This document shows positions 1 through 64,000 of a stretch of 64,000 nt of DNA, piece after piece. The stretch spans positions 12,931-76,930 of IMG/VR virus record IMGVR_UViG_3300029288_000145; one strand, given 5' to 3'. Both the position numbers and the translations under genes were made by a program. The notes below the pieces were generated by a model. It was not told where the DNA came from. It saw only the letters and a list, made by a program, of their open reading frames with translations, and did no database searches. How positions within the stretch are numbered: position 1 is the stretch's first letter; every line of letters starts with the position of its first letter. The DNA is from a virus. Taxonomy: Duplodnaviria; Caudoviricetes.

Positions 1-244
1 TGATGGGGTCGAAGGGTTCTGCTTGGGACTGATCTGGTTTGGTATCGTCAAAACTACACTTAACGGCAATTTTTCCTCGCACAATATGTCCCTCGGCAAC
101 AACAGGCGTAAATGCTACAAAATGTGCGCAATGCACACACTCTTCACTACCAATAATGACTGCTGGAGACTGGTAGTGTCTTTTAAGTACCGGACATTCC
201 GCTACCGGCTTGTGCTCTTCATTTAATTCGCTGAAATAAATCAT
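1..244 (-). CDS. Hypothetical protein, 3'-truncated by the window edge
   Basis: Hand-translated from ATG at 244 (MIYFSELNEEHKPVAECPVLKRHYQ...) with no stop before position 1; collinear with the upstream minus-strand operon. Confidence 0.6.
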   Translation of the reverse strand, partial: MIYFSELNEEHKPVAECPVLKRHYQSPAVIIGSEECVHCAHFVAFTPVVAEGHIVRGKIAVKCSFDDTKPDQSQAEPFDPI

Positions 245-263
245 GTTTTTTGTTTTTTAAATA

Positions 264-488
264 TTATTCACTCGGACATTTATCAAAATATATCTGCTCA
301 TGAACCCTTAACACAATAAGTTCTTTAACGAAGGCCATTAAGTCCTGAAGGGTGTCTTTTGTGATTGGATATTCTACCTCTCTTTTTTCTTTATCCATAA
401 ACAGCATTTGACCGTCCATGTTTTGCAAGTGAACATATCCTAAGCACTCTAAGTGTTCAATGATGTCTAATTCGGTTATTTTTTTCAT
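264..488 (-). CDS. Hypothetical protein
   Basis: 74-aa ORF directly downstream of the primase-helicase. Confidence 0.6.
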   Translation of the reverse strand: MKKITELDIIEHLECLGYVHLQNMDGQMLFMDKEKREVEYPITKDTLQDLMAFVKELIVLRVHEQIYFDKCPSE

Positions 489-499
489 TCCGGTTTATT

Positions 500-2221
500 T
501 TAAAATGGTAATTGTTCTTCGTTAATTTCTGTCTTTTCTTCTTGATTTATATAATTAGTATTGTCATACGTTGTACCTGAAATATCACTTAAACTATACC
601 TGCCATTGGCCTCGTTGTATTTAAAAGAAATATCGCCTATTTTCCCTAAGTGCCTGAATTTTACTTTTTGAACATATATCTCCGTTGTTTCTTCCGTGAA
701 GTTCCTGTAAACACAAATTCCGTAATCGGTTTTATTATAAAAATGAGCTGAACCAGATATATCATACAGCGAAGGAATTTCGTATTCTGTGCTGTTTTTC
801 TTCTTTTGCATTTTCCGGGGATGTGCTGCAATTATAACAAGTATATGATTCTCCTGGGCAAAGTTTATGATCTTTGTCAGCATTTTGTTTATATACGTTG
901 TTTCGCTTTCACTCCCCATCTGGTGTTCAATTCTATTCCAGGGGTCAATAACAAGGATTTTGATATTATGCCGAAAGATTAGGCTCTTTGTTTCTGTGAA
1001 TATATTTTCAAGTGTATATTCACCATTATCAGGCTTTATGAAAAAAATGTGTTCAACAAGGTAGTTGAAACAATCATTAAATTCATCCATCGTTAATTGA
1101 TTAAGTGACTTGCCAGTAATTTTTTCGCTTATTTTTGCGTAATGAAGTTTTAAAGGATAATTCTCAGGACTGAAATAAGCAATTTTATATCCATGATAAA
1201 TCATAAACTTTGATACTAAAAAGTCTATAAATTCGCTTTTACCATGAGATGGTATTCCGGTAACAACTAACAACCTACCCAACTGCCAACGGATAAAATT
1301 ATCAAGTCCAGATATTTCCAACGTCATTCCCTGATCTATTCCGTTCTGATAAATGTCTAATATTTCTTCACGAATATCATTGAGTGTTACAACGCCTTTT
1401 ATTGGAAATCTTTTAGCATTTGTTATTGTTTCTACAAGTGCCTGTTTGCCATATTTTAATAAATATTCATTTGCATCTTTGCAGTCATTAAAATCAACCT
1501 TAAAGCATTTTTCTATTCCAAACCTGGCAGAAATTCTGTCCCTGAGATTTAACCCTGGTACATCGTTATCAACGGCAATATATATATTGATCTTATCTGT
1601 GAAGTAATTTATTACGTTGTCGAAATACTTAATATCAGCATTAGCCCCGTTTGGAACAGATATAACATTTTCAAGCCCAGCCTCAATATATGAAAGACAG
1701 TCTATTTCTCCTTCGGTGATTATTACGGAATTTGTTTTGTAAATGCTGTCTATGTTATAGGGTATTATTTCTGCCCCTTTAAATAACTTAAAGTTCTTTT
1801 CCTTGTCCCTAAATTTTATATTTACAAGTTCTTTATTTCTGTAATAGTTAAAACAAATACACTTAGTTTCTTTTCCTATTTGCGGGAAAAATTCATCTTT
1901 ACTAGTTACTTTTGCCTTTCTCAGGGTTTCGTGGGATATTCCCCTTTCGGAAAAATAATCAATAATATGCTGGCTTAATTCAATTTTAATTTCCGCCGGA
2001 ACCTCATAGGTTTGCTTTTTGTATATATATTCAATTTCGTTTAAGGTTCCTGATATTTTGCAATTATGACATTTAAAAACTCCTTTATCAATATCAACAG
2101 ATAAACTCAAATCGTTTTTATGCTTTCTGTAATCATGACAAAAGACACACTTGGTTTTCACACTCCCGGATGTTTTTCCGTAAAGATCGAATCCATGTAT
2201 ATTAAACTTAGCGATTTTCAT
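500..2221 (-). CDS. DNA primase-helicase (Zn finger + TOPRIM + DnaB-like helicase; T7 gp4/Twinkle type)
   Basis: N-terminal CVFC...CHNC zinc finger; TOPRIM motifs IITEGEIDCLS and IAVDND..G; KDANEYL; Walker A VTGIPSHGKS; Walker B LVIDPWN; C-terminal EQLPF tail. Confidence 0.92.
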   Translation of the reverse strand: MKIAKFNIHGFDLYGKTSGSVKTKCVFCHDYRKHKNDLSLSVDIDKGVFKCHNCKISGTLNEIEYIYKKQTYEVPAEIKIELSQHIIDYFSERGISHETLRKAKVTSKDEFFPQIGKETKCICFNYYRNKELVNIKFRDKEKNFKLFKGAEIIPYNIDSIYKTNSVIITEGEIDCLSYIEAGLENVISVPNGANADIKYFDNVINYFTDKINIYIAVDNDVPGLNLRDRISARFGIEKCFKVDFNDCKDANEYLLKYGKQALVETITNAKRFPIKGVVTLNDIREEILDIYQNGIDQGMTLEISGLDNFIRWQLGRLLVVTGIPSHGKSEFIDFLVSKFMIYHGYKIAYFSPENYPLKLHYAKISEKITGKSLNQLTMDEFNDCFNYLVEHIFFIKPDNGEYTLENIFTETKSLIFRHNIKILVIDPWNRIEHQMGSESETTYINKMLTKIINFAQENHILVIIAAHPRKMQKKKNSTEYEIPSLYDISGSAHFYNKTDYGICVYRNFTEETTEIYVQKVKFRHLGKIGDISFKYNEANGRYSLSDISGTTYDNTNYINQEEKTEINEEQLPF

Positions 2222-3008
2222 TCATTTCCTGTTTAAGACGTTCAATTTCCTCTGGTAACATATTTGCTCCGTTTGGATGATATAATTGCCAATAATGAAG
2301 TTTGTCTTTAATTTCATCCCAGGACTTTTCAATCTTTTCACCTCCGGTTATTGCCCGGACTTTAAACAACCGTACTTCTGGAGATTTTTGTGCCGTATTA
2401 TTTTTCCATGTTCTAACCGCCGCCTTCCATTTCTTCATTTTTGTTTTACCTACCATCCACCCCCTTGTTTCATAATAGTCATAAAAATATTGCCCAGTAA
2501 ATGAAGTTATGTTTTGTTCTTTAAGGTAATTATTTATTTCTTCAACTGATGGTATAATAAATATATTCTTTTCTTTATTTCCTTTATTATCTTTATTGTT
2601 TGTGTTACGCAGCTGTTCCTCAGCTGTTACTTGGCTGCTACTTGGCTGTTCTTTGGTTGCTACTTCTAAAACAGCGTTTTGCTGATATTCGTCATATTTA
2701 CAAATAGTTACGGTTGTGTAGTGGCTGTTACTATTTATTTTTATCATTTCTAACTTTTCTAATTTTTTCAACCACTTATAAATTGTGCTACCATCTATGC
2801 CTGTTTGCGCCTCAGCAGAATGTCTACCAAATAATAATTGCCCCCTGTTTAGATTTACTATGCTTTGACCCTGACCTATTTTAACACCAACAGTCTTTTG
2901 TTTATAATTTGCCTTTAATAGAAGCCATATCCAAATTTTCAACCCCTTTTCAGAGGCAAATATATTTGAATCCAGAAGGGTTCTGTGTAAATATATATAC
3001 CCTTCCAT
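2208..3008 (-). CDS. Phage replication initiator (replisome organiser, lambda O-like)
   Basis: GYIYLHR N-terminus, winged-HTH-like RGQLLFGR...LKKLEKLEMI segment, internal iterons, C-terminal FYDYYETRGW..GK.KMKKWKAAVRTW motif; overlaps the helicase start. Confidence 0.8.
   Translation of the reverse strand: MEGYIYLHRTLLDSNIFASEKGLKIWIWLLLKANYKQKTVGVKIGQGQSIVNLNRGQLLFGRHSAEAQTGIDGSTIYKWLKKLEKLEMIKINSNSHYTTVTICKYDEYQQNAVLEVATKEQPSSSQVTAEEQLRNTNNKDNKGNKEKNIFIIPSVEEINNYLKEQNITSFTGQYFYDYYETRGWMVGKTKMKKWKAAVRTWKNNTAQKSPEVRLFKVRAITGGEKIEKSWDEIKDKLHYWQLYHPNGANMLPEEIERLKQEMNENR
2610..2664. repeat. Five tandem 11-bp iterons (candidate replication origin)
   Basis: CAGCTGTTCCT, CAGCTGTTACT, TGGCTGCTACT, TGGCTGTTCTT, TGGTTGCTACT inside the initiator gene, beside an AT-rich tract (about 2555-2600). 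Confidence 0.7.
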
Positions 3009-3009
3009 A

Positions 3010-3378
3010 TTATTTCTGATTATCTATCATAAAATTTAATGCCTCCTTGAAGTTTATTTTGTTGTTTTCTATCCAGTAAGTATATATATCCAATGTGTGT
3101 AAGCACACTCCATTATTATACAAACTCTCAATTATTTTTTTTTCATACTCCTTACAAGAAATACTATAATCTTCATGACAATCACTACATAATGTTATTA
3201 AACTTTCAATAGGATATTCCCATACATTTTTATTGGGTGAATAATAATTATGGTGCACATGCAATGTGTTTGTTTTTGACCCACAATACTGACAGGTAAA
3301 TTCATCTCGTTCTAAAACCTTCAGTCTTATTTTTTGCCATTCTGGGTGATTATATTGTTTGGCAAATTCTTTTTTCAT
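3010..3378 (-). CDS. HNH endonuclease
   Basis: RDEFTCQYCG...LHVHHNYY...LITLCSDCH. Confidence 0.85.
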   Translation of the reverse strand: MKKEFAKQYNHPEWQKIRLKVLERDEFTCQYCGSKTNTLHVHHNYYSPNKNVWEYPIESLITLCSDCHEDYSISCKEYEKKIIESLYNNGVCLHTLDIYTYWIENNKINFKEALNFMIDNQK

Positions 3379-3390
3379 GACATGAAATAT

Positions 3391-3498
3391 TAAAACCCCT
3401 ACTCACAGACGGGTTATTCAGACCTACCTTATGCAAGGATGTGTGTCCGTTTTCGGGGTTCTTTTTAGATTGATTTAACATAAGGTAAATCTGAATAA
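3391..3498 (-). ncRNA. Structured 5' leader RNA of the replication operon (20-bp stem, possible pseudoknot, 27-codon uORF)
   Basis: Arms 3479-3498 and 3414-3433 pair 20/20 on the minus-strand transcript using two G-U wobbles; begins just downstream of the promoter at 3504-3535. Confidence 0.6.
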
Positions 3499-3503
3499 GA
3501 CTA

Positions 3504-3541
3504 CAAATTTACACAATGCTTTTTCGTTTTCCAAACTGACC
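3504..3541 (-). promoter_or_regulatory. Bacteroidota sigma-A type promoter, class B (GTCAGTTTGG-N-TAAATTTG)
   Basis: TTTG and TAAATTTG separated by 20 nt. Confidence 0.7.
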
Positions 3542-3548
3542 CGGCTGG

Positions 3549-3743
3549 TTATGCTATCCCCAGTCCCCTGATGTCGTTCCAGATGCGGTCAAACTGTTTG
3601 TGGGTTTCCTCTTCTGTCTTAAATTTGACGGCATTGTTATTGCCATCAACGCCAGCGAACTGGATGACGCTTTCCCAGGTCTCGATGTTTTTTACCTGAT
3701 CAAGATTAACGATTAAATCTTCACATTTCACGAAATTTGCCAT
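3549..3743 (-). CDS. Hypothetical protein
   Basis: 64-aa ORF in operon. Confidence 0.6.
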   Translation of the reverse strand: MANFVKCEDLIVNLDQVKNIETWESVIQFAGVDGNNNAVKFKTEEETHKQFDRIWNDIRGLGIA

Positions 3744-3814
3744 AATATTTGTTTTTTAAATGGTTTCAAATAATTCCCTTTCAGCCTTGCGCCTTGCAAC
3801 AAGTCCAGGTAATA

Positions 3815-4297
3815 TTACACTTTTACCGTATTTAATCTTGGATCGGTAAACACAATTTCGGGATGAACAAATATTGTGTTTTTGTATTTCCTGATTCTCA
3901 GCATTACCTCACCTCCATTGCTCTGGTTGTTCATACTCGTATTTCCCTCGATGGAATAAAAGGTGTAGTCATCTCTTTGTTCCTGGTATATACCAACATG
4001 GTCGAATTTACCATCTCCCTGCCAGTCGAAGAAAACAATATCTCCCGGAACAGGATCATCGGTAATCCACTTTTTCTTTTTGAAGTATTGCAGGGCTGTA
4101 TATACCCCAGCAAAACCTTTTGTGTAACCAATATTACCCAATGGGTAACCGGACTGGTCATAAACCCATGATACGAATATCCCACACCAGGGGAGACCAT
4201 CAAGGCCAAACCATTCGCCATACTTTGTTTTGTTTGAGTTGGGAGGATATTCTTTATATCCTATTTCCCCCTCTGCAACTTTAATAATTTCTTTCAT
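3815..4297 (-). CDS. CHAP-domain peptidoglycan hydrolase (endolysin candidate)
   Basis: PWCGIFVSWV (catalytic Cys), PGDIVFFDW...DHVGI (His), SIEGNTS. Confidence 0.85.
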   Translation of the reverse strand: MKEIIKVAEGEIGYKEYPPNSNKTKYGEWFGLDGLPWCGIFVSWVYDQSGYPLGNIGYTKGFAGVYTALQYFKKKKWITDDPVPGDIVFFDWQGDGKFDHVGIYQEQRDDYTFYSIEGNTSMNNQSNGGEVMLRIRKYKNTIFVHPEIVFTDPRLNTVKV

Positions 4298-4547
4298 TTC
4301 CTTTTATGTATTTTTCAAGTAAATTCGGGTCATAAACAACCAAGGAGTTTTGTACCGGAACCCGATCTGGATTTTCCGGGATGGTCACCTTCACTGTGGC
4401 GAAATAGTAAATTTCGTTCACCACCTTACCGGCCTCTTTCCGGGTCGGGTATATCGTCCTGCCGGTATAAAAAAAGTCACCATTTCGGTATATATTTACC
4501 CACCCACAACGGTAGTTTTTGTTTTGCAAAGATTTTGGCAAACCCAT
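4281..4547 (-). CDS. Hypothetical protein (GWVNIY motif; related to the C-terminus of 12075-12458)
   Basis: CGWVNIY...ATVKV resembles EGWINIY...ATIHI. Confidence 0.55.
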   Translation of the reverse strand: MGLPKSLQNKNYRCGWVNIYRNGDFFYTGRTIYPTRKEAGKVVNEIYYFATVKVTIPENPDRVPVQNSLVVYDPNLLEKYIKGNERNY

Positions 4548-4551
4548 ACTG

Positions 4552-4971
4552 CTACCGACTTACGACTACTTTAAGGGTGTCTCCGGCAATGAATAATGTC
4601 CTGGGTGCTATAAGGGGAAACTCGTACTTCCACATGGAGGCTGAATCCGTTGGCCGGCAGATAAAGGTGGTCTTTTGCGACACCGGGTCATAGTCTATCC
4701 TCCAGACGTATGCTACCGGAATCGTCTTTATTTTTTCATATACCGCAATTCGTTTTCCCAACTCTTCATTCCAGGATTTATATACTATTGTTATTATAAC
4801 AAATACAGCCGCCAGTAAATATGGAAAAATACGTTTCATAACTTTCTCTACTTTATACCCATAATACACTTGCGTAATATATGGTGTTGACGGTGAAACA
4901 TATGATGATGACGGTGAATAATCTCTTGGCATGATTTTAAACTTTATACGGGTTAAACAAAATCCAAACAC
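4552..4971 (-). CDS. Hypothetical single-TM protein
   Basis: Hydrophobic segment IFPYLLAAVFVIITIVY; true start probably an internal Met. Confidence 0.55.
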   Translation of the reverse strand: MFGFCLTRIKFKIMPRDYSPSSSYVSPSTPYITQVYYGYKVEKVMKRIFPYLLAAVFVIITIVYKSWNEELGKRIAVYEKIKTIPVAYVWRIDYDPVSQKTTFICRPTDSASMWKYEFPLIAPRTLFIAGDTLKVVVSR

Positions 4972-5251
4972 GATCTGTTATGGCTGGCTTATAATTCACC
5001 ACATCAACAGAATTTGCCCGGACATAATTTTCACGGTCAACACTTAACACCTCGAACTTCGTACCGTCCTGGGTCATAAAGACATCATTGAGATATAGGC
5101 AGCGATCTTTGGGTATGAATTTGAGCGTGGCACCATATCTTTTCTCCGGTTCAATTTTCAACAACCGGCAAATTCTCAGTTTCCACTTCGGCAGGTAACC
5201 CAATTCCATTACCCAGATCGTCTTGTCGTGAACTTCAACTACTTTATTCAT
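4937..5251 (-). CDS. Hypothetical protein
   Basis: 104-aa ORF overlapping its neighbours. Confidence 0.55.
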   Translation of the reverse strand: MNKVVEVHDKTIWVMELGYLPKWKLRICRLLKIEPEKRYGATLKFIPKDRCLYLNDVFMTQDGTKFEVLSVDRENYVRANSVDVVNYKPAITDRVWILFNPYKV

Positions 5252-5523
5252 GCCGCTTGTTTATTAAATTTTCTCATTAAACGAGATGCCTTGGCGTTCT
5301 TCCTGTTTCGCCGGATTTTGTTATTCCAGGCACGGAGTTTCATGTCTTTATAATACACCCATGAGCCTGTTTTTCTCGACTCTGTTTTATGTGCTACCGG
5401 ATATTTGGTAAGGTATTCTGGGTTTTCCTCTTTGTGTTCCTGATTGGGAACGGGAGGGGTTTCAACAACCTTTTTTGGTCTGGCGTGAAACAGTGTGCGT
5501 ACTTTTTGAAACGGAGTTTTCAT
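5248..5523 (-). CDS. Basic hypothetical protein
   Basis: Start moved to MKTPF because the promoter -7 box at 5536-5543 overlaps the longer call. Confidence 0.55.
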   Translation of the reverse strand: MKTPFQKVRTLFHARPKKVVETPPVPNQEHKEENPEYLTKYPVAHKTESRKTGSWVYYKDMKLRAWNNKIRRNRKNAKASRLMRKFNKQAA

Positions 5524-5535
5524 TATTTTTTTGAA

Positions 5536-5579
5536 CAAAGTTAATAATAAGACCCACCCTTATCCAAATTTATTTTAAA
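5536..5579 (-). promoter_or_regulatory. Sigma-A type promoter, class A (AAAATAAATTTGG-N-TAACTTTG)
   Basis: 21-nt spacing; 5556-5579 is an exact 24-bp copy of 9231-9254. Confidence 0.7.
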
Positions 5580-5593
5580 TTTTCTTTTCGGGG

Positions 5594-5887
5594 TCAGTCC
5601 TTTTTATCCGTATAACTCGATGCGCTAGAGGTTTCGGTTGGTGGCAGTGGCTTATAATCTGCCGTTCGGCATCCGTACATTGTTACTATACCCGGCCAAT
5701 ATGGTTTAGGAATTGTCGGACTATCAGGATATGCGGGAATTATTGGATTAACCGGTTCTGACCATTCCACCTCCTTCATCTTCTCAGTGATAAGTTTGAT
5801 CAGCATATCCATTTCTGGAATCGCTGTGTCAATAAATGTGGAGCTTAACACTCCTTGTAGCCAAAAAATAAAATCTCGTGGTTTCAT
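5594..5887 (-). CDS. Hypothetical protein
   Basis: 97-aa ORF starting MKPRDFIFWLQG. Confidence 0.6.
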   Translation of the reverse strand: MKPRDFIFWLQGVLSSTFIDTAIPEMDMLIKLITEKMKEVEWSEPVNPIIPAYPDSPTIPKPYWPGIVTMYGCRTADYKPLPPTETSSASSYTDKKD

Positions 5888-5907
5888 ATTATTATTTTAA
5901 AATTGTT

Positions 5908-6054
5908 TTAGTCAACATGCGAGTCCCAGTATTCACGCCTGTTTCTGTCAGACGTGCTTACAATTAACAGCATTATTTCGAGCACCATAATAACGAAAAA
6001 ACACGCTACTATCCGGAACGGCAGAAGCACAATGTCTGTGATTTTCTGTTTCAT
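5908..6054 (-). CDS. Small membrane protein (not in ORF track)
   Basis: Hand-translated MKQKITDIVLLPFRIVACFFVIMVLEIMLLIVSTSDRNRREYWDSHVD. Confidence 0.5.
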   Translation of the reverse strand: MKQKITDIVLLPFRIVACFFVIMVLEIMLLIVSTSDRNRREYWDSHVD

Positions 6055-6068
6055 AAATTTGATTTTAA

Positions 6069-6359
6069 TTATTCTGTTCCTTCCTTATATTCATTGCAAA
6101 ATCGCTCACATAATCCCCCCCACCCAAATCCATTTGAAAATTCTTCGATCAGCTTATTCTCCTCATCAGAGTATTTCGCCTTATCCCAGGTCGGGTCGCC
6201 ATTTCTTTCCAGGGATGCGTATGTTTGTCCTTCATCGTATTGACGTATTCCCCACGCCTCAGTCCAGCCAATGCCGTCACTTTCCATTTTAGGAAACGCC
6301 TCAAATTCTACACTGAGCATCTCCCCGTCTGGTTTCTCTATGTTTTGCGTGAGTTTCAT
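6069..6359 (-). CDS. Hypothetical acidic protein
   Basis: Internal start MKLTQNIEK chosen to avoid a long overlap with 6412-6675. Confidence 0.55.
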   Translation of the reverse strand: MKLTQNIEKPDGEMLSVEFEAFPKMESDGIGWTEAWGIRQYDEGQTYASLERNGDPTWDKAKYSDEENKLIEEFSNGFGWGGLCERFCNEYKEGTE

Positions 6360-6411
6360 TTCTTTTGCGGGGTGCAGGCTGTAAGTATCAGAAGTAAGTA
6401 GATTAGTTTTT

Positions 6412-6675
6412 TCATTCCGGTTCTTGTTTAGATTTATAACAATCAATTTCTGTAAACGTGTCAAAATCACAATACTGGTTTTTGCCTGAGTTATTACAGG
6501 TATCCCATTTGGGACATGGAAACCTATGTGCCTGCTTATTTTGCCTTGACTCCATAACCAGACCTTCAAGCCACTCTGTATATTCCTTTGTATATATCTT
6601 TCCATCTGGATATATGTCAGAATTTATCCATGCGGCATGACCTGTGGCCTCAAATTCTTTTTGTAGGTAGTTCAT
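6412..6675 (-). CDS. Hypothetical protein with Cys cluster
   Basis: YTEWLE motif and CPKWDTC...C...C. Confidence 0.6.
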   Translation of the reverse strand: MNYLQKEFEATGHAAWINSDIYPDGKIYTKEYTEWLEGLVMESRQNKQAHRFPCPKWDTCNNSGKNQYCDFDTFTEIDCYKSKQEPE

Positions 6676-6680
6676 TTCGT

Positions 6681-6908
6681 TTATTTTAAAGGTTCAATTA
6701 CCAAATACTTATCAGCAGCCAAGTCATCATAAGCTCCCCACTCCTCACCATCAGCATTAAGTAGACTGTAATAATCTTCTATTTTACGCACTTCCCAGAA
6801 GGTATATTCCCAATATGGCTCTATTTTAACATCAACAACATTCCAATATGTTGCTGCAATAACTAAAAACTCATGGTCTGCTTGCGGTTTTTTGTCTGTC
6901 CAGTTCAT
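6681..6908 (-). CDS. Hypothetical protein
   Basis: 75-aa ORF, translationally coupled. Confidence 0.6.
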   Translation of the reverse strand: MNWTDKKPQADHEFLVIAATYWNVVDVKIEPYWEYTFWEVRKIEDYYSLLNADGEEWGAYDDLAADKYLVIEPLK

Positions 6909-7168
6909 TTCGTTTCCTCCTTGAATTGATTATAAACTTCTTCAAATTTTGCGGGCTCACCGCTTATCTGAAAGTGATAGTCCCCATTCTCATACACCCA
7001 ATCGAACTGATTAAGAACTAGCCACGTTAAGAATTTTGCAGCCTCGTCCTTCCGGGCTTCGTCCAGCATCATTTCTACATCCCTATGATTATAACACATG
7101 TCTGCTGTTCCATCACCATTATCCATTGGAAAATATGGATGCTTTTGCATTATTTCATCATTGCTCAT
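6905..7168 (-). CDS. Hypothetical protein
   Basis: 87-aa ORF with ATGA overlap. Confidence 0.6.
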   Translation of the reverse strand: MSNDEIMQKHPYFPMDNGDGTADMCYNHRDVEMMLDEARKDEAAKFLTWLVLNQFDWVYENGDYHFQISGEPAKFEEVYNQFKEETK

Positions 7169-7377
7169 AATTGTTCTTTTATGCGGTTAATTACAAAGCT
7201 TGCTCCTAACTGAAATATCCGTACTTTTTCAAACCCTTCCTCTGAGTCTGAATCAAGTATGTTGTCAAGTCCATACATTTCAATTTCTTCATCATCCGGC
7301 AACTCGATCCCGGTGGGAATTGCATTGCGGTATTCCTGCGCATATATTTCATCTTCTTTTTCTGTGTATAGTTTCAT
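7165..7377 (-). CDS. Hypothetical protein
   Basis: 70-aa ORF with ATGA overlap. Confidence 0.6.
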   Translation of the reverse strand: MKLYTEKEDEIYAQEYRNAIPTGIELPDDEEIEMYGLDNILDSDSEEGFEKVRIFQLGASFVINRIKEQL

Positions 7378-7510
7378 TTTATTGAGTTTTATCTTTCTTC
7401 ATATTGGTAAATATACAAAACAACACTTCCGACATCGCCTGTTTTATCTCCTGTTGAATATGTGTATATTATCTTTCCGTCAGTTGTATGTGTTATCATA
7501 GCTTTTTATT

Positions 7511-7672
7511 TTACTCTTCTTCATAAACATAAGAAATAATCAATAATACAAGAACAAGCGACCACCCAAAAGCACTTGATATTGCTAAAGCAGGACACTT
7601 ATTTACATTCACTAGTACAAATGCGATATTTATTGCAATCAATAATATTACGATAATTTTACCTAGTTTCAT
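7511..7672 (-). CDS. Small two-TM membrane protein (not in ORF track)
   Basis: Hand-translated 53 aa MKLGKIIVILLIAINIAFVLVNV...WSLVLVLLIISYVYEEE. Confidence 0.55.
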   Translation of the reverse strand: MKLGKIIVILLIAINIAFVLVNVNKCPALAISSAFGWSLVLVLLIISYVYEEE

Positions 7673-7854
7673 ATCTCTGTTAGTTTTTTGATTTCAACCT
7701 GATATTTCTTGCACTGTTCGCAATCCTCATCCTTGTATCCGTTGCCGTGTAATTGCAAAAACACCGACTTATCATCAGCCATTTTTTCAAGATGCTCAAT
7801 ATACTTGCTTTGTAAGTGTATCAAAGTGTTTGCAATGTTTTTTTCGTATTTCAT
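7669..7854 (-). CDS. Hypothetical protein
   Basis: 61-aa ORF with ATGA overlap. Confidence 0.55.
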   Translation of the reverse strand: MKYEKNIANTLIHLQSKYIEHLEKMADDKSVFLQLHGNGYKDEDCEQCKKYQVEIKKLTEI

Positions 7855-8021
7855 AATTTTACTTTTTATTGGTTAATTTATTTCTTCCAATTGCTTTATT
7901 ATATTTTTCAACATCTTTTTTCAAGGCTTTATAGTCCTCAATAGTTATAGGCTTTCCGAAATAAGCCACTATTTCACCGCTTGTGGTTGTTACCATTTTG
8001 ATTTTTGGCATATAGTTTATT

Positions 8022-8354
8022 TTAAATTATTATTTTCTTCTCAATATGCCCAGCGTAACCCCTCCTCTTTAGTTCTTCAATCAGCTCTTCATCGGTTATG
8101 TCGGCGAACTTGTCCGGTTCCGTGTCCTGTTCCTCTACCGCCTCAATAACATCAAAAAGAATGTCAATCTGGAGCAGGGGAATATTAACCGGCGCAATAT
8201 TGGTGGGTAACATAACTTCAACATATTTCTCATGTGCATTGCGCACATCATAAATTTCTCCAGCAGCAATAAAATTCCTTATAGTCTTTTTTGCCATCAA
8301 AAAATGATCATCCCAAAATAAATCATCCCTGTATTTCTCTTCGTCTTTTATCAT
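8022..8354 (-). CDS. Hypothetical protein
   Basis: C-terminal ITDEELIEELKRRGY.G motif typical of Bacteroidota phage proteins. Confidence 0.6.
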   Translation of the reverse strand: MIKDEEKYRDDLFWDDHFLMAKKTIRNFIAAGEIYDVRNAHEKYVEVMLPTNIAPVNIPLLQIDILFDVIEAVEEQDTEPDKFADITDEELIEELKRRGYAGHIEKKIII

Positions 8355-8704
8355 TTTCCCTCCCCTATTAAAAGTTTTAACCCCTGGACGATGGCGTCAT
8401 GGGTGATGAATAACTTCGTATCGAAATATTTCTGCCGCTTCGGAATCCTGTCAAACCATTCATCGCCACTAGATTGGCAATATATTACTTGTAATGCACC
8501 CCTACAATCATGGACTTCTACATACCACCCAATCTTGCCATCATACGTATCATACGTGGGAATAGTTTCGATGTATATGCACTTGCCATACAAAAAATAC
8601 TCCACCAGATCATACGATATATCCTCACCAGGTGTTATTTCCATTCCGGACTGAGCCAGAAGAGATAATATTTCATCATTTACGTTGCTCGACATTAAGG
8701 CCAT
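8351..8704 (-). CDS. Hypothetical protein
   Basis: 117-aa ORF with ATGA overlap. Confidence 0.6.
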   Translation of the reverse strand: MALMSSNVNDEILSLLAQSGMEITPGEDISYDLVEYFLYGKCIYIETIPTYDTYDGKIGWYVEVHDCRGALQVIYCQSSGDEWFDRIPKRQKYFDTKLFITHDAIVQGLKLLIGEGK

Positions 8705-8709
8705 AATGT

Positions 8710-8955
8710 TTATTTTAAATGTTTTTTCCGCTCTTCCATCATGGCCTTTGCAAATGTATAACAGTCTGCCGCAAATAATGCAGGAGGTGTTTTAAGATAA
8801 TTGGGGTCGCATAATAGTCCGCAAGCACACTGCCCGGCGAAGTAGTCTATCAAAAGCATGCCTGAATTATGTAATAAACGTGATTCATCGGCTAAATTTC
8901 TGTCATAAAGGCTAAAGTCTTCAGACATACCGGGAAATGCATAAGTTTGTGCCAT
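8710..8955 (-). CDS. Hypothetical protein
   Basis: IDYFAGQ...CYTFAKAMMEERKK, a common small phage protein motif. Confidence 0.65.
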   Translation of the reverse strand: MAQTYAFPGMSEDFSLYDRNLADESRLLHNSGMLLIDYFAGQCACGLLCDPNYLKTPPALFAADCYTFAKAMMEERKKHLK

Positions 8956-8957
8956 AG

Positions 8958-9194
8958 TTATTTGAAATTAAACGGGTTTGAACTAAATATATCACCAAAC
9001 ATCGAGTTTATTATGTTATCCTCAACACACTCTTTTACGACCAGGCAGTAAAAATTCTTGTGTTTGCCCTTCAGATACTTCTCCAGTCCACACTTGGCCT
9101 CGAAGGAGTTTGATTTGTTCTTCACACGCATCTTTCCGGACTTGATAACAACCCCGTCCCTGTCCCGACATTCGTATTTAATTATGAAGTTCAT
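8958..9194 (-). CDS. Hypothetical protein
   Basis: 78-aa ORF, first gene after a class A promoter. Confidence 0.6.
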   Translation of the reverse strand: MNFIIKYECRDRDGVVIKSGKMRVKNKSNSFEAKCGLEKYLKGKHKNFYCLVVKECVEDNIINSMFGDIFSSNPFNFK

Positions 9195-9211
9195 AGACTT
9201 AATTTACAGCA

Positions 9212-9296
9212 CAAAGTTAATATATCAATTACCCTTATCCAAATTTATTTTAAAATTTTCTCAACTTTGAAAACATAACATTATTCAGTAAATTTG
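9212..9296. promoter_or_regulatory. Back-to-back promoters: class A (minus, accessory island) and class B (plus, portal)
   Basis: Minus: TTTG 9243-9240, N20, TAACTTTG 9219-9212. Plus: TTTG 9266-9269, N19, TAAATTTG 9289-9296. Confidence 0.75.
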
Positions 9297-9316
9297 CAGA
9301 ATAAAAGAATCAGAGC

Positions 9317-11659
9317 ATGATTTATCTTAACAAGTCCTTTAGTGACTCCATTTTCCCCATGCCCAAGGATACCGTTCCCCATGATGACGCATGGTACCTT
9401 AACTGGAGCAAGTTTATTTATAGTTATGGCATACGTCAGTCAAATGGCATATATGCTTTTAAGGATACCCTGAACAACCTCCGGTTATACGGAGCTGGCC
9501 GGCAGTCAATTTCTCCATACATATCACGTATGAACCCCACCGACCCCCTAAAGTCCAGCACGGCGGGAACGGTTGACGACACCTCTATAAAGGGGTATAT
9601 GAACATAAACGAGTCCATCCTCCCTATTATACCCAAATACAGGAACGCCTTTATTGGACTCATGGGACAGATCGAGCACGACATAAGCGTTGACGCCACA
9701 GACGAGGGCAGTGAGCTGGAGCGTATGCAAAAAAAAGAACGTGCCTGGTTTGAGAAAACATTTGCCAAGGAACTCGGTCTTGTTGATGAAGTCCTGGGCA
9801 TGAAAAAAGAAACCCAGGAGTTTACCCCCGACAACAGGGAGGAGTTCGAGGCTTACTGGGAGATGCACAGCGATAAGCTGGAATCAGAGATTGCCCTGCA
9901 AGAGATTATACGTGATGGATTTGCCCAGAGTGATGACCGGGAACTCAATGACCGGCTGTGGGGAGATTTATTCGACCTAAATATGGCCGCCACTATGGAC
10001 TATGTTGACACCGACACCCAGAGGGTAAGAGAACGCTATATTGATGTAGCCAAACTGATTATACAGACAGACGGTGAGAGCCGGTCATACAAAAACTCCA
10101 CCTTTGCCGGATATATGGACACTTATACCATAGCAGATTTACGCAAGGAGACCGGATGGGATGAGGAGTTAATACACGGTCTGGCCGGAACATTCAACAA
10201 CCAATTCGGAAACGAGAACTTAAATCTGAACAGCCCGGCCTCATACTACCTGAACAACAGCACGAATTATGACAACATGTTTGTCCCGGTACTAAGGATA
10301 AACTGGAAGTCTGAGGAGTCCGAAAGCATATCTGTAGAAATAAACGCCGACAAAGTTCGTCCCCAGGAGGTTGATCGTGGCAAGATACAGAAGAAGGGCG
10401 ACAAGTACTTCAAGAAGGTAAAAAACAAGAGCACCTCACACTGGATGGTTCACCAGTGCCAGTGGATTATCGGCACCAACTATATATTTGGCAGCGGAAT
10501 CATGCCCGACCAGATCAGGAGCAAGAACAACTCACGCCTACCATTCCACAAGTACGAACTGAGCGGACAGAGTTTATGTGAGATGAGCATGCAGCCGGCA
10601 GACCAGATGCAGATGGCTTTTTTAAAGCTACAAAATGCTTTAGCAGCAGCACCGAATAAAAAACTTATATTCGATTACGACACCGTTGTTGCCACAGCAA
10701 AAGAACTAAAGGCTTCACCGGCAGATATTCTCACCATCCGGAATATAGGCAACTCAGACATGGTTTTAAAATACCGCACACATAACCCATATACGTTTGA
10801 GCAGAAGCAATCACCACCGTTTATCGAAGTAGAGGGCGGTATAGGAAACTTTCTCGAAGAGTTCCACAAAATATTTGAGAGCCACAGACTTATGCTCGAA
10901 GATTTAACCGGCCTAAGTGCCCTGGTGACTGCTGGCAACCCACAGTCCCAGGCAGTAGGCATAAACCAGATACTGGCCTCGGCAACAAATAACGTATTAA
11001 GACCCATATATAACGCTTTTTGTATTATAAAAAAAGATACAGCACTTAATATGGCCTTACGTGGACAGGTACTCGCCGCCACAAACAGGGGAAAAGATTA
11101 TGGCTATGAAGCTGTAATAGGACAGACAGGTGTAAGTATCTTAACAACACTCTTCAATAAAAACAAAACCCCTATTGATATTGGCATTGTTATCCAGGAA
11201 CGTCCATCACAGAAGGAGCGTGACGAGATAGAGATGATGCTACAGAAGGCCGTTATGTCGGGCAGAGACGGCAAACCATCCATAACAACGGCTGACTACT
11301 TCTTTATAAAACGCATGATGAATCTCCCCGGAGGTGTCAAGAAAGCCCAGCAGATGTTGGCCATACGTGAAAACCAGTTCTTTGAAAGAGAAATAAGGAG
11401 AGCCAATGACGCCAATACCCTCAACAACAAACTCGCCCAGGAGACCGAACAGAAGAAAATGCAGTTTGCCGGTGCCCTGGAGCAGATGAAACTCCAGGTG
11501 GATATTATGCGAAAGAAAAACGAAACAGATGAGGCTATACGCCTCTATGTCGTCCAGGCTATAATTGATGAGAAAATCACCGCTCCCGCTGAATTTATAC
11601 GACAGCTAACCGCCGATGCCATGACTAAACAGGAAGCTACACCAACTACGCCGGCTTAA
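9317..11659 (+). CDS. Portal protein
   Basis: 780 aa; ILPIIPKY-type N-terminal segment, helical character and C-terminal coiled coil typical of large crAss-like/podovirus portals; no other portal candidate in the window. Confidence 0.75.
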   Translation: MIYLNKSFSDSIFPMPKDTVPHDDAWYLNWSKFIYSYGIRQSNGIYAFKDTLNNLRLYGAGRQSISPYISRMNPTDPLKSSTAGTVDDTSIKGYMNINESILPIIPKYRNAFIGLMGQIEHDISVDATDEGSELERMQKKERAWFEKTFAKELGLVDEVLGMKKETQEFTPDNREEFEAYWEMHSDKLESEIALQEIIRDGFAQSDDRELNDRLWGDLFDLNMAATMDYVDTDTQRVRERYIDVAKLIIQTDGESRSYKNSTFAGYMDTYTIADLRKETGWDEELIHGLAGTFNNQFGNENLNLNSPASYYLNNSTNYDNMFVPVLRINWKSEESESISVEINADKVRPQEVDRGKIQKKGDKYFKKVKNKSTSHWMVHQCQWIIGTNYIFGSGIMPDQIRSKNNSRLPFHKYELSGQSLCEMSMQPADQMQMAFLKLQNALAAAPNKKLIFDYDTVVATAKELKASPADILTIRNIGNSDMVLKYRTHNPYTFEQKQSPPFIEVEGGIGNFLEEFHKIFESHRLMLEDLTGLSALVTAGNPQSQAVGINQILASATNNVLRPIYNAFCIIKKDTALNMALRGQVLAATNRGKDYGYEAVIGQTGVSILTTLFNKNKTPIDIGIVIQERPSQKERDEIEMMLQKAVMSGRDGKPSITTADYFFIKRMMNLPGGVKKAQQMLAIRENQFFEREIRRANDANTLNNKLAQETEQKKMQFAGALEQMKLQVDIMRKKNETDEAIRLYVVQAIIDEKITAPAEFIRQLTADAMTKQEATPTTPA

Positions 11660-12051
11660 ACCGTAAAAGTATTTCCTTTGCGGTTTAATGTTTCAAAATA
11701 GAATTTTCCCTCAAACGGCTTTATTTTTACTATATCGAAATTTATACCAACATTCACTATATATAATTTCGCTATTCTTTTATGAACCGTTGTTATTAAA
11801 TCTCTAAACCCTTCTAAATCCCTATCACGCTTGTAGTGGTTGCAACTCCTACAACTTGGCTGAAGGTTGTCGAAGCTGTCAGGGTTAAATTGTTGTTCTT
11901 GTTTGAATAAATTTATGTAATACTTTGCATGAGCCTTGCTTGTTTCATGATCAATTTGCATATCTTTATATTTTATTTCCCTCCCACAATATGCACACCT
12001 ACCACCGTATTTTGCATAAACTCTATTTCTTAACTCAATTCGCTTATTCAT
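11656..12051 (-). CDS. HNH endonuclease
   Basis: RCAYCG...MQIDH...LQPSCRSCNHYK. Confidence 0.85.
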   Translation of the reverse strand: MNKRIELRNRVYAKYGGRCAYCGREIKYKDMQIDHETSKAHAKYYINLFKQEQQFNPDSFDNLQPSCRSCNHYKRDRDLEGFRDLITTVHKRIAKLYIVNVGINFDIVKIKPFEGKFYFETLNRKGNTFTV

Positions 12052-12074
12052 CTTTGCGGCTTTTTGGTTCTAAT

Positions 12075-12458
12075 TTATTCCTCCCATTCGATATGGATGG
12101 TGGCTACTAAATGACCAACTTTATTCCCCTGTATTTGAGCTATGTGTTCGTTTGGATGTATAATTCCATAATAAGGGTTTGAAAGGGGGTCAGTATAAAT
12201 ATTTATCCACCCCTCCTTCTTGCAGGAGGCCATGATGAGATCGGAATCATTTTTTCTTCCATCATCCCACTTACCTTCTGCTGTGTGTGAAAATACTTGT
12301 CCGTTTATCCACCCCGCTAGTTTCCATTTTGGCACATCCGGGCTATAAGCCCCGAACTTATACGGACGCCCGTCACGAGTTACTACCGGCTTTCCTGCAA
12401 TGCATTCTTCTAAATTAAAATCTTTCATAGCTTTTTTACGCAAATTTACAATACCCAT
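12075..12458 (-). CDS. Hypothetical protein (FNLEECIAGKPVVTRDGR family)
   Basis: N-terminal motif common in Bacteroidota phages. Confidence 0.65.
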   Translation of the reverse strand: MGIVNLRKKAMKDFNLEECIAGKPVVTRDGRPYKFGAYSPDVPKWKLAGWINGQVFSHTAEGKWDDGRKNDSDLIMASCKKEGWINIYTDPLSNPYYGIIHPNEHIAQIQGNKVGHLVATIHIEWEE

Positions 12459-12480
12459 ATCCTATTTCCAAATTTATTTT
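12441..12480 (-). promoter_or_regulatory. Sigma-A type promoter, class A
   Basis: AAAATAAATTTGG, N20, TAAATTTG. Confidence 0.7.
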
Positions 12481-12513
12481 CAATTTCATGGGCACCACTT
12501 ACCCTCGTCTGCA

Positions 12514-12690
12514 TTACGGTGGCAATATACTACGTTTTATGACCATGTTCGCAACCAATTCATCAGACGGTGTCTGGTATATCCAGACGAATCCGGGTAC
12601 CGTGTCCTGATTAATCCTCCTATCTCGCTTTACCACGTCCTGTACGCCACGACATCGCACCCCTGAGTGGTACTTCTTAGCACAGTTCAT
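12514..12690 (-). CDS. Hypothetical protein (not in ORF track)
   Basis: Hand-translated 58 aa MNCAKKYHSGVRCRGVQDVVKRDRR... Confidence 0.35.
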   Translation of the reverse strand: MNCAKKYHSGVRCRGVQDVVKRDRRINQDTVPGFVWIYQTPSDELVANMVIKRSILPP

Positions 12691-13207
12691 ATCATCGCCC
12701 CGTAGATCGTCTTAAAATCGCTCATATCTGTTCATTATTTATCCATGTTCGCTTTAAACGAACACCGCCCAGGAGTGAACACGCTCCATAGGTACCACAA
12801 ACCGGTGCTGATCGCATTATTTTACCCCCATTTTGTCAGGTTTTTAACCCCATAAACTTGACTTTATACTAATTAAATGAAATTACTAACCCATTACCCC
12901 ACCGGTGAACGAACCGCATTTAAACACTCTAAACACATATTTTTTGACTCAAACCGAGCTGTGATTTTTTTAGCTATTTTATACCGCTCGGTTTTGTACA
13001 CGAAATCATAGGTACATATATCAGCCGAGGTTCAAAATAAAAATCCAAATTTGCTAACCCCACCGGCATGTAAATCAATAAGTTATGATGAGATACCAAA
13101 CATATAAAAGTAACTCCCTGATTATCAATTAATTAAAAGCAAATAATCTGCATACACGACGTTCATTCAATTAAAATTAGTTGCTTGATATTCAATTCAT
13201 TCTGTCT

Positions 13208-13228
13208 TATTTAGAATCATTCTAAATA
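13208..13228. promoter_or_regulatory. Perfect 10-1-10 palindrome TATTTAGAAT-C-ATTCTAAATA
   Basis: Read directly from the sequence. Confidence 0.7.
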
Positions 13229-13519
13229 TAGTAGCATGAATGACAATAACATACAGAGGCAATATAATTATAATAAATAAATGATATGTTAGAAATTTCT
13301 AACATTTAGTAAAAAATCATTTCATAACTATATAGCATACAACGATATATAGTAATATTAAATAGATAAGTAATTAAGCAGGCTGTTTATGTATTGTATT
13401 GATATATAATACAATGCTAATATAATATATGTTATTTTATTTAATAGTTGATAGTGTCAACTAATTTTGTGCGTGAACAAATATAGTGCCAAACGATATA
13501 ATTTTTGAATGTTTATTTT

Positions 13520-13571
13520 AAAATAAATTTGGTGATTTGCTTGCATTGGCTGGATAAATGTATTATCTTTG
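13520..13571 (+). promoter_or_regulatory. Promoter of the early small-gene block
   Basis: AAAATAAATTTGG at 13520 and TATCTTTG at 13564; spacing is atypical (a CTTG lies 20 nt upstream of the -7 box). Confidence 0.55.
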
Positions 13572-13636
13572 GTATATTATGAATGAGATAATGAAGGCAA
13601 ACAGGACGTTTAACACAAATATTTAAATATAATGTC

Positions 13637-13913
13637 ATGAATATCAAATCAATGTTTAAAACAAAAGGGGCGAATGATGCATTAACTGGTCAAAAAATTA
13701 TGTCAGTAAGATATTTAGATGATAATATGACCAGAAAATTATATTTATCAGATGCTCCCTTAATCATTACCTTATCAAATAATGCTTGACAAGCATTTAT
13801 GGAATAGTTCCAAAACAACGGGAAAATACCGGAACATCTTTTTAAGCGAGTCTAAAAAAGAGACTGAACAAAAGATTAAATCAGGTATTTATAAACTTGT
13901 AAGCCTGAATTAA
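13637..13913 (+). pseudogene. Two short overlapping ORFs (50 and 43 aa) that look like fragments of two different phage genes
   Basis: 13637-13789 MNIKS...GQKIMSVRYL...PLIITLSNNA; 13782-13913 MLDKHLWNSSKTTGKYRNIFLSESKKETEQKIKSG. Confidence 0.35.
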
Positions 13914-13966
13914 ACATATTTGAAAAGCGAAACTAAATTTTAAATAACACAATAAATATTATTATC

Positions 13967-14503
13967 ATGAAAATCGTTGAATTAAAACTTTATTCGTTTA
14001 ACGAATTATCAGACGAGGCAAAACAAAAAGCATTATCTGATTATAACGGTGATTCAGAATATTTTTGGGGAGACGAGGCAATGGGTAGCTTGAAAAAATT
14101 CCTGGAACATTTCAATTGTGAATTAATTGACTGGTCATTGGATTTCCTGGAACCACACCGGAACAGTTATAAAATTGATATTCCCGAATATATGCAGGAA
14201 AAAACATATGACGAATTGAAGGGATATATTGAAGGAATGGGGAAATATGACCCGGAAACATTAAAGGGTCTTGGCTCCTGTATGTTTACCGGCGTATGTT
14301 TCGATGAATCATTAGGCGATGGAGCTAGAAAAGAATATTACTCAGGCACCACAGGCATAAGCGACATTATCCATGCCGGGATTTCAGAATGGGAAATTGA
14401 TGTAAAAAAAGACTGTGAATACAATTACAGCGAGGAATGTTATGCCGAAACATGCGAATCAAACGAATACTTATTCACTGAAGAAGGTCAATTATGGTCA
14501 TAG
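13967..14503 (+). CDS. Hypothetical early protein (Y.F.ELSDEAK.KA family)
   Basis: N-terminal LYSFNELSDEAKQKAL and C-terminal CESNEYLFTEEG motifs. Confidence 0.7.
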   Translation: MKIVELKLYSFNELSDEAKQKALSDYNGDSEYFWGDEAMGSLKKFLEHFNCELIDWSLDFLEPHRNSYKIDIPEYMQEKTYDELKGYIEGMGKYDPETLKGLGSCMFTGVCFDESLGDGARKEYYSGTTGISDIIHAGISEWEIDVKKDCEYNYSEECYAETCESNEYLFTEEGQLWS

Positions 14504-14639
14504 TAACTTCACCCGGCGAATTGTCAGACAGGCAGAAGAAGTTAATCAGTATTTTGCCTGTCAATATTGGCAGCCATGAACTAAAAAAGTTAATCCTGAA
14601 ATATAGGAATGAATGTAAAACAATAACAATCAAACACAA

Positions 14640-14816
14640 ATGAAAAGAATAAAATACATAGTAGTAGCAGACAGAATTGAATTAGTAGCTTTCACACTCC
14701 CAGTTAGTAAAAAACTTGCTACTGAAATATTAAAACAATTAAGCAAGGATATAAGGCCAGGGGTAACGAGTGCAAACAAATATCAAAATTGGAGGCTTAA
14801 AGAAGTTAAAGTATAA
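14640..14816 (+). CDS. Hypothetical protein (not in ORF track)
   Basis: Hand-translated 58 aa after an A-rich leader. Confidence 0.5.
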   Translation: MKRIKYIVVADRIELVAFTLPVSKKLATEILKQLSKDIRPGVTSANKYQNWRLKEVKV

Positions 14817-14938
14817 TATTATGGCAGTACTAATCACATTATCTGGAATACTTTTAAATACTCTGATCATTACCCTGCTGATCATAAGAGATTTGAAAAG
14901 GGAAATTAACGAATTAACAATAATTAAATAAAAAACAA

Positions 14939-15277
14939 ATGAAAAGTATTATTTATTGCGAGGTGCCTACAAATTATCAGTACACCTCACTTGTAACCTT
15001 AATGGGACATGCTAAGGTACATAATAACAATGCCCCGGCTCCAAAATGGTCTGCCCTCTATTTTGAGAACAAAAAGGAGGCTAAAAAATGGATAATGGAA
15101 AGGAAATATGAATTGTATGATGATCGCAATGACAGGATTAATCATGGCCGGGGTGATAATACCGGGTTAGAATATGATGCCGCCACCTGTTATATAATGC
15201 CATTGTCTGAATTTCTCGAAAGGCATAGCAGCATATCAGACAAAGATATTCCAATTTATTCAGGCAGTCAAATTTAA
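14939..15277 (+). CDS. Hypothetical protein
   Basis: 112-aa ORF with A-rich leader. Confidence 0.6.
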   Translation: MKSIIYCEVPTNYQYTSLVTLMGHAKVHNNNAPAPKWSALYFENKKEAKKWIMERKYELYDDRNDRINHGRGDNTGLEYDAATCYIMPLSEFLERHSSISDKDIPIYSGSQI

Positions 15278-15290
15278 AACACACAAACAT

Positions 15291-15461
15291 ATGAAAAAAT
15301 CTGACATACCCTTCGTTTGCCTGGTTATTATGGCCGGATGCATGGTGACCGGCATATTTTACCGGCCAGCATTTAAAATAATGATGGTGTTTGCCGTTAT
15401 TATTGTCCTGTACTATATCGTAAAAAATTTTAAGGAGGCATTTAAAATACCGAAGTCATGA
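15291..15461 (+). CDS. Small two-TM protein (not in ORF track)
   Basis: Hand-translated 56 aa; ATGA overlap with the next gene. Confidence 0.5.
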   Translation: MKKSDIPFVCLVIMAGCMVTGIFYRPAFKIMMVFAVIIVLYYIVKNFKEAFKIPKS

Positions 15462-15718
15462 ACGAAATAGAATATCAAAACTATGTATCAAAAATGATAA
15501 ACAAATCTGCTCAGGCTATTAAAATGAGCTATTTGTTAGCACTTGAAAACAAGGAGCCTAAATCAAAAACACACAGACTCGAAAAGCGCATTGACCGGGC
15601 AAGGGTATTGATACACAAAGTATTATACAAGGATATTGTTTTGGAGGCCAATTTCGATAAAAAATTCCTTCAAAAAGCCCTGGGAGAAATCAATGAGATA
15701 TTATCCGGTCAAAAATAA
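15458..15718 (+). CDS. Hypothetical protein
   Basis: 86-aa ORF. Confidence 0.55.
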   Translation: MNEIEYQNYVSKMINKSAQAIKMSYLLALENKEPKSKTHRLEKRIDRARVLIHKVLYKDIVLEANFDKKFLQKALGEINEILSGQK

Positions 15719-15755
15719 ATAAATTTGCAAAGAGTATTTTAAAACACTAAATTTG
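15716..15755 (+). promoter_or_regulatory. Sigma-A type promoter, class A-like
   Basis: TAAATAAATTTG, N20, TAAATTTG. Confidence 0.7.
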
Positions 15756-15769
15756 TTAAAATAAATATT

Positions 15770-16753
15770 ATGGAAAAAATCAAAACGTACAAAGCATTTG
15801 ACAAAGAGCTTAAATGCCGTGATTTCCAATACGAAATTGGAAAAGAATACAAGCATAAAGGAAAGGTGGAAATATGTTCATCCGGTTTTCATTCATGCAT
15901 AAATCCCTTTGACTGCCTGAGTTATTACCCACTAATCGAAACACGATTTTGTGAATGTGAGGTATGGGGCAAGACTGACAAAAACAATGATGATAGTAAG
16001 GTGTCTAGCGAATTTATTCTGATTGTAAAGGAATTGTCGGAAAAAGAATTTAACCTCATTTGTGTAGATTTCTTAATAAAAGAATGTGAAGAAAAGCAGT
16101 CAGGAGACGACTCGCAGCAGTCACAGTCAGGATACGCCTCGAAGCAGTCACAGTCAGGATACCGCTCGCAGCAGTCACAGTCAGGAGACGACTCGCAGCA
16201 GTCACAGTCAGGAGACGACTCGCAGCAGTCACAGTCAGGAGACCGCTCGCAGCAGTCACAGTCAGGAGACCACTCGAAGCAGTCACAGTCAGGATACCGC
16301 TCGAAGCAGTCACAGTCAGGATACGCCTCGAAGCAGTCACAGTCAGGATACCGCTCGCAGCAGTCACAGTCAGGAGACGACTCGCAGCAGTCACAGTCAG
16401 GAGACCGCTCGCAGCAGTCACAGTCAGGAGACCACTCGAAGCAGTCACAGTCAGGATACCGCTCGAAGCAGTCACAGTCAGGATACCGCTCGAAGCAGTC
16501 ACAGTCAGGAGACGACTCGCAGCAGTGTTCTTGTGGTTATGATTCTGAAATAATTGCAACAGGAGAAAATAATGTCGCTGCCGCAATTGGTGAAAAATCC
16601 AAAATTAAAGGCATTATCGGCACCTGGATAACACTGGCAGAATATGACAACGATTCAAAATGTATCTGTGTAAAATCGGCCATCATTGATGGTAAAAAAC
16701 TTCTGCCCGATACATGGTACATTCTTAAAAACAAAAAATTCACTGCAATATGA
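15770..16753 (+). CDS. Repeat-containing phage protein (DUF7666-like N-terminus + 9-aa solenoid repeats)
   Basis: YKAFDKELKCRDFQYEIGKEY...GFHSC..P.D...YY N-terminus and W...AEYD...IDG..L.PDTWY.L C-terminus; family name recalled, not searched. Confidence 0.7.
   Translation: MEKIKTYKAFDKELKCRDFQYEIGKEYKHKGKVEICSSGFHSCINPFDCLSYYPLIETRFCECEVWGKTDKNNDDSKVSSEFILIVKELSEKEFNLICVDFLIKECEEKQSGDDSQQSQSGYASKQSQSGYRSQQSQSGDDSQQSQSGDDSQQSQSGDRSQQSQSGDHSKQSQSGYRSKQSQSGYASKQSQSGYRSQQSQSGDDSQQSQSGDRSQQSQSGDHSKQSQSGYRSKQSQSGYRSKQSQSGDDSQQCSCGYDSEIIATGENNVAAAIGEKSKIKGIIGTWITLAEYDNDSKCICVKSAIIDGKKLLPDTWYILKNKKFTAI
16097..16525 (+). repeat. 16 x 27-bp coding tandem repeat (QSG-xx-S-[Q/K]-QS)
   Basis: Invariant GCAGTCACAGTCAGGA plus variable GACGAC/TACGCC/TACCGC/GACCGC/GACCAC. 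Confidence 0.95.
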
Positions 16754-17022
16754 AAAAAACAATCACAAAATCAGACATCTTATACAAGATGTTTCAGCTA
16801 CAGGCAAAAAAAACGATTGAGGGAGAAAACCGGGCAATAGAATTTTGCCGGGCTTACTCAATCGAAACAGGGGTGCCATACCACCGGATAAAAAAGTATA
16901 TGGAGACCTATACAGGTAGCCCTGAGAAATTCCCTGGCTGGGTGCAGAAAATGGAAAGAAAACGCCTGATGAAGAGAAGGGCAGCAGCAAACACGGTCAC
17001 TATTTACGAAAAGCATAAATAA
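16750..17022 (+). CDS. Hypothetical basic protein
   Basis: 90-aa ORF with ATGA overlap. Confidence 0.55.
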   Translation: MKKTITKSDILYKMFQLQAKKTIEGENRAIEFCRAYSIETGVPYHRIKKYMETYTGSPEKFPGWVQKMERKRLMKRRAAANTVTIYEKHK

Positions 17023-17029
17023 CAAAGCT

Positions 17030-17326
17030 ATGAAACTGGAAGTATTTGAATTTTGGCATAACCAGAAAATAAAAGAATTTATTGTGGAATATTCCAAGGT
17101 GCCTGTAAAAACAGATGGCCGGGAATGTGAGGTGTCTCCGGGAGTTTATCAGTCAGAGGTATCCATTGATGGGATAAAAATGTACGTGAAACATGATGAT
17201 AATTTTGCCCTAGTTGAGTTTTCCAAGCATGATATTACCGCCATGTCATGCGCCATGAAGGAAATTCAGGAGGCAAAGGAATTGCAGACAATGAGTCAGG
17301 AAGAACTTAATGACTTCTACTCATGA
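17030..17326 (+). CDS. Hypothetical protein
   Basis: 98-aa ORF. Confidence 0.6.
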   Translation: MKLEVFEFWHNQKIKEFIVEYSKVPVKTDGRECEVSPGVYQSEVSIDGIKMYVKHDDNFALVEFSKHDITAMSCAMKEIQEAKELQTMSQEELNDFYS

Positions 17327-17709
17327 AACAGTTTGTTCCGATCACAACCATAAGCCGTGAAGCACGGTTTTTGGCGCATCCCTGGTGTTATATCCTGAAA
17401 GAAGGGTTTAATACTTATTTTGCCCTGGGAGTAAATTACCGAGAAACGGTTAAGGTTCCGTTTCTCAAAAAGCTAATTGATTCCGATATGATCATGCCGG
17501 GAGGTCATGACAAACATGGCCGGGAGATGTATGTTCGTGGTGTCACCAAGAAAAGCGAAGAGGAAATACGGGACAGTTCGCTGGCGTATGTTTTTCATCT
17601 GCTTTGCAAATATCCTACTATTGAAAAATGGGATTATCCGGGTGCATACTTGGCGGCAAAGAGTAGGCTGGCGGAGGTAGTAAACTCAATTAGACGTAAT
17701 GGTGGCTAA
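17323..17709 (+). CDS. Hypothetical protein
   Basis: 128-aa ORF; its TAA stop lies inside the GGCTAAC core of the following hairpin. Confidence 0.6.
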   Translation: MKQFVPITTISREARFLAHPWCYILKEGFNTYFALGVNYRETVKVPFLKKLIDSDMIMPGGHDKHGREMYVRGVTKKSEEEIRDSSLAYVFHLLCKYPTIEKWDYPGAYLAAKSRLAEVVNSIRRNGG

Positions 17710-17843
17710 CGGTACTTGTGTAAATTTCAGTGCCGTAAAATTAGTACAAACTTTAAATTGAAAATAAAATGAAAAATCAAGTAGAAAATTATCAACAAAG
17801 CACTGCACAGGCATTGAATTTACACAATGTTAGCAGTAGTGCC
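17704..17843. mobile_element. attC-like imperfect inverted repeat (cassette site 1)
   Basis: GGCTAAC-GGTAC-TTGTGTAAATTTCAGTGCC ... GGCATTGAATTTACACAA-T-GTTAGC; arms pair with one bulged base and one G-T. Confidence 0.65.
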
Positions 17844-18002
17844 AAAGGTGGACTTCGTAAAATTAAAGATGCAGAGCAACCTTGCCTACATCCTGAACAT
17901 AATCCACCGATGCACATTTATTTAACAGCAGGAACTTATGAATACACCTGCCCTTCTTGTGGCAAGGTTACGACATTCACAGTGCCATTGATTACGTTTT
18001 AG
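17769..18002 (+). CDS. Small putative Zn-binding protein (cassette gene 1)
   Basis: CLHPEHNPPMH...CPSCG; the start codon lies inside the hairpin loop. Confidence 0.65.
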   Translation: MKNQVENYQQSTAQALNLHNVSSSAKGGLRKIKDAEQPCLHPEHNPPMHIYLTAGTYEYTCPSCGKVTTFTVPLITF

Positions 18003-18018
18003 AGGCATTACTGCTAAC

Positions 18019-18093
18019 TAGTTGGTATAGTCACCTTCTAAATATAGTTGCGTGAATATCAGCAATGTAGTGTTATTTAGTCTAATTAAAATT
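18019..18093. other. Conserved tripartite site X1 (box A, 31-nt spacer with TGAnnnTCA, box B)
   Basis: TAGTTGGTATAGTCACCTTCTAAATA...TGAATATCA...TATTTAGTCTAATTAAAA; closely matches 32562-32636. Confidence 0.7.
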
Positions 18094-18436
18094 ACTTCTC
18101 AATAATGGTTATTTGATACAGGGCTTCAACGATCTTTTTTTTAATCCGAAACATAGCATAAGCGGAACCGGACTTCATTCCCTTAACATCCCAGACCTCC
18201 GTATGTCCATCGGCAAAAGTTATGAGGAAATCTGCCTTATAAAATCCACAGTTAATGTCATTTATTATTATGTCATACCTAGGCTGGCAAATGTATTCCG
18301 TAATAACCTTGCCTCGTTTAAGCAGTTCAAGTTGTGCCGCATAGTTAGCTTCCTTCTTAGAGTCATAAATACGTCCATTAAATTCCGTCCGTTTGGCGTG
18401 GAACTTATTTCTTTTTGTAAAAGGATGAGAAGTCAT
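18092..18436 (-). CDS. DUF1064-like PD-(D/E)XK nuclease (possible resolvase)
   Basis: NKFHAKRT...YDSKKEA.Y...YKADF...WDVKG. Confidence 0.8.
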   Translation of the reverse strand: MTSHPFTKRNKFHAKRTEFNGRIYDSKKEANYAAQLELLKRGKVITEYICQPRYDIIINDINCGFYKADFLITFADGHTEVWDVKGMKSGSAYAMFRIKKKIVEALYQITIIEK

Positions 18437-21400
18437 AACTATTATCGTTTGGTGCGGTCATTTGTTGCATGTATCTGTTATAAGCAGACTTGGCTCCCAG
18501 TAGTGCTGCCGATACTGCTGATACCAGGTCACAGTCCTTTAAATACTCAATACCCCTCATTCTCTTACACTCTTCTAAAAAGTCATCATGCTTTATCCGG
18601 GCGCTGTGATATTCGATATAATCACGCACAGAATTAAACCTGTCCTGGTTGGCGGCGGCACCTGCCCAGAAACCGGGTTTTTCAACAATCTTTCCAGTAA
18701 CATTATCAATGTCGTGTAATAAATATCCACCAAAGCCAAATTCAATAAAATCCCTCCAGAGTGTTTTGATATTGTTCTCCAAGTACATCATAGAGCCAAA
18801 GTACACACACATTTTTATCATGTCCCAGGAATATTCACTGCCGGCAGGTCGGTAACGATAGGTACATACGATATTATATGTCTCCCATTCTGATACCTCT
18901 TTGTTGTCCGGGTCAATATTCATATCTCTTAGACGAAGTACGGCACCACCACCATCGGACATTCTTTCACGAGATTCACGTAGCTGTGCCTCTGTCTTTG
19001 TTGAAAACTCAAAGGGGTCTCCACCGGCCACATACTTTCCGGGAAAGGCGGGATAGTAAATGCCATCTTTGAGAACTCTCTTACTCCTGATCTCTTCAGG
19101 TGGCATGTGTGAAAGCAAAAAGCGTCCATCGGGATTTTCTTTAAACACAACTTTGCCGGTTTGGTCTCCTCCCTCAAACTCGAAATTACCCCTTATCGGC
19201 TTATCCTTACCCGTCAGGCGATATAATTCTGCTAACTGGTCATTTATCTTGACTGTGTTAAATCCGATTGATGTGGAGGCTCCTTGGAAGCACTCGGCAT
19301 ATGTTGTTGGAAAGAGTTCAACAAACCTGTGATATTGCCTCATGGCTGTCGGCGTGCCTTTTGATAGCAATATCTGTCTCTGGGATGAAATAAAATCTTT
19401 GGCACCATAATTCTTTTTGATAAAGGCCGCCTGATCTGGAGTCGGATTGCTTATAACTGACAGTCCGTGCTTGTCTATAAACCCCTTCATACCGTCATAG
19501 GCAGGTATGAAAAGCGTTCTTAGTCCTGATGCTGTCTGCCCGGTAAGCTCGTTGATCTGCTCAAACCGGGACTGTTCACACAAACGCCTGAAGTTGGATA
19601 TTGTTACGGCATTAGCCTCCTCTACCGTTGTCGGGTGGATGCTGAAACCGACAATCTCATCTCCTATTGACTGACATTCTTTGACGACATTCCACCGGTC
19701 AAATATGTCCTCTTGACTTTCCCTGGTGTTATGAACAACGGTGTAATCTGACAATAAAAACCTTCTATTTCCATCAATAATAAAACCATAATAGTTGCCA
19801 ACACCCATTAATTCAACACGAAATCCAGTGTGTTTAGGGTTTCTGGAATTTTTGTTTTTATTTTCAATAATTGGCATTTTTTTTCGTGGAATGAGACAAT
19901 GTATTCTGTGCATATCAAATCCATAAATGCGTACTCGGTAAACGGGACAAGTATAAATTGGCTTGTTTGGCCTTTTTAGAGTGGCTATTTTTGCGTGAAT
20001 AGTACTACCAAACCCACAACTAAGTGCCAAATCTTTTACCTGTTCAGCTAATATTGGTAATTTTAGGGTTATTTCGTATACGCATTTATTTTTAGTGGTA
20101 CATCTGTGACCATCCGTGTCTATTATGCCAGCCAATAATTTAAGTCGATTGTCTATACTATCAACTAAATAATCTTTTATTATGTGTTTATTACGGATTA
20201 AATTATTACTACTTAAAAATCTTTGAATATAATTTATTTGGCGACCATGTGAAATAAATTTATATCCCTTATAGTATCCAACATACTTTGTATAATTTGA
20301 TATAAGATTCTCATTTAAACCAAGTTTGGTTGCAGCATCTTTTCTACTATGATACCGATTTATAAAATTATTATTTCTATCATAACAATCAAATATAGCG
20401 GTTCTTTTCTTCGATAACCGATAAGTTATTCCATCTTCTTTTATAACCACCTTATATCCACCCTCTTTTGCGTAGTTATAAATGTAATTTATTACTTCTT
20501 TATCCACATTAGTTATGGCTGGTTCAGCAGAAGCACCATCTCCTAGCCATAAACCATACAAATATGGGTCTATTATGTGTTGTTTTTCAGGATAATCTAC
20601 CCCAACACTATATAATACTAATCCACGCTTTTGATATTTTGACAATTTTAAATAATCTAATACGGTTAATTCTATTATTTGTCCTTTTTTATATTTATAA
20701 GAATAAAATTGAGATTCATCACTTATCTTACATACGAGAATATGATTACTATTACACACCCAAGGGTCGCCTTTATTTGGTATTATCTTATATAGATCGT
20801 CCTGTCCACATACGGTAGATAATACATTTCGTTCTATTGAATCATCTCCCATAAGCAAATCGCCAGGAAGAATGTCTTGAACCATTTTAACGTCTCCATT
20901 ATACATTCTTATAGGCGTATCCTTACCAAAACAGTTTCCTTCTTCATCACTCAGTATGTATTTTAGCTTTTTACCGTTATAATAAGACTTGTCAGAGGTC
21001 TGGGCGTAGTCGAATTTTGTTTTAAGTTCCTTCTTTTTATACAGGATAATCTTACCGTCCTTATTTCGTTCTGCCGGGGCGTTGCAGCTTATATTTTCCT
21101 TGGGATTGGTAGAACTATCCACCATTGGCTTAAAGTAAAACGGTATCTTCTGAAAGGCCGGAACAAGTTTATCGGAAAATTGTGTCTTGGCATTGGCAGA
21201 GGTGTAAGATTGTAGCCCTATAAGAGCTGCTATAGACCGGGTGCCGATCTCCAGACCTACAGATATTGACTTGTGCGTGGCACCATCCCTCCTGTGCTTG
21301 GGATAACAGAAGCCATAACATATCAACCTGCCGTAATCTTTAAGTTTTACGTCTCCATTATCATCTACAGCAACTTTTTTTGGCCGTCCCTTGTCGTCCC

Positions 21401-21926
21401 ATTCGGAATATACGGGTGCTTTTGTTGTTGTGGCACAATCCCTGGCAAAGAGGAACCACCGTCTGTCCCTATCCCTGTATTCGGCGGCACCTATATCCAG
21501 GTTGTAAACGGCTAAATACCAGTAATGCCAGCCATCCAGAAATGTTGGCTTGCCGTTATTAAAAAACCAGTATCCGTATAGCCTGTAATGCCATTGACGT
21601 TTTATCCATAATATCTCATCCTTATAATATTTCTGCCGGGCTTGCAGTTCGTTCCACACATCATCGGCAAAGGTATGTTTGTCAATAAGTTTGAGTATCT
21701 TTTTTGGTGTCGGTGGAATACGCCAGTATTGTTCATCACAGGGTTCGCCAAATCCATCTATAAGATGCCATACAGGAGGTTCCGGCAGGTTTATACGCTG
21801 GGCGGTTAAGTCCGGGTCATTGTCATTAATGTAAAAATGGGTGTCGGCATCCTTGTAGGTAATGAGAATATCCGGCTTTATAAGGGGTGAACTCTTATAA
21901 TATTCAAGTGCCTGTAGTCTCTTCAT
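18405..21926 (-). CDS. terL: Terminase large subunit containing an intein
   Basis: PKHRRDGAT Walker A-like motif, YILSDEEG Walker B, C-terminal nuclease motifs AGGDP and D.VSA; 402-aa intein inserted. Confidence 0.85.
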   Translation of the reverse strand: MKRLQALEYYKSSPLIKPDILITYKDADTHFYINDNDPDLTAQRINLPEPPVWHLIDGFGEPCDEQYWRIPPTPKKILKLIDKHTFADDVWNELQARQKYYKDEILWIKRQWHYRLYGYWFFNNGKPTFLDGWHYWYLAVYNLDIGAAEYRDRDRRWFLFARDCATTTKAPVYSEWDDKGRPKKVAVDDNGDVKLKDYGRLICYGFCYPKHRRDGATHKSISVGLEIGTRSIAALIGLQSYTSANAKTQFSDKLVPAFQKIPFYFKPMVDSSTNPKENISCNAPAERNKDGKIILYKKKELKTKFDYAQTSDKSYYNGKKLKYILSDEEGNCFGKDTPIRMYNGDVKMVQDILPGDLLMGDDSIERNVLSTVCGQDDLYKIIPNKGDPWVCNSNHILVCKISDESQFYSYKYKKGQIIELTVLDYLKLSKYQKRGLVLYSVGVDYPEKQHIIDPYLYGLWLGDGASAEPAITNVDKEVINYIYNYAKEGGYKVVIKEDGITYRLSKKRTAIFDCYDRNNNFINRYHSRKDAATKLGLNENLISNYTKYVGYYKGYKFISHGRQINYIQRFLSSNNLIRNKHIIKDYLVDSIDNRLKLLAGIIDTDGHRCTTKNKCVYEITLKLPILAEQVKDLALSCGFGSTIHAKIATLKRPNKPIYTCPVYRVRIYGFDMHRIHCLIPRKKMPIIENKNKNSRNPKHTGFRVELMGVGNYYGFIIDGNRRFLLSDYTVVHNTRESQEDIFDRWNVVKECQSIGDEIVGFSIHPTTVEEANAVTISNFRRLCEQSRFEQINELTGQTASGLRTLFIPAYDGMKGFIDKHGLSVISNPTPDQAAFIKKNYGAKDFISSQRQILLSKGTPTAMRQYHRFVELFPTTYAECFQGASTSIGFNTVKINDQLAELYRLTGKDKPIRGNFEFEGGDQTGKVVFKENPDGRFLLSHMPPEEIRSKRVLKDGIYYPAFPGKYVAGGDPFEFSTKTEAQLRESRERMSDGGGAVLRLRDMNIDPDNKEVSEWETYNIVCTYRYRPAGSEYSWDMIKMCVYFGSMMYLENNIKTLWRDFIEFGFGGYLLHDIDNVTGKIVEKPGFWAGAAANQDRFNSVRDYIEYHSARIKHDDFLEECKRMRGIEYLKDCDLVSAVSAALLGAKSAYNRYMQQMTAPNDNSYDFSSFYKKK
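19728..20933 (-). mobile_element. Intein (Hom_end/PI-SceI-like HINT) with LAGLIDADG homing endonuclease
   Basis: N-junction N|CFGKDT, block B CNSNHIL, LYGLWLGDG, LLAGIIDTDG, C-junction VVHN|T; 1206 nt and noticeably more AT-rich than the flanks. Confidence 0.93.
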
Positions 21927-22605
21927 ATGGGTTGTAGTCTGGGAAAGGTGGTTTATTTGCCGCCAGCTTTATTGCAATATCCTCCGGGGTAAGATTGAGC
22001 AGTTCGTTCTCAATATTCTCCATGAGTTCGATATACATAGCCTCGGCATTGTCGCCACTTAATAGATATAGTGATGATTCCTCTATACCTTTGCGGTAGG
22101 CATCTATATTACCACGTATGGTCGCCCTGTCTTTTGGTTCGGCAGTCATCTTTAATAATGACAGCTCGTCAAATAGCTGTTCCATGTATGTCATGACTAT
22201 AGCATGGGTGGGAGATTTTTGTACGAAGCAGTACCGGAGTGCCATCTGGTTTACCGCTTTATTTTTATAGAGAATAACATCCTCATAGTGCCGGGTGAAC
22301 TTATTATCCTTGGCTTTAGGGTCTTTGCCGAACTCGGCCAGTTTTGCCGCCTGTACCCGGCGTTCCATTATCTTGCTAAATTCTATTAAAGGGGAGTTAA
22401 TATCGTAAACATATGCGACAAATTGTAAGACCCTAGTTCTGTTTAATATCATGGATGACAGTGGTGTTGCCTCCTCAATAAGTTTCAATCTAAACTCAGG
22501 GTATATTCCTAACTGGGGTATTTTTTCAAATGGGTCATCGCCCGGCTTCAGGCGATGTAGTGGAAAATATAACTTATCGAAATCTTTTAATTTATCCGGT
22601 TCCAT
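21904..22605 (-). CDS. Conserved protein upstream of TerL (terminase small subunit candidate)
   Basis: Position and coupling to TerL; 233 aa, helical character. Confidence 0.45.
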   Translation of the reverse strand: MEPDKLKDFDKLYFPLHRLKPGDDPFEKIPQLGIYPEFRLKLIEEATPLSSMILNRTRVLQFVAYVYDINSPLIEFSKIMERRVQAAKLAEFGKDPKAKDNKFTRHYEDVILYKNKAVNQMALRYCFVQKSPTHAIVMTYMEQLFDELSLLKMTAEPKDRATIRGNIDAYRKGIEESSLYLLSGDNAEAMYIELMENIENELLNLTPEDIAIKLAANKPPFPDYNPYEETTGT

Positions 22606-22612
22606 ACATTTG

Positions 22613-22684
22613 TAGCGAGGGGTGGAATCGAACCACCGACTATGGGATTATGAGTCCCACCTTCTACCACTGAAATACCTCGCA
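22613..22684 (-). tRNA. tRNA with CAT anticodon (Met; initiator-like acceptor stem), CCA not encoded
   Basis: TGCGAGG TA TTTC AGTGGTA GAAG G TGGGA CTCATAA TCCCA TAGTC GGTGG TTCGATT CCACC CCTCGCT A; all four stems pair. Confidence 0.92.
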
Positions 22685-22690
22685 AGGTTA

Positions 22691-22713
22691 GGGAGGGGAA
22701 TTTCACCCCTCCC
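22691..22713 (-). terminator. GC-rich hairpin between the virion gene and the tRNA (terminator or processing signal)
   Basis: GGGAGGGG-N7-CCCCTCCC; no U-tract follows. Confidence 0.5.
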
Positions 22714-22734
22714 AGGAAGATATAAAAAGCAGGA

Positions 22735-23916
22735 TTAAAGTGCGGACATACCCCTGTAGAAAGCAGTATGTATGGCTTCACCTTGTTCGAGAACGGCTGT
22801 GGCAGCATCAAGAGTATCCTGATTCTGACAATATTCGTAATCGGCCTGGTCGTTGTAGTTGATGATCTCTTTCCATGCTGTGATGGTATCGGCATCTGTC
22901 AGGTCACGGTACATGGCACGAATGGCGAGTCTTGCCCACATGTCATAATATACCTCATTCAGATCGTCAATTATACGGTAAACAGAGTCATTGCTGAAAC
23001 CACCTGTAGGAATGACAGTTTGTAGGGTGACGGTGTTTGTTCCACCAACATAGTCAGTAATCAGTGAGTAGTACTTCTTAGCAGTTCCGGCACCGGTGTA
23101 GAGATACTTGTTATTGTAGGTGTCATTCGTTGCATGAAGCGCGTAGAATCTGTCTCCTGTCGTTGCAGCAGCAGCAATAACGGCGGTGTATGCACCGGCT
23201 GAACCACTTTGTGCTGTTCCTGAGTTTAAAAAGCGCAGGTAGCCACTGAACAGGTTGGTTAAGTACGGTTGGGAGCAACTGGGGTGAATTTTATTCCACG
23301 CCCTGTCATGGGTGAGGTTGCCAGAGGCATCAGCAGCAAAGTACAGGCACATATAAGCGGATGCGTTATAAATTGCATACGTGGATGTGCCATCAGGTGT
23401 TGCCGTCCATGCTTTTGCAGTAACAGCCACCTTTGTTGCGGTGTCATTTGACCTGATATACCTCTTGTCTCCTGAATCAGTACCGCCAGTAATTACAATG
23501 TAATAACTTGCATAAGCATTTGTTCCAGCGGCATCGGCAGCGGCAAGGGTGATCTGTAAACCACCACCGGCCTGTGCTGTACCTGTTGCAACAGATGTCC
23601 CGGCAGAAGTTGATTTCAGTGCCGTGTAAAGGGTTGATAAATTCGGTTCAGAAACTTTGCTTGTACCACCGGCACTGGCCGCCTGGGTATCGCATAGAAT
23701 AAATACGTAATCGTAAGACGTTGGATTTGGTGATGCTATAGCAGCAGCGACCAAGGCATTAACGGCAGTTTCATCGGAGCCGTAAACGTCCACGAGAACG
23801 GTGGAGGCAGTTGATTTGCACTCCTGAATAAAAGCAGCACCGGCAACTTCGTACTCCCGGTTGCTGTTGTAGAAACACAGAACATTCTTTGCTTCTAGTA
23901 AGTTTGATGCACTCAT
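22735..23916 (-). CDS. Virion structural protein (Ala/Gly/Thr-rich, duplicated beta domain)
   Basis: Two similar GTAQ(A/S)G...Y...G...I...T.V...Y.I segments; has its own class B promoter. Confidence 0.55.
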   Translation of the reverse strand: MSASNLLEAKNVLCFYNSNREYEVAGAAFIQECKSTASTVLVDVYGSDETAVNALVAAAIASPNPTSYDYVFILCDTQAASAGGTSKVSEPNLSTLYTALKSTSAGTSVATGTAQAGGGLQITLAAADAAGTNAYASYYIVITGGTDSGDKRYIRSNDTATKVAVTAKAWTATPDGTSTYAIYNASAYMCLYFAADASGNLTHDRAWNKIHPSCSQPYLTNLFSGYLRFLNSGTAQSGSAGAYTAVIAAAATTGDRFYALHATNDTYNNKYLYTGAGTAKKYYSLITDYVGGTNTVTLQTVIPTGGFSNDSVYRIIDDLNEVYYDMWARLAIRAMYRDLTDADTITAWKEIINYNDQADYEYCQNQDTLDAATAVLEQGEAIHTAFYRGMSAL

Positions 23917-23966
23917 TTTGTTTTACTGTTTAACAGTTAATGTAAATTAGATGTGTGAATAAAGTA

Positions 23967-24051
23967 CAAAATTAACTAATTAAATAATAAAATCAAAACT
24001 GAGAAATTTTAAAATAAATTTGGAATTACTGTATATAGTTTCGTATCTTTG
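23967..24051. promoter_or_regulatory. Back-to-back promoters: class B (minus) and class A (plus)
   Basis: Minus: CTCAGTTTTG, N19, TAATTTTG. Plus: AAAATAAATTTGG, TTTG-N21-TATCTTTG. Confidence 0.75.
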
Positions 24052-24070
24052 TTCTGTAAAATAAAGACCT

Positions 24071-24490
24071 ATGGTATTTAAATGGAAGCGGCCTAAAGAG
24101 AACTACAACCCACACGTTGATTTCCGTGCGTGGGACAGGCAGGAGAACAGGTTTCATTATGAAATACAGCTATCGGAGATGAAACACGACTTTTTTTTCA
24201 TACACTATCTCTCAGGACGTTTTGAGATACATCCATTTATCGGGTCAAGAGATAAAAATGATGTGAAAATATACTGGAAAGACCTGGTGGCCGGCTGGCA
24301 GAATGGCGAGAAGTGGATATGCCGGGTAGAACTTATCCAGGACGACATGGGAGCCTTCTGTTTCCATCCAGATTACCTTATTCCACCAAAGTACGAGGTC
24401 AAGTGGAGTGACGGATATGTTTTCGGCAATGAATATCTGCCATTTTCCGAACCCGTTGACGAGGATAGCGTTCAATTTAAAAAACATTAA
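24071..24490 (+). CDS. YopX-like protein
   Basis: DFRAWD...IGSRDKNDVKIYWKDLV. Confidence 0.7.
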   Translation: MVFKWKRPKENYNPHVDFRAWDRQENRFHYEIQLSEMKHDFFFIHYLSGRFEIHPFIGSRDKNDVKIYWKDLVAGWQNGEKWICRVELIQDDMGAFCFHPDYLIPPKYEVKWSDGYVFGNEYLPFSEPVDEDSVQFKKH

Positions 24491-24522
24491 CTTGGAATTT
24501 GTGGTCAAATAACTTATATTTG
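24491..24522 (+). promoter_or_regulatory. Sigma-A type promoter
   Basis: CTTG, N20, TATATTTG. Confidence 0.55.
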
Positions 24523-24531
24523 TAAGAAAAA

Positions 24532-24804
24532 ATGTTAAGCCAAGAGTTCATAAATGATTGTTTTGTACGGGATGGCGAACCGTATCCGTGTCGTGGTGAT
24601 ATATATGTTGAATACGAAGTAAAACATTCCGTTCCAAGTATAGTATCATATGACATTACTTATATAAATGAAGAGTCGGATACACTTGAATTTCCAAGGG
24701 TGAATGATATTATCCTGCAACTGGGCAAATCTCGCAGAATAGTGTCGGCCACATACGACATTGATACAAAAACCCTCATATTGAACTTTAATGAGAAAAT
24801 ATAA
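24532..24804 (+). CDS. Hypothetical protein
   Basis: 90-aa ORF. Confidence 0.55.
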   Translation: MLSQEFINDCFVRDGEPYPCRGDIYVEYEVKHSVPSIVSYDITYINEESDTLEFPRVNDIILQLGKSRRIVSATYDIDTKTLILNFNEKI

Positions 24805-25120
24805 GGAGTTGTTTAAGAAGATTGAGGCCGAACCTCATCGTGCATTTACGTATATAATGTCAATATTTGACGGTATATACAATGATATGATGGAAGCCTG
24901 TGGCCGGGAGGAGAATCCAAATGCAGTCATGGAAATCGTAAATATGCACAATAAGAAATACAAAAGAATCTCAGTGGCAATAAACAAACATATTGAACAA
25001 CGCTATGGTATAAAGAATTTACTCCGTAGTGAGGCGTTCCTGGACACTATAAAGTCCAATATTTTAATGGACAAACAAGCGTTCCATGTGTATAACTGCT
25101 ACTGGGGATTATCGAACTAA
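24791..25120 (+). CDS. Hypothetical protein
   Basis: 109-aa ORF. Confidence 0.55.
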   Translation: MRKYKELFKKIEAEPHRAFTYIMSIFDGIYNDMMEACGREENPNAVMEIVNMHNKKYKRISVAINKHIEQRYGIKNLLRSEAFLDTIKSNILMDKQAFHVYNCYWGLSN

Positions 25121-25121
25121 T

Positions 25122-25874
25122 ATGGAAGATCAAAAGAAGTATGTAGGGTACATCCGTGTATCAACAAAAAAACAGGGTGACAGTGGTGCCGGACTTGAAA
25201 GCCAGGAGGCTATTATTAAGGCTAAGGCCGGGGATAACCTGGTGAAAATATTTCGAGAGATCGAATCCACACGCAAGAGCAACAAGCGGTTTGAATTTTA
25301 CAAGGCACTCAATATGTGTGTTGAAAACGGCTATGTACTTTGCATAGCCAAGATTGACCGTGCTATACGTGATATGGACTTGCTTATGTCTCTGGAGAAG
25401 GCGGTATCTGCCGGCAACCTCGAATTTTTTATCTGCAACCGACCCTGGGCAGATAAATATACTATCAGAAATGACGTGAATAATGCCGAGCAGGAACGCC
25501 AGTGGATTTCTGAACGTACCAAGGCCGGGCTTGCTGTGGTTAAACTCAGGGGAACTAAAACCGGAAAGCCATATATGCCTCCGAGGGGATTTCGTGAGGA
25601 CAGAGCACGTCTTGAACGGGCTATTATTGCCAGCAGGGAGGCTAAGACAATTAAGAGACTGTGCCATCCGGAAATGATCAAGAGCCGTGCATTTATGATG
25701 GAACTACATAACTCCGGAAAGAGTGGGTGGGCTATTGCCAATGAACTTAATAAGAATGGGTTTAAAACCTCCACCGGCGGCCAGTGGCGACAGGGTTCTG
25801 TCTATACCACACTACAATTACCCTTTGATGAGGGTATTGTAGAAAAATATAGGGACGTTTACCAATGGCTATAA
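25122..25874 (+). CDS. Small serine recombinase (resolvase/invertase family)
   Basis: YVGYIRVSTKKQ (catalytic Ser), GLESQ, IAKIDRAIR, ERQWISERTKAGL, C-terminal IANELNKNGFKT..GGQW; start moved to MEDQKK. Confidence 0.9.
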   Translation: MEDQKKYVGYIRVSTKKQGDSGAGLESQEAIIKAKAGDNLVKIFREIESTRKSNKRFEFYKALNMCVENGYVLCIAKIDRAIRDMDLLMSLEKAVSAGNLEFFICNRPWADKYTIRNDVNNAEQERQWISERTKAGLAVVKLRGTKTGKPYMPPRGFREDRARLERAIIASREAKTIKRLCHPEMIKSRAFMMELHNSGKSGWAIANELNKNGFKTSTGGQWRQGSVYTTLQLPFDEGIVEKYRDVYQWL

Positions 25875-26068
25875 TAGAAGGATACCTCGATATTAAGGAA
25901 TACATTCCCGGCCAGATCATTAAGTCATGGTGCGGAGATGTCTATGAGGTTATCCGTGTGGTTAAGGCCAGTAAGGAAACAGTTGTGCAGAGAAATGGAA
26001 AGCTGTACAATATAACATGGGGACATAATAAATTCTTTTTGAATAATGATGACACTGATTCTAAATGA
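25865..26068 (+). CDS. Hypothetical protein
   Basis: 67-aa ORF. Confidence 0.5.
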   Translation: MAIIEGYLDIKEYIPGQIIKSWCGDVYEVIRVVKASKETVVQRNGKLYNITWGHNKFFLNNDDTDSK

Positions 26069-26246
26069 CGAGGAAGATATTAAGAGGGCATTGAAGTCCT
26101 TAGATATGATGTCATGCCTCTGGGGAATAACTGAATATTTACGTGATGAAATTAAGTACCACGACAAGCCATATGACCCGGTATTGGAGAAACTGGGTGA
26201 ACTTATGGACGAGAATAATGTGTCTTTTGAAGAACTGTATCATTAA
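26046..26246 (+). CDS. Hypothetical protein
   Basis: 66-aa ORF. Confidence 0.55.
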   Translation: MMTLILNDEEDIKRALKSLDMMSCLWGITEYLRDEIKYHDKPYDPVLEKLGELMDENNVSFEELYH

Positions 26247-26256
26247 AAAAAATAAT

Positions 26257-26679
26257 ATGCATCAAATTGTAGAACAAACACGGGAAGAAAGGATAGCCTG
26301 GTATATGCAGCTACCCCAAAAAGAATTAGCAGAAATGCTTGTTAATAGTGAAGAAATTTTCGGTATAAAACGGAACTCAGGAACCATCATTGCGGGAAGG
26401 TCAACATCCACATCTGTATCTCTTGATGGTAGTAATCCAACAGTTACATACAAACAATATCCAGCAACAGAAACATCAACTAAATTACACAATATTGTTT
26501 ACAAAGAATCCCATATCCACCGATTAAAAGAAATAAAAGGTGTATCTCTAAAAGATTTTGCCAGCGGGCATGGTTTATTTTGGATAATTAAGAATATTTT
26601 AATCGAACAAGATAACCGAATTAATGACCTGGAGTATAATTTAGCCGAATTGCGTGGAGAAGTTGAACCTGAAAATTAA
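26257..26679 (+). CDS. Hypothetical protein
   Basis: Start moved to MHQIVEQTREE to avoid overlap. Confidence 0.55.
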   Translation: MHQIVEQTREERIAWYMQLPQKELAEMLVNSEEIFGIKRNSGTIIAGRSTSTSVSLDGSNPTVTYKQYPATETSTKLHNIVYKESHIHRLKEIKGVSLKDFASGHGLFWIIKNILIEQDNRINDLEYNLAELRGEVEPEN

Positions 26680-26698
26680 AAACTAAATAATACGGATA

Positions 26699-27178
26699 TT
26701 AAGTATTATTACCGTAACTCTGTGCACGGCTCTGTGACCACTCGTTGTTGAGTGTCTTTAACCTACTCTGTATCATGCTTACCAGCCTGTCAATGTCTGA
26801 TTTTAAACTCCTGTAGTAATTAAATGTATATTTATTCAACAGTTCGATGCGTTTATTGTCTTTAAGTTGCTGGCGAATATACATCTTTCGTTTAGCCTCA
26901 GTCATTTCCGTAAGTTCCAGGAACAATCTCGCCTCTTCATCTCCATTATCCTGCTTACACTGATCGGCAATTAGTCCAAGGGAGGAAACTAAGGCTCCTA
27001 AGTTGATATTATTTATAGACAACCGCTCACCTATCTGCCCAAGTTCTCCCGGAGTTATGGTGTCAAAGTTGTCACGCACAAAATCAGCATCTTTCCGTAT
27101 AGAAACGAGAAATGTATGCTTGGGATGTGAGTATATGCCGGTGATCTGATCAACGGCCATCTTATCTATTCCTTCCAT
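26699..27178 (-). CDS. Hypothetical helical protein
   Basis: Last gene of the capsid operon. Confidence 0.6.
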   Translation of the reverse strand: MEGIDKMAVDQITGIYSHPKHTFLVSIRKDADFVRDNFDTITPGELGQIGERLSINNINLGALVSSLGLIADQCKQDNGDEEARLFLELTEMTEAKRKMYIRQQLKDNKRIELLNKYTFNYYRSLKSDIDRLVSMIQSRLKTLNNEWSQSRAQSYGNNT

Positions 27179-27849
27179 TCGGCCATTATTCGGTTTCGCT
27201 GAACAAGGTACATTTTATCAATAGCATCGGTGCCGTGTATGGTGTCATTTAAATATAAAGAACTGTTTTTCCTCAACACCACACCATCACCAACGGCAAC
27301 GTCAAAGTGATCTCCCTCCCAGGGTTCGTACTTGTATTCCTCAATCATACAGCCTTTATAGGCTACATTTCCCCAGATATAACTGTCCCTATTTTTTAAC
27401 GTAATTGGGACATCCAGGGTAGTGTCAATTTTAACCTCTGTAGGCTTAATTAGAACCCATCCATTTAACGGATACACCTCTTTATTCCGGATGCGTACCT
27501 GTAAATCCCAGTACCAGATAATAATGTATGTGGAATCACCATCTATTATGTACGATGTAGCCTTGTTGACGGCTGTATCGAGTCCAAGTGAAGTAAGTCC
27601 GGCCATGTAGTCGAAATATACCTGGTCACCCTCCTGTGCTTCCATAGGTACTTTCCAGGGCATAGTTTTGCTCTGGGCATCTCTGGTGTAAACCAGTTTA
27701 CCTGATTTTATAAATACGCCTTTTACGGGTGCGTGTTGGCCGGGGTTGTATGATTTGTCAACATACAGGCCACTCTTTGTGGTGTCATTCATATTGTCAA
27801 TGCGAACAAGTACTTTATTCGGCATTAACTTAATGCTATTTATATCCAT
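27166..27849 (-). CDS. Tandem GroES-like co-chaperonin
   Basis: Two GroES-like segments: LMPNKVLVRID...TTKSGLYV and PLNGWVLIKP...GNVAYKG...VGDGVVL; start moved to MDINS. Confidence 0.7.
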   Translation of the reverse strand: MDINSIKLMPNKVLVRIDNMNDTTKSGLYVDKSYNPGQHAPVKGVFIKSGKLVYTRDAQSKTMPWKVPMEAQEGDQVYFDYMAGLTSLGLDTAVNKATSYIIDGDSTYIIIWYWDLQVRIRNKEVYPLNGWVLIKPTEVKIDTTLDVPITLKNRDSYIWGNVAYKGCMIEEYKYEPWEGDHFDVAVGDGVVLRKNSSLYLNDTIHGTDAIDKMYLVQRNRIMAEWKE

Positions 27850-27850
27850 A

Positions 27851-28135
27851 TCAGAATGGTAAGTCGTCTCCGCCGGCCTGGGGTGGTATAGGTTCTTCTT
27901 CTTCTTTTGGTTTTGGTTTGTACGTGTCCAGGACAACGCTGTGTGTGTATCCGTATTCAGATACCTTCTTCATAGGACTGACAATGATGTTGATGTACTC
28001 CTTGCCACGTTTATCCTTCCACTTGTATTCCTGTATGTCATTTTCACTGAGGTCTGTCAGGCATACTGAAACGACAATGAATTTCCCGAAACGGCCTTCT
28101 TTTTCCTTGGCCGAACCACAATAAATTTTTTCCAT
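27851..28135 (-). CDS. SSB-like small protein
   Basis: Acidic DDLPF C-terminal tail typical of SSB-type proteins. Confidence 0.55.
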   Translation of the reverse strand: MEKIYCGSAKEKEGRFGKFIVVSVCLTDLSENDIQEYKWKDKRGKEYINIIVSPMKKVSEYGYTHSVVLDTYKPKPKEEEEPIPPQAGGDDLPF

Positions 28136-28137
28136 AG

Positions 28138-29088
28138 TTATTCTTCGATTACAATTTTGTTGGAATATTTTAATACTTTTTCCTTAATGATTTCCAGGTC
28201 AACACCACCGGTAAATTTCAGGTATAAAAACAGATCGTTTTCGGCATTGTCTTTAATGTCGCATATTTTGTCGCCGGCAACAATATCTGTTTTGTTGGCT
28301 CCCTTGTTGTGTGCCCAGTAGCGGTGGACTCCGGATGTGTGGTGTATGACAGCATTACATTCTATTGCCGTCATTACCAAGGCTCTTAACCGTACCTCAT
28401 CATTTATCTTCATGGATTTTATGAAGTCGTCATAAGCCTTGTCTCCCTCGGTTGCCATTTTGTTAATAATATACGAGTGTAGTTCGATAGCCACCTGTGT
28501 CGGGTCTTTCTGGTCAATAAGTGGAAGGCCAAAGTATTTGGCGACAATTTTCATGTCCTCAAACGGTATGGCATTATCCCGGTCAAGCAGGTACTTGTAT
28601 ATTGTGTACTTGCGTTCCTCATTATTCAACCTCTGGCGGGCTTCAGCGGCCTCATCCCTGACAATGTAATCCTTCCCGGCCTGGGGTGAGATAAATGATA
28701 ACCAGAATATAATCTCAATCTTGTCGGCATGGAAAATATTACTCTTTGGCAGGATAGATATTTTCCTGGGCATATAGATTGGTTCCTTTGTCTGGGCATC
28801 AACTTTTTGTGATGTGTAATACACCCATGTATGGGGTATGCCATCCTCTTCTGTGCCGAAATTTTCAATGATTGTAGCCTTGCATCTGATACCACGTTCT
28901 GATGGTTGGTTCATACGATTGTTGCGTACATCCTCAGATATTAGCCTGGGTGGGTAGGTGACGACAAATCCTCTTTCGGATTTCAGCCACTTGTCTTTTA
29001 GTTCTTCAAACTTGTCGTGTAGTACGACTTCGATGGGGTTTTTAGATTTCTTACTCGGTTTGATTAATACGCCATCTCTCAATAACAT
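28138..29088 (-). CDS. Conserved protein downstream of the major capsid protein
   Basis: 316-aa ORF; position typical of crAss-like capsid operons. Confidence 0.55.
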   Translation of the reverse strand: MLLRDGVLIKPSKKSKNPIEVVLHDKFEELKDKWLKSERGFVVTYPPRLISEDVRNNRMNQPSERGIRCKATIIENFGTEEDGIPHTWVYYTSQKVDAQTKEPIYMPRKISILPKSNIFHADKIEIIFWLSFISPQAGKDYIVRDEAAEARQRLNNEERKYTIYKYLLDRDNAIPFEDMKIVAKYFGLPLIDQKDPTQVAIELHSYIINKMATEGDKAYDDFIKSMKINDEVRLRALVMTAIECNAVIHHTSGVHRYWAHNKGANKTDIVAGDKICDIKDNAENDLFLYLKFTGGVDLEIIKEKVLKYSNKIVIEE

Positions 29089-29108
29089 AATTACTCCTTT
29101 TATTTAAA

Positions 29109-29138
29109 GAAAAGGGGAGTTGTTATACCCCCCTTTTC
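29109..29138 (-). terminator. Hairpin after the major capsid gene
   Basis: GAAAAGGGG-N12-CCCCTTTTC followed by TTT. Confidence 0.65.
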
Positions 29139-29154
29139 GGGGTTTAATTTTCTC

Positions 29155-30585
29155 TTAGTATGCAGGATGAATGATATACACCTGGTTGGCATGGAACATC
29201 TGGAAACCTTCTTCCGAACGTAACCATTCTGTTTTGCTGTCAACGTCAGTTGTATAACGGAATCCACCACCGGCACCACCAAAGATACCTTTTTCGTTAA
29301 GACGGCTGTATCCATAATTTTCAGGATACCTGATGGCAATGTTCTTCAGAACTTCGCCCGTCTTGGCATCTTTTGAGTTTGCAATCGGTACGGCAAACAT
29401 CCATTCGTCCATTTTGTAAGCACTTGGGAATGTCCTTGGGTCGCTGAGATCATCAAGGGTAGTGAACATCCACTTGATACCGGCATGATCGCATCCATTG
29501 AAGTTGAATGTTGCAACGAAAGCGTCAACAGCTTCGTGTCCTTCAAGCCTCTGGATTTGATTTTTCGTCCAGTCAACACCTGAGTAGGTTGTGTAGTTCT
29601 TCAGCACGGTATTAAGTTCATTGTGCCTCTTATAACCCATGAATACGGCTATAACGTCAGACGCAACCTTCTGGGATTTGTAGTAAACGCCCATGTCCTC
29701 GAAATCTGTCATGGCGAAGTCGCCAACGTCAATTTCGTTAGATGAGCCGAGTTCTGCACCCCAGGTGAGTAAACCCTTGGTTGTCTGAATAGGATTGCCA
29801 GAGCCGGGTGAACCACTCCACCTTGCAGCTTCAGTCGCAGATACAACTAAGCCGGTGTTTGTGTTGTCCTTACCAAGCATGTAAGCGTTTCCACGTTTCA
29901 GTGCAAATCTGTATTCGGTGTCGAAGTACATATCTGACCAGTAACCATTAATGGTACGGCCATCGGCAGCATAGGAGGTAAACCACAGTTGGGGAATAAG
30001 TTCCTGCCCTTCAAAGCTCAATGCTTCTTTAAAGGTCTGGGTTTTAAATGTCCTTTCTACCGGGAATGTCAGGTGGCCTTCGGGAGAGCCGGTGCCCATA
30101 CCAGCGGCAAATGACCAGATACCTATTTGCGTTCCTGATGTAACAGCAGGAATGGTATCGGTTGCCCTGATAGGTTCAATAGTGATGGTATGTGCTGTTG
30201 AGTTCGTGGTTGTTTTATACATGATACGTCCCTGAACGAGATCAGCACCAGCGAAACCAACGATGTCACCGGGATTTGCGTAAGTTTTGCCGTCCTGGTG
30301 GTCGCCGGCAGCAATCGTCAATGTGACGGGGTTGCCCTGTCCGGGAGATGCCACGTTACCGGTTGTGGTAATGTATGTGTGTACCCATCCCTTTTCAAAA
30401 CCTGACCAGGTATTTGATTTTACAGGTAACACACGGTTCATCATCCTGAACCAGTTGTAAAAGTTATTATACTGAAGTCCGTGCTGTGCATAGACCTCCA
30501 TAAGTTTTTGCGGTTGTTTGATGTAGTCGTGAGCGGACATTATCGTATAGTCGCCCGGTGATGCTACATATGCTGGAATTGCCAT
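29155..30585 (-). CDS. Major capsid protein
   Basis: 476 aa, downstream of an acidic scaffold, followed by a terminator; ERTFKTQTFKE and TTKGLL segments resemble crAss-like HK97-fold MCPs. Confidence 0.8.
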   Translation of the reverse strand: MAIPAYVASPGDYTIMSAHDYIKQPQKLMEVYAQHGLQYNNFYNWFRMMNRVLPVKSNTWSGFEKGWVHTYITTTGNVASPGQGNPVTLTIAAGDHQDGKTYANPGDIVGFAGADLVQGRIMYKTTTNSTAHTITIEPIRATDTIPAVTSGTQIGIWSFAAGMGTGSPEGHLTFPVERTFKTQTFKEALSFEGQELIPQLWFTSYAADGRTINGYWSDMYFDTEYRFALKRGNAYMLGKDNTNTGLVVSATEAARWSGSPGSGNPIQTTKGLLTWGAELGSSNEIDVGDFAMTDFEDMGVYYKSQKVASDVIAVFMGYKRHNELNTVLKNYTTYSGVDWTKNQIQRLEGHEAVDAFVATFNFNGCDHAGIKWMFTTLDDLSDPRTFPSAYKMDEWMFAVPIANSKDAKTGEVLKNIAIRYPENYGYSRLNEKGIFGGAGGGFRYTTDVDSKTEWLRSEEGFQMFHANQVYIIHPAY

Positions 30586-30619
30586 TTTGTTTTTGTATTA
30601 AAAGTTTTTAAAAAGTTGT

Positions 30620-31774
30620 TTATTGTGCTGCTCTTCCCGTTGAAATGTAATGGTTTAACCTTGCTTCTTCTTTTTCAGCAGGGGTAAGTTCTTTTTCGCC
30701 CTCGTCCTTTTTAACAGCACTCGGAGGGGCACTAGGATTGTAATATTTTTTCGTTGTCTCCTCAACGGTATCCTTGTAAACCTTTTCTAAGGCTGTGGCA
30801 ATGATAGTGTTGAAGTTACGTGTAATGTAAAGATTTTTTGCGAAGTTGTTTAACAACTGAATATTGTCTTTTGTGGGTTTTAGCTCGTTCTGAACGGCAT
30901 AGTTGGCCACGAGTGACAGTATCTCCTTGTTTTCCTTTTCCTCTATCGGTATGTCATAACTCACTTCCAGGTCGTTCTGCTCGTCAATCTGGAACTTTGT
31001 TGAACCGGCAAAGGTTTTAAAGGCGGATTCTACCTCAGTTTTAAACGGGGCTGACCAATCTTTCTTTAGGTTGTCAATATCAGTTTCACGCTGCTTGCTG
31101 ACATCCTCAATCTTGGGTTTTTCAATCCCTTCAAATCTTTTCATTAACTTCTTATACTCTGTCTTGGCATCCAACTCGAATTGCAGGGAGTCACGCTTGT
31201 ACTCCTTGCTGTCGGTGTCAGGCTCATCATCGAACAAAAAGGGATACTTTACTTTAATGTATTCCTCTGCCTTGTCCTTAAATTCAGGATTCTCTAACGT
31301 AAGTCCGAGTTTCATGATTGCAAGCGAGTCTGGTTCTCCTAGTGCGAGTTTCTTGTATAAATCGTACTGATCGGGGGTCTCTTTCTTAATGACCGCCAGT
31401 TTGTAGAGAACCTCATCCTCAAAAGGATTGAAGGCTTTTGCTTTTTCCAATTCAGAGGTGAGGCTTTCCCTGGCCTGTCGCAAGCCATTGTACTCTTTCT
31501 CTAAATCTTCTAATGATTTTATATTATCGCCAAATCTGGAATAATCAACTTGTTCCGGGACGGCAGGTGTCTCCGGTGGTTTAGGTGGTTCTGCATCCGT
31601 TATAGGATTTTTTACCTCCGGTTCTGTCGTAGGAGGGGGTGGGGGTGGTTCGGGCTTCTGCCCTGGTTCATAAAATTCAGTACCTTCAGGATAACCCATT
31701 TTGAATAGGTCTTGCTTTCCAAGAAATTCCTCTGGAATTTCCACACTCATTTTTTCTGTATTTGTTTCTGCCAT
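30620..31774 (-). CDS. Capsid scaffolding protein candidate
   Basis: Acidic, Pro-rich, coiled-coil character; immediately upstream of MCP. Confidence 0.65.
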   Translation of the reverse strand: MAETNTEKMSVEIPEEFLGKQDLFKMGYPEGTEFYEPGQKPEPPPPPPTTEPEVKNPITDAEPPKPPETPAVPEQVDYSRFGDNIKSLEDLEKEYNGLRQARESLTSELEKAKAFNPFEDEVLYKLAVIKKETPDQYDLYKKLALGEPDSLAIMKLGLTLENPEFKDKAEEYIKVKYPFLFDDEPDTDSKEYKRDSLQFELDAKTEYKKLMKRFEGIEKPKIEDVSKQRETDIDNLKKDWSAPFKTEVESAFKTFAGSTKFQIDEQNDLEVSYDIPIEEKENKEILSLVANYAVQNELKPTKDNIQLLNNFAKNLYITRNFNTIIATALEKVYKDTVEETTKKYYNPSAPPSAVKKDEGEKELTPAEKEEARLNHYISTGRAAQ

Positions 31775-31817
31775 TTAACATTATTTCCGTGCTTTGCACA
31801 CGTTTTAATTTCTTTTA

Positions 31818-31903
31818 CAAATTTAATTTATATAAAATAAAATACCAAACTGACCCTTTTTGAAAATAAATTTGGATTTATGGAGGTGTATTTTGTATCT
31901 TTG
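31818..31903. promoter_or_regulatory. Back-to-back promoters: class B (minus, capsid operon) and class A (plus, accessory island)
   Basis: Minus: GTCAGTTTGG, N20, TAAATTTG. Plus: AAAATAAATTTGG, N21, TATCTTTG. Confidence 0.75.
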
Positions 31904-31925
31904 CTTGTTATTAAGACTAAATATT

Positions 31926-32021
31926 ATGAGTGGACTATGGCTTTTTATTTCGGGAGTAGTGATTGGTGCTTTACTGTGTTTAATTTGCATGGCTGTTTTT
32001 TTTCCGGACATTGAAGAATAA
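31926..32021 (+). CDS. 31-aa membrane peptide (not in ORF track)
   Basis: MSGLWLFISGVVIGALLCLICMAVFFPDIEE. Confidence 0.5.
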   Translation: MSGLWLFISGVVIGALLCLICMAVFFPDIEE

Positions 32022-32032
32022 AAATAAATATT

Positions 32033-32128
32033 ATGGGTGTTTACAGATGGTGCGAAACCGGCGATTGGTTGCTATGTGGAAAAGTGAAACAAGGAATAGA
32101 CGGTGAATTTATTGAGTGGTTCACTTAA
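32033..32128 (+). CDS. 31-aa peptide (not in ORF track)
   Basis: MGVYRWCETGDWLLCGKVKQGIDGEFIEWFT after an A-rich leader. Confidence 0.4.
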   Translation: MGVYRWCETGDWLLCGKVKQGIDGEFIEWFT

Positions 32129-32132
32129 TGGT

Positions 32133-32225
32133 ACATAACGGTTGAGGCTAAAAGCAGTTGCCTTGAATACTGCTTGAAATTACGCACAGACTATCTAGCA
32201 ATTGCTTTTAGCCTGTGTTATAAAC
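32133..32225. mobile_element. attC-like imperfect inverted repeat (cassette site 2)
   Basis: ACATAAC-GGTTG-AGGCTAAAAGCAGTTGC ... GCAATTGCTTTTAGCCT-GT-GTTATAAAC; arms 16/17 complementary. Confidence 0.65.
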
Positions 32226-32235
32226 TGTAAAAATT

Positions 32236-32544
32236 ATGGGCGAATATGCAGATATGGCAATAGAAAGTGGTTTGTCAAATTATATTGACTTTAAAACCCA
32301 TAGCGGAATTTATGAGAATGATGATTATTTAGACGAGTGGGAGGGTGAAGACATACCATTCATTCGTGCTGAAAAGTGGGATAGTTTTGGATTCCTTGAA
32401 ATAAAAAGAGAAACAAAAAAGGCTTGGTTACTCATAATGAATGGTAAGGCTGAGCGTTGGTTTCCAAAAAAGCATTGTAAGATTAAAGGCAATATAATTT
32501 TACTTCCAATATGGCTACGCAATAAAATGGCAGGATGGGAATAA
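32236..32544 (+). CDS. Hypothetical protein (cassette gene 2)
   Basis: MGEYADMAIE... N-terminus; KRETKKAWLL...ERWFPK small beta-barrel-like segment. Confidence 0.65.
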   Translation: MGEYADMAIESGLSNYIDFKTHSGIYENDDYLDEWEGEDIPFIRAEKWDSFGFLEIKRETKKAWLLIMNGKAERWFPKKHCKIKGNIILLPIWLRNKMAGWE

Positions 32545-32561
32545 TTTTTATTGTTTATAAC

Positions 32562-32636
32562 TAGCTGGTATGTTCACATTCTAAATAGTCTCTACTGATA
32601 ATCAACAACATCCCACTATTTAGTCTAATTAAAAAT
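32562..32636. other. Conserved tripartite site X2
   Basis: TAGCTGGTATGTTCACATTCTAAATA...TGATAATCA...TATTTAGTCTAATTAAAA; same 31-nt box spacing as X1. Confidence 0.7.
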
Positions 32637-32655
32637 AACGTATTATTTGAACAGA

Positions 32656-32685
32656 GAGGGGATGCCAACTTAATGACACCCCCTC
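32656..32685 (-). terminator. Hairpin ending the lysis operon
   Basis: GAGGGGGTGTCA/TGGCATCCCCTC, 12 bp with two G-U pairs that only work on the minus strand. Confidence 0.6.
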
Positions 32686-32707
32686 GCCAGATTAAGTTAT
32701 TTACAGC

Positions 32708-33292
32708 TTAATCGAGCTTGATGAACTGGGAATAATGTATTGTTGAGTTTGGATTGCTAAATTTTGCATCTAATTTATATGACCAGGGCTTCCATAATTT
32801 TGGCAGGAACCACTTGGCATCTTTAAACCGTGATATTGCAGAGATCATTGTGTCAGTGTAATTACATTTTAATAGGTTATTGCTATACAGGCAGGTATAA
32901 TACCCATCGGTAAAATATTTTATATCCGGGGTGGGTGTTTCTTTTCGCATAGTATCCATCTGGGCAATCATTATTCCCATAGTTGAATACTGCATTTCCA
33001 TAACATATTCGGTGCTTCTTAATTTTATGCCAAGTAGTTCCAGTTCTTGCTTATATTTGTTTACTGTGCTGTTTAGCCTTTCAACTTCTTTTTTATCTAC
33101 AATTACCTGAACCTTTTCGACAACAACCTGGTTTTTTTCATTACGGAAGGTGTCGATGCGTGTTATTAAAGACTTATTGCTGGTTTTTAATTGTGATATG
33201 GTGTTGTTTTTATCCTTTAATCTGATGACTAAAAAGACAATAGACAGTAGTAGAATAAGTGCTACCGCTGCCAGGATTATTTTTATCCTCAT
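32708..33292 (-). CDS. Rz-like inner-membrane spanin candidate
   Basis: N-terminal TM anchor then coiled coil; downstream of two holin-like genes. Confidence 0.6.
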   Translation of the reverse strand: MRIKIILAAVALILLLSIVFLVIRLKDKNNTISQLKTSNKSLITRIDTFRNEKNQVVVEKVQVIVDKKEVERLNSTVNKYKQELELLGIKLRSTEYVMEMQYSTMGIMIAQMDTMRKETPTPDIKYFTDGYYTCLYSNNLLKCNYTDTMISAISRFKDAKWFLPKLWKPWSYKLDAKFSNPNSTIHYSQFIKLD

Positions 33293-33537
33293 TATGTTTT
33301 GTTTTTATCTTTCCTTAGTTTCCGGCAACCGATATATACTGTCCATATACCGGCCACGATTGCAACGGAAAATGATGTCCATTGCAAAATGGTTGTTATG
33401 AAATGTTCGATAGGAAATGGGATTATTTCAACGGTTTCTTTCACCTGCCCAAATATCATTCCGGTAAAAACACCACTGACCGTTAGGATAAGTGAGTTTA
33501 TCTGGTCACTTAGCCATGTAATTAAGCGTGTAATCAT
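33292..33537 (-). CDS. Holin-like protein (two TM)
   Basis: Two hydrophobic segments and a basic C-terminal tail. Confidence 0.55.
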   Translation of the reverse strand: MITRLITWLSDQINSLILTVSGVFTGMIFGQVKETVEIIPFPIEHFITTILQWTSFSVAIVAGIWTVYIGCRKLRKDKNKT

Positions 33538-33599
33538 ATTATATTGGGATTTTTATATTGGTGTTTGTTTATTTGGCACTTAATTAGGTTGTAATCACA

Positions 33600-33950
33600 C
33601 TACGATGGGATTTTCATTTTGGTTTTTATGATCTCCGCCAGGCGGTCAAATGAAAGGCCGACAATTAAGGCGTATGCGTAACTCCATTCCATGCCGATTA
33701 TTTCCTTAGGGAATCGTATTGTCACGAATAATACAGCTATGGTAGCCAGGAAAGCTATCATCTTTGGCTTGTTGTTGTCCCACCAGTAGCATAAAGAAAA
33801 TTGGTGTGGCGTTTCTGGGTTATGTTTTACAGCAGCTTTGGTCTGGAAATACCACTTAATGAATATACCCAGGGATGCGAATATAAAACTCGTAATTAAT
33901 TCTACTGGGGTTAACGTTCCAAAGAGTGCTGATACGATTTCTCTTATCAT
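33600..33950 (-). CDS. Holin-like protein (three TM)
   Basis: Three hydrophobic segments and a basic C-terminus. Confidence 0.55.
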   Translation of the reverse strand: MIREIVSALFGTLTPVELITSFIFASLGIFIKWYFQTKAAVKHNPETPHQFSLCYWWDNNKPKMIAFLATIAVLFVTIRFPKEIIGMEWSYAYALIVGLSFDRLAEIIKTKMKIPS

Positions 33951-33966
33951 TGTTTTTCTTTTTACG

Positions 33967-34003
33967 CAAAATTAATGAATTATAAGACGGTTTCAAAACT
34001 GAC
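33967..34003 (-). promoter_or_regulatory. Sigma-A type promoter, class B (lysis operon)
   Basis: GTCAGTTTTG, N19, TAATTTTG. Confidence 0.7.
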
Positions 34004-34006
34004 ACC

Positions 34007-37000
34007 TTACATTACCATAAAGAAGTTATGATTTGTTGCTGGTGGCGATGGTGAAGCTGATATTGACAATGACGGGCTACTTGATAATGATGTCGATGGT
34101 GAGTGTGATATTGAGGAACTTATACTCGTACTGAGTGAGGCAGATACCGAACTCGATGGCGACAGACTGATGCTTGAACTTACAGAACTTGACGGTGATA
34201 GACTGATACTTTGACTTATAGAACTAGATACAGAACTACTTGGCGATAATGATATACTGGTCGATGGAGAGGCACTGATGCTTATAGAGATACTAGTGGA
34301 AGGTGATAACGAAATAGATTCGCTTATACTTGTACTCGGCGAGACACTTGCCGATATAGACGTACTCAGGCTTGATGAAATAGATAATGATGGAGATAGA
34401 GATAGAGATGTAGATATTGAACTAGACGGGCTTACCGATGATGAAGGACTACTAGACGGTGAACTTGATATACTTGTAGAATGGGAACCCGAAAACGATT
34501 CAGATATACTTTCCGATGGTGATACGCTTGATGATAATGAATGACTTATGCTTTCAGAAATAGAGGATGATGGTGAACTACTTGGTGATGAACTTGGTGA
34601 TAATGATGGTGATGAACTTACACTCGTGCTTACAGACAATGATGGAGATAGGGATATAGATTCACTAGCTGAACTAGATGGTGATGTTGATACAGATTTT
34701 GACGGACTTATACTTGGTGAACTACTGATGCTTACGGATGGTGATGTCGATGGCGATACACTTCCCGAAATACTACTTGATACAGACAGGCTTATTGACC
34801 CAGAGGGTGAACTGCTCGGACTTAACGATACCGATTCAGATGGACTAACTGATATTGAACTGGAAATTGATAATGATGGCGATAGGCTGATACTTGATGA
34901 GGGCGATAACGATATGGATAATGAAGGACTTAATGATATTGAACCGGATGGTGAACTGGAAGGGCTGGATGATACCGACCCACTTGGACTTGTACTTATT
35001 GATGTACTTACACTTGACGATGGTGACCTGGATACACTCGAACTTGGCGAGGTTGATGGTGATACTGAACTTGATAGTGAACTACTGGGTGATTCTGATG
35101 GTGATGCACTGATGCTGGTACTTATACTTGTACTAGGAGATGTTGAGGCCGAACTGCTTATGGAACCAGAGGGACTTAATGACGGCGAACTAGATACCGA
35201 TAGTGACGGGCTTAGGCTGATGGAGGAACTTATGGATAGGGATGGTGATAAACTTATCGAACTTGATATTGACCTGGACGGTGATAATGACACCGAGGAA
35301 CTTACTGAACTACTTGGACTAAGTGATGGAGAAGTGCTTAAACTATGTGAAACCGAACTGGATATTGATAGCGATGGAGATAACGATACGCTTGACGACA
35401 ATGATGTGGATGGACTCAGTGATACCGAACTTGATACCGAACTACTTATGGATAACGAAGGGCTTAACGAAATACTACTCGATATTGACCGGGAGGGTGA
35501 CGATGATATACTTGAACTTATTGACGTTGAAGGTGACGAACTTATTGACCTGGACGCCGATGAGGAAGGACTGACCGATATTGACGATGATGGTGATACA
35601 GATATTGATGACGAGGGACTTACTGATGTAGATGGAGAAGATAGAATAATTCCCCAGAAATTTACCTTTACAGTGGTGGTGGCCGGAACACTTAAAGATG
35701 CAGAAGGACTGCTAGATAAGGATGATGACAATGAAGAACTGGCGGAACTGCTGACGGAACTACTGGCGGAACTGCTGGGTGATGAAGATACAGAACTCGA
35801 TATTGATAGGGACGGACTTAAACTTATACTTGTACTGGGTGACAGACTTGGTGATGTTGATGGACTGGCTGAACTTGATGGCGAAGAACTTACAGAGCTT
35901 GATATAGATGTTGAGTGTGATCCTGAAAACGATTCCGATATGCTTGATGAAGGTGACACGCTACTTGACGGTGAACTACTTACAGAACTAGATAAAGATG
36001 TACTCGGCGAACTACTTTCAGACGTACTCACAGAACTTGATATACTTGTTGACGGAGATATGCTTTGTGATGGAGATAGACTTGGACTGGATGATAGTGA
36101 AGTTGATGGTGAGTTGGATACAGACGTGCTTACACTCTCGCTTGGTGACGATGATAGGGAAGAACTTATACTCGTACTGGGAGATACAGAACTCGACCTG
36201 GACGAACTTGGACTGCTGGATATTGACGTGGATGGCGATGTTGAAATTGATGATGACAAACTTCGTGACGGCGAATGTGATCTTGATGAACTCACCGATG
36301 TTGAAGGAGAACTGCTTACACTTATTGACGGTGAAGTGGAAACGGAGGATGACACACTTATACTTGGCGACAGACTGATACTTGTCGATGGTGATGTTGA
36401 TGGTGAAACGCTGCTTGACACAGAACTACTCGGCGATGAACTTATTGACCGGGATGGTGACAAGCTGGGACTGGACGATACTGATTCTGATGGACTAGAT
36501 GATACAGAACTACTTATTGATGTGGAAGGACTGACAGAAGATGATAATGAGGTGCTTACAGAGGATGATACAGATTCACTCTGGGAAGAGCTGGGACTGG
36601 ATGACACACTCCTACTTGGACTTAACGATATAGATAATGATGGAGACAGGCTTGGTGAACTCGAAATTGATGAACTTGGACTTAATGAAATAGAACTGCT
36701 GATACTTAATGACGGCGACAATGACACTGAACTTGATATACTACTTGATATTGAGCTACTAATACTGGTCGATGGTGAGGCTGATATTGAAGAACTCACA
36801 CTTGTACTTGGTGAAACCGAACTGGATACAGAAGAACTTGGTGAAGAACTCAGTGAACTACTTGGTGACAACGATACCGATGAGGATAATGAGGTACTTA
36901 CAGAGGACGATAATGACCGGGACACTGACGTTGATGGCGACACCGAACTCGACACAGACGTACTCGGTGACGTACTTACACTTGTACTTACAGAACTTGA

Positions 37001-38611
37001 CGGGCTTGTTGATACTGATGAACTTGGGGAGGTGGATAATGAACTGCTTATACTTTCACTTATTGACGAACTTATTGAACTGGATGGACTGCTTGATATT
37101 GATAGACTTGGCGATAATGATATTGAACTACTTTCACTACTACTGATAGAACTACTTATAGATAATGAAGGACTTAACGAGGCCGAACTGGATGGTGATA
37201 AACTGATACTTGAAGAAATAGATAATGATGGTGACAGGCTTACGCTACTTGACGGCGACAGACTGATACTTGTTGATGGTGATAGGCTGGCCGATGGACT
37301 AGCCGATACCGATGTTGATATTGACGAGGATATTGATGATATGGGATTGCCCAAAAATATAACGACATACGCTCCATATATTCCTATTTCACCATTAACA
37401 GGGACAACAACGGTGGGTAGATAATTTTTGCCATCATTAAGGGTTAATGCTACCGTCCTTACCCTTTCCTTATTTGAATTAGCGAATTCTATTTTGGAAT
37501 TTGTTATATGGGCATCTACGGTGCCTGAGTCAGCATTATCCTCACCCAGATCGACATAAATATCACCATCAACAGATTCGTTTCCAGTGACCTCAAAATA
37601 CGGCGTATATGTAGAGTATGCGTTGGCATCAAAAAACATCCTTCCCTCTGTGTGTTCCTGCGCCACACCTATACCCGCATAACCCCGGCTGATTCTATAA
37701 TAAACGTCTATGGCGGTAACATTTATTACCCGGAGATATAATCTTGCCTCACTTATCCTGGCGTTGTAACTTTCACTGCCAGATTTTATTTTTACCTCTA
37801 TCAGATCGCCGTTATCAAAGTTTGTAGCATTGTTGGCGAAACTGACCGAACAAAGTGTTGGCGTGGTACTGTTGGTAGATACTTCACTTCCGGTTATTGC
37901 GTTTCCTGACGAATCATATAAACAGGCATATGCTGTGGATGCTGCATTTTCAGAGTACATAACAACCTCAAATGTCCATACATTACCAGAACCAATTGTA
38001 GAGAACCTGTTTTCATCCTTCTTAAAATATGCGTATCTTTTTGGTATATCTTGGGTATAAGATGTGCTTGTTGTGGAATCAACAGCAGTACCATTAAACC
38101 GTGAGGATTCTCCAAAATCACTTCCAATAAGGGGTATTTGTATTCTTGTATTTACGAACTGATTCTGTTGTACTATTATCCGTGATGAATATACCTTTAC
38201 CTCGTTATTTACCGATGTGCCGGGTATTTCTATGTCATAATCATTTGCACCACCAACCATAGATAGTGCCGCTGTGCGAAACCGGGTTGGCACCGTTGTC
38301 CCTCCCGGAACGGGTATGGCATCAATAATACTAACACCATTTACCAGGCGTGGGGAATAACTGCCGGCGTTGTCGTTTGTGGCAACTATTTCCCAGTAAT
38401 ATGTGCCATTATAGTAATCAGCGGTATCAATATTTATCCTTGTCCTTGTAAATGTTGTATCGGTGGTTGAACTGGTACAGGTAAGGCTACAATTATCCAG
38501 GGGTATTTCAAATATTGGGGAACCAGCACTTGGGCTTGGCGAACTCGACAGTGATCTTGAAGGAGATACTGAGGCTGAAGGTGAACTCGATATGGATGTT
38601 GATGTAGACAT
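34007..38611 (-). CDS. Serine-rich repeat virion-region protein (1534 aa; about 400-aa beta domain + about 1100-aa S-X-S stalk)
   Basis: Alternating Ser with P/I/V/L/T/S; one VPATTTVKVNFWGIIL spacer; hydrophobic NFFMVM C-terminus. Confidence 0.8.
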   Translation of the reverse strand: MSTSTSISSSPSASVSPSRSLSSSPSPSAGSPIFEIPLDNCSLTCTSSTTDTTFTRTRINIDTADYYNGTYYWEIVATNDNAGSYSPRLVNGVSIIDAIPVPGGTTVPTRFRTAALSMVGGANDYDIEIPGTSVNNEVKVYSSRIIVQQNQFVNTRIQIPLIGSDFGESSRFNGTAVDSTTSTSYTQDIPKRYAYFKKDENRFSTIGSGNVWTFEVVMYSENAASTAYACLYDSSGNAITGSEVSTNSTTPTLCSVSFANNATNFDNGDLIEVKIKSGSESYNARISEARLYLRVINVTAIDVYYRISRGYAGIGVAQEHTEGRMFFDANAYSTYTPYFEVTGNESVDGDIYVDLGEDNADSGTVDAHITNSKIEFANSNKERVRTVALTLNDGKNYLPTVVVPVNGEIGIYGAYVVIFLGNPISSISSSISTSVSASPSASLSPSTSISLSPSSSVSLSPSLSISSSISLSPSSSASLSPSLSISSSISSSESSSISLSPSLSISSSPSSSISSSISESISSSLSTSPSSSVSTSPSSSVSTSVSTSPSTSVSSSVSPSTSVSRSLSSSVSTSLSSSVSLSPSSSLSSSPSSSVSSSVSPSTSVSSSISASPSTSISSSISSSISSSVSLSPSLSISSSISLSPSSSISSSPSLSPSLSISLSPSRSVSSSPSSSQSESVSSSVSTSLSSSVSPSTSISSSVSSSPSESVSSSPSLSPSRSISSSPSSSVSSSVSPSTSPSTSISLSPSISVSSSVSTSPSISVSSSPSTSVSSSRSHSPSRSLSSSISTSPSTSISSSPSSSRSSSVSPSTSISSSLSSSPSESVSTSVSNSPSTSLSSSPSLSPSQSISPSTSISSSVSTSESSSPSTSLSSSVSSSPSSSVSPSSSISESFSGSHSTSISSSVSSSPSSSASPSTSPSLSPSTSISLSPSLSISSSVSSSPSSSASSSVSSSASSSLSSSLSSSPSASLSVPATTTVKVNFWGIILSSPSTSVSPSSSISVSPSSSISVSPSSSASRSISSSPSTSISSSISSSPSRSISSSISLSPSLSISSSVSSSVSLSPSTSLSSSVSLSPSLSISSSVSHSLSTSPSLSPSSSVSSSVSLSPSRSISSSISLSPSLSISSSISLSPSLSVSSSPSLSPSGSISSSASTSPSTSISTSISASPSESPSSSLSSSVSPSTSPSSSVSRSPSSSVSTSISTSPSGSVSSSPSSSPSGSISLSPSLSISLSPSSSISLSPSLSISSSISVSPSESVSLSPSSSPSGSISLSVSSSISGSVSPSTSPSVSISSSPSISPSKSVSTSPSSSASESISLSPSLSVSTSVSSSPSLSPSSSPSSSPSSSISESISHSLSSSVSPSESISESFSGSHSTSISSSPSSSPSSSVSPSSSISTSLSLSPSLSISSSLSTSISASVSPSTSISESISLSPSTSISISISASPSTSISLSPSSSVSSSISQSISLSPSSSVSSSISLSPSSSVSASLSTSISSSISHSPSTSLSSSPSLSISASPSPPATNHNFFMVM

Positions 38612-40440
38612 TACCCTTGTTGATATACCCTACAGGCTACTGTATCGGCACCATCTTTATAATTGGTTAAATCAGAAATTGTTGCTGTTAATGTAAAGTC
38701 CGTGTCCTCCGGGGAGGTGTTGTCGGAATCAATGGTATCCCATGTTAGTGTTGATCTATTATATATTTGTAGATATACGGTCACCAGTGGTGGGGGACTA
38801 TTAGTTTGTAATACACAGGTAAATATTCCAGAATTAAACGTGCCTACAAAATTTTTAAACTGGTGAATAGCATATTTCCCAGATGCACTTTGATCTACCC
38901 AGTCGTTATCTACTGCTGCAACATATATATAATCTATTGCCGAATATGACGTGCTTAGGTCATCATCTGCCGCTGGTAATGCCAAGTAGTCTCCCCGTGA
39001 ATAGTTTTCTGTGGAGGGTGACGTTGATGAACTTATGCTTGTGGATGGAGATAGGGATAATGATGAACTTGGTGAACCTGATGGTGAACTACTTAAACTT
39101 ATACTTACCGAACTTGATAATGAACTACTTAGTGATAACGATGGTGATTTGCTTATACTACCACTTACCGAACTACTAACACTGCTTGATGGTGATGGAC
39201 TGGCCGATATTGATGTTGATATTGAACGACTTGGAGAATGTGAGGCTGAGGCTGATGGTGAACTGCTTATGCTACTACTGGGTGTGCTTACTGCAATATA
39301 TGAAACCAATCCGGTTTTTACATACCTTGCTGTAGGGGTTCCGCTTGGTGTAACATCTATATCTATCGCATCGTTTGATGTAATATTATCTGTGTGAATA
39401 GTATCGTTTGCTGTTGTTGCTGCATCTGCAATAGTACATGTAAGAGTGCCATTTCCAGCATTTATACGAAGTGTTATTGCATAAGATTTTCCTGCTCCTG
39501 GTGTCCCACTTAAAGCTGCATATAGTTTTTTAAATACTGAAGTATATCCACGTTGATATGAATTAGCCTCTGTTGATATTGGCGAAAATAAAATAGTTCT
39601 ATTACAGTAATGATACCTTGTAGCACTTGTTGAGGTATTAACATTAGTACCACCAAGCAATAAACTCTCCCCGTTTATGGTTGCAACAAAAGATAATTTT
39701 CCATAAATTCTCGGTCTTGCCGATGGAGTGTTTAAAGGCACAATTTCTAATGAAACCAAATCCCCTGCAACCACGGCAACATTATGGGTCGTATCGCTTC
39801 CCGTGGTATCGTCTGCTGTTATCGTACAGGTTAATGTTGTTGCTACCCCGTTAAGATAAAGAGTAAAAGAATACGCATCTGGCGAAGTTCCGGGGTCGGC
39901 ACTTAATGAGGTAAAAAGCCTGTTTATCGTCCCTGCCGTTGGAATTATTTGAGACACCTGCACTTCTGTTGTTGATGTAACGCCTACACCGCCTCCCGTT
40001 ACGCCCTGATATTGTGTGGCTGAATTATCACACACACCACCAAACATCAAATTACTTTCATTGGCTGTTGTGCCATCGAATTTTAATACCCATGAACAGT
40101 TTGTGACTGTTGGTGTATTTGTAGGCACTGATTTTAAATAAATAATATCTCCTTCAGCAAAAGCTACTCCTGCACCTGAATAAGTACCGCCAACAGCAGC
40201 ATCGGCAATATGAACTGTTATAGCCGTATCAACTCCGTTTTTAACAACGGTAAAATCATAAGAAGTACCCGCCCCCGGTGCTGCACCAAGTTCTACATAG
40301 AAATAACTATACGTTCCAACGCAGGCAAGTTGCTTTAATACAGCCACATTAGTATTCCATGTGTCACCACCTTGGACTACGTTGTAACTATTGGCACTAT
40401 TTGATAGTGTCCCGCCCCTGCCTGTTATGCCTTGTATCAT
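38611..40440 (-). CDS. Virion-region protein with internal Ser-rich linker
   Basis: Gly/Thr-rich repeated beta domains, about 95-aa S-X-S linker (about 39010-39290), C-terminal globular domain. Confidence 0.75.
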   Translation of the reverse strand: MIQGITGRGGTLSNSANSYNVVQGGDTWNTNVAVLKQLACVGTYSYFYVELGAAPGAGTSYDFTVVKNGVDTAITVHIADAAVGGTYSGAGVAFAEGDIIYLKSVPTNTPTVTNCSWVLKFDGTTANESNLMFGGVCDNSATQYQGVTGGGVGVTSTTEVQVSQIIPTAGTINRLFTSLSADPGTSPDAYSFTLYLNGVATTLTCTITADDTTGSDTTHNVAVVAGDLVSLEIVPLNTPSARPRIYGKLSFVATINGESLLLGGTNVNTSTSATRYHYCNRTILFSPISTEANSYQRGYTSVFKKLYAALSGTPGAGKSYAITLRINAGNGTLTCTIADAATTANDTIHTDNITSNDAIDIDVTPSGTPTARYVKTGLVSYIAVSTPSSSISSSPSASASHSPSRSISTSISASPSPSSSVSSSVSGSISKSPSLSLSSSLSSSVSISLSSSPSGSPSSSLSLSPSTSISSSTSPSTENYSRGDYLALPAADDDLSTSYSAIDYIYVAAVDNDWVDQSASGKYAIHQFKNFVGTFNSGIFTCVLQTNSPPPLVTVYLQIYNRSTLTWDTIDSDNTSPEDTDFTLTATISDLTNYKDGADTVACRVYQQG

Positions 40441-40443
40441 TTC

Positions 40444-40674
40444 TTAGTTTATCTTTTTCGTCTTTGTCCAGTCAATTGTTGTTTCTGAACCTTTTTTAGT
40501 AATGATTTTTTCTTTAATTATCTCCTGTTTTTGTAATTCCATCCATCCGTTTAGCTTGACATTATTATCAATCAGATAAGCCCATGCCTCTGCACGTTCT
40601 TCTTCTGATGGATTTAACAGTGTAATTACACTTTCATCATTAAGTATGATGTTTGTTTTCCTGTTGCTTATCAT
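40444..40674 (-). CDS. Hypothetical protein
   Basis: 76-aa ORF in operon. Confidence 0.55.
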   Translation of the reverse strand: MISNRKTNIILNDESVITLLNPSEEERAEAWAYLIDNNVKLNGWMELQKQEIIKEKIITKKGSETTIDWTKTKKIN

Positions 40675-41584
40675 GTTTTTTTATTTTTATCAGATCATCG
40701 TCAGTCCATCCCGGAATCGGCCAGAATTTCTCCACAAGCCAACTTAATGGGTGAACTCCATTAAATTTGTTGTTAAGCCACAGGTCTTTTGAATACCTAC
40801 GTGCCTTTTCCTGTGCTTTCCCTGACATGGGGTAGGGAAATGAGAAGTCACCTCCCTGGGTGCGGAACATATGTCCGAACCATGTTTTTTTATTACACAC
40901 CAACCGGCCTCCGGTCAGCCACGTTTTACAGGCTATTTCCGTTCCCTGTTGTCCCCACGAACCGTGTTCTTCATCACAAAAGTTATACTTCCAGTATCTC
41001 TCCCTTGTCAACATCCAACAGGCACCGATAAGGGACATGTTTTCAACAATGTCCCCTTCTGGCTTGCGGTCATTCCAATATTGGAAATGTAGGTTGTTGT
41101 CAAACCGCCACTGGGAGGTTTTTATTCCCCTATTCGATTTCCAGATAACTTCTTTATGTGTTGGCTTTCCACATTCTTTACAGACGCCGGAGGGACTCAT
41201 ATATCTCCTGTGTCCATCCTCACACACCCAGTCGAATACGTGCCAGTTATACATGAGTGGTACAACAGTCCAGTCATCCTGCATGTCGGCCATTAGTTTG
41301 ACATCAAACCCTTCGTCAAAGGCACAGTGGGCATCACACTTCATAACGTATTTTGCCTGTGATAGCCGACAACATTGATTGGTAATTGCCCTCTGGCCTA
41401 TTGCTTCGGGTACATAAAATATTGTCAGGTCGGGATGTTGCGGTATGGGAATATGATTCCACTTACCGTCCAAACCAACGATTATTTCTGTGGCACCTCG
41501 TTTATTTTTAAGAATGTCCTCAATAGTGTTGAGTAACCATTCCTCATTTCGTGCCGGTATTAATATGGACAGGTCGTACTTCAT
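40640..41584 (-). CDS. Glycosyltransferase family 2
   Basis: LSILIPARNE, IIVGLDG, MKCDAHC (DxD-like), SLIGACWML, WGQQG.E. Confidence 0.88.
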   Translation of the reverse strand: MKYDLSILIPARNEEWLLNTIEDILKNKRGATEIIVGLDGKWNHIPIPQHPDLTIFYVPEAIGQRAITNQCCRLSQAKYVMKCDAHCAFDEGFDVKLMADMQDDWTVVPLMYNWHVFDWVCEDGHRRYMSPSGVCKECGKPTHKEVIWKSNRGIKTSQWRFDNNLHFQYWNDRKPEGDIVENMSLIGACWMLTRERYWKYNFCDEEHGSWGQQGTEIACKTWLTGGRLVCNKKTWFGHMFRTQGGDFSFPYPMSGKAQEKARRYSKDLWLNNKFNGVHPLSWLVEKFWPIPGWTDDDLIKIKKHDKQQENKHHT

Positions 41585-42102
41585 AGATTTTTCAGGTCTT
41601 TAAAGTTTGATAAAACTGTTGCCCAGGGACGACATTCCTTCCAGTCGAACCTGTATTTGAAATTGGAATACATTTCTTCCGTATATCCATAGGTATCCGG
41701 TTCTTCTGTGTCATGTAAAACAAGGAACTCTGCACTGTCCTTAAACCTGACAACATCACGTCCCCGGTATCCCCAGGTATAGTCCTTTTGTGGTACGGCG
41801 TGGTCTATAAGTATAACTCCAGCCCTGTCTTTAATGTTTACGTCTGTCATCCAGTCATTTACCTTTACGATACGGTGCATCTTGCTCTGGAACTGCTTGG
41901 CATACAGGTAGAATTGTTCTTCGCTTTCATAGGTGATAAGTTTGCGGCCAAATCCTTTACACATCCAGTGTAAGAATGGCGTACTACCAATGCCACAGCC
42001 GAACTCAATGACCGTTCCCGAACTATTGATAATAGTTTCATAGAGCATCCACATATGGGAACTCCATCCTTTGCCGACATTAACTTTGTGTTTAAGATAC
42101 AT
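41581..42102 (-). CDS. Class I SAM-dependent methyltransferase-like protein
   Basis: VIEFGCGIGST motif I, ILIDH, LVLHDTE. Confidence 0.75.
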   Translation of the reverse strand: MYLKHKVNVGKGWSSHMWMLYETIINSSGTVIEFGCGIGSTPFLHWMCKGFGRKLITYESEEQFYLYAKQFQSKMHRIVKVNDWMTDVNIKDRAGVILIDHAVPQKDYTWGYRGRDVVRFKDSAEFLVLHDTEEPDTYGYTEEMYSNFKYRFDWKECRPWATVLSNFKDLKNL

Positions 42103-42799
42103 ATAGATAGTTTTTTTTAAGGTTCGTTATTTCTCCCCAGTAGGGGACATCTGTTAATTGACTTTTCATATCCGCCCTAACACTCCAGCTAACACCCTTG
42201 CCGGTTTTAAATGTTATACACGGATTTTCAAGAGATACCCTTACCGTGTTTTTGTCATGGGTGGTAAATCGCCTCCGGAATGGCATATTATGATTTTTAT
42301 CGCCGGCAAACCATTGTGGCATACCCTCAAAGAATATTTCACATTGTTTGATAAATAGTTCCCTGTCAATAATCTGGGCACCATCGGAATCACTTTTAGG
42401 GTAGTAGTATGGATACTCTTTGGCATCAAATACTACCTGTATATTTTTCATCCTATATGCTTTACCAGGTTCACTGGGTTCAAAGGCAAAGTAATCGGGT
42501 GGATACAGATAGTCAGATTCAGCAAACACCAGATATTGAGAGGTGGCTTCCAAGGCTCCTAGATATATTTGCCGGAACTCGTTAAGATAACTCTGGCCAA
42601 CATCACCAACACATATATTGTGCCCTATATCCATAGGTTTTTGGGTAACACTTATCATTGGCAGCCCACACCTATTATGCAACATTGTTTCAACAACCTG
42701 TCTTTCAAAACGTGGGTTTTCCCTGTTGCTGCTGTAATATATTATTGTTTTATTTAACATTTGCATTACAAGTTTTACATAGTGGCATATCAAAATCAA
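42092..42799 (-). CDS. GT-A fold glycosyltransferase (paralog A)
   Basis: TIIYYS...ISVTQKP...RQIYLG...YLVFAESDYLY. Confidence 0.7.
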   Translation of the reverse strand: MILICHYVKLVMQMLNKTIIYYSSNRENPRFERQVVETMLHNRCGLPMISVTQKPMDIGHNICVGDVGQSYLNEFRQIYLGALEATSQYLVFAESDYLYPPDYFAFEPSEPGKAYRMKNIQVVFDAKEYPYYYPKSDSDGAQIIDRELFIKQCEIFFEGMPQWFAGDKNHNMPFRRRFTTHDKNTVRVSLENPCITFKTGKGVSWSVRADMKSQLTDVPYWGEITNLKKNYLYVS

Positions 42800-43484
42800 G
42801 ATTCATGTGCCTTTTCCTTAATGGTTTGGCAATTTTAATGATCTCAGCGAGACTTTGTTTAGTAATATCGCCAAGGATAACTTCGCCGTTGTAGTCCAGG
42901 CAGCACATTGACACTCTTCCATCCCATAATATACAGGTATGTTTGCTGAAGGCGTAACAGGGCACCCTGACCACTCCCTCTTTTTGTTTGGGGTCGTCAA
43001 AGTAGTCGTTAGCCCTGTAAGTGCTTACTTTTGACCGGTGTCCCCATTTTTTCTTAAAGGCTTTTTGCTTTTCAATGTCTGTATCAAGAAATACACGAGA
43101 TATTCTTACATAGAAATCGGCATTGTCAAGCAGTTTCCTTATGTTTTTTTCATAAGCATCTACCCCGTTGTCACTGCAATTTATTCCGTTCAGACATTTG
43201 TATTTCAGCACTCTGTCAACATCCATAAGTCCTCCGTTTGTAGACAGGTTTACTTTCACACCCTGTTCTTCCATATAATCCAACCATTCGTATATCCTGT
43301 CAAAAGCAAAGGGGTCACCATACAGATACGGACTGTACTGTTTGATATTGTTTTTCTTACCTTCGGAAATGATGTGGTGAAATAATTCATCACTCATTTC
43401 TCCCTTTGGTCTCGTCACACGAAGGCCAGGACAATAGGAACACTTCAGGTTACACTTGTAGGAACTTTCAAATATAAGTCTCAT
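42750..43484 (-). CDS. Radical SAM enzyme with SPASM/Twitch domain
   Basis: CNLKCSYC, YGDPF, STNG, C-terminal PC...ILWDGRVSMCCLD...C..C. Confidence 0.88.
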   Translation of the reverse strand: MRLIFESSYKCNLKCSYCPGLRVTRPKGEMSDELFHHIISEGKKNNIKQYSPYLYGDPFAFDRIYEWLDYMEEQGVKVNLSTNGGLMDVDRVLKYKCLNGINCSDNGVDAYEKNIRKLLDNADFYVRISRVFLDTDIEKQKAFKKKWGHRSKVSTYRANDYFDDPKQKEGVVRVPCYAFSKHTCILWDGRVSMCCLDYNGEVILGDITKQSLAEIIKIAKPLRKRHMNLDFDMPLCKTCNANVK

Positions 43485-44212
43485 TAGCGAAAATGTTTTA
43501 AAATTTCTTCAGCCCTTCCCCAGTATGGGATGTCATAGGCTTGTATCTCTCCATAGCTTTTGCGGTGTTTCCTCTGCCGTTCTTCACTTGCCCAGTCGTG
43601 GTTTACCTGTATGAAGGCAACCTTGGCAGCATGGGTGTCGCAACAATTCCTTAACCCCACACCCAGATTTCTCTCAACCATACCCCGGCCAACTTCACCA
43701 ACCCTGTTTTCAGGGCATCCATCAGGCCATTTTGTATAACGTTCTTCTAGGGCATCAATAAGATACTCTCTAGGAGCGATCAGGGCGGCGTTGCTTAAAC
43801 GGTTCCTCCAGTGATAGACCGGAATACCCCAGGTGAATAACGTTGCCCTGTTGCGATCATACAGAACCTCATTATCACATGGACGCCTGAAGGTGAAGTG
43901 AAATTCGTGATACAGGCAGTCATCCTCGGCTACCGCTACATATTTTGTTTCCGCCACCTTACAAGCTCTTAACATTTGCCTGTAGATGTTGTCAGTACAC
44001 TTTTTTCCATCATCCAGAATGTTGTGCCCGAAATTTAACGGCTCCCTGGACACGCTGATAATAGGAGTGTCCTTTATTGCCTCCAGTAATACCTCTTTTT
44101 GATAAGCGGCAAAGTGTGGCTTATGCTTTTCAAGCATTGAGGCCGTTAAATAGATTACTGTCATTTGTTCTATCATACGAATAATTTTAAGTATTTGTCC
44201 GGTGATTCCCAA
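43484..44212 (-). CDS. GT-A fold glycosyltransferase (paralog B)
   Basis: TVIYLTA...ISVSREP...NIYRQMLRA...VAVAEDDCLY. Confidence 0.75.
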   Translation of the reverse strand: MGITGQILKIIRMIEQMTVIYLTASMLEKHKPHFAAYQKEVLLEAIKDTPIISVSREPLNFGHNILDDGKKCTDNIYRQMLRACKVAETKYVAVAEDDCLYHEFHFTFRRPCDNEVLYDRNRATLFTWGIPVYHWRNRLSNAALIAPREYLIDALEERYTKWPDGCPENRVGEVGRGMVERNLGVGLRNCCDTHAAKVAFIQVNHDWASEERQRKHRKSYGEIQAYDIPYWGRAEEILKHFR

Positions 44213-44868
44213 TAGGGTATAGTATATGCCTGTATTCTTTTCATCTGTTTTTTATGCCTGTGTTCAATAGCCTCTTTGCCAGTGTTTTCGTTTGTGAAGT
44301 AGTCGTGATCAATTTGTATAACTCCATTATAACTCCAAAATGGGAGTGTTTTTGCCGGGGTTAGTCCTAAATACTTTTCTGATTTACCTATTTCGTTGCA
44401 GTGTTCTACCGGCACCAGTGGGTATTTATCAAATCTTTCTTCGAGACTTTTTATCACAGCTAACCGGCCTCCGACCATAAAGGCGTTTATGTAACTCTGT
44501 TTCTTTTCCATAGAGTAGATAGGCTTTGCCCAGGTATAAAGGTTCCACCTGTACTGATTATATGCTATCTCATCTATTTGCGGTGTAAAGGCGAAAAAGT
44601 GATCAGAAGCATATAAACAGTCATCCTCGGCTATGGCAATAAACGGTGTTGTTGCCAACTTTGCGCCTCTTAATATCTGCCTGTAGATATTATTGACGCC
44701 AAGTCCTCCGTCCTGGATGATGTTTTTGTCACCGAACTTCATGGGTTCACGAGATATGGTTATTATTTCACACCCATTGGAGGCTGTTAATAGAACATCC
44801 ATCTGGTAACTATGCCATTTTTCAGGAACCCGGTTTGCTGTTAAATATAATATTGTTAAGTTACTCAT
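44173..44868 (-). CDS. GT-A fold glycosyltransferase (paralog C)
   Basis: TILYLTA...ITISREP...NIYRQILRG...IAIAEDDCLY. Confidence 0.75.
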   Translation of the reverse strand: MSNLTILYLTANRVPEKWHSYQMDVLLTASNGCEIITISREPMKFGDKNIIQDGGLGVNNIYRQILRGAKLATTPFIAIAEDDCLYASDHFFAFTPQIDEIAYNQYRWNLYTWAKPIYSMEKKQSYINAFMVGGRLAVIKSLEERFDKYPLVPVEHCNEIGKSEKYLGLTPAKTLPFWSYNGVIQIDHDYFTNENTGKEAIEHRHKKQMKRIQAYTIPYWESPDKYLKLFV

Positions 44869-45773
44869 ACTGTTTTCCTTATTATTGCTGTTTCATAACC
44901 AAGAGCTTTAAGTATCCCTGCCCGGTGGCATCCGTCTATAAGGCGGTTGTCGGTACGTACTACAAGAGGACTTTTCAATCCTTTGAGCTTTACATTATTA
45001 TACAAGTCCAGTTTACTTAATAAGAAATTGTCTGCTTCTTTTTCAGACCATTTTTTACTCCTGTATTTGCGCAAAAAGTTGGCGTATTCGGACTTCATGG
45101 GACTATGGCTGGTATAGAAATCCATTGTGCTGTCACTATTTCCTATTGATTTAATAGGCACCCGGTCAAGGTGTTTGCTTTTAAATATGATAGACGACAT
45201 CTCCCTGGGTGACGGGTCTCCTTCTGGATTTATCCAGGGAATATAACCGGTTTCCTCCCAGTCTTTGAAGTATTCCCTGAGAGCTTCTATGGATGATAAC
45301 GCCCTCCATGATTTGTATGTTGTTTTTACGGTGACGATAAGGCAATATCTGGTCTTGTATTGTAGTTTGTCTAGATATTCAAGCCAATCAATGATTCTTA
45401 GGTGGTAGTGGACGTTTACAAGTACAGTAACATCAGCCAATGGAAGGAAATTAGTGGCTTTTGTTAGGTCGTCTAATATTATGTTGTAATCAAGGTCATG
45501 ATCATCACGGTATTTTATTCCTCGTTCCCATGCGCCTTTATCTGATTCAACTCCTATTACCCGTTTATATCCAAGTTCTTTTGCGAGACCCAGATATAAT
45601 CCGGCATTGCACCCACCTTCAATGTATGTCAGTTCTTTACATAGTTTTGGTAGTAAGGGAAGTACAAAGTAGTTCCATTTTCCCACGTCCCAGAATTTGC
45701 TGTTTTTTTCAAGTTCATACCTTTCGTTTGTGGGATCGCCAGGCAGGTGTTGATATACGTTGTATTCTTTCAT
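44865..45773 (-). CDS. SAM methyltransferase fused to a ParB/Srx-like C-terminal domain
   Basis: IEGGCNAGLY...VIGVESD; C-terminal GLKSPLVV...RLIDGCHRAGILKALG. Confidence 0.7.
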   Translation of the reverse strand: MKEYNVYQHLPGDPTNERYELEKNSKFWDVGKWNYFVLPLLPKLCKELTYIEGGCNAGLYLGLAKELGYKRVIGVESDKGAWERGIKYRDDHDLDYNIILDDLTKATNFLPLADVTVLVNVHYHLRIIDWLEYLDKLQYKTRYCLIVTVKTTYKSWRALSSIEALREYFKDWEETGYIPWINPEGDPSPREMSSIIFKSKHLDRVPIKSIGNSDSTMDFYTSHSPMKSEYANFLRKYRSKKWSEKEADNFLLSKLDLYNNVKLKGLKSPLVVRTDNRLIDGCHRAGILKALGYETAIIRKTV

Positions 45774-46547
45774 TTATATCCCCCACCTTGGTTTAATTAT
45801 ATTGTTATAGTAATTTTCCCATGTCTCCCGGCTGTAATTGAATGATGCCCTGGAAAGTTCCCCAGAATAATGGTGTGTGCGCTTAAAACTCCTGTGTTTG
45901 TGTGCGTGGAAGGTGTTTTTGTTTAACATCAACTTACCGCCACGTACCCATGTTTTAAACACCATCTCATGACTGTCCTGGTAGTGCGTACCATATCCCT
46001 CGGATTGTAATTCCTTGATACAGAAATCCCACCACGATTTTTTCATAATCCATACAGAACCCTGGATGGCCATGTTCTCGGCAATGGCAACATTTTTTAA
46101 TTGTTCATCCCGTTCCGGCCATGCCACAGAACTGAATTTTTGTTCCTTGCCGACAATTAGTAGTTTGCAGAAATTTACCGGTGGTAAGTCCATTATTTTC
46201 CATTTCTCCGGGTCGAGATAGTACCTTGTTGGTGCCACTATCCAGTTGTCCTCAAATGTTTCGGTAAGTTTTTTGTCGTATCCTTCACTAAACAGGCAGT
46301 GTTCATCAGTTCTCATGATGAATTCTCCCTTGGCAACGGCAACTCCATGATTTATAGCATTACGCATACCATGTGCTTGTCCGTTGTGGACGATTTTTAT
46401 TCTCCTGTCATTTCTCAATTGTTTTTCCGGCCAATAGCCATCTAAGACTGCAATGATCTCAACATCTCCCTCTGCATTGTCAAGTAATGAGTCAATGGTT
46501 GGGTGAAGAAACGGGTCTTTGTAGCTTGGAATTATTACAGAAAGCAT
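45774..46547 (-). CDS. Glycosyltransferase family 2 (paralog of 40640-41584)
   Basis: LSVIIPSYKD, IIAVLDG, NAINHG, MRTDEHC, IQGSVWIM. Confidence 0.88.
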   Translation of the reverse strand: MLSVIIPSYKDPFLHPTIDSLLDNAEGDVEIIAVLDGYWPEKQLRNDRRIKIVHNGQAHGMRNAINHGVAVAKGEFIMRTDEHCLFSEGYDKKLTETFEDNWIVAPTRYYLDPEKWKIMDLPPVNFCKLLIVGKEQKFSSVAWPERDEQLKNVAIAENMAIQGSVWIMKKSWWDFCIKELQSEGYGTHYQDSHEMVFKTWVRGGKLMLNKNTFHAHKHRSFKRTHHYSGELSRASFNYSRETWENYYNNIIKPRWGI

Positions 46548-46561
46548 TTATTATTATTTTA

Positions 46562-47437
46562 TTATGGTTCATTTGCTATTGATACAAAGTCAAAGGTGTC
46601 CAAATTTGTGTCTCTTATGAATCCAAGATACATACATTTACCGGCAATGGTTGTCCCTGGTAAAAGTCCACACTTGTCTTTAAATTTTCCACCATATGTT
46701 AATAACCTGGGCACACCGTTGTCATATATCCTGATCCTTTTGTTTCTTCCATTGGCAACAACGCCGGTGGGATTGTTTATGAGTAGGTCGGTGTCAAGTG
46801 CCGTGAATTCAATGTCGTCATAGGAACCGAAGTCTGGCGTAAATGGACTGGTGGTGGTGGTTAATGTCAATACCCTGGGTGCGGGAATAACGGGTGTTGT
46901 CAGTTCTAATCCGGTTTCACCGGCATTTACTGTAGGAACTTTGCCGGCATTACCGGTATAGGATTTTGTTATGCTGTCGGTAAGACTTAGAAATGATTGT
47001 ACGGAATAAATATCATCCGGCCATGAGTAGGTTAAATCCACCTGTGGCAGATATTGGGCTTTTATCGTTATGACGAATATTATAGCAACCGGAGGAGACG
47101 CAGGAGTACCACTAAGAGCGTAAGCACCTGAAGTATTAAGAGTAGTCGTAATAAGAACGCCACCCGCTGTATATGCAGGGGTTTCTGTAGGTACACCATT
47201 AATTTCAGTAATAATAGCATCAGCCAACCCCGGAAACCTGTCGGGTGAGATTGTGTAAAGCGTAGGAGATACTGAGCCACCCCCGACTTTTGGGACTGTA
47301 ACTGTTCCTGTGTTTGCTGTAATACTGTTCCAAATCGGGATAACATAGTCTATGTTTTTTAATAAGTTAATATCTGTTTCATAGTCCTTGTGGTCGTGCA
47401 TTAACCATCCAAACCGCTTGTCTATTTGTATAGCCAT
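46562..47437 (-). CDS. Tail fibre/virion structural protein candidate
   Basis: Thr/Pro/Gly-rich beta character; YTGNAGKVPTVNAGETGLE linker typical of fibre proteins. Confidence 0.6.
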   Translation of the reverse strand: MAIQIDKRFGWLMHDHKDYETDINLLKNIDYVIPIWNSITANTGTVTVPKVGGGSVSPTLYTISPDRFPGLADAIITEINGVPTETPAYTAGGVLITTTLNTSGAYALSGTPASPPVAIIFVITIKAQYLPQVDLTYSWPDDIYSVQSFLSLTDSITKSYTGNAGKVPTVNAGETGLELTTPVIPAPRVLTLTTTTSPFTPDFGSYDDIEFTALDTDLLINNPTGVVANGRNKRIRIYDNGVPRLLTYGGKFKDKCGLLPGTTIAGKCMYLGFIRDTNLDTFDFVSIANEP

Positions 47438-47440
47438 AAA

Positions 47441-47728
47441 TTAAGATGTTTTGTGAAGTACCCATCCGGTATATGATCTTAATGTTGCTAATACGCCAGC
47501 ACCAGTGTCTATGGGGTTATCATACCTGTCACTTTTATAACACTCGAACTTTGCTATACCAGAAGAACTTTCGTCAATTCTTATTACCCTCCATTTGGGG
47601 TCTGTAAATGCTGTGCCTTGTTCAGCCGGATAACACATATATGTCATGCTATTGACGGTATCCTCGACAATATATGGGATGCTGAATACATCCCGCAACA
47701 CCTGTAATATTTCCTGGTCGATCTTCAT
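47441..47728 (-). CDS. Small virion-region protein
   Basis: 95-aa ORF with KWRVIRID motif. Confidence 0.55.
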   Translation of the reverse strand: MKIDQEILQVLRDVFSIPYIVEDTVNSMTYMCYPAEQGTAFTDPKWRVIRIDESSSGIAKFECYKSDRYDNPIDTGAGVLATLRSYTGWVLHKTS

Positions 47729-48183
47729 TATGCAATGGCAATGTATGTTAATGTTCCCGGAGCAACGGCGGTGATAGCAAACCCATTCTTGGTCAGACTT
47801 GATGGAACGCCAACACCAACACTATCAACATCGTTTATTAATAATGTGTATGTTGCAGTAGGAAGTGGTGCATCAAATGTGATTGTATTTGCACCTGTGG
47901 TAAGTTCAACCTGTCCCTCGGCAATGCTTGTTTCGTGGCAGTATCCCTCAATGGCCGTAACGAAGTCGTCAAATGTTGCTGTGGATGGTGACGATGTGTC
48001 AAGCCAGTTCAAAATTACCTTGGCTGGTTCATAAAAGCCATCACCTGATATGTATAGGTGTACTTCGTTTTTTGCCGGAACCGGGTTTATTGAACTTATG
48101 TATCCCTTATTGACGATACGTTTGCGCCCTGAATTCCTTAATATTGTTATGTAATCCGTTCCGTTTGTTACTGATGTAGTCAT
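47728..48183 (-). CDS. Small virion-region protein
   Basis: 151-aa ORF; C-terminal domain resembles gp53-like fibre modules. Confidence 0.55.
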   Translation of the reverse strand: MTTSVTNGTDYITILRNSGRKRIVNKGYISSINPVPAKNEVHLYISGDGFYEPAKVILNWLDTSSPSTATFDDFVTAIEGYCHETSIAEGQVELTTGANTITFDAPLPTATYTLLINDVDSVGVGVPSSLTKNGFAITAVAPGTLTYIAIA

Positions 48184-48210
48184 TTTTATACTTTTTAATT
48201 GTTATTAATA

Positions 48211-49716
48211 TTAACCTGCACCTGATGGACTGGTTGATAAGGATGTTGATACTGAGGATGATATACTTGTTGATGGACTAAATGAAACCGAACTTGATAC
48301 AGAGGTAGATTCACTGCTTGATATTGATGTCGATGGGCTTACAGATGAGGATGGACTGCTGGATATACTTGTGGATGGCGATATTGATATGGAAGTAGAA
48401 AGACTTGTTGATATTGAAGTCGATGGACTTGTAGATGGTGATGTGGATATACTGGTTGAAGGACTTGTAGAAATTGATGTGGAGGGACTGATAGATATTG
48501 ATGTCGATATGCTGGTAGATGGACTATTTGATATAGATGTTGAAGGACTGAGGGAGATTGATGTGGACGGTGATGTTGATGGACTGGATGATACCGAAGT
48601 TGAAAGACTTGATGATATTGAGGTTGAGGGGCTGATAGAACTGGATAAAGAACTCGATATACTGCGTGACGGGGAACTTGACCTACTTAGCGATGGCGAT
48701 GTTGATATAGAAGTACTTGGTGATATTGATACACTGCTCGACAAACTGCGTGATGGTGAAGTTGATGGACTTAATGACGGTGATGTTGATACTGATGTCG
48801 ATGGACTCAATGACGAGGATATACTTGACGACACACTTATTGACGGCGATGTTGATATTGAGGTCGAGGGTGATATTGAAACGCTACTGGAAACACTTGT
48901 CGATGGTGAACTGGATACACTGGTCGATGGGGAAGTACTGATACTTGTCGACACCGATGTTGATACCGAACTGGATACACTGGTTGATGCAGAACTTGAT
49001 ATTGAACTGGAAGGACTGGTTGATATACTGCTTGATATTGACAACGAAGGGCTGACAGATAATGATGGGCTACTGGATACCGATGTAGACGGACTGTGTG
49101 ATATTGAACTGGATATACTTGTTGAGGGTGAAAATGCGTCCCTGTGTGTAACCTGCCAGATGTTTGCAACAACATTTATGGCTCTTTCCATTACGGTGCC
49201 GGCAGCCGTCCAGCTTTCCCGGTAGTCACCATTTGACAACGTGCCATTTACGGTGTAGTATATGTAATCACCGTCAACATACGTGTTCCCGTGTGGGTTT
49301 GATGCGGCGATTATCTTGGCAAGTAATTGTGTAGTATTCAGGTCAATAGACATGAGGCACTGACCTAATTTGGTATCATTGTATGTAAGCAATGACATTG
49401 TTGAATTAACCGGCATTGCTTTGAAATAAATTATTTCATCACAACTTATGATATTCAATGCGTTTACCAATTCACCACCCTTGGTAAGTACAGGAAGTTC
49501 AACTCTTGTTCCTGGGACAAACTCATCGACCATAGCCAATAAGCTGGCATATGTTTCGGTTGTAATGTATTTGAAGGTCAGAAAGGCTTCCTGGTATTCA
49601 AATTGACGGGTACTCCCCTTGTCTCTGATGTTTGACATACGACCCACATTGAAATACTTAGTCTCGCTGTGTGCTGTATTGTTCTTTTTTGTGGTGGTTA
49701 AATAGGCGAACTGCAT
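48211..49716 (-). CDS. Virion-region protein with about 300-aa C-terminal Ser-rich tail
   Basis: About 195-aa N-terminal domain followed by S-P-S-T-S-I-S repeats (about 48225-49125). Confidence 0.75.
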   Translation of the reverse strand: MQFAYLTTTKKNNTAHSETKYFNVGRMSNIRDKGSTRQFEYQEAFLTFKYITTETYASLLAMVDEFVPGTRVELPVLTKGGELVNALNIISCDEIIYFKAMPVNSTMSLLTYNDTKLGQCLMSIDLNTTQLLAKIIAASNPHGNTYVDGDYIYYTVNGTLSNGDYRESWTAAGTVMERAINVVANIWQVTHRDAFSPSTSISSSISHSPSTSVSSSPSLSVSPSLSISSSISTSPSSSISSSASTSVSSSVSTSVSTSISTSPSTSVSSSPSTSVSSSVSISPSTSISTSPSISVSSSISSSLSPSTSVSTSPSLSPSTSPSRSLSSSVSISPSTSISTSPSLSRSSSPSRSISSSLSSSISPSTSISSSLSTSVSSSPSTSPSTSISLSPSTSISNSPSTSISTSISISPSTSISTSPSTSISTSPSTSPSTSISTSLSTSISISPSTSISSSPSSSVSPSTSISSSESTSVSSSVSFSPSTSISSSVSTSLSTSPSGAG

Positions 49717-49731
49717 TGCTTTTTTTGTTTA

Positions 49732-49769
49732 CAAAATTAGTAAATAATAACTGCGTTTCAAAGTTGAGG
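49732..49769 (-). promoter_or_regulatory. Sigma-A type promoter, class B
   Basis: CTCAACTTTG, N19, TAATTTTG; overlaps the stop of the 2408-aa gene. Confidence 0.65.
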
Positions 49770-52700
49770 CATTTCAGTCTCTTTCTCTTTTTCTAATTTT
49801 CTCTCCTGCTTTTCAAGTTTATCAAAATCTGTCTCTTCATCTATTTTAATATTGGGGTTAATTTTCTTTAATTCTGTGGCATATTTTAATATAAAATACA
49901 TTCTTGCCCATTTCTGTCCCTGTTCGTAATCGTCTCTTAATTTTTCCTTTAGTTCATCATGGGTTATTTCTTCATCATCAATATTATTAAGATCAACGGC
50001 GGCTAGTCTTAATTTTGCCTGGTTGCTCATTCTGGAATATTCAGAATATAATTTACTTGATAATTTAATTTTTTCTCCACTTATAACAAGCGTATGTGAT
50101 GGTGATGTTGGCAATAACTCGCTGTCTCCGGTTGTTTTATAAAGACTATAAAGCCTGTAATATGGATGTTTTGTATCTACTTTTCTTCCTTTAAATATGC
50201 TGAATAAATTGAATAATACATCATTACGACCTTCTGGTGCTATGGGTATTTGCTCTCCGGATATATCAATCTTTGGCGCAAGTTCTTTTCCACTAAACAA
50301 CCTTATCTTTTGACGGTTAAGTATAGTTTGCCACATATCCTCATCCTTTGTTTCCTTTAATACTTCCAATTTACTCCTGCTTATTGTAGATAGCCAGTTT
50401 GGTACTAATGGTAGCGTTGTGGTATTTATCATGGCATTTAACCATTCCGTACCATACCTATCTCCGTCCTGTAGTGCATTTAAGGTATTACTGGTTCCCT
50501 GAACAAATGGTTGTTCAAGCGATATACTGGCCAAAGAACTTATTTTGTTAAATACTTCTGTCACGCTAAATTTTAACTCATTCATATCTTTTATTTCTTT
50601 GGCGGACATACCTTTATACTTGCTTGCATTGAGTCCAACAACCATCCCTACTATTCCGGTTTTGTTATATGCAATACGGCGGTCTCCATCTTTCGCTCCA
50701 CCTTTGGAGTTTCCCATAATCCAACGCATTAACAGGCTGGTATTAAGTTCGTATGGTCTGTCAAATTTGTACCTCATTTCTTTAACAGCCTCATCCTCTT
50801 CTTTTATAGAACCTGATACTATGTCATTCTGTACTAACTGGCCTATGACATATTGCAGGGTCATTCCGACCAAGTATGTATTGAGACTGTTTATGGCCTT
50901 ATATTTTTCACCCCTAGAGGCATGATATAAAAATGTCAACATATTCAGTTCGGGTATTCCGATCATAACAAATCGCTTGAATACATTGAGCGGTGTTCTC
51001 ATAAATAGAAATTGGGAACGAGCTAATACTTTTAAGGCGGCTCCGATAACGGGTTTATCTCCTAAATAATTTACGATATTTACAACGGATTTCTCTATGG
51101 CACCGGGTAATCCCATTTTCTCCTGATATACTTCGTTTTTGCCATACATTTTTATTTCTTCCGACTCTACTTTAGACCTCACCCCATATGATTCATTGGC
51201 CTTTACCAGTGCCTTCTCATATTTTTCAGGAACCCATAATCCATCATGGTCTTTGTAATAATACTTGCCATCTTCCTCTTTAAAGTATCCCGCATCAACA
51301 AGTTCTTTCTCTTCAAGTGGTTTTAGTTCGTCTATTAATGTAAACCTGTCCAAAGATTCTCCCTTTAATCCCTTGGCACCACCCATTCCAGCCGCCTTAG
51401 ATGCCTCGGCAGCATTTCTGAACGGTAGGTCTCCTAGTTCGAGCATCTTTGCAACAATAGCAGCATCAACACCAAATAATCCCTCCATGAATTTGCGTGT
51501 TCTTTTTAATACAGAACGTTTTTCACCATCAGGTAATTTCTCAAATGATTCGTAAAAAGATTTTAGTGGATGAATTTTCTGTGTCAGTTCTCTAGCGGCG
51601 AAGTCCTGTTGAAGTGGCATATCAAATTTCTGCCTCCAAAGAATATCAACTTGCCTGGATAGTTCTTTTAAATATGCCTTTTGTGCTGTTGGGAAATCAT
51701 TCACTACCTTTTGCCATGACTTTATTCCAAGCAATTTACCCATTCCGGCAATAGCAAATTCACTGCCGGCATTAAGGGCTTCTATTGGTGTCCTAAACAC
51801 AAATCTGTCTAATGCGTTGGCTAGTGGATTCTGTATAAGTGATACGGGTGTCAGTGCTTTTAATTGCATCATTGATACAAACCAGTCGCCAAACTTGCCG
51901 TCTTTTTTATAAAACTCCGACAGTTCCTCGTTAGCCTTGCGTGCTTTATATATTTTATTATCAAATTCACGTAATAATTTTCTGTTTGACGGGTCTTTTG
52001 AAAGCACGTCCATAGCATCGGCACCTTCGTTTATAACATCAACAAGTTTCCTTATTTTAGCCTCCATTTCGGGTGTCATTGATTTATACCCAAGAGCTTC
52101 GGCTATTTTGTTTTTAAATTCCGTGTCCGTAAAGGTGTCTTTTTCTATCCAGTCGTTTATAGAGTCAAGTATAAATTTAGCCTTCTTATCTGGCCTCATT
52201 TCAGACATTTTTTCATCCAATTTGGTTATCAGATTCTTTAATTTATCCGTCCTGAGTTCTTCAATATGTGATAATATTTCTCCTTTATGGGTATTTATAA
52301 AATCATCATGCCCTGAACCAAACTTATAGGCAATTTTTTCTTTAATAAGATCAATCAATTCTTCTCCAAGTGCCTCTGTTTCAAGATAAATAGCCTTTCC
52401 TAACTTTTTAAGTGCATTAACCAGCGTAACCTCTTCTTCTGGCATTAGTGTTTTTCTGGCACCAAATATTGTTGCCAGATCATCCATAGCTTCACCGGCC
52501 AATTTCCTTGCTTCTTTTTTCTTAAATTCTATATGGGGTTTGGGTGGCCGTTGACGTGGTGGAAGTACTTTGAGTTCGTCAAGTTGCCTTTTTAACTCCT
52601 CTATGGTTATTTCCTTGCCCTTTATGGCATCTTTTAATTTTGTCAGTTCAGACTTTAATTCATCAATGTATTCGTTTGTGTATTGACTTTCAATTTTTTC

Positions 52701-55700
52701 ATGGTTATTTTTTTCCATTTTACCACGCACTTCGCCAATAATAGTCTGTGGCTGATTCCTTATTTGTTCATATACCCACTTATTTGCCTGTATCTGCTGG
52801 CCACTTTCCTTATTCCATTCTTTTAACATAGATACAAGTGATATATACTTTTTCTCATTACGCAATTGTTCGGTTTTATTGCCGGATTTAACTGCCTCGT
52901 TTATTCTGTTGGAATATTCTGACAATAACATTCCGGCAACAACATTTCTTGTATCTGGAGGTATTTCGTTTTTAGTGTTTTTTACCTGCGAGTCAAGCAT
53001 TTCTATACCACCATCAGCCTCTCTGGCAGCTTCAATAAGTGCCTTGGCTTCTTTGGTTACAAATGGCTTCTGTCTTTGCAAATACTCATCCCCGCTTTCT
53101 TTTAAGTGTTCGGCTAATTCCGGATTCTTTTCGCTAAGTATTTCTGTCATGTTTTTAATGACAGAATATTTCCTGGTTCCCGGAGTGGATGGTTCTTCAT
53201 CCCTCTTTTTTCGTACCTTACCCAAGGCTGATTCAACCAACTCCTGTGCCTTTTCTGCCGATATTTTTAATTGCTTGATGATTTCTTCCTTAACCCTATC
53301 AAACAGTTCCTCTCCTTTTATGCCAAACTTCTCAGCCATGCCCTCTGCAATTTGCTTTATTGCCTTTATAACATCTGGTTTAATACCTCCCTCAATATCC
53401 ATCTTGGCACCGAAAGCCTTGGCAAGATCATCAAAGCCACCTGAAATTTTATCATCAGCAACTTTTAACTTTTCCTCTTTTGTTTTCTTTACTGGTTTGG
53501 GCTTTACTGGTTCGGCTTCGGCGGATTTGACTTCTCCTTCTCTGATTTGTTCAGCTTTTCCTGCATCAACATCGCCAGGTAAATTTTCCTCGCTGCGTCC
53601 TTTTTCGTGTTTTTCTTTTTCATTTTTTAAATAATTTAATGCTTCAACTTTATCCTTTTTTGTAAATAATACTCCGTCAAAAAATTTGGTTTCGTCTTTT
53701 TCAAGATTTTTGATTATCTGATCAATACCATTATATGGTGGCTCATCAGTTTCATCCATCCACCGACTTAGTGCATCTGGTACATTGTTTTGTGTTTCTT
53801 CGGCATACTTTTCTACTTTTTTTATACGATCAATAATTTCTGGTATGCCATATTTTACCTTAACAGCCATCATTCCGGTTGCACCAGTTTCGTTAAATTC
53901 AACTTCTCCCTCATCAAAATCCTTTTTTAAGGATTCAAGGAGATCGTTTGCGGCTTTGCTTTTCTTACCCGCTTTTATATCTCTTAATGCCTGTTTTATT
54001 TGGCTTCTGCTAAGATTATTTCTTGGCATATAACCACCCAATTGTTCTAAATCACTACTTATTGTTTTTACAAAATCCTGAAATTCTGGCTCATAGTCTT
54101 TAAATGCTGGGGCTTGTTGTATAGATTCTGTTGTCGGCCTTTCACCAATACTCTTTAATTTTTTACCATCCTTAGTTTTGACTGTTATAAATCCCTTTGT
54201 CCCAAGTTCATATTTATATCCGAGTTCATTGGTGATGTTAATTATTTTATTTTTTAAACTGGCAGCTTTACTTGACTTCCTCTCTCGACCATCCATTTTT
54301 TCATACTGCTTGTATAAATCAACCAAGTCGTTGTGTTTCTTCCTTTGATTTGCTTTTTCTTGTTCCGGGGTTACAATGGGTTCTTCTTTTGCTCCCTCAA
54401 TAGTTCCCTTAATCACTTCCTCAACAGCTCCCTCAACTTCTTTTTCACTACCTCCAGCTCGTTCTCCAACCTCTCCTTCAACAACATCAGCTCCTTTATT
54501 TTCTCCTTCTGGCTTTTCTCTTTCGACATTTATTTCTTCCTCCCCACCTTTTTCACCTTCACCTTTTCCGGCAATGATTTCTGATTCGGCGTTTCTTTCG
54601 CCCATTTTTTCGCCATCCGGGGGTGTTTTAGGAACATCCACCTGGCCTGTTTCTTGCTTTTGAACGGCATTGTCTTGTTCTTTTATGTTTTCGTTAAACT
54701 TTTTGTCTGTTACAAATTTGCCGGCCTCTAACTGACCATTTATTATTTCCTCCAGTTGTGTTATGTATTCACCGATTTTTTCCTGCTTGGACTCTATTTG
54801 CTTGATGGTGTATTTCCGGTTATTAGATTTTTTTAAGTTCTCCAATTTCCAGTACTGATCGTGTAAATCATCGGCCAAGTTACCCAGTCTTTTGTTTATT
54901 ACCGGTTCATCTTTTTCAAGTTTATCCAGCGTTTCTATGGATGATTGTTTCAGGGAGATGTATGGTTCTGTTGGCAATCCCAGTTCTTTCTGGGCTGTTT
55001 CAGCTTTTTTATCTACCTCAACATTATTTTCCTTAATAGATTCCTGTTCTTTTATATAGTTTAATGTTTCTGTGAGGCGGTTTAGTCCATTTTGAAACGA
55101 TTGTTTATCCTCTGGTTTTAGTTCGGGAGACTCCATAGCCTTCTCTGTCTCCTTTATGGCTTTTTCAACATATGCCACCGGGTCGGCATCATATTCAGTA
55201 ATATCCTCTGGCCGGGTGGTTTCTATTTCTTTTCTAAATTCCGTTATTTTCTTTTCTGCAAATGCTATGGGGTCAAATTCTCCAATAAGTTTCGCTCCTG
55301 AGAGTGCATCGGCAACCGTTCCCTCACTTATGGCGGCACGGACAAAATCTAATTCCCCGTTTGTCAGAGGCTCCCTGCTAGACATTTTATTTACTATGGT
55401 TCGGGTCTGGTCAATGATGGCATCACCACCTATACGTGCTCCGTGAAGGATGGTCATAAAGGTTACCATATCCCACAACATCAATCCTTCCCTTTGTGGG
55501 TCAGTTAGTGTTGTAAGGTCAACACCACCGGCCTCTAATGCCTTGCTTACAGGTGCAAGCAAGTACTCGGTATATTTAGCTGCCGGGGTCATGTTGGCTA
55601 TACTTATGGTGGCATTAAATCCCTGTAGTCCTGGATTAAAGAACCCAAGGGGAACGTTTAGTACTTTTCCAAACTTACCGGCACCGGACAACATTATATC

Positions 55701-56984
55701 AATGGGTGCTTCACCTGCCGGGAATAACCATCCTGCCGCCATACCTGTTCTTATGGCTCCACCAAGAATGTTTACTACACCATGCCATTTGTTATCCGGA
55801 TATTTGTTTAGTTCCTGAAGTTGTTTAGGGGACATGAACTGTTTGGCACCCTTAACACCCATTTGTGCTGTACCTTTTATTATTTGCTCAACTCCCTCAA
55901 CCATACCCTTTGACATTTGTGTAAATGGTATATAGTCATATAAATAATCGGGGAGGGTTTGGAGGGATTTTATATATTCGTATTTATTAATGTCGGCCTG
56001 AAGATCATTGTGTGTGTTTTGCCAGTAATCACGTTTGTCCATATTTGTCCAGGCATCTTCCACAATTCCTGCTTTAAAATCATATGCCCAGACCATATTA
56101 TTTGCCCTTTCTAGATTTGACATATAATTGGTCTTTGGGTCAAACCTTCGCTGCGTGGCTGGCTCGTATATGCTTATAAATTGACTAATAGCTTCATTTG
56201 CAGCATCACCATTTCCAACCTGTTTCTCAGCATAAGCGAGTTGTGGCAATAAGTCTGTTCGGCTAGTATCCTCCTGTAATAGTAATTTAAGGAATGTCGC
56301 CTGGCTACCATAATCTCCCTCATCTCCGGCCACACTGGCGGCTAGTTCGTTTGCTTTCGTGTTAAGTGGATTAACATTTAACACCTCATGTGTTAATGCC
56401 TTGGCAGTTGGTAGGTCTCCAATATTATAAGATTTCTGGGCATCACGAACCAATTCATCCTGAACCTCTGGTATAGTAATATAATCGTCCTCTGTTTTTT
56501 CTGTAACGGGTCTGGCCTCTGGAGGCACTTCTAGTATGCCCTGTTTGAATTTTTTATAATCTTCTCCAAATGTTGTTATTGGAGTTATTTTTTGTGATTT
56601 TATTTTATTTTTTGGCGGAACAGTTGGCGGAGCTAATGGCGGTACTGGGATGCCCTCTTTTACGGCCTCTTTTATGGCTGTTTCACCACTTAATGTAGAT
56701 TGGAGATCGCCAGCCGATTCTTCCTGCTTGCCGAAAACAATAGGCTCCCCACCTGTAACAGTTTTCCCAGATAAGTTCGTATCTTCTTTTTTTTTTAATG
56801 GCTTGGCATCTGGCATGGATTGTATGAAACTTGCCACTTCTGGCAATGGAATGTCATATGTGTCTTTTCCGGAAATATATGTTTCAACCTCTACAGCCTT
56901 TGGATTGTCTTTTAAGAAATCCGATACCTTATCGTTTGGTATGTCGTAAATATCTTTCCCTATTTTATATGTTTTATCAGGCAT
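49758..56984 (-). CDS. Very large internal virion (ejection) protein, 2408 aa
   Basis: Position after two pilot-type proteins; long charged coiled coils; C-terminal FLFMRTPLNV motif common in large internal virion proteins. Confidence 0.65.
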   Translation of the reverse strand: MPDKTYKIGKDIYDIPNDKVSDFLKDNPKAVEVETYISGKDTYDIPLPEVASFIQSMPDAKPLKKKEDTNLSGKTVTGGEPIVFGKQEESAGDLQSTLSGETAIKEAVKEGIPVPPLAPPTVPPKNKIKSQKITPITTFGEDYKKFKQGILEVPPEARPVTEKTEDDYITIPEVQDELVRDAQKSYNIGDLPTAKALTHEVLNVNPLNTKANELAASVAGDEGDYGSQATFLKLLLQEDTSRTDLLPQLAYAEKQVGNGDAANEAISQFISIYEPATQRRFDPKTNYMSNLERANNMVWAYDFKAGIVEDAWTNMDKRDYWQNTHNDLQADINKYEYIKSLQTLPDYLYDYIPFTQMSKGMVEGVEQIIKGTAQMGVKGAKQFMSPKQLQELNKYPDNKWHGVVNILGGAIRTGMAAGWLFPAGEAPIDIMLSGAGKFGKVLNVPLGFFNPGLQGFNATISIANMTPAAKYTEYLLAPVSKALEAGGVDLTTLTDPQREGLMLWDMVTFMTILHGARIGGDAIIDQTRTIVNKMSSREPLTNGELDFVRAAISEGTVADALSGAKLIGEFDPIAFAEKKITEFRKEIETTRPEDITEYDADPVAYVEKAIKETEKAMESPELKPEDKQSFQNGLNRLTETLNYIKEQESIKENNVEVDKKAETAQKELGLPTEPYISLKQSSIETLDKLEKDEPVINKRLGNLADDLHDQYWKLENLKKSNNRKYTIKQIESKQEKIGEYITQLEEIINGQLEAGKFVTDKKFNENIKEQDNAVQKQETGQVDVPKTPPDGEKMGERNAESEIIAGKGEGEKGGEEEINVEREKPEGENKGADVVEGEVGERAGGSEKEVEGAVEEVIKGTIEGAKEEPIVTPEQEKANQRKKHNDLVDLYKQYEKMDGRERKSSKAASLKNKIINITNELGYKYELGTKGFITVKTKDGKKLKSIGERPTTESIQQAPAFKDYEPEFQDFVKTISSDLEQLGGYMPRNNLSRSQIKQALRDIKAGKKSKAANDLLESLKKDFDEGEVEFNETGATGMMAVKVKYGIPEIIDRIKKVEKYAEETQNNVPDALSRWMDETDEPPYNGIDQIIKNLEKDETKFFDGVLFTKKDKVEALNYLKNEKEKHEKGRSEENLPGDVDAGKAEQIREGEVKSAEAEPVKPKPVKKTKEEKLKVADDKISGGFDDLAKAFGAKMDIEGGIKPDVIKAIKQIAEGMAEKFGIKGEELFDRVKEEIIKQLKISAEKAQELVESALGKVRKKRDEEPSTPGTRKYSVIKNMTEILSEKNPELAEHLKESGDEYLQRQKPFVTKEAKALIEAAREADGGIEMLDSQVKNTKNEIPPDTRNVVAGMLLSEYSNRINEAVKSGNKTEQLRNEKKYISLVSMLKEWNKESGQQIQANKWVYEQIRNQPQTIIGEVRGKMEKNNHEKIESQYTNEYIDELKSELTKLKDAIKGKEITIEELKRQLDELKVLPPRQRPPKPHIEFKKKEARKLAGEAMDDLATIFGARKTLMPEEEVTLVNALKKLGKAIYLETEALGEELIDLIKEKIAYKFGSGHDDFINTHKGEILSHIEELRTDKLKNLITKLDEKMSEMRPDKKAKFILDSINDWIEKDTFTDTEFKNKIAEALGYKSMTPEMEAKIRKLVDVINEGADAMDVLSKDPSNRKLLREFDNKIYKARKANEELSEFYKKDGKFGDWFVSMMQLKALTPVSLIQNPLANALDRFVFRTPIEALNAGSEFAIAGMGKLLGIKSWQKVVNDFPTAQKAYLKELSRQVDILWRQKFDMPLQQDFAARELTQKIHPLKSFYESFEKLPDGEKRSVLKRTRKFMEGLFGVDAAIVAKMLELGDLPFRNAAEASKAAGMGGAKGLKGESLDRFTLIDELKPLEEKELVDAGYFKEEDGKYYYKDHDGLWVPEKYEKALVKANESYGVRSKVESEEIKMYGKNEVYQEKMGLPGAIEKSVVNIVNYLGDKPVIGAALKVLARSQFLFMRTPLNVFKRFVMIGIPELNMLTFLYHASRGEKYKAINSLNTYLVGMTLQYVIGQLVQNDIVSGSIKEEDEAVKEMRYKFDRPYELNTSLLMRWIMGNSKGGAKDGDRRIAYNKTGIVGMVVGLNASKYKGMSAKEIKDMNELKFSVTEVFNKISSLASISLEQPFVQGTSNTLNALQDGDRYGTEWLNAMINTTTLPLVPNWLSTISRSKLEVLKETKDEDMWQTILNRQKIRLFSGKELAPKIDISGEQIPIAPEGRNDVLFNLFSIFKGRKVDTKHPYYRLYSLYKTTGDSELLPTSPSHTLVISGEKIKLSSKLYSEYSRMSNQAKLRLAAVDLNNIDDEEITHDELKEKLRDDYEQGQKWARMYFILKYATELKKINPNIKIDEETDFDKLEKQERKLEKEKETEMPQL

Positions 56985-58366
56985 TACCTCTTGTACTTAT
57001 TCCAGTTTGTATTTGTCGGAGTGGTTGTCGTTGTCGTTGTTCCATTTAGTTGGTTTGCGTAATTCTGTGCATTTCCTATCTGGACACTTAATTTATTTAA
57101 TTTCTTCTGTGGAGATGATTGCTGCTTGGCATTTTTCATAAGCCAGTCAATAGTATTGTTGTCTAGTGGCTCAATGGATGTATATTGGTCTGTACCCACA
57201 AAGTAATTACCTTTTAACATAACCCTGTATTCAACATCTCCGGGTTCATAAGCATCTTCATTACCAGACAGTACCATAGTGTTTGCCGCAACCCATTCAC
57301 CATTTTTCTTTTTTGTTTTCTTTTTTGTAAACATCATTACGGCGACATTGGCTGGCTTATATACCATTTCCTGTGTTTTTGTAGATGGTTTTTCGCTTTC
57401 ATTTGTCCATACAGTGAAAGAACCAGGATTCCTTAATCCCTCCTTCCCATATATTGAACCTACCTCAAAGTCGTATGATTTATACGGATATTCAGTTTTA
57501 TTATTTTTATATTTGAAGTAGTTTATTCTTTCGTTTGGCGTCTGGTTTAATTCGCTCTCATCAACCTCACCACTTCCAGTTCCACCGTCACCACTTATTT
57601 TCTTACTACTTTTTTTACCCTGTTTAGCAAAGGTATATAGGTTTTTCTGAAAATCTTCAAGCGTGGTTGTTTGTCTTAATTGTTTCCCTGTAGCTGTTTG
57701 GGCGTTGTATAAAAGTTCACCTAGTTTATAATACTCTTCCCTGGGTCTGGTTTCTGTACCCTCGACCAAAAATTCCTTACCACCTACATTCATCTGGCCA
57801 CCCGTAAATGATGTCGGGTCTAATCCGGAGGATATGTCTTTGGCGTATTTTACCGGGTCGAATTTTATTGTTGATTTGGGGTCGAACATGAATTTTGGCC
57901 TTTCCTCTATCGGCATGCCGGCAAATTCATTGAGCTGGCCGATAAGATCATCTTTGTCAAGCAATCCCTCTTTGTCTCCGTACATCATTTCAATAGCCTT
58001 GCCGTACATAGACTTCTGCTGAACACTCATGTTGGCAAGGTCAACTAATCCGTCAACTTCTTCACGAACTATTCTCCAGGCCGCTTGGGGAACTTTTGAA
58101 TAGCCACCATACTTATTGATGGTTTCCAAGTATATTTTTTCAACTTCCTGTCGCTTTGACTGTATCCTGTTGGCGTCTTTGTCCCAGAAATCCTTGGTTA
58201 GTTTGTTCAGGTTGTATAAGTCCTCTTCGGTCTTGGCCTGACTTTCCTTTTCCTCTTTTTCTTTTCTCAGCAGTTCGGATACCTTCATCTGTCCCATTTG
58301 GGATATTTCCTGTGAGGGGTCATACGGTTTTAATATGGGTGCTGCTTTGCCTAAAGGGTCTCTCAT
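56984..58366 (-). CDS. Internal virion/ejection protein candidate
   Basis: Middle gene of the three-gene block downstream of the tail nozzle. Confidence 0.55.
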   Translation of the reverse strand: MRDPLGKAAPILKPYDPSQEISQMGQMKVSELLRKEKEEKESQAKTEEDLYNLNKLTKDFWDKDANRIQSKRQEVEKIYLETINKYGGYSKVPQAAWRIVREEVDGLVDLANMSVQQKSMYGKAIEMMYGDKEGLLDKDDLIGQLNEFAGMPIEERPKFMFDPKSTIKFDPVKYAKDISSGLDPTSFTGGQMNVGGKEFLVEGTETRPREEYYKLGELLYNAQTATGKQLRQTTTLEDFQKNLYTFAKQGKKSSKKISGDGGTGSGEVDESELNQTPNERINYFKYKNNKTEYPYKSYDFEVGSIYGKEGLRNPGSFTVWTNESEKPSTKTQEMVYKPANVAVMMFTKKKTKKKNGEWVAANTMVLSGNEDAYEPGDVEYRVMLKGNYFVGTDQYTSIEPLDNNTIDWLMKNAKQQSSPQKKLNKLSVQIGNAQNYANQLNGTTTTTTTPTNTNWNKYKR

Positions 58367-59178
58367 TATCGTAAATAATCTGGCATTATTGATTTAAGTA
58401 AGAAATCGTAATAGTCGCTATATCCATTTCCATTACCCATATAAGATGATAAAGATAGTCCGGGTGATTTTGTAAATTCAGAAAGAGGTGGTGTAGGATT
58501 TACTTCAGGCATCCAACCCTTAACTCCTTCTAATCCCATAACTGGAGGTTCTGTTTTTTTATAAACAGGAGGTGGTGTGGTGGGTGTTGTTGGTGGTGTG
58601 GCTTGTATATTTTGACCTTCTAGCATTTTCATATAATCTCCCCACATCTTTTCCTGTGTATAAGATGATGCAGCAACATTTACCGCCGACATGATATTTT
58701 GGGTACCGGCAGATTCGAGTTCCCTGGCTGTTTGTTGTGATTGTAGATATGGCATGTATTTATCGTATTGCCATTCCTTTTCTTTTTCGGCAGACATAAC
58801 ACCAAGTTCGTTTCTCAGCATTGACTGATTTTTATTGTAATTTTCGGCAGCAGCAATGCCTACATCTGCCATAGTATCTCGTTCTCCCTTAATAAGCCTG
58901 GTTAGTCCCTCAATTATTTGCCCACCAGATTGTCCCATTTGTTTGAGATTGAATAACCCGGCGGCGGTGGCTTCTTTTATTTTATCTTCAATTAGGCTTT
59001 GACCAGGCAAGTTTCTTTCACCAGCCATTCTCTCTGCATTGGCGAGCCTCCTTTGCGATTCAGCACTTATCTTATAGTCTGGCTTTTCGGAATCAGAATA
59101 TTTCTTTGATTGAGAGAGTTGACTTATGCCCCCAATTGCTGATATTAGTGCCGGTAATAATGCTACAATGCCTACCAT
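58366..59178 (-). CDS. DNA pilot/ejection protein candidate
   Basis: Hydrophobic Gly/Ala-rich N-terminus (ALLPALISAIGGISQ) followed by a helical region. Confidence 0.65.
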   Translation of the reverse strand: MVGIVALLPALISAIGGISQLSQSKKYSDSEKPDYKISAESQRRLANAERMAGERNLPGQSLIEDKIKEATAAGLFNLKQMGQSGGQIIEGLTRLIKGERDTMADVGIAAAENYNKNQSMLRNELGVMSAEKEKEWQYDKYMPYLQSQQTARELESAGTQNIMSAVNVAASSYTQEKMWGDYMKMLEGQNIQATPPTTPTTPPPVYKKTEPPVMGLEGVKGWMPEVNPTPPLSEFTKSPGLSLSSYMGNGNGYSDYYDFLLKSIMPDYLR

Positions 59179-59185
59179 GATGCTA

Positions 59186-59217
59186 CGAAATTACGATATT
59201 TTTTAAAGGTTTCCAAA
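59186..59217 (-). promoter_or_regulatory. Variant sigma-A type promoter for the ejection block
   Basis: TTTG, N20, TAATTTCG. Confidence 0.45.
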
Positions 59218-62200
59218 CTATTGTCCCGCTGGACTCAATTCGCTTTTAATTATTATTAAACTTGTTGTTACTCTGTCTGTTTCTTCATTTTCCAATATTA
59301 TGTCAATATACTCACCCCTCATATACCTACCGTTGAGCAATACCCATGCTTCCGGCCTTGCCGCCTTTAATGGAGTATGGGTATCCCTGGGAAATTCAGC
59401 AAATATTCCTCCCTCTTTTGTTTTAAACCACTGGGGAAGTATATATGTACTCATTCCATTAGGATATTCTTCACTCGGAGGAATAATAGCACTTGCAACA
59501 CGCCAGTTTTTGCCGGATGTTGCCGGATTATATTTGTTATTGCTCGTCCTTAGTTCAATAGAGCCATAAATACACATTCTCCGTATTCCCTTATTACCGG
59601 TTACGCCGATTTTTTGCTTGTACTGAACTCCATAAAAATTGTTGTGAACGGCATTGGTGTCGTGTTTCCACATTGTACCATTTTTGTAACTAACAAATGT
59701 GTTACCAAGTCGGCCATACATTTCTGGCACATATGGCTGTTGAGATTTCCACCTGTTACTTGGTTCGTGGAATACATATGTTAATGGGGTAAATTCACTG
59801 ACCGGGGAATCATCAACAAATGTAACGTTTAGTTCTTCATATTTATCGTTATAATTTATGTAACATTTGGGAAGCGATATTGATTTCATGCTATCGGCTA
59901 TTTCCCTAAATTCTGTTTTCATAAAATAATCGCTTACTGGCAACATACCATTTGGCGTGTCCCTAATAATCTGTCCATAGTCCCCGTCCCAGAAATACAG
60001 ATACCTATTATTTACACATACGCTTTCTGGGAATTTTGTTCCCCACCTTTCCTCAGATATGTTTTTAGTACCAATTAAATCCTCTGTGGTTATTATAAGA
60101 TCATTTCCACCTATCATTGATGATTTCATTGTTGATCTAGATATATAAAACGATGTGTTCTTATTTACCTGTAACACCTTTAACGTATATCCAATCTGGC
60201 GTATGCCTGTTATGGCTCCATATTTTTCCTCTAGTACTATTGATGTGAGGTCTGAAAATGTATTTAAACCGTTTATTTTTGTGTCCTGAAGGTAGGGACT
60301 GCTTATTATCAATTTACTACTTTTCCTTTCACGACTATAATCCGGTATTGTCGTATTTACCTTTCCAAGGCCATATTTATTAGATGGATAAAAATCACTG
60401 TAATTACTGGACTCTACTGGTATGTATGTTGATCTTGTGTATGTACCATCTGTTAATGTTGTATATCTTATTTTTAAATACGCATTTTCGGGAAGAAAAC
60501 CGGTAGCGGGTACTATCGTGCCGGATATTGTCTGATCTTGTCCTATAGGATATGATGTGTCTGGGGCTAATGATGTTGTTGTTGGATCGCCACTATCTCC
60601 CCCAGCATGCCTCCTTTTGCTTGAACCCGCATCAATTATCTCTATCGGGTCTCCTATTTCATAAAAAATATCCTGACCTTCCTGAGACACTTTTATTGGC
60701 GTATATATTTCCACAAGGCCAAACTCCCAGGAGGCATAACCGTTAAAATTGTTTATTAGTATTTCTGCGGGCGTTGATGTATCCATACCAACAATTTCAG
60801 CATCAACAACTTTTTCTTGTAAATCAAATTCGTGCGTGGTGGGGTTTTGTTTTGCAATAAACCTTATCCTGTCCCCTCTGGTAAATGTATATTGATCTAA
60901 TATGGTATTTTCAAAATTATCTTCAAGATTTTTTAATACAGAGTTGATCTCCAGTTTTAACTGGTTTGCTCCGTGCGTTGTCAAAGACTTGACTATAAAT
61001 GAAAAATAAGTAGGGGAGTTATCCTGTACTACCCATTGATAGGTGTTAGCCCATAATGGCGGTTGATGGTATATGTGGTAATATATATGTGATGAGTATT
61101 CCGGTGTTATTGAAACAAGTCCGTGTTGGTCTTTCACCGGCAAATAATTGGCGTCTATATGGGGAAGAATAAATATTGAAGTGTTGTAGGTTCCTGAGTT
61201 TTTAACATTCACAGCACCACATCTTCCATATTCATCTTTATATACAAGACCGTAATTATGATACATATTGGACTTTGCTGTTTTTATTATCTCGTTTTGT
61301 GATTTTGCATACACACAAGTAATACCATCTGTAAATTCTATAGATCGTTCAAATGGTTCCCATCCTGGATATACCTTTATTCCCCCAATGGTATAATATT
61401 TTTCTTTTTTCCTATAGGTTTCTATATATAAATGATTTCTAATATCATAAATACTTCCTGAAGAAGCCGATAAACTCCCCAAGAAAACATGCTTGTTATC
61501 ACTAATATATCCAGATGGAGTAATTATATTTGTATCAAGCGGGTTCACTCCGGTAGTCAGTGTTGTAAATACTCCTTTGGCCAAAAGAATTACATCTTTA
61601 GATTCCGCCAGTGTTACATTATGAGTAAATACTTTTGGAAGTGCACCACCTGGCATTTTACAGGTGATTGTTATTATAGCACCATCCAGTATATTAGAGG
61701 GAAATGATATTCTGTCATACCAGACCTTGTATGAATCTGGGTCGCCGGCATAAGCATAAAACCAATAATTAGAGGCATCGTTTTTTATTACATTTATATT
61801 CGTCAAAAGAACCGCCAGTGCCTCTTGTTTGTTTACATATCCTATATTTACCTGTATATCTACATTATCCTGGCCTTCTTCAATATCCCCATGCACCATA
61901 TGACTGCCATCTATCAATTCCATTTGTCCAACAGTATAACCCACTGGGTCATATAACCTTTCTACTTCTATATTATATACATTTGTTTTTACTTTATTAT
62001 TTAAAAACCAATAAGCATAAGAGTCATTATCATCAAGCAGTCTGGTTCCACTATTATCATATTTGTTTATAATGTCTATCAAGCACCAGTTGCCATCATT
62101 TATTTTGCAGACCAACTCCAAACTGATCACGGTTTCTATACCGGTATTCATTATAACAGAAATACAGTTATCTTGGTTTATTATTTCCGGCACACTGCCA

Positions 62201-63000
62201 ATAATATCTTCATTAGCGGTTGGGAGGGGTATAAGCGAATGAGATGAATACCTGCTATACTCGTTGTCATAATATTTATACCTGTATGCAAACTGATATT
62301 GATGTCCACGTAAATTATTATAGTCCACCCTATTCCCAACATTATCAATATATATATTTGTATAATAACACTGAGGCGTTGATGGTTGTTTCTTTATATG
62401 AGATATGTCTGCATCAGTCAATAGTGTATATGCTGGAGAAACATATGTAAAATTACCGATTCGTATTCTTTCTATATTGATACAAAAGTTTACCGATTTT
62501 TCAATATTTATTGTTCTTGGTGGATTATAACCATCAGTCCAATATAAAAGACCATTTATTATTGCCGGATTTATTATCTTATGGGTAAGATCGAAATTTA
62601 AGTTGTATTGTATATCATATATTTCCAGAGTTCCGGGGATAGGAATATAATTATAATCTAATAATACAGGCTGAACTACATTTGTATTTATGTTATACCT
62701 CCATATACCGCCAGTATAGGCAACAACAATATCGTCTGGTGGGTCATTTGCTATAAAAAAATATATTTGACTGTTTTCTGGGTCGGCAACCGTTCCTATA
62801 CACTTGTTTGTTCCGGCAGCAAGGGTAAATGCCACCTGGACATTGCCCTCAATATTTTCTATGATGCCTGTGTTGTCGGCAGATGATACCCCACTACGGC
62901 AACATAACCGATACCGACTATGACCCATTGGCAGAAATCTTGAATCAGTGTCAGAGTCAAGTCCGTCTTTGTCAATGAATATTTTGCCATCAGTTATCAT
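59218..63000 (-). CDS. Tail nozzle/stabilisation protein (P22 gp10/T7 gp12-like, crAss-type)
   Basis: 1260 aa beta-propeller character: GLDSDTD start, LLYWTDGYNPPRTINI, YQFAYRYKY.DNEYS, YLYFWDG. Confidence 0.75.
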   Translation of the reverse strand: MITDGKIFIDKDGLDSDTDSRFLPMGHSRYRLCCRSGVSSADNTGIIENIEGNVQVAFTLAAGTNKCIGTVADPENSQIYFFIANDPPDDIVVAYTGGIWRYNINTNVVQPVLLDYNYIPIPGTLEIYDIQYNLNFDLTHKIINPAIINGLLYWTDGYNPPRTINIEKSVNFCINIERIRIGNFTYVSPAYTLLTDADISHIKKQPSTPQCYYTNIYIDNVGNRVDYNNLRGHQYQFAYRYKYYDNEYSRYSSHSLIPLPTANEDIIGSVPEIINQDNCISVIMNTGIETVISLELVCKINDGNWCLIDIINKYDNSGTRLLDDNDSYAYWFLNNKVKTNVYNIEVERLYDPVGYTVGQMELIDGSHMVHGDIEEGQDNVDIQVNIGYVNKQEALAVLLTNINVIKNDASNYWFYAYAGDPDSYKVWYDRISFPSNILDGAIITITCKMPGGALPKVFTHNVTLAESKDVILLAKGVFTTLTTGVNPLDTNIITPSGYISDNKHVFLGSLSASSGSIYDIRNHLYIETYRKKEKYYTIGGIKVYPGWEPFERSIEFTDGITCVYAKSQNEIIKTAKSNMYHNYGLVYKDEYGRCGAVNVKNSGTYNTSIFILPHIDANYLPVKDQHGLVSITPEYSSHIYYHIYHQPPLWANTYQWVVQDNSPTYFSFIVKSLTTHGANQLKLEINSVLKNLEDNFENTILDQYTFTRGDRIRFIAKQNPTTHEFDLQEKVVDAEIVGMDTSTPAEILINNFNGYASWEFGLVEIYTPIKVSQEGQDIFYEIGDPIEIIDAGSSKRRHAGGDSGDPTTTSLAPDTSYPIGQDQTISGTIVPATGFLPENAYLKIRYTTLTDGTYTRSTYIPVESSNYSDFYPSNKYGLGKVNTTIPDYSRERKSSKLIISSPYLQDTKINGLNTFSDLTSIVLEEKYGAITGIRQIGYTLKVLQVNKNTSFYISRSTMKSSMIGGNDLIITTEDLIGTKNISEERWGTKFPESVCVNNRYLYFWDGDYGQIIRDTPNGMLPVSDYFMKTEFREIADSMKSISLPKCYINYNDKYEELNVTFVDDSPVSEFTPLTYVFHEPSNRWKSQQPYVPEMYGRLGNTFVSYKNGTMWKHDTNAVHNNFYGVQYKQKIGVTGNKGIRRMCIYGSIELRTSNNKYNPATSGKNWRVASAIIPPSEEYPNGMSTYILPQWFKTKEGGIFAEFPRDTHTPLKAARPEAWVLLNGRYMRGEYIDIILENEETDRVTTSLIIIKSELSPAGQ

Positions 63001-63788
63001 CTTTTCATGCCCTGTTTTTGAGACCGATAACCTGCATCTCGCAACTGGTCAAGTGTTAGTTTGTATTCTATGGAATCAAGTTCGGCGAGTTCGGTGCCGT
63101 ATAAATTTTTAAATTCCAGAACCTTATTAAACGGCGTGCCGGGGTCGTCAATAGATGTCCTCCATCTTAACCAGGCAATGAGTACTTCCTTGGCCTGTAG
63201 TGGAATAACCGTCTGTGTGGTTAGTGATACGCCACTGCTGATATATTCCAGTCGTATATTTACGTGTCCTACCGGCATTTCCCCTTCCAGGATTATTCTC
63301 CTGTATTCATCGTCTATACGGAAGAACATATCCGCCCAGCCGCCACTTAGTCCGTATATGGCCGGGGTGTAGGTGCCGCTGGTATAGAATGGCAGATACA
63401 ACACCGGTGATGTCGTGCTGGTCGTTATGACATTGGTGTTTATGTTTGCCACATCCCTGTCCTCAACTCCACAATCCTCACCTCTTGGTAAGATTAAATT
63501 TGGATTGTGTGATATGGGATACAACCGTCCATCATAGTCAAGTCCCAGGCGAACCCAGTCAATATAGTCGTCAGGCAGGTCGGTTGTGTATAGTTCGGTA
63601 TTTACTTCCAGGTCGGCAACTTCTACTCTGTGCAGGTTTCGGATATTGAGCTTTGTTATGCCACGTATGACTATCTGTGAGAGACGCATGAAGTCTTTCA
63701 TGGTATAGTTGCCTGTTTCATTTATGTAGTCATAAACTATTTCGGCAATGTTGGTATAACCGCTTAATTTTTTGTCTGCATTACTCAT
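62997..63788 (-). CDS. Tail ring/tubular adaptor protein
   Basis: LPDDYIDWVRLG...RIDDEYRRIIL...RLEYISSG; upstream of the nozzle. Confidence 0.7.
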   Translation of the reverse strand: MSNADKKLSGYTNIAEIVYDYINETGNYTMKDFMRLSQIVIRGITKLNIRNLHRVEVADLEVNTELYTTDLPDDYIDWVRLGLDYDGRLYPISHNPNLILPRGEDCGVEDRDVANINTNVITTSTTSPVLYLPFYTSGTYTPAIYGLSGGWADMFFRIDDEYRRIILEGEMPVGHVNIRLEYISSGVSLTTQTVIPLQAKEVLIAWLRWRTSIDDPGTPFNKVLEFKNLYGTELAELDSIEYKLTLDQLRDAGYRSQKQGMKR

Positions 63789-64000
63789 TTCTTGGGCGTT
63801 TGGGCATCAGCCAGTTTTAGGTTGTCGGCAATAACATCAGCCGGGGTGACCTGTGTAGGTCGGAATTTTTCATATACCATGTCAATAACAGATGCCTCGG
63901 CTAGTGATGGCATACTTACTTCGTCAAGGTCATCATACTCATTAAATTCCGGCATGAGCACCATAACCACCTGTTTTGTAGATGTGTTTATGTTGTCGTA
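63785..64000 (-). CDS. Tail ring/adaptor protein, 5'-truncated by the window edge
   Basis: Frame stays open past position 64000; ends PADVIADN-type motif. Confidence 0.55.
   Translation of the reverse strand, partial: YDNINTSTKQVVMVLMPEFNEYDDLDEVSMPSLAEASVIDMVYEKFRPTQVTPADVIADNLKLADAQTPKK

Follow-up and report, generated by a model that had tools for sequence, protein, structure and literature searches.

Integrons and CALINs are established systems of gene capture, as is the resolution of a single-strand exchange by replication, and integrons count as bacterial devices that cannot do without a specialised integrase. A folded single strand is also the substrate in CTX-type IMEX, where XerCD acts on single-stranded attP; the enzyme is supplied by the host and the single strand exchange is likewise resolved by replication. 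In that case whole phage genomes integrate at dif, and not one-gene cassettes in arrays.

According to IntegronFinder 2.0, Bacteroidetes are almost devoid of integrons. In phages, 17 small CALINs were described by Qi et al. 2023 (PMC9892861), and IntI1 was found to recombine some of the phage attC sites. The phages concerned are virulent, lack an integrase and carry accessory genes including DNA methyltransferases; one of them, Polaribacter phage P12002L, infects a host belonging to the Bacteroidota. For Bacteroidales, Ross et al. 2019 (bioRxiv 10.1101/471110) reported rAID-1, in which a XerD-family tyrosine recombinase stands in front of a co-directional series of genes, and the intergenic sequences are repetitive and "reminiscent of integrons". 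By definition (bioRxiv 10.1101/471110), rAID-1 has a 5′ recombinase that is at least 44% identical to BF9343_RS08045, followed by at least two co-directional genes of low GC; the cargo consists of immunity genes and the elements belong to gut Bacteroidales. Full-text literature searches yielded no description of the system in Flavobacteriaceae and phages that is considered here.

Here we analysed a stretch of 64,000 nt from a viral record (from here: the window). We propose that positions 17710-18017 are a mobile cassette of an integron-like site-specific recombination system present in Flavobacteriaceae and phages, a reading that we hold with considerable confidence.

Structure and mobility of cassette 1

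The segment, from here cassette 1, consists of the following parts:

17710..18017, plus strand: cassette 1, a mobile unit of 308 bp, 95-100% identical across contexts; its limits are the limits of homology
17710..17715, plus strand: unpaired spacer (C plus GGTAC), a bulge on the 5′ side only (alignments A5 and A6)
17716..17734, plus strand: 5′ arm of the L stem, 19 nt, with one extrahelical T and one G.T pair
17735..17809, plus strand: variable loop of 75 nt with the conserved AAACTTTAAATT motif, an A-rich leader and the start codon at 17769
17810..17827, plus strand: 3′ arm of the L stem, 18 nt, translated within the N-terminal leader
17829..17843, plus strand: inner R box GTTAGCAGTAGTGCC, read as Val-Ser-Ser-Ser, pairing with the cassette's own terminal box
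17769..18002, plus strand: cargo ORF of 77 aa, with its ATG inside the loop
18004..18017, plus strand: terminal R box GGCATTACTGCTAA, complementary to 17830-17843 (chain rule, see below)

Of the 18 pairs in the inner inverted repeat, 17 are Watson-Crick and one is G.T; one T is bulged, and a single T separates the 3′ arm from the inner box GTTAGCAGTAGTGCC. The cores are GCTAAC at 17705-17710, followed by GGTAC, and GTTAGC at 17829-17834. In the outer inverted repeat, 17829-17843 is paired with GGCATTACTGCTAAC (18004-18018) at 14 of 15 positions, the odd position being a G.T on the plus strand. Hairpin, cores, complementary boxes and small gene are all located where the original prediction had placed them. 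When the 64 kb were searched for this pattern with up to 3 mismatches, 2 matches were found and 0.8 were expected; a single 14/15 repeat could be chance. The composite structure is not chance, as follows from the covariance model described below, from the junction fold and from the identity of the unit limits with the homology limits. The reconstituted circular junction of cassette 1 folds at −25.7 kcal/mol (DNA parameters) compared to −9.2 ± 2.7 kcal/mol in shuffles, and the fold of the plus strand is 2.5 kcal/mol more stable than that of the minus strand.

Translation of the 77-aa ORF runs through the 3′ arm and the inner box and then into a zinc-binding domain. This Zn-ribbon-like domain (C-x-HPEHNPP-x-H ... 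CPxCG) stands behind a family-specific leader of 28 aa. The protein is PHROG 28447 (function unknown); Pfam returned zinc-ribbon matches only, all of them sub-threshold, and a sequence search of the PDB returned weak zinc-finger matches. The zinc-binding domain also has more distant homologues, which are ordinary phage genes without leader, hairpin or boxes. The cargo is a small zinc-binding protein, probably with a host-takeover or accessory role.

The likeness to integrons includes cassettes of one gene each with complementary ends. Their borders are imperfect palindromes that fold, with AAC/GTT cores, an R and an L stem, one extrahelical base and a variable loop. The integron criterion of complementary ends plus a crossover within the GTT/AAC triplet is met. 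One might read cassette 1 as belonging to a classical integron, with a genuine attC that IntI recognises and that persists as a solo attC or a CALIN-type remnant. The cores, the R and L boxes, the extrahelical base, the variable loop and the chain rule all fit this reading, and recombination of phage attC sites by IntI1 is published (PMC9892861). However, the geometry of the site differs. Across all sites of the family (alignments A5 and A6) the spacer measures 4-5 nt on the 5′ side versus 0-1 nt on the 3′ side; it is a one-sided bulge, in contrast to the two-sided unpaired spacer of attC, and the strand marks include conserved G.T pairs. The site had been called non-canonical beforehand, and rightly so, given this spacer and a hairpin that lies 5′ of the gene and holds its ATG. 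The CALIN criterion (at least two attC within ~4 kb, no integrase) is not met in the window. The remaining evidence on a classical integron comes from the recombinases and is given below.

Four IMG/VR contigs code for a protein that is 99% identical to the cargo protein. In BLASTN comparisons of the contigs L001-L004 with the window, homology was restricted to 17698/17705-18018 (96-97% identity), with nothing else shared across 8 kb, and in the alignment the flanks are unrelated directly beyond (G/C)TAAC at the left end and beyond CTGCTAAC at the right end. The metagenome contig L023 is 100% identical to the window over exactly 17705-18018, the metagenome contigs L025, L040 and L050 contain the unit beside different neighbours in each, and a contig from an unrelated sequencing run (run X3) has it with a new flank on the left and, on the right, a variant of the flank found in the window. 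L026 is a decaying copy in which the left arm is replaced, the end reads CTAA|T and a cysteine of the CPxC motif is mutated. The carriers of the unit, at 95-100% identity, are L001-L004, L023-L026, L040, L050 and run X3, amounting to at least nine contexts with different flanks and the same ends, where homology stops at TAA|C on both sides. The mobile unit had been predicted at 17711-18018 with a crossover in AAC, which matches these limits; had the unit never occurred in another context with the same boundaries, the prediction would have been refuted, but it occurs in at least nine. The copies differ in the loop and, elsewhere, mostly by synonymous changes (compared with L001, four synonymous and one Glu/Asp), from which we conclude that the cargo gene is under purifying selection. 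As judged from these alignments, cassette 1 has moved among unrelated phages with base-exact ends.

Since the hairpin is at the 5′ end of the moving unit and the unit ends in TAA, the crossover would fall within TAA|C of the outer box on the plus strand. By analogy, and from one degenerate copy (CTAA|T in L026), we infer a position between A17709 and C17710, although the resolution does not go below TAAC.

The insertion is site-specific beside a tetranucleotide and without target duplication. This, a subterminal hairpin with a bulged T and the same tetranucleotide at the right end would fit a non-autonomous single-strand element of the IS200/IS605 kind, for which a Y1 HUH transposase acting in trans would have chosen the position 3′ of TAAC. 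The defining features (Y1 HUH, two subterminal hairpins, a 4-nt guide) were not met, where the Y1 search covered the genomes G001-G004 only: Y1_Tnp (PF01797) is absent from these four, but the search excluded the window's own record (G000). Moreover, each unit has one hairpin and not two, a pairing of 12-15 bp between an internal box and the far end is foreign to a mechanism with a 4-nt guide, and the tyrosine recombinase linked to the arrays described below is of the Xer/IntI kind. We give such an element almost no credence.

The original prediction had called for a search of related phages for the empty site, and in this respect it found no support, as neither an empty nor an alternatively filled pad of cassette 1 was seen. 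Window positions 16700-19000 had no BLASTN match among GenBank phages. The upstream 128-aa resident gene has no relatives in IMG/VR, hence there is no sister phage for an empty-site comparison. Relatives of the neighbouring DUF1064 gene were considered for a comparison of junctions, but at only 35-58% identity they were too distant, and the contigs L017 and L020, tried as a filled/empty pair, simply differ in their downstream genes, making the comparison unclean. No empty pad, alternative occupant of the cassette 1 pad or circle junction was seen in contigs, where rare forms are undetectable, and the contigs of four sequencing runs showed no joints when compared with positions 17000-18800.

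The site family in phages and Flavobacteriaceae

A covariance model, R1, was built from 28 sites. In the window it matched cassette 1 (17699-17840, 72.1 bits, E 3.5e-15) and a second site (32128-32228, 62 bits, E 1.3e-12), from here cassette 2, and gave no third match; control loci gave no matches. Both window sites meet the definition of the family in R1, with AAC...GTT cores, a 5′ bulge and an L stem. A custom covariance model had been suggested with the original prediction, and in the window R1 singled out cassette 1 and cassette 2 alone. In addition, a site scanner was built that requires an outer box with TAAC, a spacer of 4-5 nt, a stem of at least 10 bp, a loop, the return stem, 0-1 nt and GTTA.

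The scanner sites in phage arrays are placed head to tail, all on the ORF strand. The largest array, with 14 co-oriented sites, is in a jumbo-phage contig (L019/L024), from fragments of a phage estimated to be only 10-15% complete at 29-43 kb. Two phages of 31 kb that are 98-100% complete contain three to five sites, and further scanner sites were detected in L023, L025, L028 and L040. At the two borders of the L019 array stand an outer box and a distant inner box with mutual complementarity, as expected if cassettes were inserted successively into one resident site. Contigs of the L019/L024 type would fit a CALIN structurally if their sites were accepted as attC. The phage CALINs of Qi et al. 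resemble the present phages in having cassette-type sites and accessory genes including DNA methyltransferases without an integrase. They differ in having 2-4 sites recognised by IntegronFinder/HattCI and recombined by IntI1, in contrast to a Xer-like enzyme and arrays of up to 14 sites here; moreover, one and the same cassette could be followed here across at least nine contexts, and the cassettes are in mirror orientation.

The predicted fold is supported by covariation. In the phage sites (alignment A6), 92.8% of the L-stem cells are paired and compensatory changes occur at 13 of the 14 L-stem pairs; the covariation of 0.514 drops to 0.139 when shuffled and to at most 0.09 when slid. In the bacterial sites (alignment A7), 96.1% of the cells are paired, covariation is 0.498 versus 0.131 when shuffled, and two G.T pairs are conserved on the same strand. 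Some but not all of the features that define attC are seen in the sites: cores (AAC/GTT), an R and an L stem, one bulged base and a variable loop of about 10-180 nt are present and co-vary, but the central spacer is one-sided. A double-stranded, dif-like reading (box, 6 nt, L arm) was rejected, as the second arm is not conserved in sequence.

The boxes follow what we call the chain rule: between the inner box of one site (k) and the outer box of the next (k+1), 7.07 of the 8 variable positions pair, compared to 4.2-4.3 for boxes from the same site or chosen at random. A T.G wobble is conserved in 24 of 27 chain-rule pairs. Chain-rule pairing is the integron signature of units that were once circular.

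In bacteria, R1 detected four sites in a Flavobacterium MAG, and across 151 Flavobacteriaceae genomes more than 1100 sites in 126 of them, often clustered and often at contig ends. The link to Bacteroidota that had been postulated is thereby confirmed at the level of the site family. These numbers also weigh against a classical integron, since Bacteroidetes are nearly free of integrons in IntegronFinder surveys. Cassette 1 itself is absent from the sampled bacterial genomes; a search of the genome collection with the cargo protein returned two distant relatives only. Of the expectation that the unit would be found in Bacteroidota genomes in arrays near a tyrosine recombinase, the arrays of the site family were found, but not the unit.

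Three Flavobacteriaceae chromosomes were studied in detail, with 11-19 co-oriented sites each per 16-20 kb. In G121, the single array inspected for the chain rule, all junctions but one hold; the exception spans ~1.9 kb, where a site may have been missed. In the arrays of these chromosomes, the ORFs lie opposite to the folding strand in 48 of 49 cases. The bacterial arrays follow the classical order, an ORF and then its site, with recombinase and ORFs co-directional. In phage cassettes every ORF is on the folding strand and downstream of its site. The integron criterion of a top-strand ORF followed by attC, with expression from Pc near attI, is accordingly not met in the phage cassettes, while the order is canonical in the bacterial arrays. 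In integron terms, the plus strand of the window is the folding "bottom" strand; on the minus strand the cassette is canonical and its ORF inverted.

The Flavobacteriaceae arrays have the same layout as rAID-1. This likeness is one of layout only, without an identity value against the B. fragilis protein, and the description of rAID-1 includes neither phage-borne mirror-oriented cassettes nor landing pads.

Array-linked recombinases

In each of the three bacterial genomes studied in detail, the best match to TIGR02249 is located at the array end. The gene encodes a tyrosine recombinase of 375-401 aa that is Xer/IntI-like and remains below the cut-offs of all models compared:

XerA / "integron integrase" NF040815: 202-211 bits (cut-off 220)
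Integron integrase TIGR02249: 186-192 bits (cut-off 265)
XerC / XerD: 161-176 bits (cut-off about 330)

The TIGR02249 match of the array-linked recombinases consists of two stretches, with model positions 180-238 skipped. By these profile alignments, the array-end recombinases lack the IntI-specific insert and are XerA/integron-integrase-like below the cut-offs. The nearest solved structures to the host recombinase are XerA, then IntI4, then XerD.

An alignment of five host recombinases retrieved at least 406 relatives in IMG/VR. In the best 80 of these at least 406 loci, R1 gave 250 matches in about 50 loci, and every one of the 250 is upstream of the recombinase gene and shares its strand. 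Seven loci were examined; in six of them the last cassette box precedes the sequence C TA(T/G)(T/A)ATATA, and the recombinase gene comes within ~60 nt. The array-linked recombinases of these phage loci are 266-269 aa long. They have the same family profile as the host enzymes, with 150-153 bits for TIGR02249 (cut-off 265), and the array-linked recombinases are under the NF011946 cut-off as well. Phage arrays are the mirror image of the bacterial ones, with each site preceding its ORF and the ORFs reading towards the attI-like site and the recombinase.

Co-oriented arrays that end at an attI-like site beside a tyrosine recombinase are a further likeness to integrons. Unlike in integrons, the recombinase is without the IntI-specific insert and below the integron-integrase cut-offs, and the criterion of an integron in the sense of IntegronFinder, an integrase with the IntI domain adjacent to the array, is not met. 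With every array-end recombinase lacking the IntI-specific segment and falling below the cut-offs of TIGR02249 and NF011946, we consider a classical integron cassette an unlikely explanation for cassette 1, although not the least likely of those weighed here. The orientation is a further difference: the phage ORF occupies the folding strand and has its start codon inside the loop, whereas bacterial arrays keep the canonical order.

The arrays also bear on the question whether a dedicated system is needed at all. Cassette 1 could be a phage moron, moved by homologous or illegitimate exchange at short boundaries, and the hairpins could be RNA elements such as terminators, RNase sites or devices of translational control. 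Some cassette-bearing phages possess ORFs resembling Erf/RecT-type annealing proteins and exonucleases (by eye only), on the mRNA strand the start codon lies within the hairpin, and the G.T of the hairpin would be G.U in RNA. However, the variable triplets of the boxes co-vary within the cassette and not within the physical site, which necessitates a circular intermediate, and the position and polarity of the arrays relative to the recombinase are strict (250/250). The bacterial folding strand, although antisense to the genes, keeps the same G.T asymmetry; as this asymmetry is the same in the sense (phage) and antisense (bacterial) folding strands, the fold is a feature of the DNA and not of mRNA. 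An Rfam search of the sites gave chance-level matches only and no family match. Exchange without a dedicated system is very unlikely in the light of these findings, and we retain the integron-like mobile cassette as our interpretation.

In the whole 76.9-kb record of this phage no tyrosine recombinase (PF00589) was found, extending what had been noted before for the window. The record is only 66% complete, so that a recombinase copy encoded by the phage cannot be excluded. No recombinase of the array-linked family was found in G001-G004 either, which include two cassette-bearing phages that are 98-100% complete. The sole recombinase found in the record is a serine recombinase (window 25086-25874), and being the only candidate at hand it might be taken to move the cassettes itself. 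Serine recombinases use duplex sites with a 2-bp overlap, and not folded single strands; furthermore, this gene is absent from G001-G004, including the two 98-100% complete phages, and the arrays elsewhere are linked to a tyrosine recombinase. We regard this candidate as barely tenable. For the integron-like cassette, a recombinase supplied in trans is the simplest reading, which we infer and have not demonstrated. The original prediction had invoked an integrase in trans. Xer/IntI-like array-linked recombinases in hosts and in other phages speak for this part, but the "integrase" is Xer-like, without the IntI-specific domain, and its action in trans remains an inference. Taken as a whole, the original prediction is borne out in its essentials.

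Landing pads, proposed mechanism and significance

The phage sequences around the two cassettes of the window are as follows:

17323-17709, plus strand: resident ORF ending at the stop codon of the pad
17699..17709, plus strand: left half of the resident landing pad, ATGGTGGCTAA, including the TAA stop codon 17707-17709
18018..18100, plus strand: right half of the attI-like pad, C TAGTTGGTAT..TTCTAAATA..TATTTAGTCTAATTAAAA, belonging to the phage and not to the cassette (four homologous genome copies)
32139..32560, plus strand: cassette 2, a sister instance (R1 match), with the terminal box ATTGTTTATAA
32136-32220, plus strand: site of cassette 2, 85 nt
32236-32544, plus strand: ORF of cassette 2
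32561..32645, plus strand: landing pad of cassette 2 (homology to the pad of cassette 1)

The 80-85 bp that follow cassette 1 and cassette 2 are homologous to each other. Two further cassettes are located on the minus strand in the first 13 kb of the record, each followed by a homologous pad: the third measures 1026 bp and contains a PAPS-reductase-like gene, the fourth 734 bp with a C5 DNA methyltransferase. This phage has four homologous pads with one cassette each, and their left halves are alike (GGTxxxxTAAC). The two cassette sites of the window are 14.4 kb apart, each pad being single-site. In this the phage departs from integrons, as it has four dispersed single-cassette pads and no recombinase in the record. 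The system differs from classical integrons in its enzyme, in the geometry of the site, in the orientation in phages and in the dispersed landing pads.

Sequences similar to the pad core AAC|TAG(Y)T..TAT stand next to the recombinase genes, namely AAC|TAGTTTATAT and AAC|TGGTTATAT in bacteria and AAC|TA(T/G)TATATA in phages. The likeness of the pads to these putative attI sites is suggestive only, as it rests on a short match (CTAG, 1-4 nt, TAT). A scan of IMG/VR with the pad pattern gave no match.

From these observations we infer a mechanism, for which no biochemical recombination data exist. Upon circularisation of cassette 1, its ends would join into one folded site on the plus strand of the window, with an R stem of 15 bp formed by the terminal and the inner box, a one-sided bulge of 5 nt, an L stem of 18 bp containing the extrahelical T and the G.T pair, and a loop of 75 nt. 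A Xer/IntI-like tyrosine recombinase may then bind the folded single strand and cut it between A and C of TAA|C, so that the inferred crossover would lie at AA|C of the folding strand as in integrons. The exchange partner of the cut strand would be the identical triplet in one of the attI-like landing pads of the phage, and replication would resolve the single-strand product, again as in integrons. The recombinase might be supplied in trans by the array-linked enzyme of the host or by a co-infecting phage with the 267-aa version. The mirror form seen in phages has its ORF on the folding strand, with the start inside the hairpin loop and the reading direction towards the pad. The inferred mechanism resembles CTX-type IMEX insofar as a Xer-family enzyme would act on a single-stranded DNA hairpin.

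The phage cassettes may represent a phage-adapted, mirror-image version of the integron-like system of the hosts, with a separate pool of cassettes whose ORFs start in the hairpin and which circulate in unrelated phages from 31 kb to jumbo size. Some of these phages, among them the present one, would keep several dispersed pads but no recombinase, and would capture accessory genes with a Xer-like enzyme borrowed from the host or a co-infecting phage; we see about equal grounds for accepting and for doubting this wider scenario.

The movement of a one-gene cassette with a folded site between many unrelated phages amounts to a comparative proof of mobility. The family to which its site belongs fills chromosomal arrays in most of the sampled Flavobacteriaceae, and a simpler, Xer-like recombinase is linked to them. 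If the mechanism holds, recombination at folded sites would not need the IntI-specific domain, and compact portable att sites together with small recombinases could be tested as tools. Lytic phages and their hosts would then be joined by a common currency of gene exchange, with cargos that in this phage include a C5 DNA methyltransferase and a PAPS-reductase-like gene.

Genes around the cassette 1 landing pad and the recombinase of the phage

Window 15770-16753, plus strand: 327-aa protein with an N-terminal DUF7666 domain followed by tandem repeats
Window 18092-18436, minus strand: DUF1064 gene, converging on the attI-like landing pad that holds cassette 1
Window 18405-21926, minus strand: 1173-aa ORF with an intein, adjoining the DUF1064 gene
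Window 25086-25874, plus strand: 262-aa serine recombinase with a Resolvase domain and part of a 'Recombinase' domain

The DUF1064 gene is annotated as a Holliday junction resolvase (PHROG 190). Its position next to the cassette 1 pad is probably a coincidence, because the neighbours of the remaining pads are different. Within the intein of the 1173-aa ORF, the Hint domain spans residues 332-428 and a LAGLIDADG homing-endonuclease domain is located at residues ~587-669. The DUF7666 protein carries about 20 tandem SQSG(D/Y)(D/R/H/A)S(Q/K)Q repeats after its N-terminal domain.

The serine recombinase was the only recombinase detected in the phage record of the window, and no counterpart was found in the other cassette-bearing phage records searched.

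Further cassettes and a decaying copy of cassette 1

L054:7046-8072, minus strand: cassette with a PAPS-reductase-like gene (phrog_424) as cargo
L054:11632-12366, minus strand: cassette whose cargo encodes a 240-aa C5 cytosine DNA methyltransferase
L026:2767-3078: decaying copy of cassette 1 on a contig from another context
L001:3365-3700, plus strand: ORF resembling a GIY-YIG-type homing endonuclease

The two L054 cassettes belong to the same phage genome, at positions preceding the window; the match of the methyltransferase to its Pfam model is confined to the first third of that model. In the decaying copy the 5′ arm has been replaced, with loss of the stem, the terminus reads CTAA|T and the first cysteine of the CPxC motif is changed to arginine. 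This variant was also present in two more runs, from groundwater and landfill.

In the 31-kb phage G003, the GIY-YIG-like ORF, judged as such by eye only, is located two genes upstream from the cassette.

Apparent reuse of a hairpin module and inferred origin of the 14-site array

L024:10327-10635 (= L019:6319-6626): cassette of the jumbo-phage array with cargo unrelated to that of cassette 1
L019:1050-1061 and L019:6668-6679: the two boxes at the ends of the 14-site array (first outer, last inner)

Despite the unrelated cargo, the L024 cassette and cassette 1 have the loop motif TAGTATAAACTTTAAATTAA..ATAAAATGAA in common, and the inner box of the former, read in the frame of cassette 1, yields Val-Ser-Gly-Ser. 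Hence, different cassettes seem to employ a common hairpin module and leader. The two terminal boxes of the array are mutually complementary and both identical to the cassette 1 R box (ATTACTGCTAAC / GTTAGCAGTAGT). Growth of the array apparently took place within a single resident site of this type.

Follow-up and report, generated by a model that had tools for sequence, protein, structure and literature searches.

The exchange of small accessory genes between phages, among them methyltransferases, auxiliary metabolic genes and early genes of unknown function, is mostly ascribed to illegitimate or homologous recombination. For T4-type phages, Arbiol, Comeau and Krisch are said to have described, in 2010, PeSL (promoter-early stem-loop) cassettes and to have proposed that they mediate modular shuffling. 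Elements of the CTX-phi/IMEX type carry no integrase of their own, and the host XerCD recombinases recombine their folded single-stranded hairpin with a short double-stranded site. In integrons, the recombinogenic form of the cassette-borne attC site is its bottom strand, and attC sites are recognized by an unpaired spacer of 5-6 nt in each arm, an L box and extrahelical bases opposite the AAC arm (PMC5027507). Integrase-less integrons (CALINs) have also been published for phages, including the cultured virulent Polaribacter phage P12002L (Qi et al. 2023, PMC9892861). In that work, a site listed in the supplementary primer table as 'P12002L_attC2' was recombined into attI1 by IntI1 in E. coli, while 'attC1' was the one junction not verified (PMC9892861). 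Our literature search found no paper on the cassette layout described below or on multi-copy recipient sites in phages.

Here, we analyzed a 64,000-nt stretch of phage DNA (hereafter the window), which corresponds to bases 12931-76930 of a 76,930-bp IMG/VR record rated 66% complete. The record has no nucleotide match among GenBank phages, and an Rfam search of the window returned only one tRNA. What is new at this locus is a dispersed, conserved landing pad together with cross-phage proof of exact cassette ends. We consider it reasonably probable that this pad, called site X below, acts as an attI-like recipient present in several copies and depends on a recombinase provided in trans.

Site X and its insertion junction

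A pattern search of the whole 76.9-kb record identified four copies of a conserved site X of about 77 nt, two inside the window and two just outside it on the opposite strand. In copy 1 (18019..18095, + strand), a proximal box TAGYTRGTATRKTCACMTTCTAAATA and a distal box TRTTTAGTCYAATTAAAA enclose the motif TGAWWATSA, from which they are separated by variable spacers of 8 nt and 12 nt, respectively. Motif searches and alignment place copy 2 at 32562..32638 (+), and the two further copies lie at record coordinates 6973-7049 and 11559-11635, on the strand opposite to the window copies. The right box, 26 nt long, reads TAGTTGGTATAGTCACCTTCTAAATA in copy 1 (18019-18044) and TAGCTGGTATGTTCACATTCTAAATA in copy 2 (32562-32587), and the distal motif TATTTAGTCTAATTAAAA occupies positions 18074-18091 and 32617-32634, respectively. 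No match to the right-hand box was found in 100 shuffles. The four copies align without gaps across 77 nt and are conserved block by block. Mean pairwise identity is 0.90 for the proximal 26 nt (the longest near-conserved run), 0.81 for TGAWWATSA and 0.89 for the distal box, compared with 0.27 for the 8-nt spacer, 0.49 for the 12-nt spacer and 0.33 for the bases past the distal box. Boxes that are conserved at fixed spacing while the spacers between them are randomized suggest bound proteins and not a recent duplication. Two dyads are recognizable within the site, namely CTAAATA...TATTTAG and TGAWWATCA.

The preliminary description of this DNA had pointed to two split sites in the window, and both halves of each are indeed found where it placed them and rejoin to nearly the same sequence. 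Its internal distances had to be corrected, as TGAWWATCA starts 8 nt after ...TTCTAAATA (...AAATA) and not 10 nt after the first box, and the interval from ...AAATA to TATTTAG, given as 31 nt, is 29 nt in all copies. It had also proposed to scan phage and Bacteroidota genomes for X. Our searches added the two extra copies within the same record; no other copy of X was present in IMG/VR, the JGI metagenomes or the GTDB genomes. The proximal box by itself (the right arm of the core plus flank) likewise had no copy in the GTDB genomes.

Every copy of X adjoins a different cargo gene at one and the same junction, TAAC|TAG, so that the variable gene content expected for a landing site is borne out by four different cargos at four copies. 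All four copies are occupied, and the record contains no empty X. On the far side of the inserted units, the left half-site of recipient site 1 (17697..17710, +) reads TAATGGTGGCTAAC and fits the usual cassette 3' end AATKG-NNN-TAAC; that of recipient site 2 (32126..32139, +) reads TAATGGTACATAAC, and the two copies outside the window carry GGTGGAATAAC and GGTTGAATAAC. Taken alone, the 14-nt left box is borderline, with 2 matches against 0.6 expected. All four left half-sites look like the ends that cassettes of this family usually have on their 3' side, such as AAATGGCAGGTAAC and AAATGGCAGCTAAC (G002, cassette 4). We considered the resident upstream genes as decayed cassettes and rejected this idea; because no inner partner box lies upstream, the left half-sites are not the ends of older cassettes. 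From their sequence, we read the left-side bases as a putative recombinase half-site of the recipient. Joined to GTATRKTCACC, the left half-site reconstitutes a core that forms an imperfect 11+6+11 dyad with 6-7 of 11 positions symmetric, and a small hairpin is predicted for this core in three of the four copies.

At site 1, a resident 128-aa ORF (17323..17709, +), which has no family match and no homologue but itself among 5.8 billion proteins, takes its stop codon from the TAA of the TAAC crossover core, and the resident stop codon coincides with the core in this way at three of the four loci. On the right, a convergent gene for a DUF1064 (Holliday-junction-resolvase-like) protein (18092..18436, -) has its stop codon at 18092-18094, directly after the distal motif of copy 1, which ends at 18091. 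We regard this gene as context and not as part of the system; used as a query, it returned distant loci only.

In a motif scan of the whole record, each of the four X copies closed, on the 3' side, a unit that has a TTTTAAAATAAATTTGG-type element at its head. Within the window, one such promoter-like element (TTTTAAAATAAATTTGG ... TAnnTTTG type; 13516..13565, +) heads the unit that ends in cassette 1 and X, and another (31859..31910, +) heads the short unit that ends in cassette 2 and X. We take these elements to be putative promoters on the basis of the -33/-7 consensus of Bacteroidota. The two window copies of X lie between convergent genes, whereas the two outside the window are arranged head-to-tail, with the next TTTTAAAATAAATTTGG...TAnnTTTG element and same-strand genes following 15-25 nt further on. 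The earlier picture of a promoter-driven island that ends where it meets a convergent late operon therefore describes the two window copies and not the other two.

Anatomy and traffic of the cassettes

The four inserted units share a common plan. The end of the resident gene, ...GGT-NNN(N)-TAAC, is followed by G and a 5-nt spacer, and then by a hairpin with an imperfect stem of 17-19 bp and a loop of 40-72 nt, within which the likely start codon lies in three units. After the hairpin come 1-3 nt, GTTA with an end box, the ORF, and the reverse complement of that end box, which ends in TAAC and directly precedes X. The two end boxes are complementary at 14/15 positions in cassette 1, 9/9 in cassette 2 (15/17 when extended), 9/9 in cassette 3 (13/15 when extended) and 10/10 in cassette 4. 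Such complementary boxes on both sides of an ORF are the hallmark of a unit that circularizes at TAAC. We also considered the end boxes as the borders of an invertible segment and rejected this reading, given that the boxes differ between cassettes and that direct TAAC repeats fit the limits of homology between phages.

Cassette 1 is a mobile unit of 308 bp (17711..18018, +). Its hairpin site (17707..17832, +) consists of TAAC, the spacer GGTAC, arms of 18-19 bp with one bulged base, a 72-nt loop that contains an ATG, a single T and GTTA. The cargo ORF (17769..18002, +) starts inside the hairpin loop and encodes a zinc-ribbon-like protein of 77 aa, which matches phrog_28447 and, below the cut-off, has weak zinc-ribbon hits. 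The inner end box (17829..17843, +), made up of GTTA and 11 nt, is the reverse complement, at 14/15 positions, of the outer end box (18004..18018, +), which ends in the closing TAAC. Cassette 2 (32140..32561, +; 422 bp) has a hairpin site at 32136..32220 (+) with TAAC, the spacer GGTTG, 17-bp arms, a 40-nt loop, GT and GTTA. Its inner box GTTATAAAC (32217-32225) and the last 9 nt of the cassette (32553-32561) are perfect reverse complements, and its cargo ORF (32236..32544, +) encodes 102 aa assigned to no family. Cassette 3 carries a gene for a 314-aa PAPS-reductase-like protein, and we read the cargo of cassette 4 as C5 DNA methyltransferase-like from its PPCQ-like motif.

A scan for TAAC-hairpin-GTTA recovered exactly the four cassette heads in the record and nothing in 20 genome shuffles. 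Three of the heads score 12.5-14.5, and no site in 320 kb of other phage DNA scored 12 or more; the head of cassette 4, at 9.5, falls within this background and was counted through its context. TAAC...GTTA bounds all four hairpins of the record as well as 14 hairpins of an array in another contig (G002, see below), and the sites measure 48-128 nt. The gene-sense strand, which has the AAC at the 5' foot of its hairpin, folds better than its complement in 16 of the 18 sites, with a mean advantage of 1.4 kcal/mol. The AAC arm has a spacer of 5 nt and the opposite arm one of 1-3 nt, an L box cannot be delimited as an element of its own, and the single bulge of cassettes 1, 3 and 4 sits on the AAC arm. 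Among 401 Bacteroidota genomes, the pattern TCGTTTTAATG, the conserved loop of a short hairpin, gave no more matches than a reversed control; one two-unit locus came up, with no lead in its vicinity.

The exact limits of cassette 1 are visible from its occurrence elsewhere. Its protein is encoded at 99% identity in four other IMG/VR contigs, L055-L058 (G001-G004). From TAAC to TAAC, the 312 nt of the cassette differ from the copies in G001-G004 at 10 positions (approximately 97% identity), and none of these differences falls in the arms, the cores or the end boxes. The DNA common to the record and the four contigs is a single stretch, record positions 30635 (30628)-30948 or window positions 17705 (17698)-18018. 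The homology stops exactly at 18018, the closing TAAC/X junction, and the flanks are unrelated. Since the hairpin upstream of the ORF travels with it, the unit comprises hairpin and ORF with TAAC at both ends. G001 and G004 are phages of about 31 kb rated 98-100% complete, whereas the G002 and G003 fragments, with completeness ratings of 10-15%, presumably derive from jumbo phages. These two lineages share only a 323-nt stretch at 99% identity, in which their cassette copies are identical. Cassette 1 thus sits in three unrelated phage backbones, those of the record phage, of G001/G004 and of G002/G003. Moreover, the variant present in G001 and G002 occurs in 89 blocks of public assemblies.

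Where the record has X, on the right of the closing TAAC, G001-G004 carry other hairpin units instead. That cassette 1 resides in unrelated phages and that the homology ends at the closing TAAC without X indicates that the cassettes are mobile and that X belongs to the recipient. The preliminary description had proposed mobile cassettes, and these data bear it out with base-exact ends. In G002, cassette 1 is one of at least 15 consecutive units of like design whose end boxes are chained. The whole array lies inside a resident 48-nt hairpin site, the two halves of which flank it. The cassettes of G002 therefore appear to have entered a resident hairpin site that is not X-like, which argues that the family does not require an attI-like partner.

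For cassette 2, mobility is inferred from the shared architecture, its cargo having only weak partial relatives in IMG/VR. A homologue of the cassette 3 cargo, 88% identical, is present in phage L044, where it lacks cassette ends; the nucleotide homology runs from just after the inner GTTA box to the stop codon. Cassette 4 and a G002 cassette of unrelated cargo have their two end boxes in common and nothing else.

Comparison with described systems

Several traits of the locus recall integrons and CALINs. The cassettes are promoterless single-gene units, each with a folded imperfect hairpin bounded by AAC/GTT cores, and the site length (48-128 nt here, 57-141 nt for attC) and the better folding of one strand agree as well. 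The gene-sense strand of the cassettes parallels the recombinogenic bottom strand of attC (PMC5027507). Complementarity between the two ends of a cassette, on either side of its ORF, implies that the intermediate is a circle and that the crossover takes place in AAC/GTT. Like attI, a conserved non-hairpin recipient site lies beside the first cassette, and DNA methyltransferases are found among the cargo.

The locus also differs from integrons. The cassette hairpin moves together with the ORF downstream of it, so that the cargo is inverted relative to the canonical cassette, in which the ORF lies upstream of attC. The spacer is asymmetric (5 nt in the AAC arm, 1-3 nt in the opposite one), whereas attC needs 5-6 nt on each arm; the bulge is on the AAC arm and not opposite it, and an L box is lacking. 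The core is TAAC/GTTA with an extended AATKG-NNN half-site. Instead of a single attI heading an array, there are four dispersed recipient copies with one cassette each. Finally, the record, at 66% completeness, contains no IntI, no neighboring integrase gene and no Pc promoter that we could find. By analogy, then, the system appears to work like an integrase-less integron (CALIN), but it is not a canonical member of that class. The 'phage-borne integron platform' of the preliminary description holds up as regards mobile cassettes, a shared insertion point and promoter-headed units; several defining features of attC and IntI are not seen, and 'integron' remains an analogy.

A closer parallel is found in phage P12002L. 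Its methyltransferase and Mom-like genes are preceded by hairpins of the same family, arranged in two separate arrays, and 'attC1' is an ordinary hairpin of this family. Each array is closed by TAAC and the same 65-nt site (65/65 positions identical), beyond which the two loci diverge. This 65-nt site is the published 'P12002L_attC2' (PMC9892861). G001 similarly carries two identical copies of a site of about 100 nt directly after the closing TAAC. A phage-specific, multi-copy site beside the last cassette is thus recurrent, and in one case it is experimentally recombinogenic. By analogy, the recombination of the P12002L site by IntI1 (PMC9892861) supports the view that X-type sites may be recombined by an integron integrase.

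The other systems match less closely. As in CTX-phi/IMEX, a single strand exchange followed by replication would suffice, and the core of X can be written as 11+6+11, the layout of dif, with a partial dyad. We take this likeness from the E. coli dif sequence, and the dif of Bacteroidota may differ. In the present phage, the inserts are single genes and not phage genomes, and they occupy a phage-borne site with four copies instead of a chromosomal dif. PeSL cassettes resemble the locus in that variable accessory genes of phage early regions are bordered by repeats that look regulatory. They are, however, promoter and terminator modules acting through homology, whereas the present units join at TAAC to the exact base, have end boxes specific to each cassette and hairpins of differing sequence, and are flanked by a variable hairpin on one side and by X on the other. 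Like IS200/IS605 elements, the cassettes insert on the 3' side of a fixed tetranucleotide and carry a subterminal hairpin, and a circular single-stranded intermediate is plausible. They differ from them in having a hairpin at one end only, hairpin sequences that are not conserved and a recipient of 77 nt, far longer than the 4-nt target. In addition, the 76.9-kb record has no match to the Y1 HUH transposase family (PF01797) at E<=1.

The search for a recombinase agrees with the earlier proposal that the phage acts without its own integrase. A six-frame search of the 76.9-kb record (66% complete) gave no match to PF00589 (Phage_integrase), the tyrosine recombinase family, at E<=1. Tyrosine recombinases were also absent from G001-G005, the contigs that carry cassette 1 or its cargo (E<=0.1), and none lies within 10 kb of the cassette in the jumbo-phage contigs. 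The record encodes a single recombinase, a serine enzyme of 262 aa whose 'Recombinase' domain is partial (25086-25874). As a candidate acting at the center of the core dyad it was rejected, for the junction lies 3-7 nt off center and the cassette repeats share only TAAC.

Recipient site or other roles for X

Four occupied paralogues in one genome suggest that X is a target. We propose that small circularizable cassettes, each with its own hairpin site and complementary end boxes, circulate among Bacteroidota phages and insert at the TAAC core of X. Together with a left half-site of about 11 nt (AATGG-NNN-TAAC), X would form the recipient and play the part that attI has in integrons. A tyrosine recombinase supplied in trans would recognize the hairpin folded from one strand, probably the gene-sense strand, and cut within or next to TAAC; one strand would then be exchanged at TAA|C with the double-stranded TAAC of the recipient, and replication would resolve the joint. 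Only TAAC is shared, the complementary ends are cassette-specific and there is no further region of overlap, all of which argues against a classical exchange of two strands and is in keeping with a reaction of the integron and CTX-phi type. Because X lies at the 3' ends of units and the resident stop codon falls in the core at three of four loci, a promoterless cassette would be read through from upstream while the resident gene is left unharmed. The distal boxes of X would presumably take part in this process, although the 50 nt that follow the core may have a transcriptional and not a recombinational role, given that every copy lies at an operon end.

A wider proposition seems to us quite possible, if somewhat short of probable: that Bacteroidota phages carry phage-specific, multi-copy, attI-like docking sites at the ends of accessory operons, that cassettes cross between unrelated phages (31-kb, 77-kb and jumbo) by means of a recombinase that need not be encoded by the phage itself, and that 'attC2' of P12002L is one such site. 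In any event, the traffic of a 308-bp gene unit between unrelated phages is, in the present case, base-exact and site-specific. Should X prove to be a genuine partner in recombination, phages would provide defined slots in which foreign genes are expressed from resident promoters, and such slots could explain part of the mosaic 'hyperplastic' regions of phage genomes. Integron-type chemistry would then extend to a cargo orientation and a platform layout that have not been described for integrons, and the locus would represent a dispersed, virus-level counterpart of the integron to which the phage contributes the recipient site and not the enzyme. The short sites of X and of the cassettes might also serve as structure-specific insertion sites for phage engineering in Bacteroidota.

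Other roles for X have to be weighed against this. It is conceivable, though in our judgment unlikely, that X is primarily regulatory and marks the 3' end of early or accessory units as an operator, an insulator or a factor-dependent terminator, with the cassettes landing through the left-edge TAAC half-site and the distal boxes having no recombinational role. All four copies do close TTTTAAAATAAATTTGG-headed units, two of them with the next element within 15-25 nt; the two dyads of X are typical of operators, and the distal 21-mer is intergenic in other Bacteroidota phages and genomes. Against this stands the occupation of all four copies at the same base, since chance use would predict empty ones. 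Consensus scans identified X neither as a promoter nor as a terminator, in that a G+C-rich stem-loop followed by a T run is absent, and as RNA X folds no better than shuffles on either strand. Finally, in P12002L and G001 too a multi-copy site, of unrelated sequence, adjoins the closing TAAC, and that of P12002L is recombinogenic.

The nature of the P12002L site also bears on another, rather improbable explanation, according to which X is a cargo-less or decayed attC-like hairpin site and the cassettes entered by recombination between two hairpins, with no attI-like partner. The P12002L analogue was predicted as an attC by HattCI and Infernal and behaved as such with IntI1, and the G002 array lies within a resident 48-nt hairpin site. 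In X itself, GTTATTT occurs about 53 nt after TAAC in copies 1 and 3, and copies 2 and 3 allow a short stem (GGTATGTT / AACATCC) with a spacer of 5 nt. However, copies 2 and 4 have no GTTA, the stem is unsupported in copies 1 and 4, and where it is present it reflects sequence identity and not covariation. As single-stranded DNA, X forms weak folds that are inconsistent between copies (z -2.5 to +1.1).

We consider it very unlikely that X is portable homology through which general homologous recombination shuffles its neighbors, as proposed for PeSL, with no site-specific enzyme involved. Four repeats in one genome, beside variable accessory genes at operon borders, would suit such a process, but it leaves the base-exact junction, the cassette-specific end boxes and the presence of cassette 1 in X-less phages unexplained. 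Furthermore, the 8- and 12-nt spacers of X are largely randomized, and its longest near-conserved run is 26 nt. The idea that X is a bidirectional intrinsic terminator between convergent operons and nothing more, which the preliminary description had named as an outcome that would contradict it, fits the position of the two window copies and is otherwise hardly credible, because X has no stem-loop with a T run and no fold better than shuffles and because two copies lie head-to-tail.

The distal part of X has a distribution of its own. Its 18-/21-mer recurs intergenically in a few Bacteroidota genomes and phages, never together with the rest of X. In L010, L015 and L031, the 21-mer lies just upstream of -33/-7 promoter-like motifs, and in two genomes it adjoins the start of a Fur-like gene.

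Cassette arrays and the sites that bound them

The contig G002 (L070), a presumed jumbo-phage fragment that carries cassette 1, holds an array of at least 15 units, on either side of which lie the halves of one resident hairpin site (6373 and 11942-12000, respectively). To the left of the array is TTACTGCTAAC, and to its right are the hairpin and GTTAGCAGTAGTA, after which there is no cargo. All of the array seems to have grown within a pre-existing hairpin site and not at a site resembling X, the conserved and putatively attI-like site.

In Polaribacter phage P12002L (L078), two cassette arrays each end in the same 65-nt site, the copies of which (about 29185-29250 and 37200-37265) are identical. 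Since the published 'P12002L_attC2' is one of these two array-closing sites, the published P12002L CALIN seems to be made up of hairpin-headed cassettes together with a docking-type site. The second array (gp54-gp53) may be unreported.

A repeated site was also present in G001 (L073), the ~31-kb phage carrying cassette 1, where a ~100-nt sequence occurs in two copies 549 bp apart (about 21829-21935 and 22378-22485), with no difference over the at least 100 nt compared. Each copy is directly preceded on its 5' side by a closing TAAC and followed by a small ORF, the two ORFs being paralogous.

Short hairpin sites and a possible remnant

Hairpin sites of one short subclass, 48 nt long, have the loop TCGTTTTAATG in common across three unrelated phages, namely in G002 (9145-9192, 9966-10013, 11175-11222 and 11942-11990), in P12002L (intergenic gp37/gp36 and gp36/gp35) and in G001 (about 21880). 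As the loop is kept while the stems differ, its conservation suggests that these sites are recognized by a protein.

In L044, another phage, GCCTAACGATGG (1415-1430) sits 5' of a non-cassette homolog of the PAPS-reductase-like cargo of cassette 3, and 9 of its nucleotides (TAACGATGG) are also found at the start of that cassette, in the opening junction and spacer. A hairpin site that has since been lost may have left this sequence behind.

Boxes of site X

The distal box of X (window 18074-18094 and 32617-32637) is the 21-mer TATTTAGTCTAATTAAAAATA, which also occurs at loci L010, L015, L031, L048 and L053. Seven GTDB genomes contain it, six of them belonging to Bacteroidota or Ignavibacteria; in two GTDB genomes it stands immediately next to the point where a gene for a Fur-like regulator begins, and in several IMG/VR phages promoter-like motifs of the -33/-7 type follow it at a short distance. 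The box in the middle of X, TGATAATCA, resembles the core of a Fur box.

Other genes in the window

A 262-aa serine recombinase (25086-25874, plus strand), for which we found no connection to the cassettes, comprises a Resolvase domain and only the first part of a 'Recombinase' domain; it could be a large serine integrase that has undergone truncation. The late region includes a tRNA-Met gene (22612-22684, minus strand; anticodon CAT). The large terminase gene (18405-21926, minus strand; 1173 aa) is split by an intein at about residues 330-670, carrying a Hint domain, a LAGLIDADG homing endonuclease and a NUMOD1 motif.

Follow-up and report, generated by a model that had tools for sequence, protein, structure and literature searches.

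Positions 32140–32561 of the window—the 64,000-nt stretch of Caudoviricetes DNA analysed here—most probably represent a mobile cassette of an integron-like site-specific recombination system distributed across the chromosomes of Bacteroidota (Flavobacteriaceae) and their phages, a reading to which we assign a probability of about 0.75. The source genome, G000, is a single linear IMG/VR contig of 76,930 bp with an estimated completeness of 66% (CheckV). The unit, hereafter cassette 2, has an architecture that recurs elsewhere in the same contig, boundaries that are exact to a base triplet, and copies shared horizontally with other genomes.

Cassette 2 lies in a short plus-strand island between two blocks of minus-strand genes (Table 1). 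The island is headed by a putative promoter that matches TAnnTTTG, which we take to be the Bacteroidota −7 promoter consensus; the motif AAAATAAATTTGGAAAA is also found after the c3 and c4 sites described below. Re-reading the sequence bore out, base for base, the layout given in a preliminary description, with TAAC, GGTTG, the arms and their loop, GT, GTTATAAAC, the open reading frame (ORF) and GTTTATAAC all in place. Counted from after the left TAAC through the right TAAC, the unit measures 422 bp. The single mismatch between the hairpin arms is a G.T pair on the plus strand, GTTTATAAC is the exact reverse complement of GTTATAAAC, and the inverted repeat flanking the ORF extends to 21 nt (19/21). 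No Pfam family was matched by the 102-aa cargo protein, and its PHROG matches are weak; an Atlas search with it retrieved phage hypothetical proteins only, and the other members of its 90%-identity cluster are on other metagenomic contigs. Its gene has the start context TAAAnATTATG in common with the two 31-aa ORFs upstream. The G+C-rich hairpin beyond the cassette is likely a bidirectional terminator.

Table 1. Features of cassette 2, its surroundings and the related loci (window positions; X, bases following GTTA; X', bases preceding the closing TAAC).
Feature	Positions	Strand	Remarks
TAAATTTG, match to TAnnTTTG	31867–31874	+	Heads the plus-strand island; putative promoter, read from sequence
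Two resident 31-aa ORFs	31926–32021 (membrane-like), 32033–32128	+	Repeat family D1
Resident flank TAATGGTACATAAC	32126–32139	+	TAAC at its end; same flank at cassette 1 is TAATGGTnnnTAAC
Left core TAAC	32136–32139	+	Ends resident flank; putative left recombination junction after AAC
attC-like imperfect hairpin	32140–32216	+	Spacer GGTTG, 17-bp arms, 36-nt loop, spacer GT
Spacer GGTTG	32140–32144	+	
Hairpin arms, 17 nt each	32145–32161 and 32198–32214	+	16/17 paired
Core GTTATAAAC	32217–32225	+	GTTA plus cassette-specific bases
Cargo ORF, 102 aa	32236–32544	+	Phage hypothetical protein family
Closing inverse core GTTTATAAC	32553–32561	+	Putative right recombination junction after TAAC
Conserved ~80-nt site	32562–32636	+	TAGCTGGTAT..TTCTAAATA..TGAtaATCA..TATTTAGTCTAATTAAAA
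G+C-rich hairpin	32654–32687	.	Between plus-strand island and convergent 194-aa gene; outside cassette
Cassette 1 with its 80-nt site	17707–18093	+	TAAC 17707–17710; GTTA 17829–17832; closing TAAC 18015–18018; site 18019–18093
Cassette 1 cargo, 77-aa zinc-ribbon ORF	17769–18002	+	
Paired ends of c1			X GTTAGCAGTAGTGCC; X' GGCATTACTGCTAAC
Paired ends of c2			X GTTATAAAC; X' GTTTATAAC
Paired ends of c3			X GTTATAGCC; X' GGCTATAAC
Paired ends of c4			X GTTACCTGCC; X' GGCAGGTAAC

The same architecture is present at exactly four loci of the 76.9-kb genome, designated c1–c4, as determined by a scan for TAAC, a spacer, a long stem, a second spacer and GTTA; shuffled genomes gave a mean of 0.37 hits each in the same stem scan, with both strands counted. 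A stem-duplex criterion was adopted because a scan by fold energy alone left the true sites indistinguishable from noise. In c1–c4, the end of a resident gene (...TAAC) is followed by a spacer of 4–5 nt, the stem, GTTA-X, the cargo, X'-TAAC and a block of 80 nt. The stems are imperfect and 17–20 bp long, with loops of 36–90 nt and 1–2 nt between stem and GTTA-X. At all four loci, the 5–11 nt that follow GTTA can pair with the stretch just ahead of the closing TAAC, and the paired sequence differs from locus to locus; the full core pairing spans 9 nt in cassette 2 and 9–15 nt in its sister cassettes. The cargo of c3 is a PAPS-reductase-like gene and that of c4 a C5 DNA methyltransferase. When cassettes 1 and 2 are aligned, both flanks are shared—TAATGGTnnnTAAC on the left and the ~80-nt block on the right—while the interiors are unrelated. 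This agrees with the earlier remark that the arms of the two differ and that TAACGGT and TGTTA recur at the hairpin base; only 4–7 nt are common between cassettes.

Taken by itself, the 9-mer pair is weak evidence, with three matches in the window against about one expected and at least three in 9 of 100 shuffles, which is what one would see if the inverted repeats of cassette 2 had arisen by chance in A+T-rich DNA between genes, next to an unremarkable small gene. Chance nevertheless does not account for the complete architecture: this recurs, and the unit is shared exactly between genomes, observations that refute the chance reading and leave it a negligible probability.

Copies of the unit in other genomes, for which the preliminary description had proposed a search, were indeed found, and their edges fall at the AAC/GTT cores. 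One is carried by L032, a 77-kb T4-like phage contig encoding topoisomerase II, RNA ligase and an RNase H-type exonuclease. Over the 20 kb of L032 compared, the sole DNA in common with G000 is a stretch of 370 bp at 97.3% identity (G000 45063–45432, window 32133–32502), which opens three bases 5' of the left TAAC and runs from the hairpin into the gene. At the protein level, the cassette's own product is all that the same 20 kb clearly has in common with G000, apart from one borderline match of 68 aa (E 4e-4). In L032, the unit belongs to a tandem array of similar cassettes, itself set among small accessory genes. One cassette of the array encodes an MT-A70 methyltransferase and shares its X/X' with c4; the L032 unit closes at a different TAAC, again paired to its GTTA core (TTTATAAC). 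A third copy, L036, has kept the gene and the left arm but lost 38 nt, the right arm included. Homology starts at or just after AAC in G000, L032 and L036; L036 has GAAC instead of TAAC, which locates the junction inside AAC or immediately 3' of it.

The gene segment was recovered from five other contexts, in which homology stops exactly at ...GTTTATAAC. In L039, L040, L042 and L037, the segment GTTATAAAC...GTTTATAAC is retained with 95–97% amino-acid identity behind two other hairpins, the gene being preceded by a hairpin other than that of cassette 2 in both L039 and L037; four different sequences follow the closing TAAC in G000, L039, L040 and L037. Cassette 1 behaves similarly: its copy in L051, located inside an array of four hairpin cassettes, matches from exactly TAAC to TAAC (312 bp, 95.5%), neither flank being shared, and that in L049 matches from GTTA to TAAC only. 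Altogether, at least eight independent junctions coincide exactly with AAC/GTT triplets, and the discrete 422-bp unit postulated for cassette 2 is borne out by junctions at these cores in at least six genomic contexts. Distant homologues of both cargo genes (L001, L046) are found in ordinary operons without hairpins. The homologues in L032, L039/L040, L037 and L036 have both hairpin and cores, whose absence from gene homologues the preliminary description had named as evidence against its proposal. It had also suggested that cassette 2 was acquired separately from cassette 1 by the same mechanism, and this view is supported. No relatives of the phage itself, and hence no empty allele in a relative, were detected in the collections searched, whether by DNA, by flanking proteins or by the exact core-plus-start sequence (IMG/VR).

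Wherever a hairpin travels with a gene (G000, L032 and L036; L051 for cassette 1), it is the one upstream of that gene. Judging from these sequence comparisons, the unit is a discrete mobile module with AAC/GTT junctions, whose hairpin mostly moves together with the gene downstream of it. Other breakpoints fall at the GTTA side of the hairpin (L039, L037; L049 for cassette 1), an outcome not expected if there were only one point of crossover.

Comparison of 11 distinct hairpins revealed one architecture built from unrelated arm sequences, with just 4–7 nt in common. The sites measure 85–132 nt, the arms 17–22 bp, and the internal loop is consistently asymmetric, with 3–5 unpaired bases beside the 5' AAC and 0–2 opposite. 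When both strands were folded, a comparison already recommended for cassettes 1 and 2, the gene-sense strand proved the more stable in these two and in all 11 hairpins; the bias originates from G.T pairs on that strand, including those of the conserved TAACG/TGTTA base. As RNA, the cassette 2 hairpin reaches −32 kcal/mol (z = −3.25), and Rfam has no family at the hairpins. Joining the ends of c1–c4 as in a circle lengthens every hairpin by the X'/X helix, with fold energies of −21.6 to −26.1 kcal/mol for the reconstituted circles versus −15.3 to −16.5 kcal/mol for the integrated forms.

The greater stability of the transcribed strand in 11/11 hairpins, through pairs compatible with G.U, would also be expected if the hairpin were chiefly an mRNA regulatory element—stabilising the 5' end, marking a processing site or shaping the start of translation, for example—and the modules were swapped by general phage recombination at TAACGGT and TGTTA. 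The model for such a reading is the PeSLs of T4-type phages, conserved promoter-terminator sequences that undergo homology-based recombination (PMC2839356, PMC4122927). Start codons lie inside the loops of cassettes 1, 3 and 4 and of several metagenomic cassettes, the carrier L032 is T4-like and holds its array among small accessory genes as PeSLs are held, G000 encodes a YqaJ-type exonuclease, and breakpoints fall on both sides of the hairpin. PeSLs, however, are conserved in sequence and driven by homology, whereas the arms and loops here are unrelated beyond 4–7 nt and the junctions keep exactly to AAC/GTT triplets. Moreover, it is not obvious what an mRNA would gain from cassette ends that are complementary across the gene, a feature that a circular intermediate directly accounts for, and the chromosomal counterparts of the site are located downstream of genes, on the untranscribed strand, beside a tyrosine recombinase. 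We therefore regard a primarily regulatory hairpin as unlikely.

These chromosomal counterparts were recovered with a covariance model, R1, built from five phage hairpins (c3, c4, L032_H1, L040_MT and L051_h2). R1 recovers phage hairpins outside its training set, c1 included, and has matches in three of four arbitrarily chosen Flavobacteriales genomes and in 26 of 101 genomes of the Myroides family, Flavobacteriaceae (E ≤ 1e-4); the five genomes searched outside Flavobacteriales gave none. The family form of the site is TAACG, 3–5 nt, a long stem, a loop, the returning stem, 0–2 nt and TGTTA. R1 covers a hairpin class of ~125 nt, to whose length class the 85-nt hairpin of cassette 2 does not belong, and cassette 2 is assigned to the site family by architecture only.

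In Myroides odoratimimus (L060), an array begins 170 bp from the gene of a 279-aa Xer-like tyrosine recombinase, in the order marR, arr-like, hairpin, tet(X)-like monooxygenase, hairpin, hydrolase, MFS transporter, erm-like, hairpin and ere-like. The pairing of ends across the cargo holds in this array too (GTTATGTGCC...GGCACATAAC). Against integron-integrase models, the recombinase gives a two-piece match that skips the IntI-specific part, and its score of 195 bits, compared with the TIGR02249 cut-off of 265, is below every curated cut-off. Homologues with 38–57% identity are encoded in four of five other hairpin-bearing genomes. A hairpin lies within 0.4–2 kb of the homologue in two further genomes (L068 and L070), and in L070 an 85-nt site built like that of cassette 2 adjoins the recombinase; in the remaining homologue-bearing genomes, either the contig ends beside the gene or no array is seen. 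The phage sites are akin to these recombinase-associated sites of chromosomal arrays, cassette 2 by virtue of its architecture. They differ in orientation: genes of the chromosomal arrays are antisense to the R1 strand, which puts the site 3' of each gene, whereas phage genes are sense to it and are led by the site.

Six-frame translation of the 76.9-kb contig, which is 66% complete, has no match to the tyrosine recombinase family PF00589, and the contig has none to the Y1 transposase family PF01797; likewise, no integrase is among the precomputed hits for ~50 kb of the L032-type phage. Without an adjacent Xer-like tyrosine recombinase in G000, the phage loci are best described as orphan sites. 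The recombinase- or nuclease-like genes found in the contig comprise a 262-aa serine recombinase (25086–25874), three small HNH genes and a YqaJ-type exonuclease. Being the only such genes there, the serine recombinase or one of the HNH nucleases might be taken for the mover of the cassettes. None of these genes is near a cassette, though, and tblastn detected no homologue of them in 20 kb of L032 save a borderline HNH-like match. Serine recombinases use double-stranded substrates, crossed over at 2 bp, rather than hairpins, and the ~80-nt site next to each cassette lacks a matching dimer symmetry, so that we consider a phage-encoded mover of this kind very improbable.

A further reading would make the unit a non-autonomous single-strand transposon of the IS200/IS605 or REP/RAYT kind, moved by a HUH (Y1) enzyme and inserted 3' of TAAC. 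The tetranucleotide beside the hairpin, insertion immediately 3' of TAAC with no longer duplication, and a strand bias in folding would all suit it, and targeting by TAAC plus a hairpin presumably resembles that of the IS608 family. Besides the absence of a Y1 transposase from the contig, each unit has one hairpin where IS200/IS605 elements have two subterminal ones, and both the end-to-end complementarity and the chromosomal tyrosine recombinase are foreign to that family. We accordingly give this possibility very little credence.

The ~80-nt site itself is present in four copies in the genome, each directly 3' of a cassette and opening with TAGYTGGTAT; two of the four are outside the window and on the other strand. 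We propose it as a candidate attI-like landing site. Searches of IMG/VR, metagenome contigs and GTDB genomes returned chance matches or nothing, and the site has no similarity to the region between the recombinase and the first cassette in Myroides. An origin as a decayed hairpin site was considered and is not supported: a 7-bp stem is possible in c2 and c3, and c1 and c4 have no compensating changes.

Under the integron-like reading, we envisage the following sequence of events. Single-stranded DNA would fold on the strand reading 5'-TAACG...TGTTA-3', here the gene-sense strand. On excision, the two cassette ends would join into a circle in which the hairpin gains a 9-bp outer helix formed by GTTTATAAC with GTTATAAAC; the core GTTATAAAC would be partnered by the left TAAC when integrated and by the right end when circular. 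The predicted circle junction is GTTTATAAC joined to GGTTGAGG / GGTTGAGGCT, and the predicted empty site is TGGTACATAAC joined to TAGCTGGTAT (..ACATAAC joined to TAGCTGG). In the terms of attC, the outer helix would stand for the R box, the long arms for the L box, and the internal loop of 5 nt versus 2 nt for the unpaired spacer. A tyrosine recombinase would exchange strands at the AAC triplet adjoining the long spacer; the sequences imply a crossover at this AAC on the better-folding strand, and the chromosomal arrays imply the same position. The circle would be inserted between the resident ...TAAC and the conserved ~80-nt site. By analogy with the chromosomal sites of Flavobacteriaceae, the enzyme may be a short Xer-like recombinase; as none is encoded in 77 kb, either the host or a co-infecting element would provide it in trans, or its gene would lie in the missing third of the genome. 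Since phage cargo reads away from the hairpin, the mRNA would additionally have the hairpin as its 5' leader. On the opposite strand, the phage loci each run from the conserved site through the G|TTA cassette start, the cargo, the inverse core and the hairpin to the resident G|TTA, which is the order of a one-cassette integron.

Cassette 2 functions like an integron cassette without being a classical one. The label "integron-like" of the preliminary description is apt for the manner of working and does not extend to membership in the classical IntI class, given the lack of IntI, the inverted cargo and the different placement of the internal loop. With integron attC sites it shares an imperfect hairpin, an R box (AAC/GTT), an L box, a variable terminal structure, conservation of structure over sequence, and a size (85–132 nt) within the attC range. 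As in integron cassettes, the boundaries are at AAC, where homology between genomes starts and stops, and the first bases can pair with the inverse core of the site that belongs to the same cassette, which would complete that site in a circle. In attC, the extrahelical bases and the AAC that is cleaved on the recombinogenic strand occupy opposite arms (PMC5027507); here, by contrast, the arm with the junction AAC also bears the 3–5 extra unpaired bases, immediately 3' of that triplet. Further departures from integrons are the missing IntI, the enzyme of the relatives being a short Xer-like recombinase without the IntI insert; cargo that reads away from its own site and, in other cassettes, starts inside it; the long arms (17–22 bp); and four dispersed single-cassette loci in place of one array.

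Clusters of attC sites lacking an integrase (CALINs) have been reported in virulent phages (Qi et al. 2023, PMC9892861), and the present phage resembles them in having no integrase and in the DNA methyltransferases of its sister cassettes. Two published examples of CALIN-bearing phages, the Polaribacter phage P12002L and phage MW202573, gave at best a weak R1 match (E 0.47); in P12002L, two methyltransferase genes flank a single short TAAC..GTTA hairpin. In the rAID-1 elements of gut Bacteroidales, as described by Ross et al. (10.1101/471110), a XerD-family tyrosine recombinase heads co-directional accessory genes separated by intergenic repeats that the authors called reminiscent of integrons. 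By that description, rAID-1 is the nearest published integron-like platform in Bacteroidota; the description concerns chromosomes and immunity genes, and hairpin anatomy, end-pairing and phage carriage do not figure in it. PeSLs, for their part, likewise place a stem-loop ahead of small phage accessory genes, with modules swapped between phages and circular intermediates proposed; unlike them, the present cassettes have hairpins unrelated to one another, 4–7 conserved nucleotides and junctions exact to the triplet.

A broader scenario is possible, and we offer it tentatively: Bacteroidota phages may keep dedicated landing sites, here four copies of ~80 nt, borrow a short Xer-like recombinase from the host, and capture and exchange hairpin-led cassettes with unrelated phages and with host chromosomes, the site doubling as the 5' leader of the cargo. 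Such a system would amount to a phage-wide counterpart of the integron whose integrase acts in trans. What this instance adds is twofold: its four scattered loci hold one cassette apiece beside a conserved candidate landing site, and the cargo of phages is systematically inverted. The shared units show a base-exact route by which single accessory genes are exchanged between unrelated phages, a route tied to a Flavobacteriaceae cassette system that in Myroides holds arr-, tet(X)-, erm- and ere-like resistance genes beside a recombinase without the domain held to define integron integrases. If the proposed mechanism is true, integron-like gene capture would be broader than IntI, phages would be vectors for such cassettes, and structure-specific recombination sites of a different geometry would be open to study.

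In the Myroides odoratimimus chromosomal array, arr-, tet(X)-, erm- and ere-like genes are each delimited by the same hairpin sites. In the T4-like phage contig L032, whose tandem cassette array includes the cassette 2 gene, two ORF-less hairpins show the reverse of the cassette-hairpin order, namely GTTA-X, a short loop and X'-TAAC, where X and X' are mutually complementary, cassette-specific end bases. Both look like cassette segments devoid of cargo, and the first of them repeats the inner-arm sequence found in the hairpin of cassette 2.

The short hairpin of Polaribacter phage P12002L is flanked by two methyltransferase genes and probably belongs to the attC sites that Qi et al. 2023 (PMC9892861) tested; GGGTAAC...GTTACC arms also lie at 38015-38110 of this phage. 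A strong intergenic hairpin of the window has no TAAC/GTTA cores and does not belong to the cassette family.

Features of the phage window and of related loci
Feature	Location	Strand	Description
HNH endonuclease gene	window 3010-3378	-	small, stand-alone
Intergenic hairpin	window 3414-3498		20-nt arms, 90% complementary; 45-nt loop
HNH endonuclease gene	window 11656-12051	-	small, stand-alone
Cassette 1 zinc-ribbon ORF	window 17769-18002	+	homologues P0015-P0047
Intein-bearing ORF	window 18405-21926	-	1173 aa; Hint domain, LAGLIDADG homing endonuclease, NUMOD1
tRNA gene	window 22613-22684	-	Rfam match, 63.7 bits
Serine recombinase	window 25086-25874	+	262 aa; resolvase domain, 'Recombinase' domain fragment
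HNH endonuclease gene	L029:4550-4891 (same phage genome)	-	small, stand-alone
TAAC..GTTA hairpin	L030:30008-30056 (P12002L)		short (49-nt)
Reverse-order hairpin	L032:9493-9562		no ORF
Reverse-order hairpin	L032:9845-9908		no ORF
Integron-like array	L060:7061-15450 (M. odoratimimus, G003 contig 44)		adjoins 279-aa Xer-like recombinase

Three stand-alone HNH endonuclease genes (113-131 aa) occur in this single phage genome. Its serine recombinase has a fragment of the 'Recombinase' domain, and the gene is followed by ORFs of 67 and 177 aa belonging to no families, so the protein may derive from a large serine recombinase that has been truncated or split.

The majority of the cassette 1 zinc-ribbon homologues are 51-60 aa long and are missing the N-terminal ~25 residues. 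These additional residues of the phage protein derive from coding sequence in the hairpin loop and arm, and the candidate recombination site is therefore translated as an N-terminal leader.

Follow-up and report, generated by a model that had tools for sequence, protein, structure and literature searches.

The window, by which we mean the whole 64,000-nucleotide stretch of DNA that was analysed, belongs to a 76,930-base record (completeness 66%, CheckV) from an uncultured phage of Bacteroidota-type bacteria. A presumed 15.7-kb unit, with large structural genes on one side and candidate lysis genes on the other, comprises the following features in the order of presumed transcription.

49732-49762, minus strand: promoter-like site of Bacteroidota type (TTTG ... 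TAATTTTG) preceding P0003, at which the presumed unit begins
48211-49716, minus strand: P0003, 501 aa; 195-aa head, then a 304-residue S-X tract (48220-49131) to the C-terminus
47728-48183, minus strand: 151-aa protein with no assigned function
47441-47728, minus strand: 95-aa protein with no assigned function
46562-47437, minus strand: 291-aa protein with no assigned function; weakly matched by a PHROG family of virion structural proteins
45774-46547, minus strand: GT2a, 257 aa; soluble GT-A transferase, D-x-H, GT27-like; candidate initiating O-glycosyltransferase
44865-45773, minus strand: MT302; weak class I methyltransferase-like N-terminal part and ParB/Srx-like C-terminal part
44173-44868, minus strand: GT-A paralog 1, 231 aa; invariant E-x-D; candidate elongating transferase
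43484-44212, minus strand: GT-A paralog 2; listed from TTG, an internal ATG probably being the true start
42750-43484, minus strand: radical SAM enzyme, 244 aa; CX3CX2C and four C-terminal Cys; BtrN-like twitch-domain dehydrogenase by sequence
42092-42799, minus strand: GT-A paralog 3; listed from TTG, with an internal ATG the probable true start
41581-42102, minus strand: MT173, putative small methyltransferase; E-x-G-x-G motif only (PDB E 0.11)
40640-41584, minus strand: GT2b, 314 aa; soluble, GT27-like; D-x-H, WG..E...W..GG, GH-x-FR and a Cys-rich insert
40444-40674, minus strand: 76-aa ORF occupying the apparent gap between GT2b and P0002
38611-40440, minus strand: P0002, 609 aa; triple jelly roll (1-387), S-X tract (388-477; 39010-39279) and 132-aa C-terminal domain
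34007-38611, minus strand: P0001, 1534 aa; S-X run (2-29), triple jelly-roll domain (30-425), stalk and 11-residue tail
33967-33997, minus strand: following promoter-like site, which precedes the candidate lysis genes and closes the unit

Both promoter-like sites conform to TTTG-N-TAnnTTTG, a pattern observed 15 times in the window against 4.2 expected, and none lies between them. The same TTTG and TAATTTTG boxes are found in the sites preceding P0003 and the candidate lysis genes, and the transferases, the radical SAM enzyme and the putative methyltransferases are all bracketed by these two sites. The initial annotation had placed a promoter at 49732 and five glycosyltransferases downstream of it; a promoter-like site does precede the whole cluster, and the five transferases comprise two GT2-family proteins (Pfam) and three paralogous GT-A-like proteins (E-x-D motif, Atlas fold).

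The same annotation had described three co-oriented genes with S-X repeats. Using a threshold of at least eight consecutive S-X dipeptides in a six-frame scan of the whole record, we found five runs, all on the minus strand and confined to these three genes, with no strict S-X alternation elsewhere in the 76.9 kb. P0001 contains three runs (residues 2-29, 426-975 and 992-1523; 1,110 residues in total), the last two forming a stalk of 1,098 S-X residues (34043-37336) interrupted once by 16 residues, while P0002 and P0003 contain a single run each, of 90 residues (388-477) and 304 residues (196-499), respectively. S, P, I, L, V and T account for most X positions, and the tracts use a mixture of all six serine codons. 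Tandem repeats at the DNA level are short, with a mutual likeness of only 67-88%, so the periodicity is evidently maintained at the protein level and does not reflect recent repeat expansion. The reading frame is fixed by P0002, the tract of which is flanked in frame by two domains conserved in other phages.

The most informative enzymes of the unit are GT2a and GT2b. We report here that, by sequence profile, they match the eukaryotic polypeptide GalNAc-transferases (GT27) over the catalytic domain. The solved structures matched are GalNAc-T4, T1, T9, T12, T2, T7 and T10 (E 5e-12 to 2e-5), in alignments that span profile positions 6-257, i.e. the whole catalytic domain, and that take in D-x-H, the WGGEN-type stretch and GH-x-FR; other GT2 structures align over the first 100 or so positions only. 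D81-x-H83, which aligns with the D-x-H of GalNAc-T4 and T1, is invariant across 14 GT2a/GT2b sequences, and in the second catalytic block W, E, W, GG and H-x-x-R are conserved and the GGEN core is partly kept. Both proteins end after the catalytic domain and have PF00535 as their only Pfam domain; a ricin-type lectin domain and an N-terminal membrane anchor are absent from them (Pfam, hydrophobic-segment scan). The lead transferases of the cluster thus resemble enzymes that O-glycosylate Ser and Thr residues of polypeptides, in keeping with the O-glycosylation that had been proposed for the locus. GT2b is the best marker of the system.

It had also been suggested that the co-occurrence of S-X genes and transferase clusters across viral genomes be examined, and here the association proved strong. 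S-X ORFs were present in 18 of 23 loci with the radical SAM cluster and in none of 20 control loci (Fisher p = 1e-7), and in all 12 of the radical-SAM-cluster loci that extend past GT2b. Among further loci found through GT2b, 67 of 80 contained an S-X ORF; where lineages had at least 4 kb of sequence downstream of GT2b the figure was 39 of 45, with a median gap of 338 nt. The pairing of the two transferases with an S-X tract recurs in dozens of other phage lineages, and contigs from MAGs show the same gene order. The tracts, the enzyme families and their co-occurrence can be regarded as established. The tract-bearing heads are mostly unrelated between phages, and where cluster-free phages have homologs of the P0001 or P0002 head, these lack a tract, from which it follows that the tract itself, and not the head, travels with the enzymes.

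These observations bear on whether the tracts are acceptors at all. They might instead be unmodified flexible or silk-like linkers, the transferases acting on phage DNA or on envelope glycans of the host, in the latter case for superinfection exclusion or receptor masking. GT2-family enzymes commonly make polysaccharides, and 13 of the 80 GT2b loci have no Ser tract in the stretch examined, some of them with 4-8 kb downstream. Moreover, there are precedents, as phage transferases that alter O-antigen are well known. Precedents also exist for transferases that act on DNA (bioRxiv 10.1101/2023.12.21.572611). Against this, the transferase pair tightly and repeatedly adjoins S-X tracts on unrelated heads, and its match is to polypeptide transferases over the complete catalytic domain, not to polymerising synthases. 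The cassette enzymes contain no hydrophobic segments, all being soluble, and no flippase, polymerase, oligosaccharyltransferase, lipid-carrier transferase or sugar-nucleotide enzyme was matched among the cluster ORFs (Pfam/NCBIfam). As to DNA, no thymidylate-synthase-like hydroxymethylase or Tet/JBP gene was found in the 66%-complete record, in a search where the Tet control gave no signal. We consider the linker explanation decidedly unlikely.

The GT27-like phage enzymes form a family that numbers over 4,000 protein clusters and some 400 IMG/VR stretches. Relatives of the cluster were not found among 50,697 GenBank phage records; two faecal-phage matches to the radical SAM enzyme (27% identity) have neither cluster nor tract. 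A system of CPR bacteria was considered and rejected, as only 5 of 301 sampled genomes of the phylum gave a match, four of them with a full GT2b; the CPR matches examined lie on contigs of 7-37 kb, with phage-like gene order in two of three. The radical SAM patterns matched once in 185,579 species genomes, on an 8-kb contig.

The globular parts of the S-X proteins offer some indication of where these proteins may act. The heads of P0001 and P0002 are triple jelly rolls resembling C1q/TNF single-chain trimers and CBM6/36 modules, a likeness of modest score (VIA Z 5-5.6), and they share this common plan, yet no profile homology was detected between them. In the proteins that contain head homologs, fn3, beta-helix, Laminin_G_3 and Big_1 domains occur as well, and the 132-aa C-terminal domain of P0002 follows S-X tracts in two other phages too. 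The P0003 head has only an Atlas lead (Phage_min_tail, score 0.82), and no relatives of it were found in IMG/VR or in a 5.8-billion-protein set at 275-877 aa. Inspection of the termini of all three proteins revealed neither a signal peptide nor LPXTG. Both the place of the genes and the folds of the domains are compatible with surface or fibre proteins, and we infer membership of the virion from gene position, the modest fold likeness and the domain company. Alternatively, the S-X proteins may be glycosylated but not part of the particle, being released at lysis or remaining intracellular; they might then serve, for instance, as a sugar-rich matrix, decoy or adhesive, helping progeny or obstructing other phages. 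In keeping with that explanation, no recognised domain for virion attachment is present in P0001 or P0003, and of 107 complete S-X ORFs about half end in the tract. However, the S-X genes lie between large structural genes and candidate lysis genes and share promoter-like boxes, their heads resemble fibre-head and carbohydrate-binding folds, and the beta-helix, fn3 and Ig-like domains of their homologs are typical of tail fibres and spikes; we regard a role away from the particle as unlikely. The initial annotation had envisaged stalks carrying a distal binding domain, an arrangement that applies to P0002, in which a domain does lie beyond the tract, but not to P0001 and P0003, in which the tract is C-terminal and the globular part N-terminal.

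The remaining enzymes differ in how clearly they can be assigned. The profile of the three GT-A paralogs had no match in the PDB by sequence, and they are candidate GT-A-fold proteins on the basis of Atlas, the E-x-D motif and fusions. Natural fusions of GT2b with a GT-A protein and of a methyltransferase with GT2b were found, the former tying the paralogs to one pathway with GT2b. The radical SAM enzyme was corroborated by Pfam (Radical_SAM and SPASM), but the two methyltransferases named in the initial annotation stand at the level of weak matches or a motif (for MT302, Pfam E 0.0065, below the cut-off, and PDB E 0.003). A methyltransferase-GT2b fusion elsewhere bears clear methyltransferase Pfam domains. 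The radical SAM enzyme and methyltransferases are accessory to the cluster: 80 related loci have the transferase pair and S-X tracts without radical SAM.

We also report that the radical SAM enzyme is, by sequence, a BtrN-like twitch-domain dehydrogenase. Of PDB entries it matches BtrN best (E 1e-13), in an alignment that covers both halves, and C11, C15, C18, C176, C194, C236 and C239 are invariant in the homolog alignment; the copy in the window lacks a 14-residue segment found in its seven aligned homologs. BtrN converts an aminocyclitol hydroxyl to a ketone (PMC10337720). The enzyme could, on the other hand, act on protein, converting tract serines to formylglycine in the manner of anaerobic sulfatase maturases or changing the backbone in some other way, which would give a cross-linkable stalk. 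Like BtrN, those maturases are dehydrogenases of the radical SAM class, peptide and protein maturases are among the weak NCBIfam matches (the sulfatase maturase at E 4e-4), and the presumed substrate is rich in serine. Nonetheless, BtrN, a small-molecule dehydrogenase of equal size, is by far the best solved match, and S-x-P-x-R, the sulfatase motif, fits the register of S-X alternation only where X is Ser. In addition, absence of the enzyme from the 80 tract-keeping cassettes indicates that it is not needed for the core function, and we think a protein-acting enzyme very unlikely.

Our working hypothesis, which we regard as fairly probable, is that the block 34007-49762 is a cytoplasmic, mucin-type protein O-glycosylation cassette of the phage with the S-X tracts as acceptors. 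Because the pairing of GT27-like enzymes with S-X tracts recurs in so many phage lineages, the phage probably coats its own fibres or hairs with sugar. Late in infection, one transcript would give rise to the three acceptor proteins and the enzymes, the S-X tracts presumably forming long unstructured stalks. From homology and linkage we infer that GT2a and GT2b would initiate the chains on the serine hydroxyls of the tracts, the sugar probably being a HexNAc donated by a host UDP-sugar, and the three GT-A paralogs may then lengthen the chain. The BtrN-like dehydrogenase might turn a sugar hydroxyl into a ketone and the two putative methyltransferases might tailor the glycan, steps that would be optional, most related cassettes being without them. 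The predicted product is a set of bottle-brush glycoprotein hairs, the 1,098-residue stalk reaching approximately 200-270 nm if extended like mucin. The hairs would be anchored on the particle via the triple jelly-roll heads, and the P0002 tract would link two globular domains.

More tentatively, and with somewhat less than even confidence, we propose that these enzymes constitute a very large, so far undescribed phage family of soluble GT27-like proteins that mucin-type O-glycosylate dedicated S-X 'hair' proteins; we found no description of phage GT27 or serine-repeat glycosylation systems in the searchable literature. If this is so, many environmental phages carry sugar-coated filaments of up to a few hundred nanometres, and the eukaryotic-seeming initiators of mucin glycosylation have a deep reservoir in bacterial viruses, which bears on their origin. 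Documented glycosylation by phages of their own proteins is limited to a few mycobacteriophages, and the present system would be a second, enzymatically different and far more widespread one with dedicated mucin-like acceptors. Sugar-coated hairs could alter the sticking of phages to mucus, particles and capsules, resistance to proteases or grazing, and recognition by antibodies. Small soluble GT27-like enzymes and a simple repeat acceptor are also possible tools for making mucin-like glycoproteins in bacteria.

The locus had been likened to those of the serine-rich-repeat proteins (SRRPs) of Gram-positive bacteria (GspB, Fap1 and PsrP), which involve gtfA/gtfB and an accessory Sec system (PMC6973325). 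In both cases an S-X dipeptide stalk of hundreds of units adjoins globular regions (binding regions in SRRPs), the substrate gene is clustered with several transferases, and cytoplasmic glycosylation is stepwise without a lipid carrier, as proposed here for the phage. However, the cluster enzymes of the phage are GT-A proteins, whereas the SRRP initiators GtfA and GtfB are GT4 enzymes of GT-B fold, and PF00534, the GtfA/GtfB type, had no match in the whole record, control genomes being positive. Sec components (SecA2/SecY2/Asp) were not matched in the ten ORFs between P0003 and P0002 (Pfam/NCBIfam). The X positions of the phage tracts hold P, S, I, L, V or T, and the genes belong to a late operon of a phage. 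Without GT4/GtfA-B, accessory Sec, signal peptide or LPXTG, the likeness to SRRPs is functional only; it does not extend to homology, and the kinship is with mucin-type GT27.

In some mycobacteriophage glycosylation clusters methyltransferase partners are known. Mycobacteriophages (Che8, Corndog and Myrna) use transferases of their own to glycosylate capsid and tail tube proteins (Freeman et al. 2023, as cited in PMC12363180), short C-terminal extensions of the subunits being modified. The phage described here likewise encodes transferases in or beside its structural module, but its presumed acceptors are dedicated proteins with tracts of 90-1,100 residues and its promoter type is that of a Bacteroidota host. 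A tblastn search of the 50,697 phage records with GT2a (E 1e-3) gave no mycobacteriophage relative.

With BtrN of butirosin biosynthesis (PDB 4M7S/4M7T; PMC10337720) the radical SAM enzyme shares a length of approximately 250 aa, CX3CX2C, four C-terminal Cys of matching spacing for one auxiliary cluster in a shortened SPASM domain, and alignment of both halves. Identity is about 25% or less, and the phage copy sits in a presumed protein-glycosylation cassette, so it probably acts on a nucleotide sugar or on one bound to protein.

A further close parallel to the proposed pathway is the initiation of mucin-type glycosylation by eukaryotic GT27 enzymes on Pro/Thr/Ser domains. GT27 enzymes favour Thr and have a lectin domain and a membrane anchor. 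The GT-A catalytic domain aligns end to end, the acceptor is probably a long unstructured tract rich in Ser and Pro, and two paralogous initiators stand side by side. In contrast, the phage enzymes, of 257-314 aa, are cytoplasmic, phage-encoded and free of lectin domain and anchor, GT2b has a Cys-rich insert, and the acceptor is not Thr-rich but has Ser at every second position.

Scanning the entire record in six frames for strict alternation of serine with a second residue (S-X) returned five runs only, all in three minus-strand genes: P0001 (34007-38611, 1534 aa; runs of 28, 550 and 532 residues), P0002 (38611-40440, 609 aa; 90 residues) and P0003 (48211-49716, 501 aa; 304 residues). The S-X repeats that the initial annotation had described in three co-oriented genes are therefore real, amounting to 1,110, 90 and 304 residues. 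The X position is mainly S, P, I, L, V or T, and all six serine codons are intermixed in the tracts. Tandem Repeats Finder detected only short arrays that were 67-88% alike, which argues that the pattern is maintained at the protein level and does not reflect fresh DNA expansion. The sequence on either side of the P0002 tract is in frame with it and recurs elsewhere, the N-terminal part at 38-43% identity in four phage contigs and the C-terminal domain in two others, so that the serine frame is the translated frame.

The S-X genes enclose a series of enzyme genes, which are listed here with their neighbours:

49758-56984, minus strand: 2408-aa protein directly upstream of the cassette, highly charged and Lys/Glu-rich
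45774-46547: GT2a, a 257-aa GT2-family transferase
44865-45773: MT302, a methyltransferase-like protein
44173-44868, 43484-44212 and 42092-42799: GT-A paralogs 1-3
42750-43484: radical SAM enzyme
41581-42102: MT173, a second methyltransferase-like protein
40640-41584: GT2b, a 314-aa GT2-family transferase
40444-40674, minus strand: 76-aa ORF filling the gap between GT2b and P0002 and overlapping the end of GT2b
32708-33950, minus strand: candidate lysis genes following the cassette, with their own promoter-like site

Minus-strand promoter-like sites are present at 49732-49762 and 33967-33997, with none in between, and the genes of this cassette (34007-49762) abut or overlap, the single apparent gap of 199 bases being occupied by the 76-aa ORF, for which no function was found. 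It is plausible that the cassette forms a single late transcript. Its genes sit between large structural genes and the candidate lysis genes; the latter encode a DUF6549 protein of 194 aa, whose N-terminal part contains a strong hydrophobic segment, and small proteins of 81 and 116 aa. The 2408-aa protein, which gave no family match, is a possible tape-measure-like or internal protein of the virion.

The record is linear, 76,930 bases long and 66% complete by CheckV (the window being bases 12931-76930), and encodes a large terminase and a primase-helicase; it is a tailed phage. The terminase (18405-21926, minus strand, 1173 aa) is split by an intein that contains Hint and LAGLIDADG homing-endonuclease domains, and it is distantly related to terminases of Flavobacterium and Cellulophaga podophages. 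Matches to the Bacteroidota promoter pattern TTTG-N17-23-TAnnTTTG number 15, where 4.2 would be expected (15 or more in 0 of 100 shuffles), and this enrichment points to a Bacteroidota host. The sites, among them those at 3504, 9212, 23967, 31818, 33967 and 49732, often form back-to-back pairs.

The count of five transferases made in the initial annotation stands, with two recognised through curated profiles and three through their fold and motif. Pfam identifies GT2 domains in GT2a and GT2b, and the three remaining proteins (231-242 aa) are mutual paralogs (E 1e-15 to 3e-48) with an invariant E-x-D in a beta-strand context; an Atlas model of one of them superposes on GT2-family proteins with TM 0.69-0.88. 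A profile built from the GT2a and GT2b sequences of the present phage and others was compared with solved structures. Its best relatives were the polypeptide GalNAc-transferases T4, T1, T9, T12, T2, T7 and T10 (E 5e-12 to 2e-5), which align along the full length of the catalytic domain, with D-x-H, the WGGEN-type block and GH-x-FR included; for chondroitin synthase, GalT1 and other GT2 enzymes the match was confined to the first ~100 positions. At least 4,246 protein clusters are related to GT2b (E 1e-10 or better), and the forms of ~520 aa are natural fusions of GT2b followed by a GT-A paralog. Fusion proteins among the relatives are P0166-P0168, P0173, P0232 and P0245, the last having a methyltransferase domain ahead of GT2b. 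GT2b and its relatives also have an insert at residues ~119-140, absent from GT2a, whose invariant C121, C135 and C138 (W-x-C ... C-x-x-C) may form a small zinc-binding knuckle.

The radical SAM protein has radical SAM and SPASM domains by Pfam, and its profile matched BtrN best (E 1e-13, both halves aligned; second match 1e-5), which it resembles in size and in a four-Cys auxiliary site. All seven aligned homologs contain a 14-residue segment that is missing from the window's copy after residue ~112; the copy retains its cluster Cys residues. The class I methyltransferase match of MT302 is weak and sub-threshold in Pfam; this protein has a ParB/Srx-like C-terminal part, and MT173 has methyltransferase motif I only. 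The last ~50 residues of MT302 include a ParB/sulfiredoxin-like D-G-x-H-R stretch (PDB 5k5a, E 1e-3), an odd partner for a glycan methyltransferase.

The initial annotation had proposed testing whether S-X genes and transferase clusters co-occur across viral genomes, and in the loci compared they do. Loci retrieved with the radical SAM protein (21 from IMG/VR, one 8-kb MAG contig and the window; about 20 lineages below 80% identity) share a uniform gene order of GT2a, radical SAM enzyme, GT-A paralogs, methyltransferase and GT2b. An S-X ORF was present in 18/23, and after GT2b in all 12 that extend far enough; about ten have a small head-plus-tract protein, i.e. a globular domain joined to a tract, before GT2a. 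No tract or cluster gene was found in 20 control loci (about 300 kb) containing homologs of the P0002 head (4), homologs of the P0001 head (14) or distant radical SAM genes (2) (18/23 versus 0/20, Fisher P = 1e-7). The GT2b profile matched 411 IMG/VR stretches, and the best 80 of these (74 lineages at 90% identity) had same-strand S-X ORFs in 67, GT2a in 64, a GT-A paralog in 32, MT173 in 19 and the radical SAM enzyme in none. In 45 lineages at least 4 kb of sequence follows GT2b, and 39 of these had an S-X ORF in that stretch (median gap 338 bases); tracts reached 1,308 residues. These counts define a core of the pair related to polypeptide GalNAc-transferases (GT27) together with the S-X proteins, with the radical SAM enzyme, methyltransferases and additional transferases as variable tailoring parts. 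In the phylum of the MAG hit, 5 of 301 sampled genomes gave matches, four with full GT2b; the fetched matches came from 7-37-kb contigs, two of the three with the same gene order and S-X ORFs. In loci L045, L050, L053, L056, L066, L085, L087, L090, L097, L101 and L117, small proteins just upstream of GT2a (a ~110-aa head and a tract) have a common ending, roughly S-P-S-P-S-F-P-F/D, possibly a recognition or capping signal.

Tract-bearing heads are mostly unrelated from phage to phage, and homologs of the P0001 and P0002 heads in cluster-free phages have no tracts, indicating that the tract is a module moving with the enzymes. Both heads were predicted by AlphaFold as three tandem jelly rolls (pLDDT 82 for P0002, 93.7 from 30 sequences for P0001), with no profile homology between them, and Foldseek paired both with single-chain C1q, adiponectin and TNF-family trimers (E 1e-10 and 2e-7). 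The P0002 head also matched viral C1q-domain, collagen-like, minor tail and tail fibre proteins, and VIA related the P0001 head to CBM36/CBM6 modules and a TNF-like lectin at modest Z (5-5.6). Members of the P0001 head family (445 representatives) occur alongside fn3, right-handed beta-helix, Laminin_G_3 and Big_1 domains, the partners found in fibres, spikes and adhesins. The earlier picture of a stalk with a distal binding domain could apply to P0002, which has a domain past its tract, but not to P0001 and P0003, whose tracts, like those of about half of 107 complete S-X ORFs, reach to within 40 residues of the C-terminus.

We consider it rather probable that the cassette directs O-glycosylation of the S-X tracts by its own enzymes. 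No hydrophobic segments were found in the cassette enzymes and no signal peptides in the three S-X proteins, and the system fits cytoplasmic, lipid-carrier-free O-glycosylation with GT27-related initiators and S-X tracts as acceptors. A thymidylate-synthase-like gene, whose presence would hint at hydroxymethyl-base DNA glycosylation instead, was absent from the record, which is 66% complete. That the S-X products are carried on the particle appears less certain than their glycosylation, and the identity of the sugar and the role of the hairs are matters that we infer. No description of such a phage system was found in the literature searched; glycosylation of mycobacteriophage virions is a known precedent (PMC12363180). 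The cassette lies outside the serine-rich repeat glycoprotein (SRRP)/accessory-Sec family, with no GT4-type gene across the record, so that the SRRP analogy of the initial annotation does not extend to kinship, and the phage system differs from GT27 enzymes in having neither their lectin domain nor their membrane anchor. In its proposed way of working, however, the cassette is akin both to SRRP loci and to mucin biosynthesis.
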